Shown here: one piece after another, positions 1 through 64,000 of the stretch
Layout of the letters: each line of letters starts with the position of its first letter
Position numbering within the stretch: position 1 is the stretch's first letter
NCBI GenBank assembly: GCA_051530055.1
Contig: CM121341.1
Span: forward strand, 7,604,784 to 7,668,783
Direction of reading: 5' to 3'
Source: Neoechinorhynchus agilis
Lineage: Eukaryota; Animalia; Acanthocephala
DNA length: 64,000 bases
The notes under the pieces: generated by a model
What the model saw: only the letters and a program-made list of their open reading frames with translations
The model's database searches: none
Told to the model about the DNA's origin: nothing
Position numbers and translations under genes: made by a program

Positions 1-2529
1 GTTTGGATTCGTGAAATCGGATGAACTTTATATCGAATAGAAATCGTTTTGATCCGCTTTAAATGGCTAATAGCTATTTATCTCATGACCAAATTGCTTG
101 TATGTGCGCTTGTCTAATTCTGGTCGATGAAGATTTAAAGATCACGGCGGTCGTATTTCTTCGGTCTTCATCAGTGAAAATGTGAATGTTGAGCCGTTTT
201 GTTGAACTACAAGACGGTTGTTCTTAAAGTCTTTAGATATCTTTCCTCCCAAGAGTGAACGGCGGTAGTGGTAAATGGCTAAAATCGATGAAATTTATGA
301 AAAAAAAGGCCAAGGTCAGCCATTCAACGGTTTTTTGCTTACCATTTTAGACACATTTGTGTTGATGAAAGCCTTCATTCGAAAGTGTTATCACTTCGAC
401 GTACTTACTAGATCAGGAGCTATTTTGATTTTTACACTTGCTGATTTATTCTTGAAGTCTCAGGCCGTGTTGAGTGTAGAAAATTGTGCTTTTCAACACA
501 AATTGGAGCTGTCCCTCCTACTGGTCACCTTATTTGCTCCTTAGAGATGTTTTGCCTTTTATCTTTCAACAGTACTCTAAGAAGCCTCATTCCTTGTTGG
601 ATGGGTGGCTGATGGAAACCTTCCTGGATATCTCTTCCATCCCCAGGTTCAGAGTTTTGTTTGACACGACTTCTTGGTAGCTTTAATCGATGCATCAGTA
701 ACGCATCTTTGTCCTGGTAGCAGTTCAATCCGTCAATGACAAGATCTGCCGCGAGTGCGCTAATTTCTTCGGTACTGCCTCCTGCGCACAATAGGCTTAA
801 GCTCTCAATCGATTTTAATAGAAGAATAGCTTAGTCAATTGACCGAATATCTTCCTCTGCTGGGTAAACTTGTAGATTCGCGAGATTTGAATACGCCTGC
901 TAGGAAAAATATTCCGTTGATTTATCAAAGTGAACTCTACTTGTTTATTTCGGATTCACTGGGTTGGAGGATTTTACAAAAAATAATAAATTGCATAACA
1001 TAAAATGAATCGTCCAATTTTTTAGAGGTATAGTCGAAAAACCTATCTTTAATAGGCCAGATTTAGGAAAAAAATAGTATGATTGAGATCTACTTCGTGG
1101 TTAAAAGATTCCCTTTTTACTTTATCCTTAAGGACTAGATTTTTTCAAGTTTGAAGAGCTCTTTAACTCTGTAGAGAACAGATCGCCTTACAACATCGAA
1201 TGTTTTATTGATTTCTATTTTTGAAACAATTTTGTTTGTTCGATATATTAAATCTTGGTGTCATTTTCCTTATCTTTAATTTCTGTTTAAACGCGATCTT
1301 CTGTTTCTCTTGGACTCAGGAAATCTTGTATATTCTTTGCTCTTTTCCTGTTAAGTTAACTTGTCTCAATCTGAATGAATACAATCGTAAGAAGTCGAGG
1401 TTTGGACGCGAGTTCCCAACTATTGTTTCCGTTCAATTGTTTTTGAACTGTGTTTGTTGTAAAATCGTAATGACAATCAAACTCCGTGGTTCAATGTAGT
1501 ACATTTTTGAGAACAACACGTTTTATTGCTCCCTCAAATAAGCAAAATCGACTTTCATTTGAAATAGTTTAACTGTTTCTCTTTTCAAGCATAAATTTCC
1601 GATTCGCATTGTCCGTAATATGGTCATCTTAATAGCGATTGTCAAATTCAGCAACTCGCCATGCTCTAATGTCATTCACCGACGCCATTTCTCAGTTTCG
1701 TGTATAAGATGGAGCAAAGTTATTCAGTCTTTAAACCTACGAATAGTTTTTATGCTCCCGATGCAGAGTTTACTTTCCGGAGTCATCCGTCATTGGGCCT
1801 TTTCACCCGCATGTGGCCTTTTCCTGAAGCCCACTTAAATTTAAAACTTTACCATTTCGCCATTCCAAATCACCATTTTCCACCAACCAAAGGCAGGTAT
1901 TTTGGCCCAAGTACACAAAATATCACCCAGAGATTTTGACGATCGAACTTTTGTAGGTTTTACCTCGTTTTAAACTGACGATGATGTTCACTAATCGTGA
2001 GTACACGGTCACTAGATTTATTGCCACCAATGAATGAACTCGCTCAAGAATTCGGCTTTATTTTTTCGGGCAGCCTTCCTTTGATATTTTACTAGCGAAA
2101 CACTTGGATTTATGCGCTTTGCTTCTCATAGTGGATCGATGAACTGCGTGAATAACAATTAATTCCAATGAGAAACGCTTTATAGCACAAATTTATGTAT
2201 TTTTTATATTTCTAAATCAAAAGAACGTGCAAACAATAATGCTTTCGTTTATTTTATAATTCAATTAAACAAGTTTTCCATAAGCCAATCAACCACTACT
2301 ATTGGACACTTTCAATATCGAGAGGATACATAAAGTGACAGTTTAATTCATCTAAATTGAAGATTAAGAAGTATCTACATTTACGGTCTAATTACATGAA
2401 GTATTTATGGCTCAAAAAGTTTTGTTATTTCAAGACAGTGATAACCAAACAATCATATGGAACATGTTTATATGTTCGGATGAAATATAAATGTTTGAGA
2501 TATGGGAATTTGAAGTAAGAATTAATTTA

Positions 2530-3580
2530 TTAATTGAATATTTCGATCCAAACCAGGATCTTCTTCAGCAATTCTAAAAAAGAGAGGCAGGGAATGTCAA
2601 AAACTATCACACGTTGATCTTATCGGGTGGAATCCGAAGCTTCAATGTGTAATCTGGCTTGTTTCCATCAAAAATGGATGACGACTGGATATACACAGCT
2701 TCCATGACCACACGACTGAATCGATCGTGACTTCGTAATAACACTTGTGTGTTATCAAAATCGATATGATATCCAGTATTCACAACGTGTGAGACCACTG
2801 CAGAACTCATGTCACTCTTTCTATTTATCGATCGCTTGTGCTCCTGAATTCTCCTGTTTAGATCGTTCGTTTGTCCGGTGTAGACCTGATTACATTCACT
2901 ACATGGAATCTTGTATACTGATCCAGATTGAGGCTTGCCTTTTTGTTGGGACAAAGCAGTGTGTAAATTACGTCCCTTCCGACAATACACATCTACCAGG
3001 GGACTGCTACTTCCTGTCTGTAGTGTCCTCTGCATCTTCCTGAACAAGGATTCATCGTGGAAGGGGACCTCTAGGAAAATCTTCTCTTTCTTCGCATTAG
3101 AAACCCTTCCGTGGCTGTATCTCACTCCTTCAAGGCATCTTTGTACCAAATGTAGAGGATACCCGAGTCTGCCCGACAAGTCGAATAGGAAATTAAGCTC
3201 TTCATCTTCCTCACTACAGTGTGTAAAAGCTCTGTGAAATAAACATCTAATCCTAGACATTTTGTATCTTTGCGGTTGCATTGAGCTCCATGGAACAAAA
3301 CGATGCGGGACACCATATTTCCTATACACGCTCGTTGTGTATGAATTCTCCCTTCGTTCAATTGATACATCGAGAAACGAAAAATATCCTCGTTCCTCAA
3401 TGTTCATTGTCCACTGTATGTGTTCGTCCTTACCATTCAGCTGATTGTGAAGCTCCCCAGGAGACAGGACAGAAGAGTCTAGCAATATGAAGGTATCGTC
3501 CACATATCTAACCCACAATGCGATCCCAGGGATGGCCTTTAGGAAATCAGATTCCTATTGCCTCATATATAAGTTAGTTC
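2530..3580 (-). mobile_element. 5'-truncated Penelope-like retroelement (RT C-terminal half + GIY-YIG endonuclease)
   Basis: ORF 2607-3518: WVRYVDD (RT catalytic motif), FLDV, TSVYRK, then GSVYKIPCSECNQVYTGQT...RRIQEHKR (Penelope GIY-YIG). Upstream in-frame NLYMRQ*ESDFLK (3575 downward) contains a stop; nothing further 5'. Confidence 0.92.
2532..2573 (-). ncRNA. Minimal type-I hammerhead ribozyme in the Penelope 3' UTR
   Basis: Minus strand reads AAUUG-CUGAAGA-A-GAUCC-UGGUUU-GGAUC-GAAA-UAUU-CAAUU: stem I AAUUG/CAAUU, core CUGAnGA and GAAA, perfect 5-bp stem II, loopless palindromic stem III (AUAU), cleavage triplet AUU. It lies about 35 nt past the PLE stop codon; PLE-encoded minimal hammerheads are established. 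Confidence 0.7.
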
Positions 3581-4524
3581 GGATTGGATTTTGGTCAGGT
3601 TGAAACAATAGAAGGAAGTGAGGTAGAATTCAAGCTTAACTTAAGAGGAGAGTGAATATCCATCTTTTTAGGTGTGTATTTTGGACCTTGATGAAGGCAT
3701 ACAAATTTGCTGAAATATCGGATTCTATAAATTACTTCAAATTTTCCGCCATATAAAAACATGAATAATGCAATCCTCAAACATTTCAAAAAAGGTAAAT
3801 CATTTTGAATTTTTTTACTAATTTTTCGATTATTTATATATACTGAAGTTCCAAAAATGCTTCTAATCGTTATTGGTACTTCGAAATAAAGGGTTTTTTT
3901 CGTTAGAGGGAAACATTTTAGGCCCGTGTAAAGAGATTAAAGAATGATTCGTTAATCAATAATTAGGTAAGCTCCGTAGACTTTAATTTTATTGTGGGTT
4001 TGTGGAGTTTTGATTTATTTACAAGTTCTGAAAGTTTTGCATTCCTGTGATAAATTGTCAAGAGCATCACCATTAAGACTCTTTATTGGTGAATAAAGTG
4101 AAAATAAGTTTTTTTTCAATATAGGAACCGATCATGTTAATGTGTCAAGAAGATGTATAATTATGACTTACAAAAATCATTTGTCAATCATGGAATAATG
4201 GATGTAGAAAATGGTAATATCGCTTTTAATTCAGAATGGACTTAATACTCCCATTAATTTTTCGTTAAAATTAAAGCACACAATTATCGGATTTAGCATT
4301 CGGATAGTGATACCAAACTTCGGGCTTTATTTCGAAACAAAAACTTAACGATGCTAACGGTTCGCGCAGTCACGCATTCACACTGTTAGCGTATTACGCA
4401 ACCGGGGTGCATATTGATATTGTGTTTTTATTGTGATAATATATACCACACGGATATTAATTCGAATGAGGAGTTTCTTAGGCAAATTCGCTGTCATAAC
4501 GTTACCAACAAAAAACGTTTAAAC

Positions 4525-5589
4525 AATCACTACCGTCCATGAAGAAGAGTCGTCCCTCTCCTCTCAGTGATCGCGACCACACTCACCGCGTTTCCTCTTT
4601 GGATCGCGACCACACAATATTTTGGCGTAGGAAGGCATCGGCTCTTGTATTTCCTGTCTTGGCCTGGAGTCTACTCGATAACTCCTTCGTAAATCTAAGT
4701 GCCGAGCTACCGAGCGCACCAAGAGTCTCCACTCCAAAGGGTATAAAAACGTCAGATCTACTTAATGCTTTAGATTTGGTCACTTCCCGCTAGGAAAGCA
4801 CCACAAACCTCCTGTTACTTGCCGCGAACGTGTCTACACACGGGCGTCCCAGTGCCAGGGGAATACGGTGACACCATCCGGACGACGACCATCCAGCCTG
4901 CACAGGTTGCTTGGCTCTAAACTGTTTGGGACGCTCACCGTATTTATGGCCCGTGAGAAACGACCCCCTGATTTGTTGCAAACAAGACCATGTCTCCCCA
5001 GAAGATCCACGATCATTCCACACCGACAACGATGTTCGACACAAATCGGTGGAAATAATCTGAGGGACACTCCGATCCGAACTGCTTCGTGTAGGAGGAG
5101 TGTTCCCGCGGATGCATGAGGCGTCTTTTGATTACCGCAGTGAGGGACTCCTCCGAACTGTCGCCAGCGCAAAGTACAAGTCTGGGGAAAGCAAAGAGCC
5201 GTGTCCAAGAGGACTGAATTTTGCTCGAAGCAGTCCAGCGGAAATGTAGTGAATCTTTTAGCTATTAGATATCGTACGCCCTTTGGGATCCGTTTCAGAA
5301 TGTTCCTGGGAAGAACACGCACGAGATCAGCAGCGGAAGGAAGACTCCCGGCGTCATCGGGGAGCGTCGACGAATTTTCTCGTGTTGCCGGTTGAAGCGA
5401 TCGCGAGATTTTACCAGATCCCCCACAACGTGATTTGACGGGCCCATGAATGCGCAAAGCCCCCAATTTCGTGATTGAAAACGGGTTCAAACAAACGGCG
5501 CATACACTTATGGAGAGGCCTGGTGTCTCGGTAGCGTTGGGTGTTTCCTTGGGCGGGCAGGTTTCCATCTTCATATTGTGGTCTAGCAT
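4525..5589 (-). mobile_element. CRE-like (R2-superfamily, REL endonuclease) non-LTR element, internally deleted (no RT)
   Basis: ORF 4834-5589 joins an N-terminal CAVC...LRIHGP...C zinc finger and LKRIPKG region directly to the C-terminal CRCG...GRHGLVC knuckle and EP..L.R.DGRRPDG endonuclease motif. A frameshifted continuation, FIPFGVETLGALG, lies at 4583-4783. Confidence 0.8.
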
Positions 5590-5619
5590 CTAGATTCGGA
5601 GCGAAGCGGCCCCAAACGT

Positions 5620-6905
5620 GCAATCACCACCGTGCGCAAAATTGGAGCTTCTCTCCTTCCTCGACCGTCGCCATCACGCTGGCAGCATTGCCCCGTTGTA
5701 CTGCCAGCGAGATATTTTGTCGAAGGAATACGCCTGCTCGTTCGTCGCCGGTCGTTTCTCTCAATTTCTTCGAGACATCCTGGAGCAGAGCGAGTGCCGA
5801 GCTGCCGAGCGTTCCATACGTCTCTACCCCAAAGGGGACAAAATAGTGAGCCCTCGATAACTGAATATATTTCCGTATTTTCCTCCCTTCCGCTGCACTG
5901 GCGGCACCACCGACGATTTCGAGGGAGTAGGGGATGTTGCTGGCTGCGAGGGTATCCACACACGCGGCGTCCCGGAGAAGGCATTTGCCCTCCCGCCACG
6001 GGAAGACCGAAATTCCATCGGGTCTACGGCCGTCTAGTCGACAAAGGTGGGCGGGTTCCAGGATGCTCGGGAAGTTCGCCGTTCTCAACGCCCGAGAAAT
6101 TGCGTTATTCATTTCAGAATGGCGTCAGAACCTTCCTGCTGACCTTCGGCAGACGAGACCGTGTCGCCCGAAAGCATCAACCAAAGACCCATGTCGACAG
6201 CGACGGGGCGTGCATTTCGGGAGACCAACTCTTAAGGATACTGAGATCCTCGTTACCTCATCAGTGAGAAGAGTTCCCATAGATGTCAGAGGAACAGCCT
6301 CCAACCACGCCCCAGATTCTCGTGTTGAAACTGCCAACATTCTAGCTCGGACGACCCCATCGCGAGAACCTGAAAGTAGAGAGCTGTGAGCTCTCGCGGC
6401 AAGAGGTCCGTCCCAGATCGACTGTCTGGGGCCATTCACGGGAATATGGTTAGCGCCTGTCTGCTGGCACCATTCCTCAACCGCCACCACGAAATCCCGG
6501 TCAAGACAGAACTTTTCCTTCAAACTTTTCTTCGATACTGGTAGGCTCCCCTCAAACGATCCAAGAAAGGCCGGCAAAGCAAGGTCCACTAGTGCCCGAA
6601 TCCCCAATCCCCCAGATGACACAGGCAATGAAGCTTGTCGCCACGCCTCATCTGAGAGCTGGACATTTAAAATACGCTAGAGACAAGCCCTCACCTTGCC
6701 GTCGAGCTTAGCCAATCCTTTTTTGTGTTTGGAGAATGTTGCTGTGCGAACCTTGTACAATAATTTGGGGATGAAGAGCGCGTTCTTTATGAGAAACAAG
6801 GCTTCATGAGCCGAGAGAGCGCTCACCCTATCGAAAAAGCAACGAAAGTTTCGGTATGAATCAAAGACGCAACTACTTAGGAGGCTGAGTTGCTCTGGAG
6901 TCACG
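5620..6905 (-). mobile_element. CRE-like non-LTR retrotransposon, 5'-truncated and frameshifted
   Basis: Three frames give PKLLY (6677-6904), PVSSGGLGIR...ARMLA..ESGAWL...GRHGLVC (6125-6628) and EPAHLCRLDGRRPDG...D..CVDTLA.SN...E.RK.RKY...FVPFGVETYG (5624-6112). No RT core is present. Confidence 0.85.
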
Positions 6906-6992
6906 ATTTATATTTCGAATCAACAAATCGAAGCATTTATTGTGCTATATATCAAATTTTCAAACAGGATTCTAAATTAAAAAACAAGTTGC

Positions 6993-7166
6993 TCAAATTT
7001 CAGAATTCGGGTTTTCACGTTGAATCAATCCAGTTATTTCTTTTTGACAACTAAGTTCCATGGAATCGTTTCTAATGGTTTTGAATCCTTTGTAGAGAGC
7101 ACAGCAGCAGAAAAAGGTCATTGAAAAGGCCATCATTCCCGTGTTCAATAGTTGATTAACGCTCAT
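6993..7166 (-). CDS. 57-aa single-pass microprotein, COX14-like (tentative)
   Basis: MSVNQLLNTGMMAFSMTFFCCCALYKGF resembles the COX14 pattern QL..G...FS......YGG(Y/F) as I recall it; size is similar. Divergent from METTL25 across about 160 bp. Alignment by eye only. Confidence 0.45.
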   Translation of the reverse strand: MSVNQLLNTGMMAFSMTFFCCCALYKGFKTIRNDSMELSCQKEITGLIQRENPNSEI

Positions 7167-7327
7167 CCGTCGGAGAATAAAGTTGAACATTTTCGGGATC
7201 TCACAATTAAAAAAATCCATCAAATATTACACAATAGAAATCTTCGTTCTTTCGCACTGTTAAAATCTCGATTTTGCTTTCTTAACGTCCGGAAATCTTG
7301 TGGAAAAATCATTGTAACTTTAACGAG

Positions 7328-10300
7328 ATGAGTTATTCAGAATTGGGAGATCATCTTATGAGGGCAGCAGAATTCCTTAGTCCTTATTATGAGTTTTTAA
7401 ACACTCATAATGTTGATTTTCTTCTGAACGATAACTGGAACCGTTTTTTGCCTCAGCCGATATTCGACGACCTCATTAAAGTAGTGAATAAACGAATTGG
7501 TAGCAACCAAAATGATGGGCCTGCTCGTTTGCTGATTCGAGGACTCACAGAGTAAGCCACTCACATAAAATGGATTCTTGATTTTTTTATTTAATAGGAA
7601 TGAAATGGATAAACAATTCGTTCCCAATTTGTTCAAATTACAAGGGTGGAACAATTTATAAACCATCCGCGGAATATGCGGATTTTTTGTACTGTTTCTG
7701 AACCAAATGCTGAATTCATCGAGAGAAAATTCATTTGGGGTGATAAAAATGTGGAGATCATAATTCTCCCCCCTCCGTCGGATTTTGAATTAAAATATTC
7801 TACTGGGAAGTTTCATCAGTAATCTTGAAAACGTTTTTCCATTATTTGTCTCTAATTTATTTCTTTTTTCATCGATAGGAAAACGTTTGAAGATGTGGAG
7901 ATCAGAATTCCCCCCTCCGTCGGATTTTGAATTAAAATATTCTACTAGGAAGCTTCATCAGTAATCTTGAAAACGTTTTTCCATTATTTGTCTCTAATTT
8001 ATTTCAATTTTTAGCGATAGGAAAGCGTTTGAAGATGTGGAGATCATAATTCTCCCCCCTCCGTCGGATTTTGAATTAAAATATTCTACTGGGAAGTTTC
8101 ATCAGTAATCTTGAAAACGTTTTTCCGTTTGTTGTCTCTAAATTATTTCTTTTTTCACCGATAGGAAAACGTTTGAATATGTGGAGATCAGAATTCCCCT
8201 CTCCGTCGGAATTTGAATTAAAATATTCTACTGGGAAGTTTCATCAGTAATCTTGAAAACATTTTTCCGTTTATTGTCTCTAATTTATTTCTTTTTTCAG
8301 CGATAGGAAAACGTTTGAAGATGTGGAGATCAGAATTCCCCCCTCCGTCGGAACTTGAATTAAAATATTCTACTGGGAAGTTTCATCAGTAATCTTGAAA
8401 ACGTTTTTCCGTTTATTGTCTCTAATTTATTTCAATTTTTAGCGATTAGAAAGCGTTTGAAGATGTGGGGATCAGAATTCCCCCCTCCGTCGGATTTTGA
8501 ATTAAAATATTCTACTTGGAAGCTTCATCAGTAATCTTGAAAACGTTTTTCCGTTATTTGTCTCTAATTTATTTCAATTTTCAGCGATAGGAAAGCGTTT
8601 GAAGATGTGGAGATCATAATTCTCCCCCCTCGGTCGGAATTTGAATTAAGAAATTCCACTAGGAAGCCTTATCAGTAATCTTGAAAACGTTTTTCCGTCT
8701 ATTGTCTCAAAATTGAAATTTATTGAAAGTGATATTAGAAGTGCACCTTAATATCAAATTCCATAGCTAAATTAAACTCCAAAATGTTGACTTGTTTTTG
8801 GTTTTAAAAGCGTATTTCGGTACAAATCCTATTGTTGTTCTAAATTTCCTTTTTGTTCGTTGCTCCATCTCGATACTTGTGCAAATAAGAAGTCATGTTG
8901 ATGTTTTGAACACTTATATCGTTAATCCGGACCAAGTCCTGTCGGCTCTTGACTACAGTGGTCCTTCGAATCACGGAAATTTAAGTGGACTTTGTGGATT
9001 CATGGGCGAGAAAAAGTCCCATGAAGTACAAAATTTAGCACCGATCATTAAATCTATATACGACTGCGTAAAATGCGACGTAAGTTCTATTTTTGGCGTT
9101 AATACGAATAACATTGGTGTTTTGAGCTCGTTATTGATGTTGGAAGTGGTAAAGGATACTTGGATACTTTTCTCACGTACTTTTACAATATTCCTGTTGT
9201 TGGAATCGAATCAAGTGAAGCAATCACGACTAGTGCTAAGAATCGCAAGAAGCGGATGATGTTTCGCCTTAGAGCCCTACGAAACTGTGAACCGAAACTC
9301 GGTCAGGTTTTGCATACTGTTTCAGACAGGATTGATTGGTTTTGCTCCTTATCAGTCTTGTCGTTTAGAAGAACTCACTGACGTTATAGTTGATGAAAAG
9401 TGTCTCAATACACAACCAATATTTGCTCAAGTTCAACGTGGACTCTTATGTGGTTTGCATTCGTGTGGTCAACTGAGTGCAACGCTTCTTAAATCTTTTA
9501 TTTTGAACGACCGTTTGTCGGCTTGTGTGGTTATTCCATGTTGTTATCAGCGTTTCGAGGAATCAAACTACAAATCAGTGTTTCTAAGCGAAGAGGAATA
9601 TCAAAAAACACCAAAGAGCTTTCCACTTTCCTCAGCACTGAGAGAAGTTGAATTCAAATTGGGACGAGATGCACGATCCTTAAGCTGTAGAGGGCATGAA
9701 CTTAGATCAAGCACGGTAAATTCCATCACTTCTTTACCATTAATCTCTTCCAATCAGGAACATGCACTTAAACAAGCCAGACGAATGTGGTTTCGCATTG
9801 TCTTGGAATTTGTGTTAACCAAACTAATTGGATTCCAACTTGTTAGAGAACATACTCATTTCGGAAGGAGTCTGATGAATACCGAAACCATGTCTCAATT
9901 CTCAACGTATTGTTATTGTGTGTTCGATAAACTCAAGCTGCCAAATGCACTCAGGGTTAGTGCGTTAATCATCAACAGAGAAAATCCTTCGGGATAATCA
10001 AAGTTTATACTTTTGGTGAAAATAATCCACATTTCCTATATATAAATCAAGTTTTTAAACGCATAATTCGGACTCGAAAATTCACTAATCTTTATTTAGC
10101 CGGATATTTCATCTATAGGATAATTCCGACATGAGCTGGTGGTGGGGATAAAAACAAATTATATCAAAGAATGACTTTAATTGAAATATGGATTTATTCT
10201 CTTTGATCGTTCTGTCTCCACACATTCAATGGTCGACGGATGTCGAGACTGACGGTGGTAGATTCAGTTTCATTGATGTTGCGATAAGGTGAGCAAGCTC

Positions 10301-10981
10301 AACCGTCGCACTTATCACAAGCGATGATCACGGATGCTGAATTTTAAAAGTAGATTTTTCGAAGGAAACAAGACATACCAAATTCCTTTTTAGATAATTG
10401 ACTGAAGAAGCCTAGTTTGATTGGAAGAAATATTTGAATCATTCTTTGATATATAATTTTTCCCCCGTCGCCACAATAAACCTTGATCAAAATGTCGGAA
10501 TTATCCGATAGGTGAAATATCGGGGAAATAAATCCTTGGTGAATTTTAGATAAATCCCCACGGAGATAATAATCCAAGATAAATCAAATATGTTATGACC
10601 AGGATTATTTTCAGCAAAAAGTATACATTAGAGCTTACTCATGACTTGAGGAAATCAATGAGTCGCAATTACGAGCTCTTTCCCGTTTAAATTTCACATC
10701 TTTCTGTTGAGAAACCCTTTTTTCTCTAGATTTCCCGAGAGTCGCTTGACTCGATTTACAAACACAGTGAAGAGTACGAAGAAGTGGCATTTTTTGCGTA
10801 TCTTGAATTAAAGCTATCGTTTTGCCGATTGCTCGAGTTGATGGTATTGCTCGATTGGCTTGAATTTTTAAAGGAACAACACGAGGAGGGGCTATATTGT
10901 TTCTGCTGTAAGTTGTTCGATCCGACAATTTCACCGAGGAATCATATGTTAATCGCTGTTCGTAAGAAAACCAATATGTGA
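7328..10981 (+). CDS. METTL25: Methyltransferase-like 25, multi-exon
   Basis: Motifs MGEKKSHEV, LVIDVGSGKGYL, GLHSCGQL, PCCY, LFDPTISPRN. GT-AG introns at 7552-7597 (46 nt), 9080-9126 (47 nt) and 9956-10729. Intron 2 (about 7650-8890) and the frame junction near 9261-9329 are only approximately resolved. Confidence 0.85.
7751..8710. repeat. Tandem array, 142-144-bp unit, about 6.7 copies, inside METTL25 intron 2
   Basis: gtggagatca..ctccccctccgtcgga recurs at 7751, 7895, 8037, 8181, 8323, 8465, 8607. Confidence 0.95.
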
Positions 10982-11047
10982 GCGATTTAAAACGATTAAA
11001 GTTTGTTCAAAAAACATTTTGTTTGTCTCAAAACATTGCGAGAGGTG

Positions 11048-11055
11048 TATAAAAG
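11048..11055 (+). promoter_or_regulatory. TATA box candidate
   Basis: TATAAAAG 40 nt upstream of the ATG at 11088. Confidence 0.45.
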
Positions 11056-11087
11056 CGTCCGGATCTACCTTTCATCAAGTGTCAACT

Positions 11088-11606
11088 ATGGATTCTCTCA
11101 TCGCTTTAGTGTTTGTCTCGATCATTTTGAGTTGTGGAGCGTCGTCCAATTATAGTCACAGAATTGAAATGGGCACTGCTAATGATTTGATAATCCGAGG
11201 AAATGCCAGCTACCATGACTTTGTCCACCTACTCCTTGAAAATTCCAAACGTACTGGCCATATTAAGACCGTGTTCGTAGCTTTTTACGATGGAAATGGA
11301 CCGGTTGATGAGCTCAATGACCAGTACGAGGATTTGAAGAATGTGTTCTCCCAAATGGAATCTGCACAACATGTTCAGCTTATTCGAACCGATGTTGATT
11401 CTTTGATGAAAGGAGGAGATTTGGAGGATGGAATTATCACAAGTCCTCAGAGAGGATCTGTGATGATAACGGGAACGACGATGGAAGTATTGCCAAACGA
11501 AGAAAAAGGATATTTGGAATTCGTAAAAGTATTTAAAGGACGATATTTCCCAATGTTCGCTAACAACGATATTGTGGAGACGATTAAGGAATTTTCGAAG
11601 ACCTAA
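11088..11606 (+). CDS. Secreted 172-aa protein with a probable non-catalytic thioredoxin-like fold
   Basis: Hydrophobic signal MDSLIALVFVSIILSCGAS. VFVAFY and QLIRTDVD resemble Trx beta-strands (VEFY.., F.KVDVD); no CxxC. Intronless. Confidence 0.55.
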   Translation: MDSLIALVFVSIILSCGASSNYSHRIEMGTANDLIIRGNASYHDFVHLLLENSKRTGHIKTVFVAFYDGNGPVDELNDQYEDLKNVFSQMESAQHVQLIRTDVDSLMKGGDLEDGIITSPQRGSVMITGTTMEVLPNEEKGYLEFVKVFKGRYFPMFANNDIVETIKEFSKT

Positions 11607-11866
11607 ACTGATCAGTCGTTTTTCTATAAATTATACTACTTAAAACGTCTTTTTGATACCTTAATCGAATTGCTTTCCAAATGTTCGGTTGTATCGACCC
11701 GAGTTTCGGCGATAAAGACAGAAGCGCACGAAGCGTTTGCTAATGTTTCTTTGGCAATTAACGCAGTCGATTAGACCGAATGAAAATCCTGTTTGTGGAG
11801 ACAAATTTGTTATTTTAGTTCGTTGGTTTTTAACGCAAATTTGATCTAGTGGCAAAAAATAAGATT

Positions 11867-12814
11867 CTATTTCAAATGTCTCTGAGAATTCCTTTTTTTT
11901 TTATCAGAGACTATACCCAAGAGAACAATATCCGAACACCTGGTCCTCTTTTTTTCCGGATTATTAACCACCCAGAACCCATTAAGTTTTCCATCTAAAG
12001 TGCACGCGGACACTTGTCTTCGTTTGTGAGATGGATCTACATAACAAAAAAGACCAGATGATCGAAATATTCCATTTAAGCCGCCGTTGACCGAGCTGAG
12101 ATGTACAAACGATTGCATAACCCGAATTATGCGTTGCTCACATTTAAGTGTATCATCGGGAATGTGGGCACAGGAGACGAGGAGCAAATCGAATCGGCTA
12201 AAGAGCACACGAGGTAGGTGTTTAAGAGTGCTGCTTATAGATCTCGATGTCTGATCAGTGCATTCGGTTGCGATGGCAATCATCGACGTGTTCGATCTCC
12301 TATTATATAAAGGACTTCTTCATGTACTGCTGGTCACCAGGTCTGTTTACGTGCAAGATGGATTCATAAAGTCCTCCTCCCCGTTTGGACCGTCAAGCAT
12401 GACTTTTTGCCAGCTAGTCAGGTGCATAATAGGACACCCGGAATCTCTATAGTGCTGATAATTCCGACACGCTTCAATTTGCCTCACAACGACGATTAGA
12501 TGGACCAAATTAGGTTACCACCACCTTTAGTCTCAATTCGATTACTCGATTTAATCCACGTTAAAGCAAACTCGGCCAAGTGTTGTTGTAGGCAATGATC
12601 GTTCCAACCTGATGATTGTCTGTAGACCTGTGAAAACCTATTGAGACTAGTTCGATTCCTCTTCATTGTCCGGAATATTTCCGCGAAGTCCATTCTTTTT
12701 AAGGAAGCTTTCATGCCTATCACTCTTCGGTCTCGCCGTGTCCAAATTACCTGGAGAAAGGAATGCCGTCGGAATATGCGCTCTCTCCAGGCCACCATCA
12801 ATGTTGGCCCTCAT
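11867..12814 (-). CDS. Short, divergent MCM-family AAA+ C-terminal-like protein (possibly a pseudogene)
   Basis: TSMIAIATE-x21-SRFDLL matches MCM sensor-1 (TS.IAAANP) and Arg finger (SRFD, 12188-12199) with near-canonical spacing. In-frame GT-AG introns of 34, 47 and 51 nt can join the upstream pieces. No Walker A/B recognised. Confidence 0.4.
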
Positions 12815-12943
12815 CTCATTTTATCGGAATTTTTATCACCCTAAACGTTATCATAGCATCCTACAACAACCTAAATATGACAAACGATCTCACCCGTTCA
12901 CCGTTTAGATTTCTCGCAGCTTCTTAAATAAGATCCATCTCCA

Positions 12944-15273
12944 ATGTGGATAAGTTTCTTTAGTTTATTCGGCGTATTTGCAATCGTAAAAGAGACCGAA
13001 TCTCAAGCATCAGGTTTGAATTAAGTTTTTTTTAGTAAACGCAAGAAAAGTGTGTTTAGGATTGTTAGGTGTAGCTACTGGTGTAGAACTTCTCGATAGA
13101 ATCGAAGATTGGCAAATATCAGCTTCTTCTGTAAAATTAGACGAACCCGAGTGTCAAGAGAAACATGGACGTTTATATTCACCAGCGCGGCATTCATGGT
13201 GTCCAGCCGACACAATCTCCTCTGAATGGTTACAACTTGATCTTGGATTCATGTCAGAGGTATACATTTCAAAGCTGATTTTTAGTGACGGAAATCTTGA
13301 AAAAGGTCAGCGGAATTCTCACTCAAGGACGAAGTGGAACTAATCAATTTGTCACGAGCTATCGAGTATCGTTCTCCAAAGATGCCAAACATTGGCAATA
13401 TGTTACAGACGGAGACCAAGATCAAAAGGTGAACTAATTTGTTTTAGCAAAAAAATCGTTAAAAAAAGTAGTTAGTGGTTTCAAATTTATAATTATTGTT
13501 TACAAGTCTTCTATTACTAAGATGAACCCGACAAGGTTCGACGAACGTCCACATCGACAGTTTCAAATTTAGTTTCGATCAGGTAGCAACGCCATAATAA
13601 ATGATTTCATTTGAAACCAAAAAGCTCGAAGAACGTCTTTTTGATCGAAATAATCATTTACTGCGGGTGTAGACTTCTAACCATTATAATTCCCCATCGA
13701 CAGTTTCAAATTTAGTTTCGATTAGGTAGCAACGCCATAATAAATGATTTCATTTGAAACCCAAAGTGTCAATTATCGTTAGAAGGTGACAAAAGTCATG
13801 GGCGGACACTAGGCTTCATTTTATAACTGTGGAGTTTCTTAAATCTAGTCCGTTTTTTTGAAAGGTATTTCCCGGAAACACGGACGACCATTCATTGCAC
13901 CACAATTACTTCGACAATCCTCTCATGACGCGTTTTATACGGATCCATACGGTATCTTGGGCCAATTATCCCAGTCTCCGTGTTGAGATAGTCGGCGTAC
14001 AAGGTTTGAATTGGATTTTTTTCGATAAAAAAACCCATTTTGTAATCAGATTGTAAGATTGAACTCGGTCTGCCACCTTTCGGCAAGATTACATCGAGTG
14101 TAAACGGCAGACTTGGTGGTCGAGCGGGAGACTGTAAGGCGTCCGATGCGTACTTGATGAGCGATTCCGGTTGGTGCGCCGACGGGAAGTTCGGTGAGTG
14201 TATTTAGGACAAAAGTGTTTCTTCTACTGTTTTTGATAGAAGACAACTGGATCCAAATCGATGTAGGATACCCATCGACTGTAAACGCGATTGTAACAAA
14301 AGGAAAGAGTGATTTTGAAGATATATGGGTTACCAAATACATCGTAGCTTACAGTAACGACTCTAGATCGTGGAATTTTGTGACCGCATCCAGTTCGAAA
14401 CCGCGAGTTTTTAGTGGCAATTTCGATAGTCACAGTGAGCGTGTTCATTTCTTGAATGAACCGCTTTTGGCAAGGTTTATACGCTTTTATCCGGTAAATT
14501 GGAATGAATTGCCTGGAATGAGGATTGGAGTGTTTGGATGTATGGAACAGGGCGATTGTGCCGATGGCTATTTCCAAGTACTCCGAGGAAGTCGATGCGG
14601 TAAATTTGTCGTATTTTTCATTGTATAATTCGCGTTTGTACATTCAGTTGAGAACATTGCGTTTTCCAAACGCAAATATCTGGTACCAAGTGAAGCAAGG
14701 AGGCAATTGATTAAACAAACATTGGCTCATCGTCGTCGTCGGCATCCAAAAAAGTTAAGATTTCGATCTGGATTGATAAGAAAACTTCTAAGTTCATCTT
14801 CGCTTCAATACCTTTCTCCAAACGTTGTTCCTAGACAGATAAATCGGCCGTGTGTTCAATCAACGTCGCATCGGCGAATGCTCTATGTGATTGACCTCGG
14901 TCAACAACGATATATCTCAGGTGTTCTTCTCAACTATTATCATACTCTTGAAAGATCAATGGCCGATAACCAAGTTGTTTACGTTTACGTCGATACAATT
15001 CCATCTGAACGACTTAAAAACTCTAATCACCTATGTGATCAACATAATCTTGCACGAACGACACAATCGGATTTTGATAACTCAAAAAACACTTCAAGCT
15101 TTTCTAGCAATTTCGTATCGAAGAATTTTTTACATATCCAATGTCGACGAACTCTTTATGGACGATATTTAGTCATTGATGTTCGACCAAATCATGTTTC
15201 GATTGGACGAACAAAAAGACGATCAAGAGGCTTAAATGAAATAAGCTTCTGTGATATTAAAGCTTATCAATAA
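12944..15273 (+). CDS. Secreted protein: signal peptide + two F5/8 type C (discoidin) domains + F-type-lectin-like C-terminal domain
   Basis: WQISASS, SWCP, EWLQLDLG, GILTQG, VTSYRVSFS, TRFIRIH, LRVEIVG; second domain NWIQIDVG...ARFIRFYPVNW...MRIGVFGC; then VENIAFSK...VIDLG...YGRYLVI...FCDIKAY. Introns 13014-13059, 13260-13305, 14004-14049, 14194-14239 (each 46 nt), 14600-14647 (48 nt) and one long intron (about 13428-13864). Confidence 0.85.
13552..13762. repeat. Two-copy intronic direct repeat (about 67 bp, 143-bp spacing)
   Basis: catcgacagtttcaaatttagtttcgat...tttgaaacc at 13552 and 13695. Confidence 0.85.
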
Positions 15274-15849
15274 GACCGATAAGAGAAGTGTTGTAAAAAT
15301 AACTCTCTTCGGTCTTTTCAAATCAAAATAAAACATTTTAAGTGCAAAAGAGAATATGCTATGTTTTGTTGGTTCTTAGATACATTAGAAAAAAAATAAA
15401 CGTCACTAATACTTGCAAAATTATTTCAGCTTACATTAAGACAAACGAAGCTCATGGATTTACAAGTCGATTTTGTAAAATAGTTTATAAAGTAATCAAA
15501 GTGATTAACGAGTTTATACTTAAAGAAACCAACCTTCTGAGTCACAAAAACAATATGGATAAATGGTTGTACAAATAGGAAGGAGTACATTAAACTGATC
15601 AGTCGGTATACAAAATTTGTAACTAAACATTACCGAACTTTTTTTAAGTAAAAATATTGCCGGCTATGATTAAATTTGCTCTAAAACGAATTATTAGCCT
15701 AAAATCTTGTGGTGTGAACGATCGAGAGAGAGAGAGGATTATCGTGAGTTAAAATGACGAATTATCTGAAATAACAAAAGAACGAGTGAGGCAGGAACAA
15801 AAACTTGTCATTGAATGAAAAAAATTGGTTGAGATAAACCGTGGCTATT

Positions 15850-15990
15850 GATTTTGGAGTGGATTACGAGTCTGGTCGGTGGTCTTTCCTCAGGTTCATT
15901 TCGGTTTATGATATTCGAGAAGATTGGGAAGTGTGGGGAAAAAGGAGTGGAGGTGAAGGATAAAATGTGGCGAAAATGGTCCTTAATGGG
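15850..15990 (-). repeat. Dispersed repeat copy (LINE-derived fragment)
   Basis: Reverse complement matches cctccact...cttcccaatctt...gatatcat.aaccgaaatgaacc.gagga found at about 34170-34260 and 36680-36770. Confidence 0.75.
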
Positions 15991-16125
15991 GTTCAGAGGC
16001 CTTCTGTTTGTCACATAAACCTTCTAAGATCCACTGCATCGTCGTTGACCGTCTAAACGTTAGTGATATGGTACTATGTATGTACGTTTGGTCAATTCAA
16101 TCAGATTTAATATTGACATTTGACC

Positions 16126-18211
16126 TCAATGTTCGTTTATACTAGACAGCTGCTGCTGCTTTAACTTCCACGCCTTGGCAATGGACAATAGTTTAAAGCT
16201 TGGGTCCACGGCTTCCTCTTCATCAGGGAAGACCAGATCTACAAATTCCGTTTCTTCTGATTCACCGTGTTCATTGATTTTCCTTCGTTTCCGTTCAACT
16301 TTCTTTGGACGTAGACACTTAACGCGTTCAGCATCACCATCGTCTACCGCTTCGCTCTCCTCAAACTCTATCCATTGTTCTACCAAAGCCGCTCGAATTT
16401 CTCCATTGCCTCTTAGCTCATTGTACGCGCGATTGAAAACCTTCCGTCCTTCAGCTGTTCCAAAGAACTTCGCTTCGAACAAAGCAAGACTCGTGTAAAC
16501 CTTAACATTTTGAGTCATTCTCAATAATCGTTCATAAAGCTGTCTTACACGATGATACTCGTTGTTGGAGATTTCAAATTCAATATATTGAAACGAATGT
16601 TTCCACACTTCCCTCCCTCTGTTTCAAACACAACATCCGTATCTTATAAGCCTTCCAAACTAACTCAGGCATATCAACAGCTCCGTATTCACCACTCACT
16701 GCAGTGTCATAAATGTACCTAGCCCGTTCAATCTCCCCAAGAAGGTTCTCAAGTTCAGCAAACTTTACCCATGTGCTTCCATTTTCCGGTGAAAAGTCAA
16801 GAAACTTTTCATACAGTTTACGACAGCGTCCAAATTCCCTTAAATTAATTTCCATGTCAATGTAGGCACGGAACAGTTTATCTTTTGGACACCGTCCAAT
16901 CCCATTTCCCATTATTTTCCTTGCTGCATTCACATCCTTCTGTCTAATTTCAAAATGAGCGAACATTATCCATATTTTGGCAAACGTAAACCGACTATGT
17001 GGAATCAAAGATAGACAAGACCTGTAAACTTCTCGAGTTCGATCAACGTCTTTGCATGTAAGTTCCTCAAAAATCGCGTATTTGATCCAAATGTAAATAT
17101 AACGGCGCCAATCGCGTTTTTTCGAACTCGCAGGAACTTGCGCTATCGCACGTTCGAAAGCTTCACGACTCGCGTCAACCGTTTCCTCTAATTTAGTCAA
17201 AAGCTTTATGTAATCAAACCAAATGTCATAATCTCGTGGATTATCTTCTAAATCACGTTCATATTGATACTTTCGCTTGCTCAAAACAACCTTCTCAGTG
17301 CTGCTAATGGTCCCATGTTTTCGTTCAAATGAAGTGTACGCATCGAAAATTCGAGTGCGTTGCTCCGAGTCCGAAAGTTTATCAAGTCCGTATTTATAGA
17401 TGAGAAGTGCTCGCTCGAATTCCTTTTGCCTTTCTTCAAATGCCGCGAAAGCCAACAATAACCGGTCGTTCGTCATTGCATCTCCGAAAAATTCAATTGC
17501 ATCTTCAAAGACTTTCCTCGCTCGTTCAACATCACCATTTCGCTCTTCAAATCGAGAGAGTCGAATCCAGTTCCGGTGTTCAGGATGGACGGCAACAAGT
17601 CTCTCGAATACCACACGAGCCCTCTCCAACTCGCCGTATCGAATTTCAAAGTTAACATAAGTGTTCCAGACAGCTTCATCGGGTTTCCATTCAAGCCAAC
17701 GTTCAAAAACAGCTCTTGTTCCGGCTATGTTCCCTAAAACTTCTTCCATGAACACATATTTGTACCATAATTGATTGGCTCTGGGAAGTATCCGAGTAGC
17801 TCGGTCCAGCACATTCCGGGCATGGCTTATTTGCTTACATCGCATCTCCATCGCGATATACTTGAGCCAAACACTCACGGATCTATGGTCAACGTCCAAC
17901 GCACGCTCCCATACACTTCGAGCTCGATCCAACTCATTCTGACTCTCTTCCCAATTAGCATAACGAATCCATCGAGCCAACACTTGACGGTTCTTACGAA
18001 CCGCATCTTCGAAATCTTTACGTTTACGAAGTTTAAACTCGTCCAATTCCTCGGAATCAGCGATTGTCTGTCGAGGTGGAGGAGCCACAAATTCTAACTG
18101 CTTTTCCTTTGCTTCTCGGAGTAATTGCTCCGCAGTTATTTGAATAGGAGCTGGCAACTTGTTTTTGACGGGAACCGTCTTCGGCCCTCGTGGTTGAGCC
18201 GGCTGATCCAT
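16126..18211 (-). CDS. CRNKL1: Crooked-neck-like splicing factor (HAT repeats), with one 61-nt frame-breaking interruption at about 16585-16648
   Basis: VKNKLPAPIQITAEQLLREAKE, HAT repeats, TFAKIW, GRCPKDKLF, DMPELVWKAY; after the interruption IEFE...LYERLL...VKV and KLLSIAKAWK. Confidence 0.95.
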
Positions 18212-18339
18212 CTAATACGGCAAAAAAACGAGAATTACTAAGATTAATGTCCATTACAACCAAGCAAAACTAAGACGTTTCCTTCTTAAAAAAAGCAACC
18301 GAATATTTCTTTGTGTCACCCACGACGAAAAAAGGTCGA

Positions 18340-20040
18340 AAAATTAAAACTGAAAAATCGGTCATCGGAAATGATGACTGGTTGAAAAATCGCGAAAAAA
18401 AGGAGTAAACTAAACTTAAAACTGAGAAATCGGTCATCGGAAATGATGATTGGTTGAAAAAACTGCGAAAAAAGGAGTAAACTAAACTTAAAACTGAGAA
18501 ATCGGCCATCGGAAATGATGATTGGTTGAAAAAACTGCGAAAAAGAGGAGTAAACTAAAAAGTTGTCAGCCAACAAAAAAAAGATCGTCAAATAAAAAAC
18601 TGAAAAATCGGCCATCGGAAATGATGATTGGTTGAAAAATTACGAAAAAAAGGGAGTAAACTAACAAGTTGTCAGCCAATAAAAAAAGATCGTCAAATAA
18701 AAAACTGAGAAATCGGCCATCGGAAATGATGATTGGTTGAAAAACTGCGAAAAAAGGGAGTAAACTAACAAGTTGTCAGCCGATAAAAAAGATTGCAAAA
18801 TAAAAACTGGAAAATCGGTCATCGGAAATGATGATTGGTTGAAAAATTACGAAAAAAAGGAGTAAACTAAAAAGTTGTCAGCCAATAAAAAAAGATCGTC
18901 AAATAAAAAACTGAGAAATCGGCCATCGGAAATGATGATTGGTTGAAAAATTACGAAAAAAAGGGAGTAAACTAACAAGTTGTCAGCCGATAAAAAAAGA
19001 TTGCAAAATAAAAAACTGGAAAATCGGTCATCGGAAATGATGATTGGTTGAAAAATCGCGAAAAAAAGGAGTAAACTAAACTTAAAACTGAGAAATCGGC
19101 CATCGGAAATGATGATTGGTTGAAAAAACTGCGAAAAAATAGTAAATTAAAAAATTGCCGATCATTCACGATAAAAAAAGATCGTCAAATTAAAACTGGA
19201 AAATCGGTCATCGGAAATGATGATTGGTTGAAAAAACTGCGAAAAAGAGGAGTAAACTAAAAAGTTGTCAGCCAATAAAAAAAGATCGTCAAATAAAAAA
19301 CTGAGAAATCGGCCATCGGAAATGATGATTGGTTGAAAAACTGCGAAAAAAGGGAGTAAACTAACAAGTTGTCAGCCGATAAAAAAGATTGCAAAATAAA
19401 AACTGGAAAATCGGTCATCGGAAATGATGATTGGTTGAAAAATCGCGAAAAAAAGGAGTAAACTAAACTTAAAACTGAGAAATCGGCCATCGGAAATGAT
19501 GATTGGTTGAAAAAATGCGAAAAAAGGGAGTAAACTAACAAGTTGTCAGCCGATAAAAAAGATCGTCAAATAAAAAACTGGAAAATCGGCCATCGGAAAT
19601 GATGATTGGTTGAAAAATTACGAAAAAAGGGAGTAAACTAAAAAGTTGTCAGCCAACAAAAAAAAGATCGTCAAATAAAAAACTGAAAAATCGGCCATCG
19701 GAAATGATGATTGGTTGAAAAATTACGAAAAAAAGGGAGTAAACTAACAAGTTGTCAGCCGATAAAAAAAGATTGCAAAATAAAAACTGAAAAATCGGTC
19801 ATCGGAAATGATGATTGGTTGAAAAAACTACGAAAAAAAAGGGTAAATTAAAAAATTGTCGATCATTCACGATAAAAAAAAGATCGTCAAATTAAAACTG
19901 GAAAATCGGTCATCGGAAATGATGATTGGTTGAAAAACTGCGAAAAAAAAGAGTAAACAAAAAATTGTTGAAGATCAACGAAAAGAATCGCCAAATTAAA
20001 ACTGAAAAATCGTAAAATCGGACACGATGATTGGTCGAAA
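18340..20040. repeat. Composite satellite, about 17 copies of a conserved core in mixed ~72- and ~104-bp units
   Basis: Core aaatcgg(t/c)catcggaaatgatgattggttgaaaaa at 18363, 18435, 18507, 18613 ... 19911; lies between the divergent CRNKL1 and HUWE1 starts. Confidence 0.95.
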
Positions 20041-20513
20041 AACTCCAAAATCTTTATTCCGAGTTAAAAGTACAATTTCACCGGTTCTTCCGCGTGTTTA
20101 ATCGATTACACAAACAATGCTTTGTCTTTGATTATTTTGATCCGGGAAAAAGCGACTTTTTTCCTTTAGTATTGCAAACTTGGATGTAAGAAATCATTGA
20201 TTTATTTCGTTCCGATATTTCGCGTTCAGATTTTCCCAAGGTTTTCAGAATTCCAATGAGGATCGCTTAAAACTTTTTTGGCGACATTTGTGTGCAGAGT
20301 TTTCTTTCCGTGGCCTCCTTTCAATTTCGAATACAGGATTATTTGTGACGTAATTGTTGTTTTTAATTCAAATAAGCGGCATAAACACGAAAGAATTTCT
20401 TGTAAATAAAAAAGTTATTGGTTTTCGACTTGGCGTAACCGTTGTCCTGTTACCGATACTCTTAATTTTTCACTGTTTGGTTCAGATTTGAAAAATTGTT
20501 TGTTGTTTTTCAG

Positions 20514-23500
20514 ATGAAAGTGGATCGTACGAAGATAAGGAAGCTCCAGGCAGACGTGAGTAAGGAGAGTCGTCAATTGATTGAAAAGATTAGAAATGCA
20601 TCATCTGGTCCCGATGGTCCACTGAGTGCTCAATTGCTAGAGATGCTCGGTGGAATAAAGCATTGGCCAGTTGGTAAATGTGAGCTTCTTCATTGGGTGG
20701 ACGTATTGGACATATTGGACGAAGTATTGGCTGAAAATGCTCGGCGAGTGTTCCATTGGTCATTGAATTGTGATGTGGGTGAGAAGGATAAACTCAGGGA
20801 CCTGCTGCTCGCCGTACTCAACTTTACGGCACTTTTGGTTGAGCACAGTTACAGCCGGCACCTGTATTCAAGCGTAGAACACCTCATTACACTTCTGGGT
20901 TCTTCAGATCTTCAAATTTGCCTTTCAGTACTCAATCTTCTATACGTTTTTTCGAAAAGATCGACTTTTATTCAAAAGCTGCCCCCACATCTAAAAAGTC
21001 CACTTGTCGGTGCTCTTTTAGCGCTTGCTCAAGGTTACGGAGGACGACAAAACCATCTCGACCTTGCTTCATGTTGTAAAATTGTTCCGTCCGAAGACTT
21101 TGCGACCCAGTCCTCAATTGAAGCGGCCGAAAGTCTCTACTATGAGATACCGAGAGAAGTGAAAACGAATCCGGTCGACTCTAGCACCATTAAAATATCG
21201 TTTGAGAACGTAAAAGAGTCGGTTCAGGATTCTCAAATAAATACACCGGGACAATTGATGGACGAAATCGTCAGTCATTACAAGCTCGAGTCTCTTCTAG
21301 TTCCACCCAATTCTCAACAACAGACAATAAGTGGTGGAAAGAGTGGTCAACAAGTCCTCTATGAACTGTTCAATCGACTTAGACTCGCATTTTATTTCGG
21401 TGAAAGACAAACGAGGATTCAATGTGTAGAAGCTCGTCTTCAAGCGTTGTCTATTCTCATCTATTCCAATCTTGGAGGAGAGCACGTCCATAGTCTCCTT
21501 TATCCTGGTATCATTCGAGAATTCTCTGATTGTCTCATTCTTGAAAATTATGAAGACCTCATCGACATAAAAGCTGGAGTACTCAAATGTCTTACAAGTG
21601 TTATACATCTCGAACGACACATAAACCACACAGAAATCGTCGAATCAATGCAGATTTCATCATATCACGGATTCTTGCCTGATTTAGTTAGAATGTGCGT
21701 CAGACAGTTGACCGATTTATCAGAAAATGTTTCATACAAACTGCCACATTCCTTCATTACGGCACTGTTTTCCTTCCTTTACCATTTGGCAAGTTATGAC
21801 GGTGGTAGTGAAGCTCTCATCAGTTCTGGAACAGTAAAAGCTCTTCTGGACGTGGTCGGTCATCATGACAATTCGGACGCGAACGTTATGTTCGTAACTC
21901 GTGCAGTTCGTGTGCTTGATCTCATTACAAACGTCGAAATGACAAATTTCCAACAAGCATCCGGAGTGACCATATTCATCGATCGTCTCAACTATGAAAC
22001 CAAACAGTGTAGAATTAGTCAACCTTTTGAGATTAGACTGAAGAATGCAAGTAGTAGCAGAGGCAGTGCAACACCTGATTCAACCAGTGCTGAAGTTGGA
22101 GATAGCGAGGAACCTACGTTGATCATTGAGTACATAAAACCAACTAGGACATGCTATCATCAACGAGGAGCTCTCATGAAAAGTATTTTGAATTTTATTA
22201 AACGTTCAATAGGCGACCATACAATGGCAGACACCGTTCGTCACATGATGGAAGGTTCTCTGCCGGACTCACTTAAACACATCCTTAGTAATTGTGAGTA
22301 CTACGGACCTTCATTGTTCCTGTTGACTGCAGAAATTGTAAGCCTTCATATCTTTCAAGAACCTTCTCAAATGTCCTATTTACAAGAAATCGGATTATGT
22401 GACGTTCTTCTATATGCTCTACTAAAACTTGAAATCCCACCTACGCGAGAAGTCCTTGCTTCGCTCCCTGGATTTCTGAGTTCACTTTGTCTTAACCAAG
22501 CTGGATTAACAGCGTTTCTAAGATATAAACCTTTCGACCGACTATTCAAAGTGCTCCTGACACCATCATATCTACCGGCGATGCGAAGAAGACGTCCGAA
22601 CGCGTCCACCGATCACTTAACCGCGTCTCCAAACGTTAACAGTCAATCGACTGCTTATGTGTTAGGTCAAGCCATGGATGAGCTAATCCGACATCAGCCT
22701 AGTTTGAGGCAATCGGCAATGCAAGCCATTGTGGGTCTTCTTGAAGAGCTAATCCAGATTGGTACAAATACAAACGAGAATAATCCAGACGGAATCGTGG
22801 ACGCAATCGAAGGCGATGTACCCATCTACGAATACATTACGAACATAACTCGATTTATAGAAGCTGTTCTAACCAGTAATTCTTCAACTGAACATTTGGC
22901 AGAGTTCATGCTGATCCGGGGACCGGAACAATTACTTCAAATCCCGTTTTTGTCCAATATTCCACTAGCACAAACTGGATTGGGAAGTGCACAAACAGTC
23001 GCCGGTCTACTGAAACTTGTCATTCAAAACTACAGAGATGACACACTCATTAGAGCTCTGATTGTAAGCATGGATGCCGTTCTTAGTGATTTCGATCGAA
23101 TCTTCTATGCAGATCAATTCGATTGCTACATCTATCAAACCGTAAACAGTTCCTCAAATGTTCCGTTTTCTCGTGTTCATCGAAACCTCGCAATCATGAA
23201 CACTTTCTGCCAACTTATTCTACTTATTAGTAAATCTCCAACAGGTGAAGCCAGATCTCTCGTTTATGGAGTCTTATCAGATCAAATTGGCCTCGATCTT
23301 ATTCGTCAACTGTGCCGAGTGTATGTCCGGCTAGTCGACGAAGAATTCATCTTAGCCAGTTCTTGTCTCTGTCACCCAGAACCGGTTAATATTGACGAAA
23401 CGATTAAGACAAACTTCAATCCTTCTCCTATTGTCCGGTTTATGCTTCTAAACAGCGAACCAGCCGATCACCAACCTTTACGTCGATGCTATCTCCCTCC

Positions 23501-26500
23501 TCGGTCTCTTCAATATGTATTTCCAATTTTATATCACGTAAGCAAGACTCTTCGTACATTGACCGAATTCTTTGGTATGGTCAACAAAATCTCAGCCGCG
23601 GCAGGAGCAGCCTTGGTACCGCCAACAGCTCCACCGAATCAACGAAACCCAAGAAACATCACATTCTCAAACGGAGCTCCAAACACGGTGTTGCAAGTTA
23701 TGAACGACAATTTGATCGTTAAATCGTTTGAGATGGTTCAAAACGAGAAACTCCGAGTATTCCGTGTGGCTCATTTCGTTACTCTTGTATCATATCTTCT
23801 AATGGACGAACGCCGGCGATTTCTTCACCTGAGTCTTCATTACTTCTCCATCGGTGGTGCCGAATCGGCGTTCTTCAAATGTCTCAATTATCTCAGCACA
23901 CGAATCACAGAACAAAACGACATTCTAGTACCTCTTCCAACTAACCTCGTTCAAACACCAGCGATACCATTGACCTCCTTTCTATGCCAACCTCCAACTC
24001 AAACAATTCCCGACGAGTTGATCAGTGAGAAAGATGTGTTTGGACTGTGTCTATCGCTCCTTACTTCACTTTTGGACTTTACAAACATTCGAAAATCGCA
24101 ATTTACAGTGCCAAAAGATGTCAAACCACCGGTGAGACCTTTCAATGACGTCGTGTTTACTCTTCGTATTGAATCTGGTACGAATTCGCTTGTCAATAGA
24201 CTTTGGAATCGATATCTTACAGCGAACGATAATCTAAACCAAGAATCGTCGTCTCCAGCAGCAGCAGCCACGGTCAAATTATGCGATCAAATACTACAGA
24301 TCATTGCGGCTCTTGCCACTGACCGCGAGCATTTTAACAGCACAATTGAGCGTAGTCGGGATTTGGACAATCATGAGGAATGTGTTGCCGCTCTACAATC
24401 TCTAGGAATCGGAGTTCTCATGGGTGACAAAGACACCGGAGATCTTATAAGCGAACACTTTTATAAACTAGCAAGTGGATCATCTTGTGGTGGTGGTGGT
24501 GATCCAGAATCAACCATAATTATGGTCAATCATCCAAAGACGCCTCAACCAGAGACCGCAGTGTCACATCTCCAAGTGTTCTTGATGAACAAAGCAGTAG
24601 ATGGTCAGTTTAAGTACTTGGTTGAGCACATGACCACGGGTCTCCTTCGACTATTCCAGCCATCTTCTTACTCTCTTGGGAAAATAAGAGAAATCGTGTA
24701 TCTTGTTGGTGTACAATCGAGAAACTCTTGCTGGATCAATCAATTCATAAAAGAGTTGTGTGGACGTATCATCGATGATCATCCTGCCATGTCCGTGTAT
24801 TTGGTGTTGCTGAGTGTTCTGCTGCAAGAACGACCCGGGCATACTGCTAGCGTTATCAGCGAAACCGAACTCCCTCAAAAATGTTCATATTTCGTCGAAA
24901 TTGTCAATAGTGTTGAACAAGTGAAACTTCTTGGGTCCATTCTTTTGTTTCTTGATCTCTACATGGTCGGAATTCGAGACGCTCAACGGACATTTCATCT
25001 AAGACAAGTACTTGAAAACACCTATGGAGTTTGGAAAGTCTACGAAGACAGATACAATCGATGGATGAGTCAATCGATTGTCAATAATGCAATGTTGACT
25101 CAAGATTTTATCCAAGGACGCGTACGAAGTACAGTCGCCACTATGACCCGTAGGTCAGCTAACGTGTATTTCACAGCGTTCTTACACATCTCAGAAGATA
25201 CTCGACGGACAAAACCTTTTGAGTTGTGGATGATTCCCATGAGGGATAAAGTCTTTTCGGCCGAAAATACGCCTAATGAAACCGCCGATGACTTAAACGT
25301 GATACCACCTCCGATTCACTTGACCTACGGACTAGACGTTCGCTCAATTACACGTGTGCCCTTTTTCTTGAAACCATTTATGGCCACAAGCAGCCAACGA
25401 TGTGATCCGTTTCACATTAAACGACCACCAGACGAACCCAGTGAAGCTCAAAGCGAACGATTCCTTCTTCAACTCATCCGAATTCTTCAAACGCATTCAT
25501 GTCTTGATTCGGACGTTGTCCATGCTTCAATGAGACTCATCCTTCGTCTAACTCAGTCCCAATCTTTGTGTAGAATATTCGTTCAACATAAAGGAATAGA
25601 AGCGCTATTTGCCATACCGGCATCTCATGCTTTCCTAGGAATAATGTCATTGACCATAATGATCATTAAACACGTTCTTGACACCGAACAAAATCTGGCC
25701 TATTCGATGGAAAAGATAATTCGTTATTTAATGAATACTCAAAATGGACGGAACCCGCCCATTAGTAACTCTTCGTCAAACATTATTGCCTCGAATCATC
25801 GTGAAATTTATTCTCTTATGCGAACACTCACTCCTGTCATGTGTAGAAATCCTCAAGTGTTCATTGAGACTTTAATGAAAACGGTTAAAATCGCTGATGC
25901 GACCGATACCAACATACAGACAATCGCAGAAGGTTGTGGATCAATGATTGTAACTCTTCGACGAAGCGATCAGCAATTCCATATGAAATTGTGTGATCAA
26001 ACTATAGGAATCGTCAATTTACTTCTTACATACCTCGGAACAACGCGATCCGACGGAGTTATTACACGTGCGGCTGTTCTAAGGATAATGAGCGAATTGG
26101 TCAGGAATTACAGCCTCCTCGCTCCACTTATAATGAATCACCAGAATGCTGAAGGCGAACGAACATTTTCATTGATCATTGACCGATATGTGGACATTGG
26201 ATCGTCGGATGAAGAACTCGCACCTTATGCCCGAATACTTGTGGTCAATATTGCCTCGGCAACTACGTCTCCAGCTGGACAACGCCAACTTATTCAAGAA
26301 CTACAACGATCAATTCGCCAGTGTATAAATCAAATCGAATTGACGAAAGGAAGTCAGTCGAGTTTAACGCGATTTCAATCGATTGCCGTTCTTCTTAGTC
26401 TTGTGGTTCACTCCTGTACCGGAGGAAATCAGAGATACGGAACACTTAGTACGCCAATTATGACGTTTCTTAAGTGTCTCAAGGAAAGTGGACTTTTGAG

Positions 26501-29500
26501 AGACTTGGTGATGGTCTTCACCAAGTTCCAGCTGAACCCTGCCGGTGAAAGTGTAATGAGTACTATTCAATCGATTAATCGAGCCGTAGACAGTCTCACC
26601 AAACCGTTCTATTATGCCCACCAGCAGACGTATACTGGTGCTATAGATGCCGCGGATCCACTATCGGAGAATCAACGAGAACCAGAACAACAGAGAAATA
26701 CGGACGAAACCGACGAAGGTGTTCATGGATCCGTTGAACCTGGAGCTGTGGAGGAAGCACGCGCTCCAACTCCAACTGCTTACGTTAGGATCGAACAGGA
26801 TGAGGCTGGTACTGCTCGGCTCGAAATCGATGTCGAATCACAGGCAATGAGTGATGAGAACGATGATGATGAGGATGAGGAGGAGGAGGAAGATGGGAGT
26901 AGTGGTGATGAAGAGGAAGAAGACGAGGTAAGTGAGGAGGACGGAGATGGAGATGGTGATCATCACGACGATGAGGACGAAGAGGACGATACTGAGTCAA
27001 GTGAAGATGCTCGTGCTCGAACAAATGTGGCTCGGTATTCCGACTGTGATGAAGAACATGACGAGGACGATGTGGTGCATTCAGGTGGTCAGCCGGCTGA
27101 AGCCGTGATTGTTCTCGGTGGCGGGGGCAATCGGGACAACGAACACGAGGAGGAGGAAGAAGAAGACGACGACGAGGAGTATTCAGTAGACTCAGATGTG
27201 GAAATGCAGGATGCTTTGGATCATGAGATCGATGAAGAAGTCGCGATGGAGACCGAGGAAGACGAACAACAATCCAATGTAGGCGCTACTCATGACCAAG
27301 ATGAACCAGACGTGGAACGGCACGAGATTCCTGTTGACGAAGAGATACTTAATGAGGCTCTCCGTATATTGGCTGAAAGTGACGAAGACTACGACGGTAA
27401 TGATATTGAGATCGATGACGAAGGTTTTATTGTGGGAGGTGCCGATGTGAATGCGGGCGGAGATGGCGACGATGATGTAGTAATGGACGACGAAGAAGAG
27501 GATGGTGATGAAGATGACGACGAAGACGATGATGAAGATCATGAGCCGGACGATGATGATGAACATCACGTCCATATTCAATTCGACTTATCTGCACGTC
27601 AAAGGGATCACCATTGGATTATTAATGAAGATCAAGCTCAGCCTTCAATGCCACCTAACATTTACGCGGATCTTTATTCGTCGTTAAGCGAAAGTGGAAC
27701 AACGATGAGCTCATGGATACATTCAGCCATTCATGCCGCATGCTTAGCTTCACTGACAACTGAGAACACTTCGGGTCAGATGTTGGCTCAAATGCATTCG
27801 ATCGTGGCGAATAGTCCGTTAGTTAATGCAGCCGGTCTAGCAACTGCAGGATGTGCAACTTCTGGAGGTATAATCCCTTACGGATCCAATCTGGTCAATA
27901 CTCTCATTAACGCCAGCTCTTCTTCACCTGCTCCAACTCAAACGTCGGTGATTGCTAGTGCTGCTGCGAATGCTGCCGCTGCTGCAATAACTTACTCTTC
28001 TTCTTTGCCAATGGTCCACGGACTCCTTTTGAGACGCCCTTCAGAGTTTTCATCGCAGTCTACGACAACTAATCGACCACCATCACAACGAAGCACTTCT
28101 CAACGAAATTTAACTCCAAACGACGCATTCTACACAGCAAGTCGTGCCGCTGCTACGGCCGCAAGTACGTCAATGGGAACTCAACGGTATGGACCACAAG
28201 TGTTCACTACAGGTCTTCAATCGGCAATGGCTACAGCTCGTTTCGACGATGTCTTTGGATTTGGCGGTATTCAAAGACTTTCTCGGTTTCCCGGTGCACG
28301 AGAAAGCATCTATAATCCAACAGGGCACAGAAATAGTTCAGTGGAAGAGGCGGCGTTTGTTGCAGGGGCACTGAGTGCTCGGAACCCCGTGAGTGCTATT
28401 CTAAGTGACCTTGGAATTTTAAGTGGCAATCAAAGAAACCCAGCTCAGATGGCTCAACAAATACAAGCGTCCGATAGTGTTGTTGTACCACCACCACCAC
28501 CACCGCCACCACCACAACAACCTGCTCAGGGTAGTAACGTATTCGGTCATAGCCAACTCAGTCTTCCTACTCATGCGACAACGTCCGCTGCAGCTGCAGC
28601 CGATATTTTGCTCGCTCCCATGGTGAGATGGATCGAAGAATGTCTGATCGTAGACGGTGTCTTGTTCCATCCATCAACCACTCTGCAGCGACAACAAGTC
28701 ATACTTCGACTGTATTCTGAAGTTCAATCTACGTTTCGTGAACGCCTCAATGAATATTGGAATCCAAATCGAACTTCAGGTGTTGATAGTCAACGCCCAC
28801 CCACCGATGATACTGGAACGTATTATGATCAAGAAATGGAAGTTCAAACTGATACACCTTCACTTTTAACCACTGCAGCCCATGACGCTAATTTCACTGA
28901 TACTGAAACGATGGATGTGGATGAGGATTTAACGTTGGAACCTTCTACTCAACGAGCACCGTCAACAGAACCATCAGTAGAACCAGAACGCGGAGTTGAG
29001 GTGGTGGTGGAGGAGGAGGAAATGGACGTTGACCACCCTCAAGAAGCAGTATCAAATGTAACGACGGAAGAGCCAGAATCTACAGTAGCGCCCTTAGAGG
29101 CTGTTGCTACAACCGAGCAATCAGCTTCGGAACCACTGTTAAGTGATGAAACTGTACAAGAAACTACTGAGCCGACAACACAACCTGAAACCGCTGATAA
29201 TGCCGAAGACGCTCCAGTTGAATATGTAGATCTTACTATAGAAGGCAGAGATTACCGGGTTCCATCGTGGGTCGATCATACGTTCCTCTTAGAGCTTCCT
29301 CATGATCTTCGTTTGGAGGTTATCCAACAACAGAATCGAATAGCTCGAGAACGAGAGCAGCGACGAGCTGCTGCATTGGTGGGACGAGCGGAACCGGCCG
29401 AGGAAGCGGATAATGCAGATGATACTCCATTGCCAGAAGTCAATGAAGACGTTCTGGCTGAAATGGGTATAAGTGTAGAGTTTCTAACCGAGCTTCCACG

Positions 29501-32500
29501 GAACATTCAAGCTGAGATTATGGAAAGTGTTCGTATTCAGGAAACAAATCGTCGTCGTGCAGAACAGGTTCAAATGGAAGATGTTGCTAACAACAACGAC
29601 CCGGCGGAGTTTTTACGTGTTCTTAATCCTACACTTCGACAGCAAATCTTTCTTGAACTTGACGACACTGAACTAAGCGCACTTCCGGATGATTTGGCTC
29701 AGGAGGCGAGTGCTCTTAGATTTGCCACTCACAGAACTCGCGCGTTTCGTGGTGTAGCTCGACGAAATCTCCTCCGGAATCTTCGTAACCGCGGTGCCGG
29801 TATAATATTGAGCCGGGATGAGTTTGATAATCTTGATATGCTTCAATGGGCAGCAGATGAGATAATGGAGGATAGAGAAGGACACGGTGGTGCTACATTA
29901 TCGGTAGACATTGTTCCCCGGATATTTAGAGGATCACGGTTAGCTCGACGAGGAGGTCGTCCTCTTACAATGAGGGACCAAAGACGGCTTCAGGTGCTTC
30001 AGACTGCTTCGGATGAAAGTAATGCGTCGTATGAGATGATGGATCTCGAAGTGACCAATGAGTTAACTACGATTCTACTGGTGAATTTATTCTTTGACGA
30101 TAATCGTCAAAACATCAATCGGGTTCAACGAATTGTTCGCAATTTGGCAAAGGGACACACTGTTGTCACTGATTTGATCGCAAGCTTGTGCTTGGTGATG
30201 ATGAAGTGTACGGGAAGGATTGAGTGCGTTCTTGGGGATGAAGACGAAGACGAAGATGCGGAGTTGGTTCTCGTTGAACCTCAATGGCTTCGATTGACTC
30301 GTACAGGCCCATTTGGAATACGCGTTCCTTCTCTTTCGTTCTATAAACGTCTAAATAAGAACCCTACCGACTATCCAACTCATGTCTGTCTCGATGAACA
30401 CGCGAGCAAAGATGTATGCAGACGAACACTTGATATGATCTCGTTTATATCTAATTTCACCTTTGAACGATTCATCAATAATCATCTAGATCCCCTATTG
30501 ATCCAATCTGGTGATTTATTTTGGCGAGGCTTGATTCAAGCTGAAATGAGGTTCGTCTACGGTTCTTCTAGTCCGCTCATTCCACAATTATTCAAACAAC
30601 CAACAGAAGGGTGTGAAGACATCGATTGTAGCATCTTTGCAACTCTTGTTCTTATGGTTGAACATCCTATCTTAAGAAAAGACATTTCACTTTTAGAATC
30701 GTTTTTTGTCCTTCTAGCCAATCTCAGTTACCATCTCGAAAAGTATGAAGTGTTTTGCGTGGATCCACCCGAGTCACCCATACAACGCAAGCAACTAAGA
30801 CTCAAAAATCGAAGACGTGATCAGACTTTGTCTACTGATACTCGACCACTTTTTGAAGGAATCGCAATGGAAAAACAGATTGACGCTCTCATACGGTTTT
30901 TGGTGAATGCGAACGATCCCATTGATGACGGACCGATTCCTATTAAGATGCTGAACGTTGATAATATCACTGATGTCCTTACAAACATTTCCCAAATCAA
31001 CAAAGCGACACATTCGCGAATCATGGATCGGGCTCTGAACGGTTTGCGCAATATCGGACGACAGTTAGAAGAAGAAATTCGGTTTTTGTACCAGGAATCG
31101 GCTGTCTATGAGATGTTGGAAGCAAATAAACTAATTGGTGGAGACGGTGGTGGTGGTGCCGATTCTGACACCGAAGATGAAACTCCACGAAATAGCGGAG
31201 CTAAAAAGATGCATGTGCCAGCAATGCAACCGTTTATTAAAAAGCAATCAACTCAAGGGTTCTTTCTTCAGGTTCTTAAGGTTGTTCTTGAATTAAGACG
31301 ACTTAAACCAAAGACACGGCAGACCAATCGTTCAGGTGTGGAGTCTCGTGATAATGATGCTGCTGCTGCTACATTAGAACCGACTTCTGGCGAAGAGCAA
31401 ATGCAGTCAGCTCCACAAGTATCCGCCGAACCTCCCTCCTCTGAAGTAATCGAAGAAACGCCAAAGTTTTTAAGCACTCAACTCGATCTCGGTGATCTAT
31501 GGACGGCTTTGGATGTCTGTTTAACTGAACTTCAGAATCTAAATGACTCACAGACTTTGTTGCTTCTTCAGCCGAGTGTAGAAGCGTTCTTCTTAGTTCA
31601 CTCACCTCCATCGGCATCTCAGAATTCGAATCGAAGACGTAGAGTGAATGCACGGACCGAACGGGAACAACGCGCACTTAATCTTGCCCATCTCATCGAA
31701 ATCAGCACTAATGAACCCGTCTCCACTGAACCTCAACAACAACAACAAGCATTGCAACCAAGTTCAGAGGTTCTAGGAAGACAAGCGAGCTCCAGTTCTG
31801 GAATGGATTACTCGTATACGGAAATGGCTATTCGAGAGCATAGCAGACCAACAGCCGATGAGACCGTTCGTAACAAAAACCTATTTCTTTCATTTGCCAA
31901 CTCTCATTCCAAAATGCTCAACCATATTCTTAGACAAAGTCAGAGTTCTCTTCTCGAAGGACCGTTCTCTGTCCTATGTGACTATACTCACATCTTGGAC
32001 TTTGATGTAAAGCGCAAATACTTCCAAGAGGAACTCATTAATTTGAAATCCATGAATTTGAGAGAAGAAGTGAACGTGACTGTGAGACGGGATCATTTGT
32101 TCGAAGATTCATACCGTGAACTTAATCGCAGGTCTGTCGATGAATGGAAACGTCGGTTCTATGTTACTTTTGAACAAGAAGAAGGACAAGATGCCGGTGG
32201 ACTTCTTCGAGAATGGTACAGTGTGATTTCAAAGGAGATCTTTAACCCCAATTACGCTCTCTTTATGGTAAATCCATCCGACCGTGTCACATACATGCCC
32301 AATCCCGCTTCACACGCTAATCCTAGTCATCTCAGTTACTTTAAATTTGTCGGACGAGTGATTGGAAAAGCGATTTTTGACTCAAAACATCTTGACTGTT
32401 ATTTCACACGGTTCTTTTATAAACACATTCTCGGTGTTCCAGTCGATTACTCCGATATGGAGAGCGTTGATCACGATTTTTATAAGAACCTTTGCCTGAT

Positions 32501-33140
32501 TCTTGAGACGGATGCCAGTGCGTACGAACTCAATTTCTCAACGGATGTACAAGAGTTTGGAGTTACCAAGACTATTGATCTCAAAGAAAACGGACGTAAC
32601 ATTCCGGTCACTAACGAAAATAAGCACGAATACGTTAGGCTTTTGTGCCATGAGAAAATGATCGGTTCTATAAGACCTCAGTTGCTCTCGTTCCTTGACG
32701 GATTCTACTCAATCATTCCAAAACGTCTTATTAGCATATTCGACGAGCACGAACTCGAGTTACTCATAAGTGGATTGCCTGACATTGACGTTGAAGATCT
32801 TAGAGCCAATACGGAGTATCACAAGTACAGATCGAATTCTATGCAAATTCAGTGGTTGTGGAGAGCTCTTAGGTCATTCGAGAAAGATGATCTTGCCAAG
32901 TTTGTGCAGTTTGTAACGGGCACAAGCAAGGTTCCATTGGGTGGATTCGCGTTTCTAGAAGGAATGAATGGTCCTCAAAAAATGCAAATACATAGAGATG
33001 AACGAAGCTCCAATCGGCTGCCTTGTGCACATACTTGCTTCAATCAGCTCGATCTTCCGGTCTATGAAACTTACGATAAACTTAGACAATGCTTACTGAC
33101 TGCCATACACGAGTGTCAGTTTGGCTTCGGACTCGCTTGA
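20514..33140 (+). CDS. HUWE1: HECT E3 ubiquitin ligase HUWE1, 4208 aa, no coding introns
   Basis: N-terminal MKVDRTK, ARM-repeat region (QPSLR, FQEP), WWE-like segment (GVWKVYEDRYNRW), long acidic tract, UBM repeats (FLLELPHDLRLEV, FLTELPRNIQAE), HECT domain ending LPCAHTCFNQLDLP...GFGLA. tttttcag acceptor directly precedes the ATG. Confidence 0.97.
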   Translation: MKVDRTKIRKLQADVSKESRQLIEKIRNASSGPDGPLSAQLLEMLGGIKHWPVGKCELLHWVDVLDILDEVLAENARRVFHWSLNCDVGEKDKLRDLLLAVLNFTALLVEHSYSRHLYSSVEHLITLLGSSDLQICLSVLNLLYVFSKRSTFIQKLPPHLKSPLVGALLALAQGYGGRQNHLDLASCCKIVPSEDFATQSSIEAAESLYYEIPREVKTNPVDSSTIKISFENVKESVQDSQINTPGQLMDEIVSHYKLESLLVPPNSQQQTISGGKSGQQVLYELFNRLRLAFYFGERQTRIQCVEARLQALSILIYSNLGGEHVHSLLYPGIIREFSDCLILENYEDLIDIKAGVLKCLTSVIHLERHINHTEIVESMQISSYHGFLPDLVRMCVRQLTDLSENVSYKLPHSFITALFSFLYHLASYDGGSEALISSGTVKALLDVVGHHDNSDANVMFVTRAVRVLDLITNVEMTNFQQASGVTIFIDRLNYETKQCRISQPFEIRLKNASSSRGSATPDSTSAEVGDSEEPTLIIEYIKPTRTCYHQRGALMKSILNFIKRSIGDHTMADTVRHMMEGSLPDSLKHILSNCEYYGPSLFLLTAEIVSLHIFQEPSQMSYLQEIGLCDVLLYALLKLEIPPTREVLASLPGFLSSLCLNQAGLTAFLRYKPFDRLFKVLLTPSYLPAMRRRRPNASTDHLTASPNVNSQSTAYVLGQAMDELIRHQPSLRQSAMQAIVGLLEELIQIGTNTNENNPDGIVDAIEGDVPIYEYITNITRFIEAVLTSNSSTEHLAEFMLIRGPEQLLQIPFLSNIPLAQTGLGSAQTVAGLLKLVIQNYRDDTLIRALIVSMDAVLSDFDRIFYADQFDCYIYQTVNSSSNVPFSRVHRNLAIMNTFCQLILLISKSPTGEARSLVYGVLSDQIGLDLIRQLCRVYVRLVDEEFILASSCLCHPEPVNIDETIKTNFNPSPIVRFMLLNSEPADHQPLRRCYLPPRSLQYVFPILYHVSKTLRTLTEFFGMVNKISAAAGAALVPPTAPPNQRNPRNITFSNGAPNTVLQVMNDNLIVKSFEMVQNEKLRVFRVAHFVTLVSYLLMDERRRFLHLSLHYFSIGGAESAFFKCLNYLSTRITEQNDILVPLPTNLVQTPAIPLTSFLCQPPTQTIPDELISEKDVFGLCLSLLTSLLDFTNIRKSQFTVPKDVKPPVRPFNDVVFTLRIESGTNSLVNRLWNRYLTANDNLNQESSSPAAAATVKLCDQILQIIAALATDREHFNSTIERSRDLDNHEECVAALQSLGIGVLMGDKDTGDLISEHFYKLASGSSCGGGGDPESTIIMVNHPKTPQPETAVSHLQVFLMNKAVDGQFKYLVEHMTTGLLRLFQPSSYSLGKIREIVYLVGVQSRNSCWINQFIKELCGRIIDDHPAMSVYLVLLSVLLQERPGHTASVISETELPQKCSYFVEIVNSVEQVKLLGSILLFLDLYMVGIRDAQRTFHLRQVLENTYGVWKVYEDRYNRWMSQSIVNNAMLTQDFIQGRVRSTVATMTRRSANVYFTAFLHISEDTRRTKPFELWMIPMRDKVFSAENTPNETADDLNVIPPPIHLTYGLDVRSITRVPFFLKPFMATSSQRCDPFHIKRPPDEPSEAQSERFLLQLIRILQTHSCLDSDVVHASMRLILRLTQSQSLCRIFVQHKGIEALFAIPASHAFLGIMSLTIMIIKHVLDTEQNLAYSMEKIIRYLMNTQNGRNPPISNSSSNIIASNHREIYSLMRTLTPVMCRNPQVFIETLMKTVKIADATDTNIQTIAEGCGSMIVTLRRSDQQFHMKLCDQTIGIVNLLLTYLGTTRSDGVITRAAVLRIMSELVRNYSLLAPLIMNHQNAEGERTFSLIIDRYVDIGSSDEELAPYARILVVNIASATTSPAGQRQLIQELQRSIRQCINQIELTKGSQSSLTRFQSIAVLLSLVVHSCTGGNQRYGTLSTPIMTFLKCLKESGLLRDLVMVFTKFQLNPAGESVMSTIQSINRAVDSLTKPFYYAHQQTYTGAIDAADPLSENQREPEQQRNTDETDEGVHGSVEPGAVEEARAPTPTAYVRIEQDEAGTARLEIDVESQAMSDENDDDEDEEEEEDGSSGDEEEEDEVSEEDGDGDGDHHDDEDEEDDTESSEDARARTNVARYSDCDEEHDEDDVVHSGGQPAEAVIVLGGGGNRDNEHEEEEEEDDDEEYSVDSDVEMQDALDHEIDEEVAMETEEDEQQSNVGATHDQDEPDVERHEIPVDEEILNEALRILAESDEDYDGNDIEIDDEGFIVGGADVNAGGDGDDDVVMDDEEEDGDEDDDEDDDEDHEPDDDDEHHVHIQFDLSARQRDHHWIINEDQAQPSMPPNIYADLYSSLSESGTTMSSWIHSAIHAACLASLTTENTSGQMLAQMHSIVANSPLVNAAGLATAGCATSGGIIPYGSNLVNTLINASSSSPAPTQTSVIASAAANAAAAAITYSSSLPMVHGLLLRRPSEFSSQSTTTNRPPSQRSTSQRNLTPNDAFYTASRAAATAASTSMGTQRYGPQVFTTGLQSAMATARFDDVFGFGGIQRLSRFPGARESIYNPTGHRNSSVEEAAFVAGALSARNPVSAILSDLGILSGNQRNPAQMAQQIQASDSVVVPPPPPPPPPQQPAQGSNVFGHSQLSLPTHATTSAAAAADILLAPMVRWIEECLIVDGVLFHPSTTLQRQQVILRLYSEVQSTFRERLNEYWNPNRTSGVDSQRPPTDDTGTYYDQEMEVQTDTPSLLTTAAHDANFTDTETMDVDEDLTLEPSTQRAPSTEPSVEPERGVEVVVEEEEMDVDHPQEAVSNVTTEEPESTVAPLEAVATTEQSASEPLLSDETVQETTEPTTQPETADNAEDAPVEYVDLTIEGRDYRVPSWVDHTFLLELPHDLRLEVIQQQNRIAREREQRRAAALVGRAEPAEEADNADDTPLPEVNEDVLAEMGISVEFLTELPRNIQAEIMESVRIQETNRRRAEQVQMEDVANNNDPAEFLRVLNPTLRQQIFLELDDTELSALPDDLAQEASALRFATHRTRAFRGVARRNLLRNLRNRGAGIILSRDEFDNLDMLQWAADEIMEDREGHGGATLSVDIVPRIFRGSRLARRGGRPLTMRDQRRLQVLQTASDESNASYEMMDLEVTNELTTILLVNLFFDDNRQNINRVQRIVRNLAKGHTVVTDLIASLCLVMMKCTGRIECVLGDEDEDEDAELVLVEPQWLRLTRTGPFGIRVPSLSFYKRLNKNPTDYPTHVCLDEHASKDVCRRTLDMISFISNFTFERFINNHLDPLLIQSGDLFWRGLIQAEMRFVYGSSSPLIPQLFKQPTEGCEDIDCSIFATLVLMVEHPILRKDISLLESFFVLLANLSYHLEKYEVFCVDPPESPIQRKQLRLKNRRRDQTLSTDTRPLFEGIAMEKQIDALIRFLVNANDPIDDGPIPIKMLNVDNITDVLTNISQINKATHSRIMDRALNGLRNIGRQLEEEIRFLYQESAVYEMLEANKLIGGDGGGGADSDTEDETPRNSGAKKMHVPAMQPFIKKQSTQGFFLQVLKVVLELRRLKPKTRQTNRSGVESRDNDAAAATLEPTSGEEQMQSAPQVSAEPPSSEVIEETPKFLSTQLDLGDLWTALDVCLTELQNLNDSQTLLLLQPSVEAFFLVHSPPSASQNSNRRRRVNARTEREQRALNLAHLIEISTNEPVSTEPQQQQQALQPSSEVLGRQASSSSGMDYSYTEMAIREHSRPTADETVRNKNLFLSFANSHSKMLNHILRQSQSSLLEGPFSVLCDYTHILDFDVKRKYFQEELINLKSMNLREEVNVTVRRDHLFEDSYRELNRRSVDEWKRRFYVTFEQEEGQDAGGLLREWYSVISKEIFNPNYALFMVNPSDRVTYMPNPASHANPSHLSYFKFVGRVIGKAIFDSKHLDCYFTRFFYKHILGVPVDYSDMESVDHDFYKNLCLILETDASAYELNFSTDVQEFGVTKTIDLKENGRNIPVTNENKHEYVRLLCHEKMIGSIRPQLLSFLDGFYSIIPKRLISIFDEHELELLISGLPDIDVEDLRANTEYHKYRSNSMQIQWLWRALRSFEKDDLAKFVQFVTGTSKVPLGGFAFLEGMNGPQKMQIHRDERSSNRLPCAHTCFNQLDLPVYETYDKLRQCLLTAIHECQFGFGLA

Positions 33141-33499
33141 GCTCCAGTGAGCCGAGAACTTAAATATACTTGTACACACACACACACATAAGCGAGCGAG
33201 AGAATTCGTCATCAACGAAACCCGAGTAGTATTCGAAGAAAAAACGAATTTGTCGAATTTAGAGGGTGGTCGTTTGAACATGTTGTGGAGCGAGAGCTCG
33301 TGAAACTGCTCCTTCATTGAACCTTCTCATGTCCATGATTTACATTTGCTCAATGCAACGAACCTCAAATTTTGTTTCATGAACATTTTCAAACTTTGTT
33401 TTAGTAAAGCATTAAATAGTGAGGATCTTTGGTTCTCGTCCAATCCCCGACGTGGATACTCAGTAGCTGATCCATACCAACTCTAAACTCATTTCTATC

Positions 33500-34400
33500 A
33501 TTACCAATCACTCATCCCAACTCAAATCATCGATTCCCCCCATGGACTTTCTACCCCGCGGTTTTCCGAAATCAAAAATTGCCTTTCCAATACTCGTAGC
33601 TTCCTTCCCTAATTCATCTACCTCAAAAGGCGACGTAGTCATCTTAACAGAACTGCGATTCAACCATCCTTCCCGAATACTCTTCCTGACGGTCACAGGA
33701 TCCTTACAAAATCCCGATCTAGAATTTATCGCAGTTCATAGCTTATCAGAGAAATTTCGCCCTCCGGCCTCTCGTCCTGATTCCTCTTTGCTCCAAATCG
33801 ATTCTATAACGGAGCTCATAAACTCCACAAATTCACACCATTTCTTAATTGTAGGCGACATTTAAGCCTTCTCCGAGTTTCGTCAACTTATTGACTTCCC
33901 AACTCGTCTTGACGGTCACCTCGACAAAGTGTTCACGAATTCGTTCAAGGATTAGATCTACCAATTAGCGATGCCAACGTCACTTCGATCGATTTTTTAT
34001 AGCCTTTCTCGCATGCAGAACCCCGATCTAGAATTTATCGGCCTAAATTGCTCAGCTACCTCTAAAATTTGCTCAGTTGATTTTCCTCCTCTCACCGAAT
34101 TTCTTTATAAAAGAATTCATCAAGCAATCGAAACGCCGCTCAACCCTACAACACTCGTAATCCCAATTCATCTTCCCTCCACTCTTTTTTTTCCGTACTT
34201 CCCAATCTTCTTGGATATCATTAACCGAAATGAACCAGAGGAAGGACTGAACCTCACAAACTCTCCAATAATGAATAACCGCCCACTTTCTCACTGATCC
34301 GTCATCCATTCCAAAATAAACAACCACGTTCAAGGAACCTACCAGAACACGAGTGTTCAAGAGTACATCCTTTTCTTTGTTCAATGGACTGAGACGATCG
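33500..34400 (+). mobile_element. Decayed LINE (APE endonuclease) remnant
   Basis: Broken frames with FRPP, FLIVGD and PTRLDGHLDKVFTN (APE-type motifs YRPP, GDFN, PTR...LDLV); the 3' part recurs at 15850-15990 and 36600-36775. Confidence 0.65.
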
Positions 34401-34722
34401 CGTCCCGATGCGGTCCGATTAATCGGAATCGACTGGATGAACCTTAAATTTAAAGTATTTTTAAATGAATCGCAAAGGCTCTATGGAACGCGCATTGCTT
34501 CATTAGAATCTTGATTAGCAATTGTAAACTTCGCCAATATTTGTTTTGAACAAATTTTCGTGATATTGGAATCGTAGAAATGGCCACTGATCGGCGCAAA
34601 TCAATACCTCTCGTCTCATTTTTAACTTTGTTCAGTGCCACAGATTTGACGCTATGTTACCTGGCGGCAACAGATTTTTTGAATCCTTTAATTTTTCTTT
34701 ACAATAAAGTCACGTTTGATTA

Positions 34723-35139
34723 ATGGGTTTTACTTTACTACTTCTGGTTGCTGCGATCGTTATTGAATTGCCATCGAGCCAATATGATTCGATTGGGACC
34801 GTTAATGGGACGATTACAGCCAATAATCACTTTCCAAAAGGCGCGATTGTCAAGGTTCGTTTGGATCAAATCAGCCAACGGGGCAATAATGTTAAACCAC
34901 TGGCAAGAGAACTCATCTTTTATCCACCGAGATTTCCTGTCAAATTCAACTTAAGATACGACCGAGAGATGATCGACTTTAAAAATGTTTATGCTATAAA
35001 TGTAAGAGTTGAAGACCCGCGAAGGAATAATAGGCTTCTTTTTCTTAATTATGTTCAAGTTCCAGTTTCTGTCTCGGGAACTTTTGACAAGGATATTGAA
35101 GTGCCTCTTGTAAAAGTGAGATTTCCAACAACATTCTGA
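34723..35139 (+). CDS. Secreted YbaY/YscW-family domain protein (bacterial-type fold)
   Basis: VNGTI...P.GAIVKVRL..IS...K.LA...PPRFPVKFNLRYD...ID....YAINVRVE...LLF.N...PV..G...EV.LVKV matches the YbaY lipoprotein pattern by eye. Eukaryote-type signal peptide, no lipobox Cys, intronless. Confidence 0.75.
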   Translation: MGFTLLLLVAAIVIELPSSQYDSIGTVNGTITANNHFPKGAIVKVRLDQISQRGNNVKPLARELIFYPPRFPVKFNLRYDREMIDFKNVYAINVRVEDPRRNNRLLFLNYVQVPVSVSGTFDKDIEVPLVKVRFPTTF

Positions 35140-35437
35140 CTCGTGTAAGACTGAATGGCAGAAAAACATTTATTACTGTTTCATCTGATATTTTAGAGTG
35201 TACATTTAAAAAAAGAGCATTTAGAAACGTCGATTGGTCCAAAAATGCGAGCAGATTCATCCCAAGTCCTAAGATGGGTTTTTCGCAGCTTCCTGTAAAC
35301 TTTAATTAAAATGAGAAAAGCGCAAATGACACTCACAAAGACGTGCTTATCTTCTAATCTCTTCGTGACTGCGCAAATTTATGATAAGTCAGTCGATTTG
35401 ACGAGTTATTTTTCCACTGAAAACTCTAAACAACGCG

Positions 35438-35776
35438 ATGCAGAGTAATTCAATGATGGCGGCATTAATATTGATTCAATCGGTGCTTATTCCAATCGGA
35501 AGCCATCCAACTCCATCGCCATTACCTTCGGTCCCGGATTTCTTCGCTACAATGAGTGTTGAACAATTCATTGAAGAAATGAGTGTTGACATTAACCGCA
35601 ATGATCTAAATTCTGAAATCGCTGAGATGATCGTAAAATATTATCCCCAATTGGGAGAAACTCACATTTTAGGATGCCACGATCACAACGAAGCCTGCGC
35701 CGGTCTACAGCAAAAAAACTACTGCGCTAATAACTTTATAAAGACGTTTTGCCCAAAAATGTGCGATATTTGTTAG
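35438..35776 (+). CDS. ShK-toxin-domain prepropeptide (112 aa)
   Basis: Signal peptide, acidic pro-region, C-terminal CHDHNEACAGLQQKNYCANNFIKTFCPKMCDIC = C-x6-C-x8-C-x8-C-x3-C-x2-C. Confidence 0.85.
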   Translation: MQSNSMMAALILIQSVLIPIGSHPTPSPLPSVPDFFATMSVEQFIEEMSVDINRNDLNSEIAEMIVKYYPQLGETHILGCHDHNEACAGLQQKNYCANNFIKTFCPKMCDIC

Positions 35777-36599
35777 ATTTCTATTTGGTTTCTGAAAAAC
35801 TGGTCCTTGCTTGTGAGATCAAAGATCTGATGATTCAATCCAAAAAAAAGAGTATTTTAAAGAATCCAGAAACGAATATTCAATCTAAAATCCGACTTTT
35901 TGCGCACATCGATGAATAGATTTTCGAATTGAAAGTTCACTAAAGACATTTAGAAATAAACAAGGCGTTCAATTCAGCTTTCCTTATCAGAAAAATCTGA
36001 TAAAATGAAAAAAGCAAAAGGTTAACGAGAAAATAAATCCATAATTCGTCGCATCGTTTCATTGAGAACGAAGCCCATCAGATACGAATCGATTTCCATC
36101 AATTGAACAGAAAATCAATCGAATTTCCCTCAAAGATGTTTTAAACGTTTTTAGAGCTTATTTTCGTGTTTCGAGACATCTCCTCATTGACGCCAACACC
36201 GAAACGGTTTTGTTGGAGCAAGCGAAATAGAGACAAAATAATTGAGGAGCTCTGAAACGGTAGATCCTTCTCGGTTCAAAAAGCGGATGATGATGCGATT
36301 TTACGATTGTTGTGAAGAAAGGCAATTCGATTTACGACTTTAAATTATGCCTTAAACGTCTGACGTTTTATTGACGAGGAGGGACCCCGTTTGGAATTTG
36401 TGGAGGGCCGGGCTTTGTCGTTGTCAATTACGGATACAAATCGATCGCAGCCGTAATAAACTGATAGGAAATCGCATTTGCAATCGATTTTTGGCTCATG
36501 GAGATTTTATTGAATTCGAGATTCTTTTAAGATCCTTACGAGAAGAGTCGTGCGATTCGTATAAAACCTTTAAAATTTGATCAATTGATTTTAAAAATA

Positions 36600-36775
36600 A
36601 TCGAAAGGCCGCTCAACCCTTCAACCATAATTTTTATCCCATTTTCACATGAGCACAACACTCGTAATCCCAATTCATCTTCCCTCCACTCTTTTTTTCC
36701 CGTACTTCCCAATCTTCTTGGATATCATAAACCGAAATGAACCAGAGGAGAGACTGAACCTCACAAACTCTATCG
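36600..36775 (+). repeat. Dispersed repeat copy (LINE-derived fragment)
   Basis: Near-identical to about 34130-34265 (acaacactcgtaatcccaattcatcttccctccactc...gactgaacctcacaaactct). Confidence 0.85.
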
Positions 36776-36855
36776 CACCCCCCCCGACCTTTGTTCATTA
36801 TTAAAACGTTTTATTATATTCCAACTATCAAACCGGAAAAATTTATTATTGCGTT

Positions 36856-37185
36856 TTAGTGAAACAATCTTTGAAAAATAAACAAAATTGTTGCAGTTGT
36901 CAAAAGTCCTCTAAGAATTTTAAACAAATGATCAGCAATATAACAGTCCGTGAACTCTGTGCCGTATTCGTACATGGAATCATCGCGTTTTCTAAAGTCT
37001 TTTATTCGTTTGCCATAATCTTTTCTCGAATCATCGGAGTTGCAACTTTTGTCATCATTTCTCTCCAGGCAATCGAGCAAGTCGTCGATGTTAGATTCGC
37101 TCTCTTCGAACTCATCTTTGCTAACAAAAGCATTTTCATTAATACCCGCACTTTCCTCCACTTGTCTACTGTGGCATCCGCCCAT
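36856..37185 (-). CDS. Orphan 109-aa acidic protein with MGGC N-terminus and hydrophobic C-terminal tail
   Basis: Single ORF; MGGC fits a myristoylation/palmitoylation pattern; ends ILRGLLTTATILFIFQRLFH; ttttag acceptor 5 nt upstream of the ATG. Confidence 0.4.
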   Translation of the reverse strand: MGGCHSRQVEESAGINENAFVSKDEFEESESNIDDLLDCLERNDDKSCNSDDSRKDYGKRIKDFRKRDDSMYEYGTEFTDCYIADHLFKILRGLLTTATILFIFQRLFH

Positions 37186-37781
37186 TTTCTCTAAAAATCC
37201 ACTTATTGAATACTCTTCAAATCTGTAGCCTAGATACGAGTTGCACATTTAAACGGCTCGTTTTTATTAATGGAACTTTAAGCGCTACCATTTAATTTCT
37301 TTGGCAAAAATGAACAAAATCGGCAGTGTAGAACTCGCAAAATTTTCGAAATAGTAAAAAGAACAAAAGCTGACTTTTTAGATTGAAATATTTCGCGAGA
37401 ACGTCAAGCCTTTATAAGTCAATCTAATAAAATACGTTTTATCCGGGGGATAATCCCGAAGGATTTTCTCTCGGTGATTAAAAGACTCACAGAAAATTGA
37501 ACTTTGATAGCTCGTGCGTTAGAAAAGGATTACACTCTTGGGCATATTTTTGAACGGGAATTTGAATGGTCTCAGTAATGTTCGCTTTGTAAAATGAAGT
37601 TCTCGAATCGCAATAAACTAAAAGAAGTTGATTTTTCTATTAGTTGAATTGAGATAAAACTTCTGGAAAGCTGTTATTCTTTTTCAAAATTAACCAAAAC
37701 AACTCAACTAAACATTGAACGTTCGTCTTAAGAATGCTTTCTTAGAGATTATTCTTTTTATTGTACGATCATTGTGAATTT

Positions 37782-40700
37782 TTAAGGTCTAGCGAGTTTC
37801 TCATCATTCTCTGAATCGAAATCTGCTTCACAGGAGTAATAAGAGTCCGTCAAAAATGCGACGAATGTATTGATGCTTTCTCCGGTAACATCCTCATTTT
37901 CCGACATGCACTCAAAATGATCATTCAAACCGCCGTTGTCTTCAGTGCTCAGTGAACTCCGTTCAATCGCAGTGTCCAACGCTGTCCAGCATCGGACATT
38001 AACCGTTGTTCGTTCGGTTGTAGTAATCACCTGACTTTTATTGGTACTTTGACGGTCGCCTTCCGGTGCCACCAAACCTATCGCACGGCCAATCTCCTTG
38101 AATCGATGCTTAAATGCGAGGCGAGAAGCTTCCACTGCCTGAAAGACAGTTTCAATCAATCGTGGCTGCTTGTTCGATCGCTGGAGCATTTCAGGCATCG
38201 CAAGGCTTTGATGCAACCAATTAGTGAAACGGCCATCTGAGCCCCGACCTTCAATTGGTCTATAAAGACTACGTTGTTCATTTGCTCTTTTTTGAGCGTC
38301 CATCTTGGTTGTCTTATCAACTTTACGTTTTAAAAGTCTTAACGCATCAGGAAAACTATCCATGACTTCCTTAAAATCCGATTTGCTCAATGCAAATAAT
38401 CGAGAATAGCCTCGGGATTTGACGTCCGCAGTACGACGGCCACCCGCTGTTAAAAGACTTTTTAATTAAAAACATTAATGCGAAATATTCTTTGATGATG
38501 AAAAACAACCTGATTTCACCAAAGACGTTTCCGGCTTTTAGGGTGACGGCGATTTCATTATCGAGAACGTAAACGTCAAGGAATCCACTTGCGATAATGA
38601 ACATTTCACTGCCAACATCCCCCTAAAAATGGCCTTTTGAATAGGAAACGCACTTAACTCGTTGTTCGAATGCTGGAAAATTCAAAGAAAAAACATAATT
38701 TTTGCAGCGAAACAGTGGTTCTTAGAACAATCTCGGCTTCTTTATTTTTGAAGACGAATTGGTTTTCTTATCGCAAAAAAATAATTTTTTTGTCTTTGTG
38801 AAATGAAACAAACCTTTTTGCAGATATAATCTCCGGGCAGAAATAATACATTTTTAAGTTTTAGTACCAAAGCATAAAGTAGCGCTCTCTCACAATTCTA
38901 AAAACAAAATGTTACCACACATTTTAGTTGGCGACAACAAACCTTAAATAGAAGAACTTTAGACAAAGTATCGAAATGAACACTGATTGCTAGTTCCGTT
39001 TTTAGAGTCGGTGGAAGTATGCAAAGAAAATCATTCTCGTCTACTTTTCAATTTTTATTTGACTAACTCGAGTGAACGTACCGAGCGTTCTCCTTTGTTC
39101 CCAATTATAGTCAAACCATTCGCGAATTCTTTTACGAGCACCAATATTTAGATCGAGATTCGTCGCACAGGACAAACATCGATCAACGACAAATCGATAT
39201 TTTGTTTCTAAAGAACTGAGTGCTTGAAATACATCACGGACCTTTTGAAAAAAACGGCATTGTCTCCTTTAAAACTTTTTTTGAACGCCCTTACCTGTCC
39301 CATCATTACAGCAAAAATGAACATGGCACTCACGTAACCAACAGTAAGGAAAATGTATTCGGATAATCGTGTTGGCTCGGGATTATCTCCAATACAAGTC
39401 ACCACTTTGAAGCAATAAAAGAAGCAATATCCATACCTACAATTTGATTAATCGATGACATTTATCGAAATAACTTACGTAGTGCCCTGATAAATCGCTG
39501 ACAGGTTTTTCCATTTACTAAAAACAACAAGTCGATCTTCGTATCTGATTGAAATTCGATAAAAAACACAAGCATAAATGTGATTGAGCATCAACATTAA
39601 CGTCAATGTCCGACTTAGTCTGTTTGGTCTTTAGCGAAAAGTGCAATGGGATTCTTACCTTATGACAATAGCGAGTTTCTGGGATATTGTGTCCCATTGT
39701 TCAAATAACAACAGGAGAGCACGAAATTTCAGGAGGCGATTGGTTCGCAAAAGAGAATAATGATCAATCCAAAAATAAAGAACATCGGATGGAACAAGAG
39801 ACAAAACGTCCAGTTTAAAATGCAATGACCGAATGTACTTCCACAACATCCGTTTTGGATCTCTCTGGGCATCGTCGGATTAAGATCTTTAGGGTAACAA
39901 ACTCACTTGCCATAATCCGTTTTCGAGATACTCTAATCTACTATTTACCATTATATCGATAAAGTTAATCACGTCTCCCAAATAATCAAGCGAAAACCAA
40001 TAAAATCTATTTGTTGTCGTGAATAATAGGAAGCGAGCCGATTGATTTCTCATGAGAAACTTTAAAAAATCCAAATTGTTAGCGCGAATTTCTCTTTTAA
40101 ACTGATTCATCTACGAAACTCGACAGGAAATTAAGATGTTTAATACAAAAAATTGGGACTAAGCTAATTTCTAAATGACTCAAAAATATGGAGAATGAAT
40201 TTTTCATGTTAAGATTGTGTACGCCGGTAAAATTGTAACATTTTGGAGAGCAACAAAAGACTAAAATTCCTCAACGGACAGAACCCAAAGGAAATAAGAT
40301 GAAAAAAATTAGATTGAATGTCTTCGTTGAACCAAGTAAAAATGCCAAGTCGAAATAAACGATTGAGCAAAGAAATTAGAAGTAATAATCGATGCGAATT
40401 GTCGAAAAATTTTTTTGAAAATTTACCATTTACAGAAAACAAAAGAGTGAGTCAAGCTGCGCAGATCACAATTCCAACACCATCGGCACGCATCCGAACC
40501 GGAAATGAGATTCTGAGCGGTATTGAGATAAAATTGTAAATGAACACCATGGTCACAATTGTCGTCCACGACAGTCGAAATGAACCTTTTAGATCCATGA
40601 ATGGAAACATTTACAAATTTGAGACAAAGTACCTGACAATTTAAGGTACAATGACCTTTGTTTCTCTGCGCTATAATATTCATCTTCGTTTCCCGAAAAA

Positions 40701-41247
40701 GTTGAGATGACAAGGAATTCATCGTCCGAATTGCTAGAATCGTCCGTTTTGCAATGCGAAGATTCCTTTTGGATTGATGGATGAGTTGTGGTCGGTGGGC
40801 TAGAAGTTATATGATAATTTTTCAGCACATCATCCTCATCAATGGACGATGAATAATCCATTAGAGCTTCATCGTCCGTAATTCTTGCGATTTCGTGGTA
40901 GACAAGCAAAGTCCTTTCTCTGAGCTTGTTTCGAAGTAGATGGAGCCGTGTACTTGCAGCTTCCGAGAGCAAAACCTTTGGTTCCTCCTTTGTCGAACGA
41001 CTAAAAACTCGTCCAGTGCTTTGATTAGAGAAAACTTTTTAAGATAATTGTACCTTTCTTTAAGTGTGCCCATTGCAGTTTTGTATTCGGATGAACTATC
41101 ATCGATCACTGATTGCTGACTGCCTTCATTTTTATCGATTATGATCGCAGGAGGAACATTTTCCTCAGAAATCGAAGCGAGTGGACAGCTGATGTCTGCA
41201 TGTGCACTCCAGAAATATTCGTTGGACGTGGAATAATCTGGTTCCAT
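37782..41247 (-). CDS. Cyclic-nucleotide-gated channel subunit, CNGB/TAX-2-like, multi-exon
   Basis: S4 LLRTNRLLKF, pore/S6 VTCIGDNPEPT..EYIF...AVMMGQ, C-linker ILPPTLKTELAISVH, CNBD LPGDYICKKGDVGSEMFII...VFGEISLL..GGRRTADV. Short GT-AG introns (35, 46 and 52 nt reconstructed). The 5' end is approximate. Confidence 0.88.
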
Positions 41248-41489
41248 ACGTTTTTTAATAACAAAAATGGGTACTTTTTTAAACTGGAGCCGTTAAGAAA
41301 CGACTTCTACTTCGTGATCTATCAGTTTTTCGCTCACGCATTCATTTAAGATTCGAGCTCGTTTATTAGTGTTTGGTTGCCGAGGTGCTGTCGTTAATGT
41401 CATTCCTTTAAAAGGCATTTAATAAACCTTTTCGATTAAATGCGTTTGAAGTCATTATGCCATTCAGTGTACGAGTTTTCTTGAGATTC

Positions 41490-43050
41490 CACAATATCAA
41501 GATTAAATGTTCCTCGGATTTCATAAGTACAATTTATTTAGTTTGATCATTTAAACATATTTGCATTGTGGTTAGGAAATCTCACTCAGGCAACCTAAAA
41601 AAGGTTTCTATTGTTTTTAGTGGCCCGGGCATCCGGGGAGATCGCTATATCAAGATTAAATGTTCCTCGGATTTCATAAGTACAATTTATTTAGTTTGAT
41701 CATTTAAACATATTTGCATTGTGGTTAGGAAATCTCACTCAGGCAACCTAAAAAAGGTTTCTATTGTTTTTAGTGGCCCGGGCATCCGGGGAGATCGCTA
41801 TTCCCGAGGTTCGGACGAGCTTAAGAAATGCTCTAAACGATTTAATCATCACGAAAAGAATCCATCAGGGTGAAAGGGTTAAAAGCCTCACTCAAGCCAC
41901 CTAAAAAAGGTTTCTATTGTTTTTAGTGGCCCGGGCATCCGGGGAGATCGCTATTCCCGAGGTTCGGACGAGCTTAAAAAATGCTCTAAACGATTTACCC
42001 ACCAAGAGAAAAGAATCCATCAGGGTGAAAGAGTTAAAAGCCTCACTCAGGCCACCTAAAAAAGGTTTCTATTGTTTTTTATGGCTCGGGTATCCGGATA
42101 GATCGCTATTCCCGAGGTTCGGACGAGCTTAAAAAATGCTCTAAACGATTTAATCATCAAGAACAAATAATTTGGGGTGATAGAGTTAAAAGCATCGTTC
42201 GAATCACCTAAAAAAGGTTTGTATTGTTTTGTATGGCTCGGGTATCCGGGGAGATCGCTATTCCCGAGGTTCGGACGAGCTTAAGAAATGCTCTAAACGA
42301 TTTAATCATCACGAAAAGAATCCATCAGGGTGAAAGGGTTAAAAGCCTCACTCAAGCCACCTAAAAAAGGTTTCTATTGTTTTTATGGCTCGGGTATCCG
42401 GGGAGATCGCTATTCCCGAGGTTCGGACGAGCTTAAGAAATGCTCTAAACGATTTACCCACCAAGAGAAAAGAATCCATCAGGGTGAAAGAGTTAAAAGC
42501 CTCACTCAGGCCACCTAAAAAAGGTTTCTATTGTTTTTATGGCTCGGGTATCCGGAAGATCGCTATTCCCGAGGTTCGGACGAGCTTAAAAAATGCTCTA
42601 AACGATTTAATCATCAAGAACAAATAATTTGGGGTGATAGAGTTAAAAGCATCGTTCGAATCACCTAAAAAAGGTTTCTATTGTTTTGTATGGCTCGGGT
42701 ATCCGGGAGATCGCTATTCCCGAGGTTCGGACGAGCTTAAGAAATGCTCTAAACGATTTACCCACCAAGAGAAAAGAATCCATCAGGGTAAAAGAGTTAA
42801 ATGCCTCACTCAGGCAACCTAAAAAAGGTTTCTATTGTTTTGTATGGATCGGGTATCCGGATAGATCGCTATTCCCGAGGTTCGGACGAGCTTAAGAAAT
42901 GCTCTAAACGATTTAATCATCAAGAACAAATCCTTTGGGGTGATAGAGTTGAAAGCCTCGTTCGAGCCATCTAAAAAAGGTTTCTATTGGTTTGTATGGC
43001 TCGAGTATCCGGGGAGATCGATATTCCCGAGGTTCGGACGAGCGGACCCT
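41490..43050. repeat. Satellite, ~153-bp unit, with A-B-C higher-order variants
   Basis: Core cccgaggttcggacgagc at about 41803, 41956, 42111, 42264, 42415, 42568, 42719, 42873, 43026; variable halves in order A,B,C,A,B,C,B,C'. Confidence 0.95.
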
Positions 43051-43664
43051 CCGAACCGAACGCTTAAAACATATTTTATTGAGATATTTCAAACAAGGAA
43101 GCTTCACAGATTAATTGAAAATGAATGATGATGCAAGGCTTCCTCTTTTGAAACATTTTTATATGTTTTATCCGTTCGGGAGATTATGATCAACACACAA
43201 CTTCCAAAGAAACTAACAATCGAGAGAAAATCCATCGGAATGATAGAATTAAAAAGATGTGACGGATAAGAAGTATTTTATTGAAATATTTCAAAAGAAG
43301 AAGTCTTGAGGAGAGAAGCGATTGAGAGAGCGTTGAGCCAAGAACCCGATTCTCTTGTATAGATAAAAAGATTTTGGTTCTTTTGTACAGAATTTCTCAG
43401 GTATCCTCCCGAGGTTTAGGATTCTTAAAATTCAATAAAATACATTTTATCGTGGCGTTGGGGATTATAATGACAAAAAATTCAGACTTAAGAACCCCGA
43501 AGGATTTTCTCTCAATGATTTAAGCATCCTATCGGGTTTTAATTCGATTCAAGCGTTTGGATTAAGACTAGGAATCGATCTTCAACTAGAAAGCCACTTA
43601 ATGAACTATTGATAAAAAGCTTTGCACTAGACGTACAGAAAAAAATCTCTATAATAAGCGCTCA

Positions 43665-44723
43665 TTACCCGTTCAAAATCTCAGCTTCAACAAAACCTTC
43701 TTCTTCACATCGATTGGCGACTTCAATTTCAGCTGATTGGTCGTAAGTGATTTTCTGTGCGATTCCAATTGATTTTATACCATCAAAAGCAAAGAAATTA
43801 TTGATAGGTTGCTGTGTGAGTGTAGCAACTTTGAGTATTTCTTGAGTAGCAATACCTCCAAGAATGCTTCCGATCACACAATCGATCATTAGACCCCGAT
43901 CGGAAGTGACGTAAGAAACTCCATATATTCGAGAAGCTTCATGGCACAGTTTTTGACGGAAAATCGTATGTTGTTCGTTTTTGGAATGCCACGAAAATCC
44001 ACAAAGACTACATTTGTCCAACTCATTGATTAAATACAAGAACCAAGGAAATAAAGGAGAGAGTCCTTCAATCGGTCTCTTTGGATTTGGATAGTATTGT
44101 TCATTAATACTAGCGAGTGAATCAAATTTGATTTTGGCACTAGTGAAATTGTTTGGATTGAAATTAGCGGACACTCTGTGGTTGATATTGCTCTTCAATT
44201 CAATAATAGGGTTTTCTCGAGAAAACTCATAGCAATCTCCAAGATCTTGAAAAAGTAAACCGGCGTATCCGCAAGTGAAACAAATCACAAGAGGAACTTT
44301 AAACTCACGACATAGTTTGTTCAATTGAAACAAATCGGATTTTCCGTTTAAAAGAGACGTACAACAAACGACATTGCTTTCTTTGACGAGATTATCGAGG
44401 TTTTCGAACTTAGTTTCATGTCGAACTTCAACTAAAGGGTTCAAAGTTCTTAGATAGGAAGCCAATGCAATCGATGAGTTCGATTTCTCGTGTTTCTTAC
44501 AAAAACAGAAAATCCTTTGAATATCTTGTTCATTTATTAATGTATCGTCCAAAAGTGTAAGAGTCTTAATTCCAGCCAATACGAGATTCTTAGATATCTC
44601 AACCGATAATGCGTTCACGCCAATAATCAATACGTTTGTTGACTTTATCCGCTTTTGAGCATCAAAACCCCATATCCGAATCTGTCGATCGTACAATTGA
44701 GCTTCTTCTTTACTCAGAAGCAT
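43665..44723 (-). CDS. SAE1: SUMO-activating enzyme subunit 1 (AOS1), intronless
   Basis: LSKEEAQLYDRQIRIWGFDAQKR, EISKNLVLAGIKTLTLLD, LNPLVEV, ILGGIATQEILK, NNFFAFDG. An alternative ATG lies at 44741. Confidence 0.92.
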   Translation of the reverse strand: MLLSKEEAQLYDRQIRIWGFDAQKRIKSTNVLIIGVNALSVEISKNLVLAGIKTLTLLDDTLINEQDIQRIFCFCKKHEKSNSSIALASYLRTLNPLVEVRHETKFENLDNLVKESNVVCCTSLLNGKSDLFQLNKLCREFKVPLVICFTCGYAGLLFQDLGDCYEFSRENPIIELKSNINHRVSANFNPNNFTSAKIKFDSLASINEQYYPNPKRPIEGLSPLFPWFLYLINELDKCSLCGFSWHSKNEQHTIFRQKLCHEASRIYGVSYVTSDRGLMIDCVIGSILGGIATQEILKVATLTQQPINNFFAFDGIKSIGIAQKITYDQSAEIEVANRCEEEGFVEAEILNG

Positions 44724-45464
44724 CGAAGCGTATCGAATCATCCACACAAATCCTTTTCTTCAAAGAATCATTAGGATTCTTCCAGATATAAGAAGAAAAA
44801 TATTCAATAGAGGACAATTTTAGGGTAAACAATGAAGCTCGTGAATAGTTTAACATTATTTACGAATTCTCAATGGCGAATTGTTACACACTCGAACTTT
44901 ATTATTGAACTCTTCATTGCGAATTTTCAAGGCCTTAGAGCCTCCTTCTCAAGCATTGTTTTCGGAGGAAAAAACTTGTAAACAATGCTTTGAAAATTCG
45001 CAATGAAACGTCGTAAACACTTGCAAACAAAGTCCCCCCCCGAAGAAGCCGTTAAACGGTGAAAGCTTAGGTAAAAAAACAATAAATCGGTCCTCGTTGT
45101 TTGTCAAGGGAAAACTGAATATAATAATAAAACTCGAGTGTGTTACAGTTCGCCATTGAGAATTATTTACGAAATAAACATTTCGGAAGTTTAAACCAAC
45201 TTTTGTTTTTGTCTTGAATTTTGTTTTGCTATCCCGTCCCGGATTTAAGTTCATTAAATCAGCAATAAATCATCGGGGAACTTAAATCTGAAGCGCGAAC
45301 GGCAAAACAATAGTATCTTTTCCACCGTCAAAATTCAACTTTTGTTTTGAATTTTGTTTTGCCATCCCTTCAAAAATAATAATCCAAGAAACTTTCTTTT
45401 TGTCGTGAATTTTAGTGACTTTATCCATGCAAAATTAAAACGCTATTTAAAAGACTTTTGTCTC

Positions 45465-46450
45465 TTTTGAACCTTTTAAGTTTTTATATATTTTTCGTCG
45501 TTCAATAAAATTATTTTACTCTGTCCGCCAAACAAAAGAATCCGATAATCGTGTGAGATTTCCCTTTTGAACCCCAAATTTTTTTATATATTTTTCGTCG
45601 TTCAATAAATTTTTTACTCTGTCGGCCAAACAAAAGAATGCGATAATCGTGTGAGATTTCCCTTTTGAACCCCAAATTTTTTTATATATTTTTCGTCGTT
45701 CAATAAAATTTTTTTACTCTGTCCGCCAAACAAAAGAATCCGATAATCGTGTGAGATTTCCATTTTGAACCCCAAATTTTTTTGCATATTTTTCGTCGTT
45801 CAATAAAATTATTTTACTCTGTCGGCCAAACAAAAGAATGCGATAATCGTGTGAGATTTCCCTTTTGAACCCCAAATTTTTTTATATATTTTTCGTCGTT
45901 CAATAAAATTATTTTACTCTGTCCGCCAAACAAAAGAATGCGATAATCGTGTGAGATTTCCTTTTTGAACGCCAATAATTTTTTTGCATATTTTTCGTCG
46001 TTCAATAAAATTATTTTACTCTGTCGGTCAAACAAAAGAATCCGATAATCGTGTGAGATTTCCCTTTTGAACCCCAAATTTTTTTATATATTTTTCGTCG
46101 TTCAATAAATTTTTTTTACTCTGTCCGCCAAACAAAAGAATCCGATAATCGTGTGAGATTTCCATTTTGAACCCCAAATTTTTTTATATATTTTTCGTCG
46201 TTCAATAAAATTATTTTACTCTGTCCGCCAAACAAAAGAATGCGATAATCGTGTGAGATTTCCTTTTTGAACGCCAATAATTTTTTTGCATATTTTTCGT
46301 CGTTCAATAAAATTATTTTACTCTGTCGGTCAAACAAAAGAATGCGATAATCGTGTGAGATTTCCCTTTTGAACCCCAATAATTTTTTTGCATATTTTTC
46401 TTCGTTCAATAAAATTTTTTACTCTGTCGGCCAAACAAAAGAATGCGATA
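45465..46450. repeat. Satellite, ~100-bp unit, about 10 copies
   Basis: cgtcgttcaataaaa...caaacaaaagaat(c/g)cgataatcgtgtgagatttcc repeated from 45496 to 46400; lies between the divergent SAE1 and EIF3F genes. Confidence 0.95.
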
Positions 46451-46652
46451 ATCACGACGTGAGTTTTTCATTTTGAACCAGTTTTACATATTTTTGTTGA
46501 ATTCAGTTTTAACCTCCGTGTCCATTGTGTTGGTTTCGTGATATCCCGCAAAAAAGCGCCCGTTGAATTTCAAATCCGTCTTTTGGTTCAGACTTCATAA
46601 AAACTGAGCATTCATTAAAATTCTTTGGCGAGAGCGGATTTTAGAGTCGACT

Positions 46653-47700
46653 ATGATTGAATCGGTCCACATTCGTCCATCGTCAATCATGGAGATCGTT
46701 CAGCTTTACGATCGCCGAGACGCCAATGTGGAATATATCATCGGAACGCTTTATGGTACTTTTCGACATGGTTAATCTTCTCCATGAACGAATTTAGGAA
46801 AGTACACACAAGGAAGGATACTTGTAGTCGATGCGTTCGTAGTCCCTTATCGTATCCACAATAACGGATCCATTCGAATAAACGGCGAGTGGGCACGCCA
46901 CCACGGTACTCAATATCAACAAGCTCAACCAAGATATTCGATCGTTGGATGGTTTTCGACGAAAACGAGCTTCGATCATACCGATAAATCAATTCATGAG
47001 TTCTATAGTGGACTTTTAAAGAATCCAATGGTAGCGGTAAAGATTGATTTTAGTCTAAGAAACAGTCACATTGAGATTTTACCGTACAAGGGGTAATTAC
47101 GTCTTTGAATTGTGAAATATGTGATCTCTCGAATGCAGGATCGATTATGGTATTCCATTGAGTTTAAAGAACAAAGAAGTTCAAGATATATCAGCCGGAA
47201 TGGCATTCGTTCCCCTTGCTCCCATTGAATACACAATGCCTGATGAAGAAAAGCATTTTAGTAAGCATTTTCGATTTGATGAAATGTTTCGTCGTTTGTG
47301 ATTTAGTAAGTGTGTTGGCGAAATCGAGCTCAGTATCGGAACCTATTCTAATTGAAGATAACTATAAATATATAAATCGCACTTTGAAACAGACAGACAA
47401 TCACATTAGCGCCATAGCTACTTATTTGGAAAATGTGAAGGTTGTTAAAATCACAAAAACGTATTCAAATGATGTTGTGTTTAGAAAGGAAAAATGAAAC
47501 ACGATCCGGACATCGGTAGAATGATCCATGAGCTCGCTGCTTCAATTCCCAAATACAGTGAAGACGAACTTAATGTTATTATGGAAGACGAAAAAGCTGA
47601 TCTCATGCTAGGAAGCTATATAACTCAATTGCTACAAATCTATCTACCGATGCATGATGAACTTCTGAACGCTAGCATTAGACATGCTTCTAAGGATTAA
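46653..47700 (+). CDS. EIF3F: Translation initiation factor eIF3 subunit f (MPN domain), 5 exons
   Basis: Splicing 46756-46797, 47093-47138, 47261-47306 and 47441-47484 (42/46/46/44 nt, all GT-AG) gives VHIRPSSIMEIVQLYDRR...IIGTLYG...DAFVVP...IVGWFST...IHEFY...KIDFSL...DIGRMIHEL..SIPK...DLML.SY, collinear with eIF3f. Confidence 0.88.
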
Positions 47701-48149
47701 ATCTACGTTTCGTTTTTAAAGTGGAAAGTGTTCTAAAAACAACTGCTCAACAAAATGCCCACAGTTCTCGACTTGTCGAAAACGAAGCAATGCTGCTAGC
47801 GTGATAGTGAAAGCCGAGGAAGGAGAGAAGCTTGCTCCAAAAACCAAAATTGGTTTGCTAACGGGCCAGCGATCTCAAAGAGCATGAAGCTATTCTCTTT
47901 TTTTTAACCCGAAACAGCCTATACATCTCCTCTTTTTTAGACTGATTTACAATCGCGTTTTTTAGGATCATGAAGCAAAAGTCAGAAATATAGGTGTCCA
48001 AAATGAAAACATTTCTTTTAAAAAGGATAACATACGTTTGAGAAATCAGTCGACAATCTATAATCTGATCATGCCTTTTATTTCAATCATTTGGCGACCT
48101 TAGTAAAAAGCTGAAGGAAAAAATTGAGGTCACATATTCAGCACACGCA

Positions 48150-48510
48150 TTGAATATATCCATTTCCGATACAGAATGGAGTCAAGTGAAGCTATCGATT
48201 CGGCTGAAAGGCATTCTAAGTGTTGCCGAACTCTCCATTCCAGCATTGTTCGCTTCATTGGAAAGTGATACGGAACGAGATACCAGGCCAGCAAGTTTCG
48301 TCACGATTCGATTGGAGAAAATGGCGGAACACAACCTTTCTCCCAAAGGCCAACTCTTCGAGGTTTCCCGATCACGGCTAATAGCGAGCTCGTCGAAGGA
48401 GTCCAGAGCTTGGATGAACGCTGTTCATGCCGATGTGGCTCCAATTGCCTTGTGTGCAAACGGTCGAGATGACTTTGAATACCGTTTTCTATTCTGCTTA
48501 GATTGCAAAT
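48150..48510 (+). mobile_element. Decayed CRE-like non-LTR fragment running into the downstream satellite
   Basis: EWSQVKLSIR...LSIPALFASL, RSRLIASSSKESRAWMNAV and EYRFLFCLDCK*QDGI parallel the elements at 4525-6905. Confidence 0.7.
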
Positions 48511-50545
48511 GACAGGATGGAATCATTTCTTAGGGACGTCGAGTGAGTCGATTCGTTGGCACGAAGCAACCACAGGACTTTCCTCAGAAAGGGGAGTGAT
48601 TCCATCTCCAGCGAAGCCAAAGTCCGATAAATCCTTCACTGGGTTTCTGTTCCGCTCAGATTGTAAGCGACAGGATGGAATCATTTCTTAGGGACGTCGA
48701 GTGAGTCGATTCGATGGCGCGAAGCAACCACAGGACTTTCCTCAGAAAGGGGAGTGATTCCATCTCCAGCGAAGCCAAAGTCCGATAAATCCTTTACTGG
48801 GTTTCTATTCCGCTCAGATTGCAAATGACAGGATGGAATCATTTCTTAGGGACGTCGAGTGAGTCGATTCGTTGGCGCGAAGCAACCACAGGACTTTGCT
48901 CAGAAAGGGGGGTTCCATCTCCAGCGAAGCCAAAGTCTGATAAATCCTTTACTGGGTTTCTATTCCGCTCGGATTCTAAGCGACAGGATGGAATCATTTC
49001 TTAGGGACGTCGGGTGAGTCGATTCTTTGTTGGCGACATTTCAATGCCGAGAAATAGAAAAAGTAGCAAAATAACCACAGGACTTTCCTCAGAGGGAGTG
49101 ATTCCATCTCCGGTGAAGCCAAAGTCCGATAAATCCTTTACTGGGTTTCTATTCCGCTCAGATTATAAGCGACAGGATGGAATCATTTCTTAGGGACGTC
49201 GAGTGAGTCGATTCGATGGCGCGAAGCAACCACAGGACTTTCCTCAGAAAGGGGAGTGATTCCATCTCCGGCGACCAAGTCCGATAAATCCTTTACTGGG
49301 TTTCTATTCCGCTCAGATTTAAGCGACAGGATGGAATCATTTCTTAGGGACGTCGGTGAGTCGATTCGTTGGCGCAAATAACCACAGGACTTTCCTCAGA
49401 GGGGTGATTCCATCTCCGGTGAAGCCAAAGTCTGATAAATCCTTTACTGGGTTTCTATTCCGCTCAGATTATAAGCGACAGGATGGAATCATTTCTTAGG
49501 GACGTCGAGTGAGTCGATTCGATGGCGCGAAGCAACCACAGGACTTTCCTCAGAAAGGGGAGTGATTCCATCTCCAGCGAAGCCAAAGTCCGATAAATCC
49601 TTTACTGGGTTTCTATTCCGCTCAGATTGCAAATGACAGGATGGAATCATTTCTTAGGGACGTCGAGTGAGTCGATTCGTTGGCGCGAAGCAACCACAGG
49701 ACTTTCCTCAGAAAGGGGGGTGATTCCATCTCCAGCGAAGCCAAAGTCTGATAAATCCTTTACTGGGTTTCTATTCCGCTCGGATTCTAAGCGACAGGAT
49801 GGAATCATTTCTTAGGGACGTCGGGTGAGTCGATTCTTTGTTGGCGACATTTCAATGCCGAGAAATAGAAAAAGTAGCAAAATAACCACAGGACTTTCCT
49901 CAGAGGGAGTGATTCCATCTCCGGCGAAGCCAAAGTCCGATAAATCCTTTACTGGGTTTCTATTCCGCTCAGATTGCAAACGACAGGATGAAATCATTTC
50001 TTAGGGGGCGTCGAGTGAGTCGATTCGATGGCGCGAAGCAACCACAGGACTTTGCTCAGAAAGGGGAGTGATTCCGTCTCCGGTGAAGCCAAAGTCTGAT
50101 AAATCCTTTACTGGGTTTCTATTCCGCTCGATTTAAGCGACAGGATGAATCATTTCTTAGGGCGTCGGTGAGTCGATTCGGTTTCCTCAGAGGGGTGATT
50201 CCATCTCCGGGAAGCCAAAGTCGATAAATCCTTTACTGGGTTTCTATTCCGCTCAGATTGCAAATGACAGGATGGAATCATTTCTTAGGGACGTCGAGTG
50301 AGTCGATTCGTTGGCGCGAAGCAACCACAGGACTTTCCTCAGAGGGAGTGATTCCGTCTCCGGTGAAACCAAAGTCTGATAAATCCTTTACTGGGTTTCT
50401 ATTGCGCTCGGATTCTAAGCGACAGGATGGAATCGTTTCTTAGGGACGTCGAGTGAGTCGATTCGTTGTTGGCGACATTTCAATGCCGAGAAATAGAAAA
50501 AGTAGCAAAATAACCACAGGACTTTCCTCAGAGGGAGTGATTCTG
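48495..50545. repeat. Satellite, ~158-bp unit, about 13 copies, derived from REL-endonuclease coding sequence
   Basis: gacaggatg at about 48511, 48669, 48827, 48981 ... 50421; a variant with an insertion recurs at about 49024, 49835 and 50464. The unit translates to GFLFRSDCKRQDGI and FLRDVE*VDSMARSN. Confidence 0.93.
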
Positions 50546-50676
50546 TTAAGCGAGGTAACCTTTAAGTATGAGAAAGATATCGACCTTTTCTGATTGCAAA
50601 TTTTATTGACTCATCCATGACAACGGTTTGTTTTCCGAGAGAGCGAAAACCCTATGAAGAGGACTGTATATTAAGA

Positions 50677-51954
50677 ATGATTTTATTATTTTTACCGTTG
50701 TTGATTGTATTAACAAATGGTGATTTAGGTGAATATTCGTACCTTAAAGACAGACGCAACTTCTATTTTCTTCACCACACAGTTGAGTTTTTTTTCTGGT
50801 TTTAAACTAATAACCCGTTCAAACTAGCTTTCAACTCAAGAATTGCTGAGTTTATGCAACGAGATAATGTCACCTTGTGAACAAAAGTCCACTTTGGTAA
50901 GTTTAGGTGATAAGTAGCACAATATTATGAAAAGCCTCTTTTCCCAACACCCTCATGTTTATTCCAGATTTATTATCGAACGGAAAATGGGTGTTTTATT
51001 TGTTTATTGCTTCAAATTTTCGACGCCTTGCGTCTTCGTCAGGAAGCTTTTCTTCGGTCATTGATGGGTGCAAACATTGCGACTGAAGTTGCTCAGGGTG
51101 ATTTTTGCGAGGCTACTCTGGGATGTCGATCATTCTCACGAGGAATTCTTTTAAAATCATTTTTGGCATCGTCGCGGTTTAAATCGAGTTTTTAGTATAA
51201 AGCAATGGGTAAACACTTTTGTCAAACTGAATTCGGAAAATTCGGATCTGTAATTGAACGTTTACTTTTCTCAATATTACACGTATTTTTAGCTGATAAA
51301 TTACGGAAATTATGGTTTGAATGCAAAACTTGATTTGGTACGTTTTTTATTGTTGACCTTTGAACCCAATCGATCATTTACATTAGAATGAAATAAATAA
51401 AAGAGCACGGGAATGCCGTGTAGTGAGGAAAGATGTTCGATCTTTATTGCGGAATTCCAATCCAACACATATTCAAATGGTTTTTCCGTTTAGAATTAAA
51501 AAAAACGAATTTTCCTTTAGGTTCTTCACCATATAGATTTATTTTGTGCAGTTGAGTACACGACGATAGTTCCTGATCAATTCAGAGATAGAAATCCTCT
51601 TGTTTGTTATGAGACTGCTCAATACATTGCATACACGGACATGTTGGTAAGTCAGAGGACGGTTTAGATTTTTTTTGAACAAAAAATCTGAAGAAAGGAG
51701 AGTTGTTTATTTCACTATGCAGACGATGGTTCCCGTACACTCCAACATTTAATCATTTGCTTGCAACGGTTAGTTTTCCTAACATAAAGATTATAAGCTC
51801 TTTTGCATAGAATAAATTGAGAATAAAGAAAAATAGGACTCAATGCTTCGAGTATGCAGAGATTATGAGATTGCATAATAAACCAGTAAATGGAGACTCT
51901 AATGCCGACTTACTATTTTAGTTCGTAATTTAGATGGCACTTTATTACAATAAT
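50677..51954 (+). CDS. Uncharacterised secreted protein, 6 exons, about 203 aa, 7 Cys
   Basis: Exons 50677-50781, 50828-50896, 51387-51479, 51521-51646, 51694-51768, 51811-51954 are joined by GT-AG introns of 46, 490, 41, 47 and 42 nt, all phase 0, with no internal stop. Signal peptide MILLFLPLLIVLTNG. Confidence 0.72.
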
Positions 51955-52847
51955 TATTGCCATTTATATTATCAATGATTATTTGTTATTAAACATTTTT
52001 TTATTAAAACTTTCCTAAAGAGTTCATACGGAGAAATCTGGGCGCTTAAAATATCTTAAAAGACTTACAAATGAATCGATTTGTCGCTGTACCTTTTTTT
52101 GCAATCAGCGATTTAGGAAAGAGAATTCGGCATTTTAGAGGCTGTGCAGGAAAGATGTTATATTTATTTCAAATTTCGGAACTTGGATATTTAATCGGAG
52201 AATTCATCTGCCCCGAATGCGATCGAGAAAAATTAATTATCCCTTGCAGCTTAAAGATTCGGCGAAAAAAAGGAAGTAAGACGGCAAAAACTCGGGAATA
52301 ACGATGAATTTTTTGGCCGATTAAAGTCTTTTTCATTTGATGCAGAGCTATTGAGTAACACGAACTCACATAATTAAAAACTCACAAGAAATAATTTGAT
52401 GAGGAGAGAGGTTTCCTCTTTCGAAATATTTCATAATAAAAAAAATCATTCAATTTTTACCTTCCCGAAGGATTTAGGACAATTAAACAAATCCTGAAAA
52501 AGCCGTAAGACGGCGAAAACTCGGGAATAAAGACTTTCTTTACACATTTAGAAATAGAAAAGATTTTATGATGATGATGGTAATGTGAACCGATTTGATT
52601 TCGACAGAGTTCAATCTTAACCTTTGTTAAAAACTCTTTTTGTCGGTTCAAATGACAAGGACCGAAAATTTGCCTTCCTATGTTTTTGAAACATTCCATT
52701 TATGATATTTTTAATTTTGGAAGAAGATTTGAGATCGTTCATAAAAAACTAAATGGCTCCGTTCAAAAAGGACATCAAAGAGATCAAATTGATCTTTGAT
52801 CAATAAAGATCGTTAAATAGCGTTCTTCGTGAATTCGACGGTGCTAC

Positions 52848-52957
52848 TTGGCGCCGAAACGCGTAATGCCCAATTGGCGACCAATCATCCGCATTTAATC
52901 GAAACTCGTGATTGCGATTTCGAGACACGTGACAATCGATAATCGGCGAAATCCAAT
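52848..52957 (+). promoter_or_regulatory. Candidate cell-cycle-type promoter for KIF23 (E2F-like site, CCAAT boxes, E-box)
   Basis: TTGGCGCCGAAA 52848-52859; CCAAT at 52870, 52881, 52953; ATTGG 52873; CACGTG 52926. The assignment to KIF23 is inference. Confidence 0.45.
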
Positions 52958-53046
52958 ATCCAGATCAAGAGATCAATCGATGTTTATCATTTGGGAAATA
53001 TTTCAATACCTTCGATCCTGGGGATTATGATCGTTCTTCTGTCCAA

Positions 53047-55290
53047 GATTAAAAACGACTCTCTCGTCCGCTCGGTTCTCGAAACTGGTGACTCGGATAA
53101 CGTTGCCGTTTTCTATCCTAAAGATTTTAATCTCGCTACTTCATTTTTTCATAACTTTTCGGTCTTCATTGAGCGTTCGATCTTTTATTTTTTAGATTAA
53201 AGACGACTCTCTCGTCCGCTCGGTTCTCGAAACTGGTGACTCGGATAACGTTGCCGTTTTCTATCCAAAAGATTTTAATCTCGCTACTTCATTTTATGAT
53301 CATTTTGTGGCCTTCATTGAGCGCTCGATCTCCTTTTTTTGAGATCAAAGATGACTTTCTCGTCCGCTCGGTTCTCGAAACTGGTGACTCGGATAACGTT
53401 GCCGTTTTCTATCTTAAAGATTTTAATCTCGCTACTTCATTTTTTCATAACTTTTCGGCCTTCATTGAGCGTTCGATCTCCTATTTTTGAGATTAAAGAC
53501 GGCTTTCTCGTCCGCTCGGTTCTCGAAACTGGTGACTCGGATAACGTTGCCGTTTTCTATCTTAACGATTTTAATCTCGCTACTTCATTTTTTCATAACT
53601 TTTCGGCCTTCATTGAGCGTTCGATCTCCTATTTTTGAGATTAAAGACGGCTTTCTCGTCCGCTCGGTTCTCGAAACTGATGACTCGGATAACGTTGCCG
53701 TTTAATATCTTAACGATTTTAATCTCGCTACTTCATTTTTTCATAACTTTTCGGCCTTCATTGAGCGTTCGATCTCCTATTTTTGAGATTAAAGACGGCT
53801 TTCTCGTCCGCTCGGTTCTCGAAACTGGTGACTCGGATAACGTTGCCGTTTTCTATCTTAACGATTTTAATCTCGCTACTTCATTTTTTCATAACTTTTC
53901 GGTCTTCATTGAGCGTTCGATCTTTTATTTTTTAGATTAAAGACGACTCTCTCGTCCGCTCGGTTCTCGAAACTGGTGACTCGGATAACGTTGCCGTTTT
54001 CTATCCAAAAGATTTTAATCTCGCTACTTCATTTTTTCATAACTTTTCGGCCTTCATTGAGCGTTCGATCTCCTATTTTTGAGATTAAAGACGACTTTCT
54101 CGTCCGCTCGGTTCTCGAAACTGGTGACTCGGATAACGTTGCCGTTTTCTATCCTAAAGATTTTAATCTCGCTACTTCATTTTTTCATAACTTTTCGGCC
54201 TTCATTGAGCGTTCGATCTCCTATTTTTGAGATTAAAGACGGCTTTCTCGTCCGCTCGGTTCTCAAAACTGGTGACTCGGATAACGTTGCCGTTTAATAT
54301 CTTAACGATTTTAATCTCGCCACTTCATTTTTTCATAACTTTTCGGCTTCTTGAGGTTCGATCTTTACTTGTCCTCGGTTCTCGAAACTGGTGACTCGGA
54401 TAACGTTGCCGTTTTCTATCCAAAAGATTTTAATCTCGCTACTTCATTTTTTCATAACTTTTCGGCCTTCATTGAGCGTTCGATCTCCTATTTTTGAGAT
54501 TAAAGACGACTTTCTCGTCCGCTCGGTTCTCGAAACTGGTGACTCGGATAACGTTGCCGTTTTCTATCCTAAAGATTTTAATCTCGCTACTTCATTTTTT
54601 CATAACTTTTCGGCCTTCATTGAGCGTTCGATCTCCTATTTTTGAGATTAAAGACGGCTTTCTCGTCCGCTCGGTTCTCGAAACTGGTGACTCGGATAAC
54701 GTTGCCGTTTTCTATCCTAAAGATTTTAATCTCGCTACTTCATTTTTTCATAACTTTTCGGCCTTCATTGAGCGTTCGATCTCCTATTTTTGAGATTAAA
54801 GACGGCTTTCTCGTCCGCTCGGTTCTCGAAACTGGTGACTCGGATAACGTCGCCATTTTCTATTTTGGTGCAAAAGACGATTTTAATCTCGCTACTTCAT
54901 TTTTTCATAACTTTTCGGTCTTCATTGAGCGTTCGATCTTTTATTTTTTAGATTAAAGACGACTCTCTCGTCCGCTCGGTTCTCGAAACTGATGACTCGG
55001 ATAACGTTGCCGTTTAATATCTTAACGATTTTAATCTCGCTACTTTATTTTTTCATAACTTTAAGGCATTCATTGAGCGTTCGATCTCCTTTTTTTTGGA
55101 TTAATGATAACTCTCAGGCCCGCTCTTTTCTCGAAACTGATGACTCGAATAACGTTGCCGTTTTCTATCCTAAAGATTTTAATCTCGCTACTTCATTTTT
55201 TCATAACTTTAAGGCATTGATTGAGCGTTCGATCTCTTTTTTTCAGATTAATGATTACTCCCAGACCCGCTCGATTCTCGATCTTTTGTG
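53047..55290. repeat. Satellite, 148-bp unit, about 15 copies, whose last unit overlaps the KIF23 start
   Basis: gattaaagac...ctcgtccgctcggttctcgaaactggtgactcggataacg repeated from 53047; the last two units diverge (gattaATGat...). Confidence 0.95.
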
Positions 55291-57476
55291 GACTAAGGCC
55301 ACTTCCGAATGGAGAGACTCAATCGTGTTGCACGGTTATTTCTCCGGTCTGTGTGGCACTGCATGCGCCCAACGATGTCACAGGAAAGAAGCGGCCGAAA
55401 AAGGAAATCCTTGGTTCATTTCGGAACGTCTATAAACCCGAAGACTCACAGTCTCATCGATTCAAAGACCTTTGTATTCCACTGGTTGTAGGCTTTCTTC
55501 AAGGATCCAGCTCTCTTTTATTTGCTTATGGTGTAAGCGGATCCGGAAAGACGTACACAATGGTCGGCGCTGAAAGCGATCCGGGTATTATCCCAAGATG
55601 CCTTGATGTGATATTTAATAGCATCGGCGATCGATTGAACGAGCCGTACACTATCGTCTTTAACTCACATTCAGGAGAATTCATTCGACTGACAGACGCT
55701 GAACGTATGTTGGAGCGACAAAGGAGAGAGATTTTGCCATCCATCATGAATTCCGCTAAGACTCAGCCATCAACTACAGGTCAAGGTAACAGGATCCGTG
55801 ATCCGAGCCGGTTTTTTTGTGCCGGTGGAATGGAGCAGAGTCGCTTCACCCTAATTGTTTCCTATGTCGAGGTATACAACAAAAACATTCATGATCTTCT
55901 GGACGATTCGGCGTGGAGTCATCGATTGGAAGGACAATTTAAAAAGGCTTTGAGACGAGACACTCAGGGGGATGTGTTTGTAGGTGAATGCACTCACGTC
56001 GAAGTTCGATCTTCCGATGATGCCTACGAAGTGTTTATGAAAGGAAATCAGCGACGAAAACTGTCCGAGACGATGGCCAATAGTGGTTCCACTCGTGGAC
56101 ATGGAGTTTTCACGGTCCACCTCGTCCGGCTCGATGATCCCGCCTATAACCATGCAGATAAAACGACGGTCGCTATCATCAGTAAGCTTTGTCTTGTGGA
56201 TCTTGCAGGATGTGAACGTCAATGCAAAGCCAAAACTACAGGACATCGATTACAAGAAGCTGGACACATAAATACGAGCTTACTTGTTCTTAGAAAATGT
56301 ATTGAAGTCATGCGGACAAATCAGAAGCAATGCGATCAAAAGCTCGTGGTTCCATACAGGGACTCGAAACTCACAATGCTTCTAAAGTACTTCTTCGAAG
56401 GACACGGACGTACTTTTATGCTTCTTTGCATGAATCCGTCCTGTCGCGATTACGAAGAAAATGTTAGAGCTCTACAATTCGCAGAAATCACTCAGGATCT
56501 TGAGAATGTGACTGCTTCGGGCGCAACAATTGCCAAGCATGTAAATATCAAGACAAAAGATGATCCGAAGATCAATGGTGAAATGGCACCTACATCAAGC
56601 GAAGATACATACTCGGTAAGTCAAATGGGAAATTCCATAATCAAACGAATGGACCAGAACCTGAGGGCGTATACAAAAATTATAGATAAACTCCAATTAA
56701 TTGAGTCTGAATGGAAGGCGATGTCTAAGAAAGTGGATGTATTTAGTAGAAGATTGAAAGAAAAGGAGAAAGTGGAAGCTCAACTAGCAACGGAGAATCA
56801 TGTCTTGCTCAATGAGAACAGAAATCTTAAAACTAGAATTGATGAATTGCTTGTTGATTTGGACGTTCATAAGCGAAAACAGGAGTTTGTAAGTCACGAA
56901 GATGTCACTCGAATGTGCAATGCAAATGATACAACAGCAACCACTACTACATACAGAACAGAATACATTGTGACTCCTTGGAACTTAGAAACCATTACAC
57001 ACACTCCAAAATCAATATCTCGAATACGTGGACTACATTACAGGCATCGCAGATCAAGTTCAGGCCATGAAACTTGGATAAATCATAAGCCACGAGACAT
57101 ACAAATAAAAGACCAGATCCTGCAGCCGAGGTTTAATCGACGATCAAAATCATACGATGTTTGTTCATCTCGAATGCTGGACGACCTCACTGGTCCTCAT
57201 GCAGCCAATCGATATGCATTGATACATCAAGAAAAAAGTGGACGAGGAGATTTGAAAACCGAAGTTCTGAAGGCCGACGTGTATCCGACCACTACAGGCG
57301 GTGCTAAAGTAGTCTTCAAGGAAGTAGAAAGTGTTCAAAGCAGCCAAAGTCTGTCGCGAAAGCGTGCTCTTTTCGATTCGGACAAGGAAACGGAGTCCGG
57401 TGATCATGTGTTGAGCACTATCACAAATGACCCGAGGATTACAAAGATTACGAGATATGACCACAATTTCAAATAA
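55251..57476 (+). CDS. KIF23: Kinesin-6, KIF23/MKLP1 (pavarotti) type, 741 aa, intronless
   Basis: LLFAYGVSGSGKTYTM, SYVEVYN..IHDLL, DLAGCER, VPYRDSKLT, coiled coil, C-terminal HRRSSS...WINHKP...YALIHQE...KADVYPT.TGG..V.F.EVE (MKLP1 Arf6-binding tail). Confidence 0.92.
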   Translation: MITPRPARFSIFCGLRPLPNGETQSCCTVISPVCVALHAPNDVTGKKRPKKEILGSFRNVYKPEDSQSHRFKDLCIPLVVGFLQGSSSLLFAYGVSGSGKTYTMVGAESDPGIIPRCLDVIFNSIGDRLNEPYTIVFNSHSGEFIRLTDAERMLERQRREILPSIMNSAKTQPSTTGQGNRIRDPSRFFCAGGMEQSRFTLIVSYVEVYNKNIHDLLDDSAWSHRLEGQFKKALRRDTQGDVFVGECTHVEVRSSDDAYEVFMKGNQRRKLSETMANSGSTRGHGVFTVHLVRLDDPAYNHADKTTVAIISKLCLVDLAGCERQCKAKTTGHRLQEAGHINTSLLVLRKCIEVMRTNQKQCDQKLVVPYRDSKLTMLLKYFFEGHGRTFMLLCMNPSCRDYEENVRALQFAEITQDLENVTASGATIAKHVNIKTKDDPKINGEMAPTSSEDTYSVSQMGNSIIKRMDQNLRAYTKIIDKLQLIESEWKAMSKKVDVFSRRLKEKEKVEAQLATENHVLLNENRNLKTRIDELLVDLDVHKRKQEFVSHEDVTRMCNANDTTATTTTYRTEYIVTPWNLETITHTPKSISRIRGLHYRHRRSSSGHETWINHKPRDIQIKDQILQPRFNRRSKSYDVCSSRMLDDLTGPHAANRYALIHQEKSGRGDLKTEVLKADVYPTTTGGAKVVFKEVESVQSSQSLSRKRALFDSDKETESGDHVLSTITNDPRITKITRYDHNFK

Positions 57477-57835
57477 ACCAACTTTGGAACTTTATTTCAA
57501 GTCGAATAAAATAAATATCAAAACTGTTCTCATTGATTTGTCAGTCGATTCTAATCTTCTATTTTTTCCGGAGAAAATAAATCATCTATTTTCTTAAAAA
57601 AGGTTCATTCACATCACCGCTCCTCTGGATCTCTCATGATGCCGTCCTGATGTAACGGTCGAAAGGACGGATGCAGCGTTCCCTCGTTGCAGGGACAGAC
57701 CTATGTTTTGTAGGAGAAATGCTCCTGATCTCGGATCGCCAATGATTCGTCTCGATCTCTTAGACAATTCCTAGACCAGGCCCTGCGCGCCGTGGAAAAA
57801 CGATTAAAAATTCCAGCAACCCAACGATGTCACTT

Positions 57836-58951
57836 AAGTGTTTTTGTAGAACATTCCTTAATCGGCTCTTTTCCTTTTTAGGCACACAGCCAAACCGATC
57901 TCTTATAGATCAGGGACATGATTGAATCACTTAGATTCTCTCAAAAATATACGATTATGAGTTTGTAGAGAGTCCGGATAGTTTCCTCTATTCAGCGAGG
58001 TATTTCGTCCCCTTTTTTGAACTTCTCGACCCACTTAAACAGGGATTCGAGGGCTACACAACTACGGATTTTATGAACTCTGCCAGTTTTATGCTTTGGG
58101 GCCGGTTTTATTAAGTGTTTTTGTAGAACATTCCTTAATCGGCTCTTTTCCTTTTTAGGCACACAGCCAAACCGATCTCTTATAGATCAGGGACATGATT
58201 GAATCACTTAGATTCTCTCAAAAATATACGATTATGAGTTTGTAGGAGTCCGGATAGTTTCCTCTATTCAGCGAGGTATTTCGTCCCCTTTTTTGAACTT
58301 CTCGACCCACTTAAACAGGGATTCGAGGGCTACACAACTACGGATTTTATGAACTCTGCCAGTTTTATGCTTTGGGGCCGGTTTTATTAAGTGTTTTTGT
58401 AGAACATTCCTTAATCGGCTCTTTTCCTTTTTAGGCACACAGCCAAACCGATCTCTTATAGATCAGGGACATGATTGAATCACTTAGATTCTCTCAAAAA
58501 TATACGATTATGAGTTTGTAGAGAGTCCGGATAGTTTCCTCTATTCAGCGAGGTATTTCGTCCCCTTTTTTGAACTTCTCGACCCACTTAAACAGGGATT
58601 CGAGGGCTACACAACTACGGATTTTATGAACTCTGCCAGTTTTATGCTTTGGGGCCGGTTTTATTAAGTGTTTTTGTAGAACATTCCTTAATCGGCTCTT
58701 TTCCTTTTTAGCCACACAGCCAAACCGATCTAAGTCATGAATAACTTTGATTCCCGGATAGTTTCCTCTATTCAGCGAGGTATTTCGTCCCCTTTTTTGA
58801 ACTTCTCGACCCACTTAAACAGGGATTCGAGGGCTACACAACTACGGATTTTATGAACTCTGCCAGTTTTATGCTTTGGGGCCGGTTTTATTAAGTGTTT
58901 TTGTAGAACATTCCTTAATCGGCTCTTTTCCTTTTTAGGCACACAGCCAAA
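57836..58951. repeat. Tandem array, 277-bp unit, about 4.4 copies
   Basis: aagtgtttttgtagaac at 57836, 58113, 58389, 58666, 58893 (last spacing 227). Confidence 0.95.
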
Positions 58952-59113
58952 TCCATGTCTCAGAATCAGGGAAGAGCATGAAACAACCTCCGCCGGATCC
59001 TTAGATACCTCCCGAGGAGGGAAATACTCAGAAGACTTTCTCTTGAGATTCGGAATGGCGAATCCAAGAGTCAAAACGAGTACAATTCTAGATGCTGTAA
59101 AGAATTTGTTCAT
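58772..59113 (-). CDS. Putative small secreted basic peptide precursor (113 aa)
   Basis: Signal-like MNKFFTASRIVLVLTLGFA, KR site, C-x10-C, K/R-rich C-terminal half that coincides with the 277-bp repeat unit. No family recognised. Confidence 0.35.
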   Translation of the reverse strand: MNKFFTASRIVLVLTLGFAIPNLKRKSSEYFPPREVSKDPAEVVSCSSLILRHGFGCVPKKEKSRLRNVLQKHLIKPAPKHKTGRVHKIRSCVALESLFKWVEKFKKGDEIPR

Positions 59114-59323
59114 GGAAATATTTTGTGATATCGAGATTGATTTATTTTGCCTTTTTTCACAATATTTCATCTCTATCTTCGGACTCTTCGGGTGAACTAA
59201 ATGAAATTTTTGCGTTTGACATTTCGGTCTCACTAACAGATAAACCGAAAAAAACTTCATTCTAATCCTATTTGAAAAAATCAATCGTATCAAAAAATAG
59301 ATCAAATGGCTCAAACCGGTTTA

Positions 59324-62300
59324 TTAACTATCTTTTTCACAGTTAAATCCTTGAATTTTCGGACTTACAAGTTCAATTTTAAGAAACTGGCGACATGAAG
59401 TTGTATTTTCATCAACCGATAACTTAACTTCAACCTTATCAAATTGCCTTAACGATATTGAAGGACACGCTTTCACCGTATGGCACTTATTGTTATCGTC
59501 GTACTCGAACCACACATCGGCGTTCACTTTTGTCTCAATATTATTTGGGGAGATAATCTTCTTCGACAAATAGAGCATAGCTTCGAGGCCAAATCGTGGT
59601 ACAAACACTTTCAAAGCATTTTGAAAAACGGCAAAAATAAAAGCGTCTTCTTGGACAACATTCTTTTTGAAGAAAAACAAAGCGTGAAGGTTTACACAAG
59701 CAGTTTTCAACCTTTTTTTGTGTGCTCACGACTTTCAAAATACCTTAATCTACTTTTAAAATTCAGTATTGACCTTTGGAGAGACTAAAAAGGTTGAAAA
59801 TCACTGGTTTACACTATCCCTGGACGCATATTGAGCCTGTCTATGTCGTTCATTAAGAGCAACGCATTGTCTACCAACATTCTCGGGATCAAGCATAGCT
59901 GCACTTGAATCTTCTAAATGAAGAGAAGCTGCAAGCAGTCGATGGACCATTATATCGGCATATCGACGGATTGGTGAAGTGAAATGCGTGTATATATCAC
60001 TCGCAAGTCCGTAGTGTTTAAAGTCTGATGGTCTTGTACAACCACCGATTCCTGACCATCCACTACAAAAGTAAACGGCTTGCCTCATACACCGCGTGGC
60101 CAACATCCGAACCATGACATTGAAATATGGATTATCTGAGAGCTCGGCATCGTTTAACGACTCGGCTAAAGCTTTCCCGGATTCAGTCCGAAGATGAACT
60201 CCTTTAGAACGTGCTGCGTTTATCAACGGTTCGAAATCATGTTGTCTGGGCTCTGGGTGACGGCGAAGTACGGCGCATTGTGAGAAGTGATTGTAAGTGT
60301 GATTGGCAACCGTGATATTGGCTAATAACATAAACTCTTCTACCATTTGATTGGTTTCTTGGACGGTCTTTTTCATCACATCTAGAGGATTACTGGACTC
60401 AGTGTCCAATAGAAACCGAACTTCAGGCGATTCCAACACAAGCGCACCATTGTCCATACGCTGCTTTCTATTGGTCGTCTAATCGTGTTTTTAAAGAAAC
60501 CCAAAATCATTTGATAAAAATGAGAGTCCTGATCAAATAATTCTTCTTCTTTAAGTGCTAAGCTTTTTTTTAAAGTTACAAAAAAGGATTTATGCCACCG
60601 CCTTTCTGGATCACTCAGCTGCCGACAAAAGACAGAAAATAATTAAACCATAATAATTTTGGTTCAAGATTGAGTTAATTTTACATTCGGTGATGCGGTG
60701 CCGAATAAGAAATGTTGCCAAGGGTGGAGATTACAATAACCACATCTCCATAAGGATTTTCTCTTGATTAACTAAATTATAAAAAAGAGCGGAACCGTAG
60801 GAATTGTTAAAAAAACCCATATTTCTCAACCATTACAAAAAACCGACTGGCGACAACGCAAGTATTTTTGCAATATGATTTAAATTCCGAAGAGATTGAG
60901 CAACCGGACCATCATTTGCGTTATTATTCATAATTAATTGCGCTTGTCCGTACTCAAGTGCCGCTTCATTTCTCATTACGGTTTTTAGGAACTTAGTCTT
61001 GATTACTTCGGCGTTCGGCGTCATTTCCCAAATGACCGAAAACGCAAGTCGATCTTCCTTTTCTCTCAACGAACACACGTTCGTGCTCAATATTGGAGGC
61101 AGCATATCGATTCGTCGATCAGTCAAATAGACAGAAGTGCATCGATACTTAGCTTCAGTATCAACGGCCGTTCCTGGACGGACGTAGTGGCTAACGTCCG
61201 CTATATGTACACCACATTCCAAATTGCCATTGTCCAGTTGACAACAATGCAATGCATCATCAATATCGGTGCATCCTTCTGGATCGATGCTTAAAATAAA
61301 CCTTTTACCTCGTAAATCCGTCCGTTTTAAGACTTCATCGTCGTTCAAAAGAGTATGAGCATCACTAACTGAAGCGATCACATCATCCGAGAATGGATAA
61401 TCCGGAATCCTGTGTTGCATGAGAATAATCTGCTTCCATGTGGAGTTGTCTGACTTGGCTCCAATCGAACGGCAGTAGTGACCCGAGGGATATCTCGACT
61501 TTCGGTCCCATTGATCAATCGCAACTACAATAATTAAAGACTTTAATCGATCGGCTTGTCGGGTTTCAATTCGAATTTTAGGAATATGTCGATCAGATGG
61601 GATAAACAAGCTGTGATAAAACTCATTGCTCGAATTTTCTTGAAGAACGCCACAGAACTCCGTGTGTTTTCTTCGAATCACACCAACAATTCTACCCGAT
61701 TTTATCCGATTTACGCTAATCTCAGGAGCATTAATGGCGTCGAAATCGTCTTCGTTCGCAGTATCATCCACTGCAATACTCAAAGGAGATGCCCACTCAC
61801 TTTCGGGTAAGATTTCAACCGCAACCGTATCGTCATGAATAGCTCTATTGATATTCAATGATCCCGGAATAAAAATCTTATCGAGTTCACGAGATGCTTC
61901 TTCGGGCAATGTATCTTCATTTTCGCTCGGATACACATTACCTTCGTGAAGATTATCCGGATTGGCGTAAAACGTACCTACAATAACACTACCATTTTGC
62001 ATTCCTTCTTTAATCTGCTCGAGACTTAAATGAACCGGATAAATAAAATCTCGATTGACAAGTCCAGCGCTCGGTTTCATTTCTGAATCCACGATACCAG
62101 TGATGCCCAGACTCGCAGGCCAAAACGTATGACAAAAATTTTGAGTATGAATTAAGTTAAATTAGTTCATTTTATAAGAATTGAAAAGACAATAATTGGC
62201 CTGCTCATAATCCGAGATATTTATGAGATGTCGGCAGTTGTTCTTTGGGCTAATGAGTTTCGGAATGTTTGGCTCTAAAGTTGTCAAATTGATAATGTGA

Positions 62301-64000
62301 CCGGTCATTTTCAGTAATTCATTTCGCAAAATTTGAAAGCTTAAAACTCTAATAAAGATTTTTCAACAACAAAATTTGTTCGTCACATTTAAGTGCGAAT
62401 AAAACACTTTAACAATTGCCCAGTTGAAGCCGGAAAACGGCGAAAGCTAGGAAAAAACTCTAGGTCGTATTTATCAAATTAAAATTAAGACATGCGAATG
62501 GAAAATCGAGCAGCGATTCACGCTATTTTGTGAATAAAGGAATAAAAGTGCGGACCACATGCAATACCTTCCCGTGGGCCGGAAGGTCCTCATGGTTTTG
62601 TGGGGGCTGTTAGGAACTTTACGATACAGAAATTAAAACTTTGCAAGGAAACTGAACCTTTTTTAAATGGATTTTCTTCAAAAATACCTTTATCCAGAGG
62701 ACGATACTAAACTTGTTATTTTGTGTATAGATTTCGAATTTACAGTCCTCGTCATTTTTTAGTTATTATAAAAATTTGAGCTAGAAATAGAAATTAATGC
62801 TTTGCAAGGAAACTGAACCTTTATTAAATGGATTTTCTTCAAAAATACCTTTATCCAGAGGACGATACTAAACTTGTTATTTTGTGTATAGATTTCGAAT
62901 TTACAGTCCTCGTCATTTTTTAGTTATTAAAAAATTTGCGCTTGAGAAATAGAAATTAATGCTTTGCAAGGAAACTGAACCTTTTTTGGATGGATTTTCT
63001 TCAAAAATACCTTTATCCAGAGGACGATACTAAACTTGTTATTTTGTGTATAGATTTCGAATTTACAGTCCTCGTCATTTTTTAGTTATTAAAAAATTTG
63101 CGCTTGAGAAATAGAAATTAATACTTTGCAAAGAAACTGAACCTTTTTTGGATGGATTTTCTTCTAAAAATACCTTAATCCAGAGGACGATACTAAACTT
63201 ATTATTTTGTGTATAGATTTCGAATTTACAGTCCTCGTCATTTTTTAGTTATTAAAAAATTTGCGCTTGAGAAATAGAAATTACAGCTTTGCAAGGAAAC
63301 TGAACCTTTTTTGGATGGATTTTCTTCTAAAAATACCTTTATCCAGAGGACGATACTAAACTTGTTATTTTGTGTATAGATTTCGAGTGATTTTTTAGTT
63401 ATTAAAAAAATTTGCGCTAGAAAATTTGAGACTTTCCGGGGAAGCTGAACCTTTTTTGGATGGATGTTTTAAAATCAAATCCAAATGACGTCCCTTTTTC
63501 CTGTTGGGCACCACTGGACTATTCTAAGACAATCTTCGAGTTCGGCAATGCCGAATCCTTTAACGTACTCTTCCATTGTGAATGTGGGATATCCTTTGGA
63601 TCTGGACGATTCCCGTCTTTTTTCATTGTCGCTTATTACAAGAACGTTAACGTGAACACCGTACTCGTTTTGAAGAAGATGGAGCTTATAAAACTTGACA
63701 ACGGCTAATAAAGCTCTAAAATTTCGGTCTTCGGCACTTTCGCCCATCATTTTCCTTACAAACGTATGACGGCTGTATTCGTTGAGAAAAAGAAAAAATC
63801 GTTTCCGATTGTTGTTGAGGAGAACTCGGAACTTCCGATAGACACTCAGTGATTTTTGTCGGACTTCTTCGAGGACACTAATCGGTACAATCATATCGAC
63901 AATGGCATCGTTTGCGAATATATCCGATTGAGCAACGATTGTATCTGCGTCGCAGATAAGGTAATGGGCGTCCGGGAATGCTTCGTTTGGAGGTTGAACA
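59324..64000 (-). CDS. DIS3: Exosome catalytic subunit DIS3/RRP44 (5' end beyond the window), 3 introns in the window
   Basis: PIN (HYLICD...VLEEVR...NEY...GESAEDRN), CSD (NINRAIHDDTVAVE, IPKIRIETRQ, WDRKSRYPSGH), RNB (SIDPEGCTDIDDALH, GVHIADVSH, VEEFMLLAN, YTHFTSPIRRYAD), S1 domain to the stop at 59324. Predicted introns 62112-63514, 60468-60857, 59712-59804. Confidence 0.95.
59698..59806. mobile_element. 109-bp hAT-type MITE inserted in DIS3 coding sequence
   Basis: Perfect 8-bp direct repeat GTTTACAC (59690-59697 and 59807-59814); perfect 14-bp inner inverted repeat ttttcaaccttttt/aaaaaggttgaaaa; one end reads CAGTGA on the DIS3 strand. Confidence 0.82.
62098..63516. mobile_element. 1.42-kb non-autonomous hAT-type element forming a DIS3 intron
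   Basis: TIRs CAGTGATGCCCA (62098-62109) / TGGGCACCACTG (63505-63516), 11/12 matching; flanks cacgatac / gactattc (5/8, degenerate 8-bp TSD); internal cccgtgggccgg motif and tandem array. Confidence 0.8.
62640..63465. repeat. Tandem array, ~162-bp unit, 5 copies plus a partial, inside the hAT-type element
   Basis: tttgcaa(g/a)gaaactgaacc at 62640, 62801, 62963, 63125, 63288. Confidence 0.95.

Follow-up and report, generated by a model that had tools for sequence, protein, structure and literature searches.

The larvacean tunicate Fritillaria borealis carries non-canonical introns derived from MITEs (Henriet et al. 2019, as cited in PMC11282704; Soo et al. 2026, PMC13326754)—these have terminal inverted repeats (TIRs) and target-site duplications (TSDs), and are spliced by a U2-type spliceosome (PMC13326754, PMC11282704). 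Just 5% of introns in this species are GT/AG, with AG/AC and AG/AT forming the main classes (PMC13326754, PMC11282704), and a YAY triplet stands before the 5' splice site and again as the last three intron bases (PMC13326754). The spliceosome involved is of the U2 type with divergent U2AF paralogues. The introners of Micromonas and Aureococcus, as summarised in PMC11282704 (Huff et al. 2016; Gozashti et al. 2022), follow a related route; a DNA transposon with TIRs and a TSD becomes an intron made up of the element and a single copy of the duplication, which restores the coding sequence. Those introns are canonical GT-AG, with one splice site supplied by the element and the other made in the duplication, and they number in the hundreds to thousands, the copies being nearly identical.

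Two protist systems offer further comparisons. Euglenid nonconventional introns lack canonical borders; their ends pair, with CAG/CTG close to the termini, and their junctions show TSD-like repeats. They are apparently non-spliceosomal and yield circular products. Ciliate internal eliminated sequences (IESs) derive from transposons, interrupt coding DNA and are excised exactly, from the DNA itself. Among DNA transposons, members of the hAT superfamily bear a terminal YARNG motif at both ends, and hAT MITEs combine short inverted ends of this type with an 8-bp duplication and no coding capacity. To our knowledge, transcript-supported removal of transposon insertions at non-GT/AG borders has been published among animals only for Fritillaria-lineage larvacean tunicates.

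Here we describe a DIS3/RRP44 gene on the minus strand of a 64-kb window (the whole stretch of acanthocephalan DNA that was analysed). Three introns interrupt the known part of the gene, which runs on past the window end on the side of the PIN exon; the spliced coding sequence is 2742 nt long and open for 913 codons, its sole stop being the terminal one. We conclude that, very probably, all three introns are non-GT/AG and two of them represent DNA-transposon insertions, here called E1 and E2, that are removed post-transcriptionally together with one duplication copy each. A summary of the features discussed is given in Table 1.

Table 1. Features of the DIS3/RRP44 locus, in positions of the 64-kb window.
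Feature	Positions	Strand	Details
DIS3 exon (PIN domain)	63521..64000	-	human RRP44 residues 57-203, E 6e-29
DIS3 intron 1 as cut from RNA	62094..63520	-	1427 nt = E1 + 8 nt
Element E1, non-autonomous	62098..63516	-	1419 bp; pairing ends 63516-63505 and 62109-62098
162-bp tandem repeat, 4.7 copies	62628..63386	.	occupies most of E1
DIS3 exon (CSD domains and first part of RNB)	60860..62093	-	human RRP44 residues 227-622, E 5e-106; RNA contigs of 1236 nt
DIS3 intron 2	60470..60859	-	390 nt, non-canonical; RNA joint 60469->60860
DIS3 exon (remaining RNB)	59806..60469	-	human RRP44 residues 623-834, E 1e-67
Element E2, MITE-like	59698..59806	-	109 bp; inverted ends 59806-59787 and 59717-59698
DIS3 intron 3 as cut from RNA	59689..59805	-	117 nt = E2 + 8 nt
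Last DIS3 exon (S1 region)	59324..59688	-	human RRP44 residues 837-942; stop codon 59326-59324

Transcript evidence comes from three separate samples (runs X2, X5 and X10) and DNA reads from run X8; the run designs match PMC12690905, with poly-A RNA-seq of single worms, and DNA from a worm pool plus Hi-C. In all three RNA runs, contigs join 62093 to 63521 (1427 nt skipped), 60469 to 60860 (390 nt) and 59688 to 59806 (117 nt), and the spliced contigs across these joints have depths of 140-437. Contigs that end at 63521 resume at 62093 at a depth of 140-378; the short side of this E1 joint matches 28 nt only, with 2 nt of ambiguity, and the stretch between is flagged 'not known'. Run X2 carries another allele at 62092 with the identical junction. 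At the E2 joint the two sides measure 105-255 nt, with 9 nt of ambiguity. The lengths skipped at E1 and E2 equal the element plus exactly 8 nt—the mRNA at both junctions reads as the target site would if it had never been interrupted, and contains no extra amino acids.

RNA contigs that still carry intron sequence (60441-60889, 62066-62416 and others) reach a depth of just 3-10. The unspliced contig over intron 2 (60441-60889) stands at 8-9 versus 170-440 for the exons, and border-crossing contigs for introns 1 and 2 amount to 2-5% of exon depth. Across the three runs no RNA contig covers E2, and no unspliced E2 precursor was seen. In DNA run X8 both elements are present at flank-like depth, and none of its whole-worm reads carries a spliced joint at any of the three sites. 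Since the elements are unexcised in DNA and low-depth RNA crosses two of the intron borders, removal takes place on RNA; the absence of the joints from the DNA reads excludes both an identical intronless DNA copy, such as a retrocopy acting as the source of the RNA, and bulk excision at the DNA level. The same reads show that neither an assembly error nor a minority allele accounts for the elements, and the view that they act as transposon-derived introns holds—the gene that houses them is essential, and its mRNA lacks them.

Alignment with human RRP44 places two of the junctions within conserved domains, and both are gapless: intron 2 falls at 622|623, where one exon alignment stops exactly at AKIL (residue 622) and the next begins exactly at residue 623, and E2 falls at 835|836, the last exon being aligned to residues 837-942 from query residue 2, so that residue 1 corresponds to 836. 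The exon borders carry some register freedom. The PIN exon has its final base at 63521 with 2 nt of freedom, and the 3' end of the exon before E2 can lie anywhere in 59806-59815, depending on the register. The stretch of human DIS3 beside the junction at E1 is a linker with little conservation, in which added residues would be tolerable.

Element E1 begins with CAGTG and finishes with CACTG, and its 12-nt ends can pair fully as RNA, including one G.U pair. The end-to-end duplex reaches -35.7 kcal/mol versus -22.1 +/- 3.7 for shuffled sequences, a value equalled by none of 300 shuffles. No ORF of at least 60 aa was found in E1. The 8-mers that flank it, GAATAGTC (63524-63517) and GTATCGTG (62097-62090), are identical at only 5 of 8 positions; the chance of at least five matches is about 0.03 by a binomial sum. 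We considered whether this duplication had drifted only at third codon positions, an idea that fails, since each copy lies half within the intron and that half is not translated.

An 8-bp duplication, GTGTAAAC, stands on either side of element E2 (59814-59807 and 59697-59690); it is perfect, and E2 is for that reason taken to be young. The inverted ends of E2, 20 nt each, agree at 16 positions, including a perfect core of 14 nt, and form a duplex of -22.7 versus -12.4 +/- 3.3 for shuffles, about 0.7% of which are as good. The 5' end reads CAGTG; the 3' end is not CACTG but ...AACTGCTT (AAGCA in reverse complement), and sequence inspection reveals no polypyrimidine tract before it. The original prediction of 8-bp duplications is thus borne out at E2, and at E1 by 5 of 8 positions only. 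Describing the two elements as unrelated was fair, apart from a shared CAGTGAT.

We regard E1 and E2 as hAT-like, an assignment that rests on the 8-bp duplication and the YARNG-type end. The duplication is complete at E2 (8/8) and partial at E1 (5/8, with an intron of element plus 8 nt), and the YARNG-type CAGTG occupies both ends of E1 and the 5' end only of E2, whose 3' end departs from the motif. No transposase or family copies were found in the window: a Pfam search of ten long ORFs in it returned no hAT or BED domain, and the 64-kb window holds no further copies of the ends of either element. Rfam gave no credible match on 59300-64000. A window scan for 8-bp repeats next to inverted ends returned nothing beyond tandem-repeat artefacts and a single unrelated element of 299 bp, and missed E2 itself at the threshold used. 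DNA depth across E2 is about 17x, flank-like and hence single-copy, and this speaks against a young family of high copy number.

None of the registers that the junctions allow gives GT..AG or AT..AC, so that U12-type AT-AC termini are likewise absent from all three introns. Intron 1 has three registers (AG..AT, TA..TA and AT..GT), intron 2 has two (GC..AT or TG..AA), and the E2 intron has ten equivalent ones, from 59689-59805 up to 59698-59814. For intron 2 we also tried a GT at 60857 with an AG at 60468, which would again span 390 nt; the contigs read CTT|AGA, not CTTGC|AAAG, and this pair was rejected. End pairing in intron 2 is weak, with 16% of shuffles as good, and its junction repeat is of 1 nt only. 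This intron also contains a 30-nt high-copy piece at 60595-60624.

Compared with the systems described above, the locus most resembles Fritillaria borealis. In both cases transcripts confirm non-GT/AG ends with frequent AT or AC at the 3' side, inverted ends and target-site duplications mark the borders (at E1 and E2; intron 2 has a weak stem only), a short repeat at the exon end recurs at the intron end so that splicing restores the target, and the hosts are essential genes in a compact animal genome. Read as AG/AT, with TAT at its 3' end, E1 would fit one of the main classes. The two animals differ in phylum, tunicate versus acanthocephalan, and in the repeat, which is short and YAY-type in the former and an 8-bp hAT-like duplication here. 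YAY is missing on the 5' side of E1, where AAT stands upstream of AG..AT, and intron 2 ends in AAT; every E2 register lacks the triplet, the nearest being AAC (CA..AC) or AG..CC. Micromonas and Aureococcus introners share the logic of element plus one duplication copy, but not the non-canonical ends, and the near-identical copies that characterize them have no counterpart in the window. As for the term introner, it suits these TIR/TSD elements in that they behave as introns, whereas the common GT-AG geometry that had been part of the idea does not survive the transcript data.

That geometry was the core of the original prediction, in which E1 and E2 are ordinary GT-AG introns with a donor CA|GT in the inverted end, an acceptor AG placed 14 nt short of the far end, and in-frame footprints of eight amino acids (HLGITGIV and QLKTACVN). 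The sequence features it invoked are real—both elements begin with CAGTG inside DIS3, the AG lies 14 nt from the far end of each, and the computed splicing preserves the frame—and the linker beside the E1 junction could take extra residues. However, the dominant RNA contigs of the three samples join 63521|62093 and 59806|59688 instead of the predicted 63514/62112 and 59804/59712, the outcome that had been named in advance as refuting the model, and they lack the footprint sequences. The gapless human alignment at 835|836 makes an 8-aa insert at E2 unexpected as well. The contigs used are Logan contigs, which drop rare isoforms and may hide minor use of these GT..AG sites; as the account of how the introns leave the message, the model is extremely improbable, and the coincidence of CA|GT with an AG at 14 nt has no detectable function. 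Insertion polymorphism would explain the mRNA differently: the RNA-sampled worms would hold alleles without the insertions, or at any rate without the young E2, and the "spliced" form would simply be the uninterrupted gene. The mRNA is identical to an empty site, the perfect duplication indicates that E2 is young, no RNA contig runs over E2, and depth in the bin 59708-59861 equals exactly the exon share. Yet about 17 reads of the DNA run include no empty-site joint, which makes the empty allele rare, while this explanation needs it on all expressed copies in three worms. RNA contigs show 0 differences from the window flanks over about 1 kb, where the DNA run has SNPs, and E1 and intron 2 are seen in the same RNA samples through low-depth border-crossing contigs. 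We infer from the lack of empty-site reads in X8, together with the exact match between contig flanks and the window, that the RNA-sampled worms carry E2, and consider polymorphism very unlikely. Still less credible is precise somatic DNA excision, by which transcripts would derive from genes already repaired. Precise excision of a transposon or IES likewise removes the element with one duplication copy; however, none of the three sites yields a whole-worm DNA read with the excised junction, and RNA with intron-exon borders at 2-5% of exon depth is as expected of precursor RNA. Whereas ciliates cut their inserts from DNA, here the DNA retains them and the RNA loses them.

A more serious contender, though an improbable one, is removal at the RNA level without a spliceosome, guided by paired ends as has been proposed for euglenid nonconventional introns. 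No register is canonical, the terminal stems of E1 and E2 are strong, a polypyrimidine tract is missing before the 3' end of E2, and the CAG...CTG pair of E1 sits 4 nt inward of either cut, comparable to the euglenid pairing at +4..6 / -8..-6 (PMC11282704). Against this, intron 2 is removed despite having no significant end pairing, the offsets from stem to cut are unequal between E1 and E2, and the sole animal precedent needs a U2-type spliceosome for all of its intron classes.

We favor post-transcriptional removal of non-GT/AG introns, two of them transposon insertions, by a spliceosome that would have relaxed end recognition, as in Fritillaria borealis. Each element would leave the pre-mRNA and take exactly one of its two duplication copies with it, and the mRNA would thereby read like a never-interrupted DIS3. 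The inverted ends, by pairing, may bring the two cuts close to each other, and the short repeat found at both may stem from the duplicated target. It is conceivable, if rather doubtful, that a second animal lineage, the thorny-headed worms, has independently gained a means of clearing DNA-transposon insertions out of its mRNAs regardless of which dinucleotides they end in, with cuts set by the paired ends and the duplicated target rather than by GT/AG, and with the spliceosome perhaps dispensable.

What is new at this locus is the transcript evidence and a case of the 8-bp-duplication, hAT-like kind. A second, unrelated animal would permit a comparison of whether splicing was relaxed by the same route (U2AF duplication, snRNA modification) or by another, and could also be used to ask whether such removal evolves to protect compact genomes by neutralising transposon hits. 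Genome papers on this parasite group, as far as consulted, make no mention of introns at all. Gene finders based on GT-AG would be expected to split or truncate the genes that contain such non-canonical introns, and inferences of gene loss in the group could therefore be partly artefacts. The DIS3 locus provides an RNA-supported test case for such introns in this genome.

Most of the DIS3/RRP44 exoribonuclease is encoded on the minus strand at 59324-64000, where three intervening stretches split the gene into four open pieces matching human RRP44 (see table). All three stretches are introns with non-canonical ends, and two of them are transposon-derived, their removal restoring the target site—intron 1 holds a transposon-like element (E1), intron 3 a MITE-like element (E2), and intron 2 lies between them. 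Logan contigs of three RNA runs (different samples) and the raw reads of one whole-genome DNA run were placed on 59400-64000, and the same three joints, each making two distant positions adjacent in a transcript contig, were found in all three RNA runs, from high-depth contigs (140-437). The spliced coding sequence has 913 open codons and then a stop at 59324. The intron 2 and E2 joints correspond to human RRP44 622|623 and 835|836 in a gap-free alignment; the E1 joint sits in the PIN-CSD linker, which is too weakly conserved for the human alignment to be decisive.

Open pieces, elements and transcript joints of DIS3, with the terminal dinucleotides permitted at each joint
Feature	Positions	Length	Details
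DIS3 open piece 1			minus strand; matches human RRP44 residues 57-203
DIS3 open piece 2			minus strand; matches human RRP44 residues 227-622
DIS3 open piece 3			minus strand; matches human RRP44 residues 623-834
DIS3 open piece 4			minus strand; matches human RRP44 residues 837-942
E1	63516..62098 (minus-strand order)	1419 bp	5' end CAGTG, 3' end CACTG
E2	59806..59698 (minus-strand order)	109 bp	20-nt inverted ends, 16/20 matched, with 14-nt perfect core
E1 joint	62093->63521	1427 nt skipped	2 nt ambiguous; short side 28 nt; registers AG..AT, TA..TA, AT..GT
Intron 2 joint	60469->60860	390 nt skipped	1 nt ambiguous; registers GC..AT, TG..AA
E2 joint	59688->59806	117 nt skipped	9 nt ambiguous; ten registers, among them AG..CC, CA..AC, GT..GT, GT..TT

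The skipped lengths at E1 and E2 equal element plus 8 nt (1419 + 8 and 109 + 8): along with each element, precisely one of its two 8-bp duplication copies is removed. The original prediction had both elements spliced internally, from a CA|GT donor to an AG lying 14 nt before the far end; these sites exist and would keep the frame, but the RNA joints lie elsewhere. The mRNA reads ...RIVDSEM... and ...DSVNLHAL..., and the predicted 8-aa footprints HLGITGIV and QLKTACVN are absent from it in the RNA contigs. When terminal dinucleotides were enumerated for every register (each equally valid placement of a joint within its ambiguous nucleotides), neither GT..AG nor AT..AC occurred in any permitted register of the three introns. 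Directly after the E1 junction, a C>T change at 62092 (Val to Met) is fixed in RNA sample X2, which represents the other allele, and is present in 3/7 DNA reads; the junction is identical on both alleles. In coding exon 3, a 1-nt deletion at 60009 (10/33 DNA reads, no RNA contigs, local depth about doubled) may reflect either a null allele or a second copy that has diverged.

In the DNA run, depth over E1 and E2 resembles that of the flanks (~17x over E2) and none of the three joints occurs, a joint being listed only from at least 3 reads. Together these observations rule out bulk somatic DNA excision, an identical intronless retrocopy and an assembly error. Low-depth RNA contigs (3-10; 2-5% of exon depth) span exon-intron borders at 60441-60889 and 62066-62416, the pattern expected of precursor RNA, and similar contigs cover much of E1. 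No contig from the three RNA runs covers E2, and hence no precursor was seen for it; its apparent splicing could then reflect an empty allele in the RNA-sampled worms. We consider this very improbable and infer that E2 is present in those worms, because no empty-site reads are listed in the DNA run (same 3-read threshold) and because the RNA contigs show no difference from the window across ~1 kb of flank in which the DNA run has SNPs.

The predicted element anatomy is real apart from the imperfect duplication at E1 and the 3' end of E2, and the 8-bp duplications and CAGTG ends favour a hAT origin. The duplication flanking E2 is perfect (GTGTAAAC) and fits the nTnnnnAn pattern of hAT targets. 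Against membership, the 8-mers flanking E1 are only 5/8 identical, the 3' end of E2 differs from CACTG, and DNA depth is single-copy; no transposase was found in E1 or in the long ORFs examined, nor any other copy of E1 or E2 in the 64-kb window. We call both elements hAT-like rather than hAT members. Most of E1 is occupied by a 162-bp tandem repeat, and it has no ORF of at least 60 aa. In RNA, the outermost 12 nt of its two ends are fully paired (one pair being G.U), with an end-to-end duplex of -35.7 kcal/mol versus -22.1 +/- 3.7 for shuffles (0/300 as good).

Other repeats lie in and around the gene. Two ~30-nt pieces within DIS3 introns (60595-60624 and 62385-62415) are high-copy in DNA reads, hundreds of which match the piece alone and then diverge into unlike sequence; in the latter, foldback ("opposite strands") joints also occur at 62411-62422, and both resemble fragments of small, abundant palindromic repeats that sit within the introns. 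Just 3' of DIS3, 57834-58951 holds 277-bp and 227-bp tandem repeats with repeated short ORFs (MPKKEKSRLRNVLQKHL...). Further away, 44856-45173 contains a 299-bp element whose 14-nt inverted ends are perfect; it is enclosed by an 11-bp direct repeat, TTATTTACGAA, and adjoins a ThiF-family ORF. A minus-strand ORF with a GIY-YIG endonuclease domain (2607-3518) probably derives from a Penelope-like retroelement. Uninterrupted ORFs of 4214 aa (20496-33140) and 751 aa (55221-57476, an MKLP1-type kinesin) indicate that introns are few or absent in many genes here.

The general idea of introns arising from transposons is supported, in a non-canonical form resembling that of the tunicate Fritillaria borealis; the predicted GT-AG geometry and footprints are refuted. 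In F. borealis, GT/AG accounts for only 5% of introns, the main classes are AG/AC and AG/AT, with 3' AT and AC dominant, a short YAY repeat precedes the 5' site and recurs at the intron 3' end, and 3' AC introns are without a polypyrimidine tract (PMC13326754); introns bear TIRs and TSDs, and their proposed origin is from MITEs (PMC11282704). Target-restoring removal of such introns is common to both systems. E1 fits the AG/AT class, with 3' TAT; intron 2 ends in AAT; E2 permits CA..AC or AG..CC and, like F. borealis 3' AC introns, is without a polypyrimidine tract. The YAY rule is followed only in part by the three DIS3 introns. In the genomic sequence of CRNKL1, a 61-nt insert (16585-16645, minus) interrupts the gene between ...VWKAY and IEFE...; TAT precedes this insert and also ends it (registers include AA..AT and AG..TA), a repeat of the YAY type described for Fritillaria.

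A U2-type spliceosome is needed to remove all F. borealis intron classes, and relaxed end recognition by a spliceosome would be the most likely mechanism in DIS3; paired element ends would bring the cut sites together, aiding removal, and the target duplication would provide a repeat present at both cuts. Non-spliceosomal, structure-guided removal, as in euglenids, seems unlikely—E1 does place CAG...CTG 4 nt inside each cut, but intron 2 is removed despite having no significant end pairing. For E1, one might speculate that, had its insertion target been the GAATCGTG now read in the mRNA, all three mismatches between the two duplication copies would fall in the intronic halves, two of them creating the AG of the 5' cut and the TAT of the 3' cut.

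Non-canonical transposon-derived introns appear to be unpublished for Acanthocephala, since introns are unmentioned in the N. agilis genome paper, a rotiferan genome comparison and the Pomphorhynchus genome paper, and a literature search for non-canonical introns in the phylum found nothing. The DIS3 locus newly provides junctions read directly from transcripts, DNA reads that speak against excision, and an example with an 8-bp duplication.
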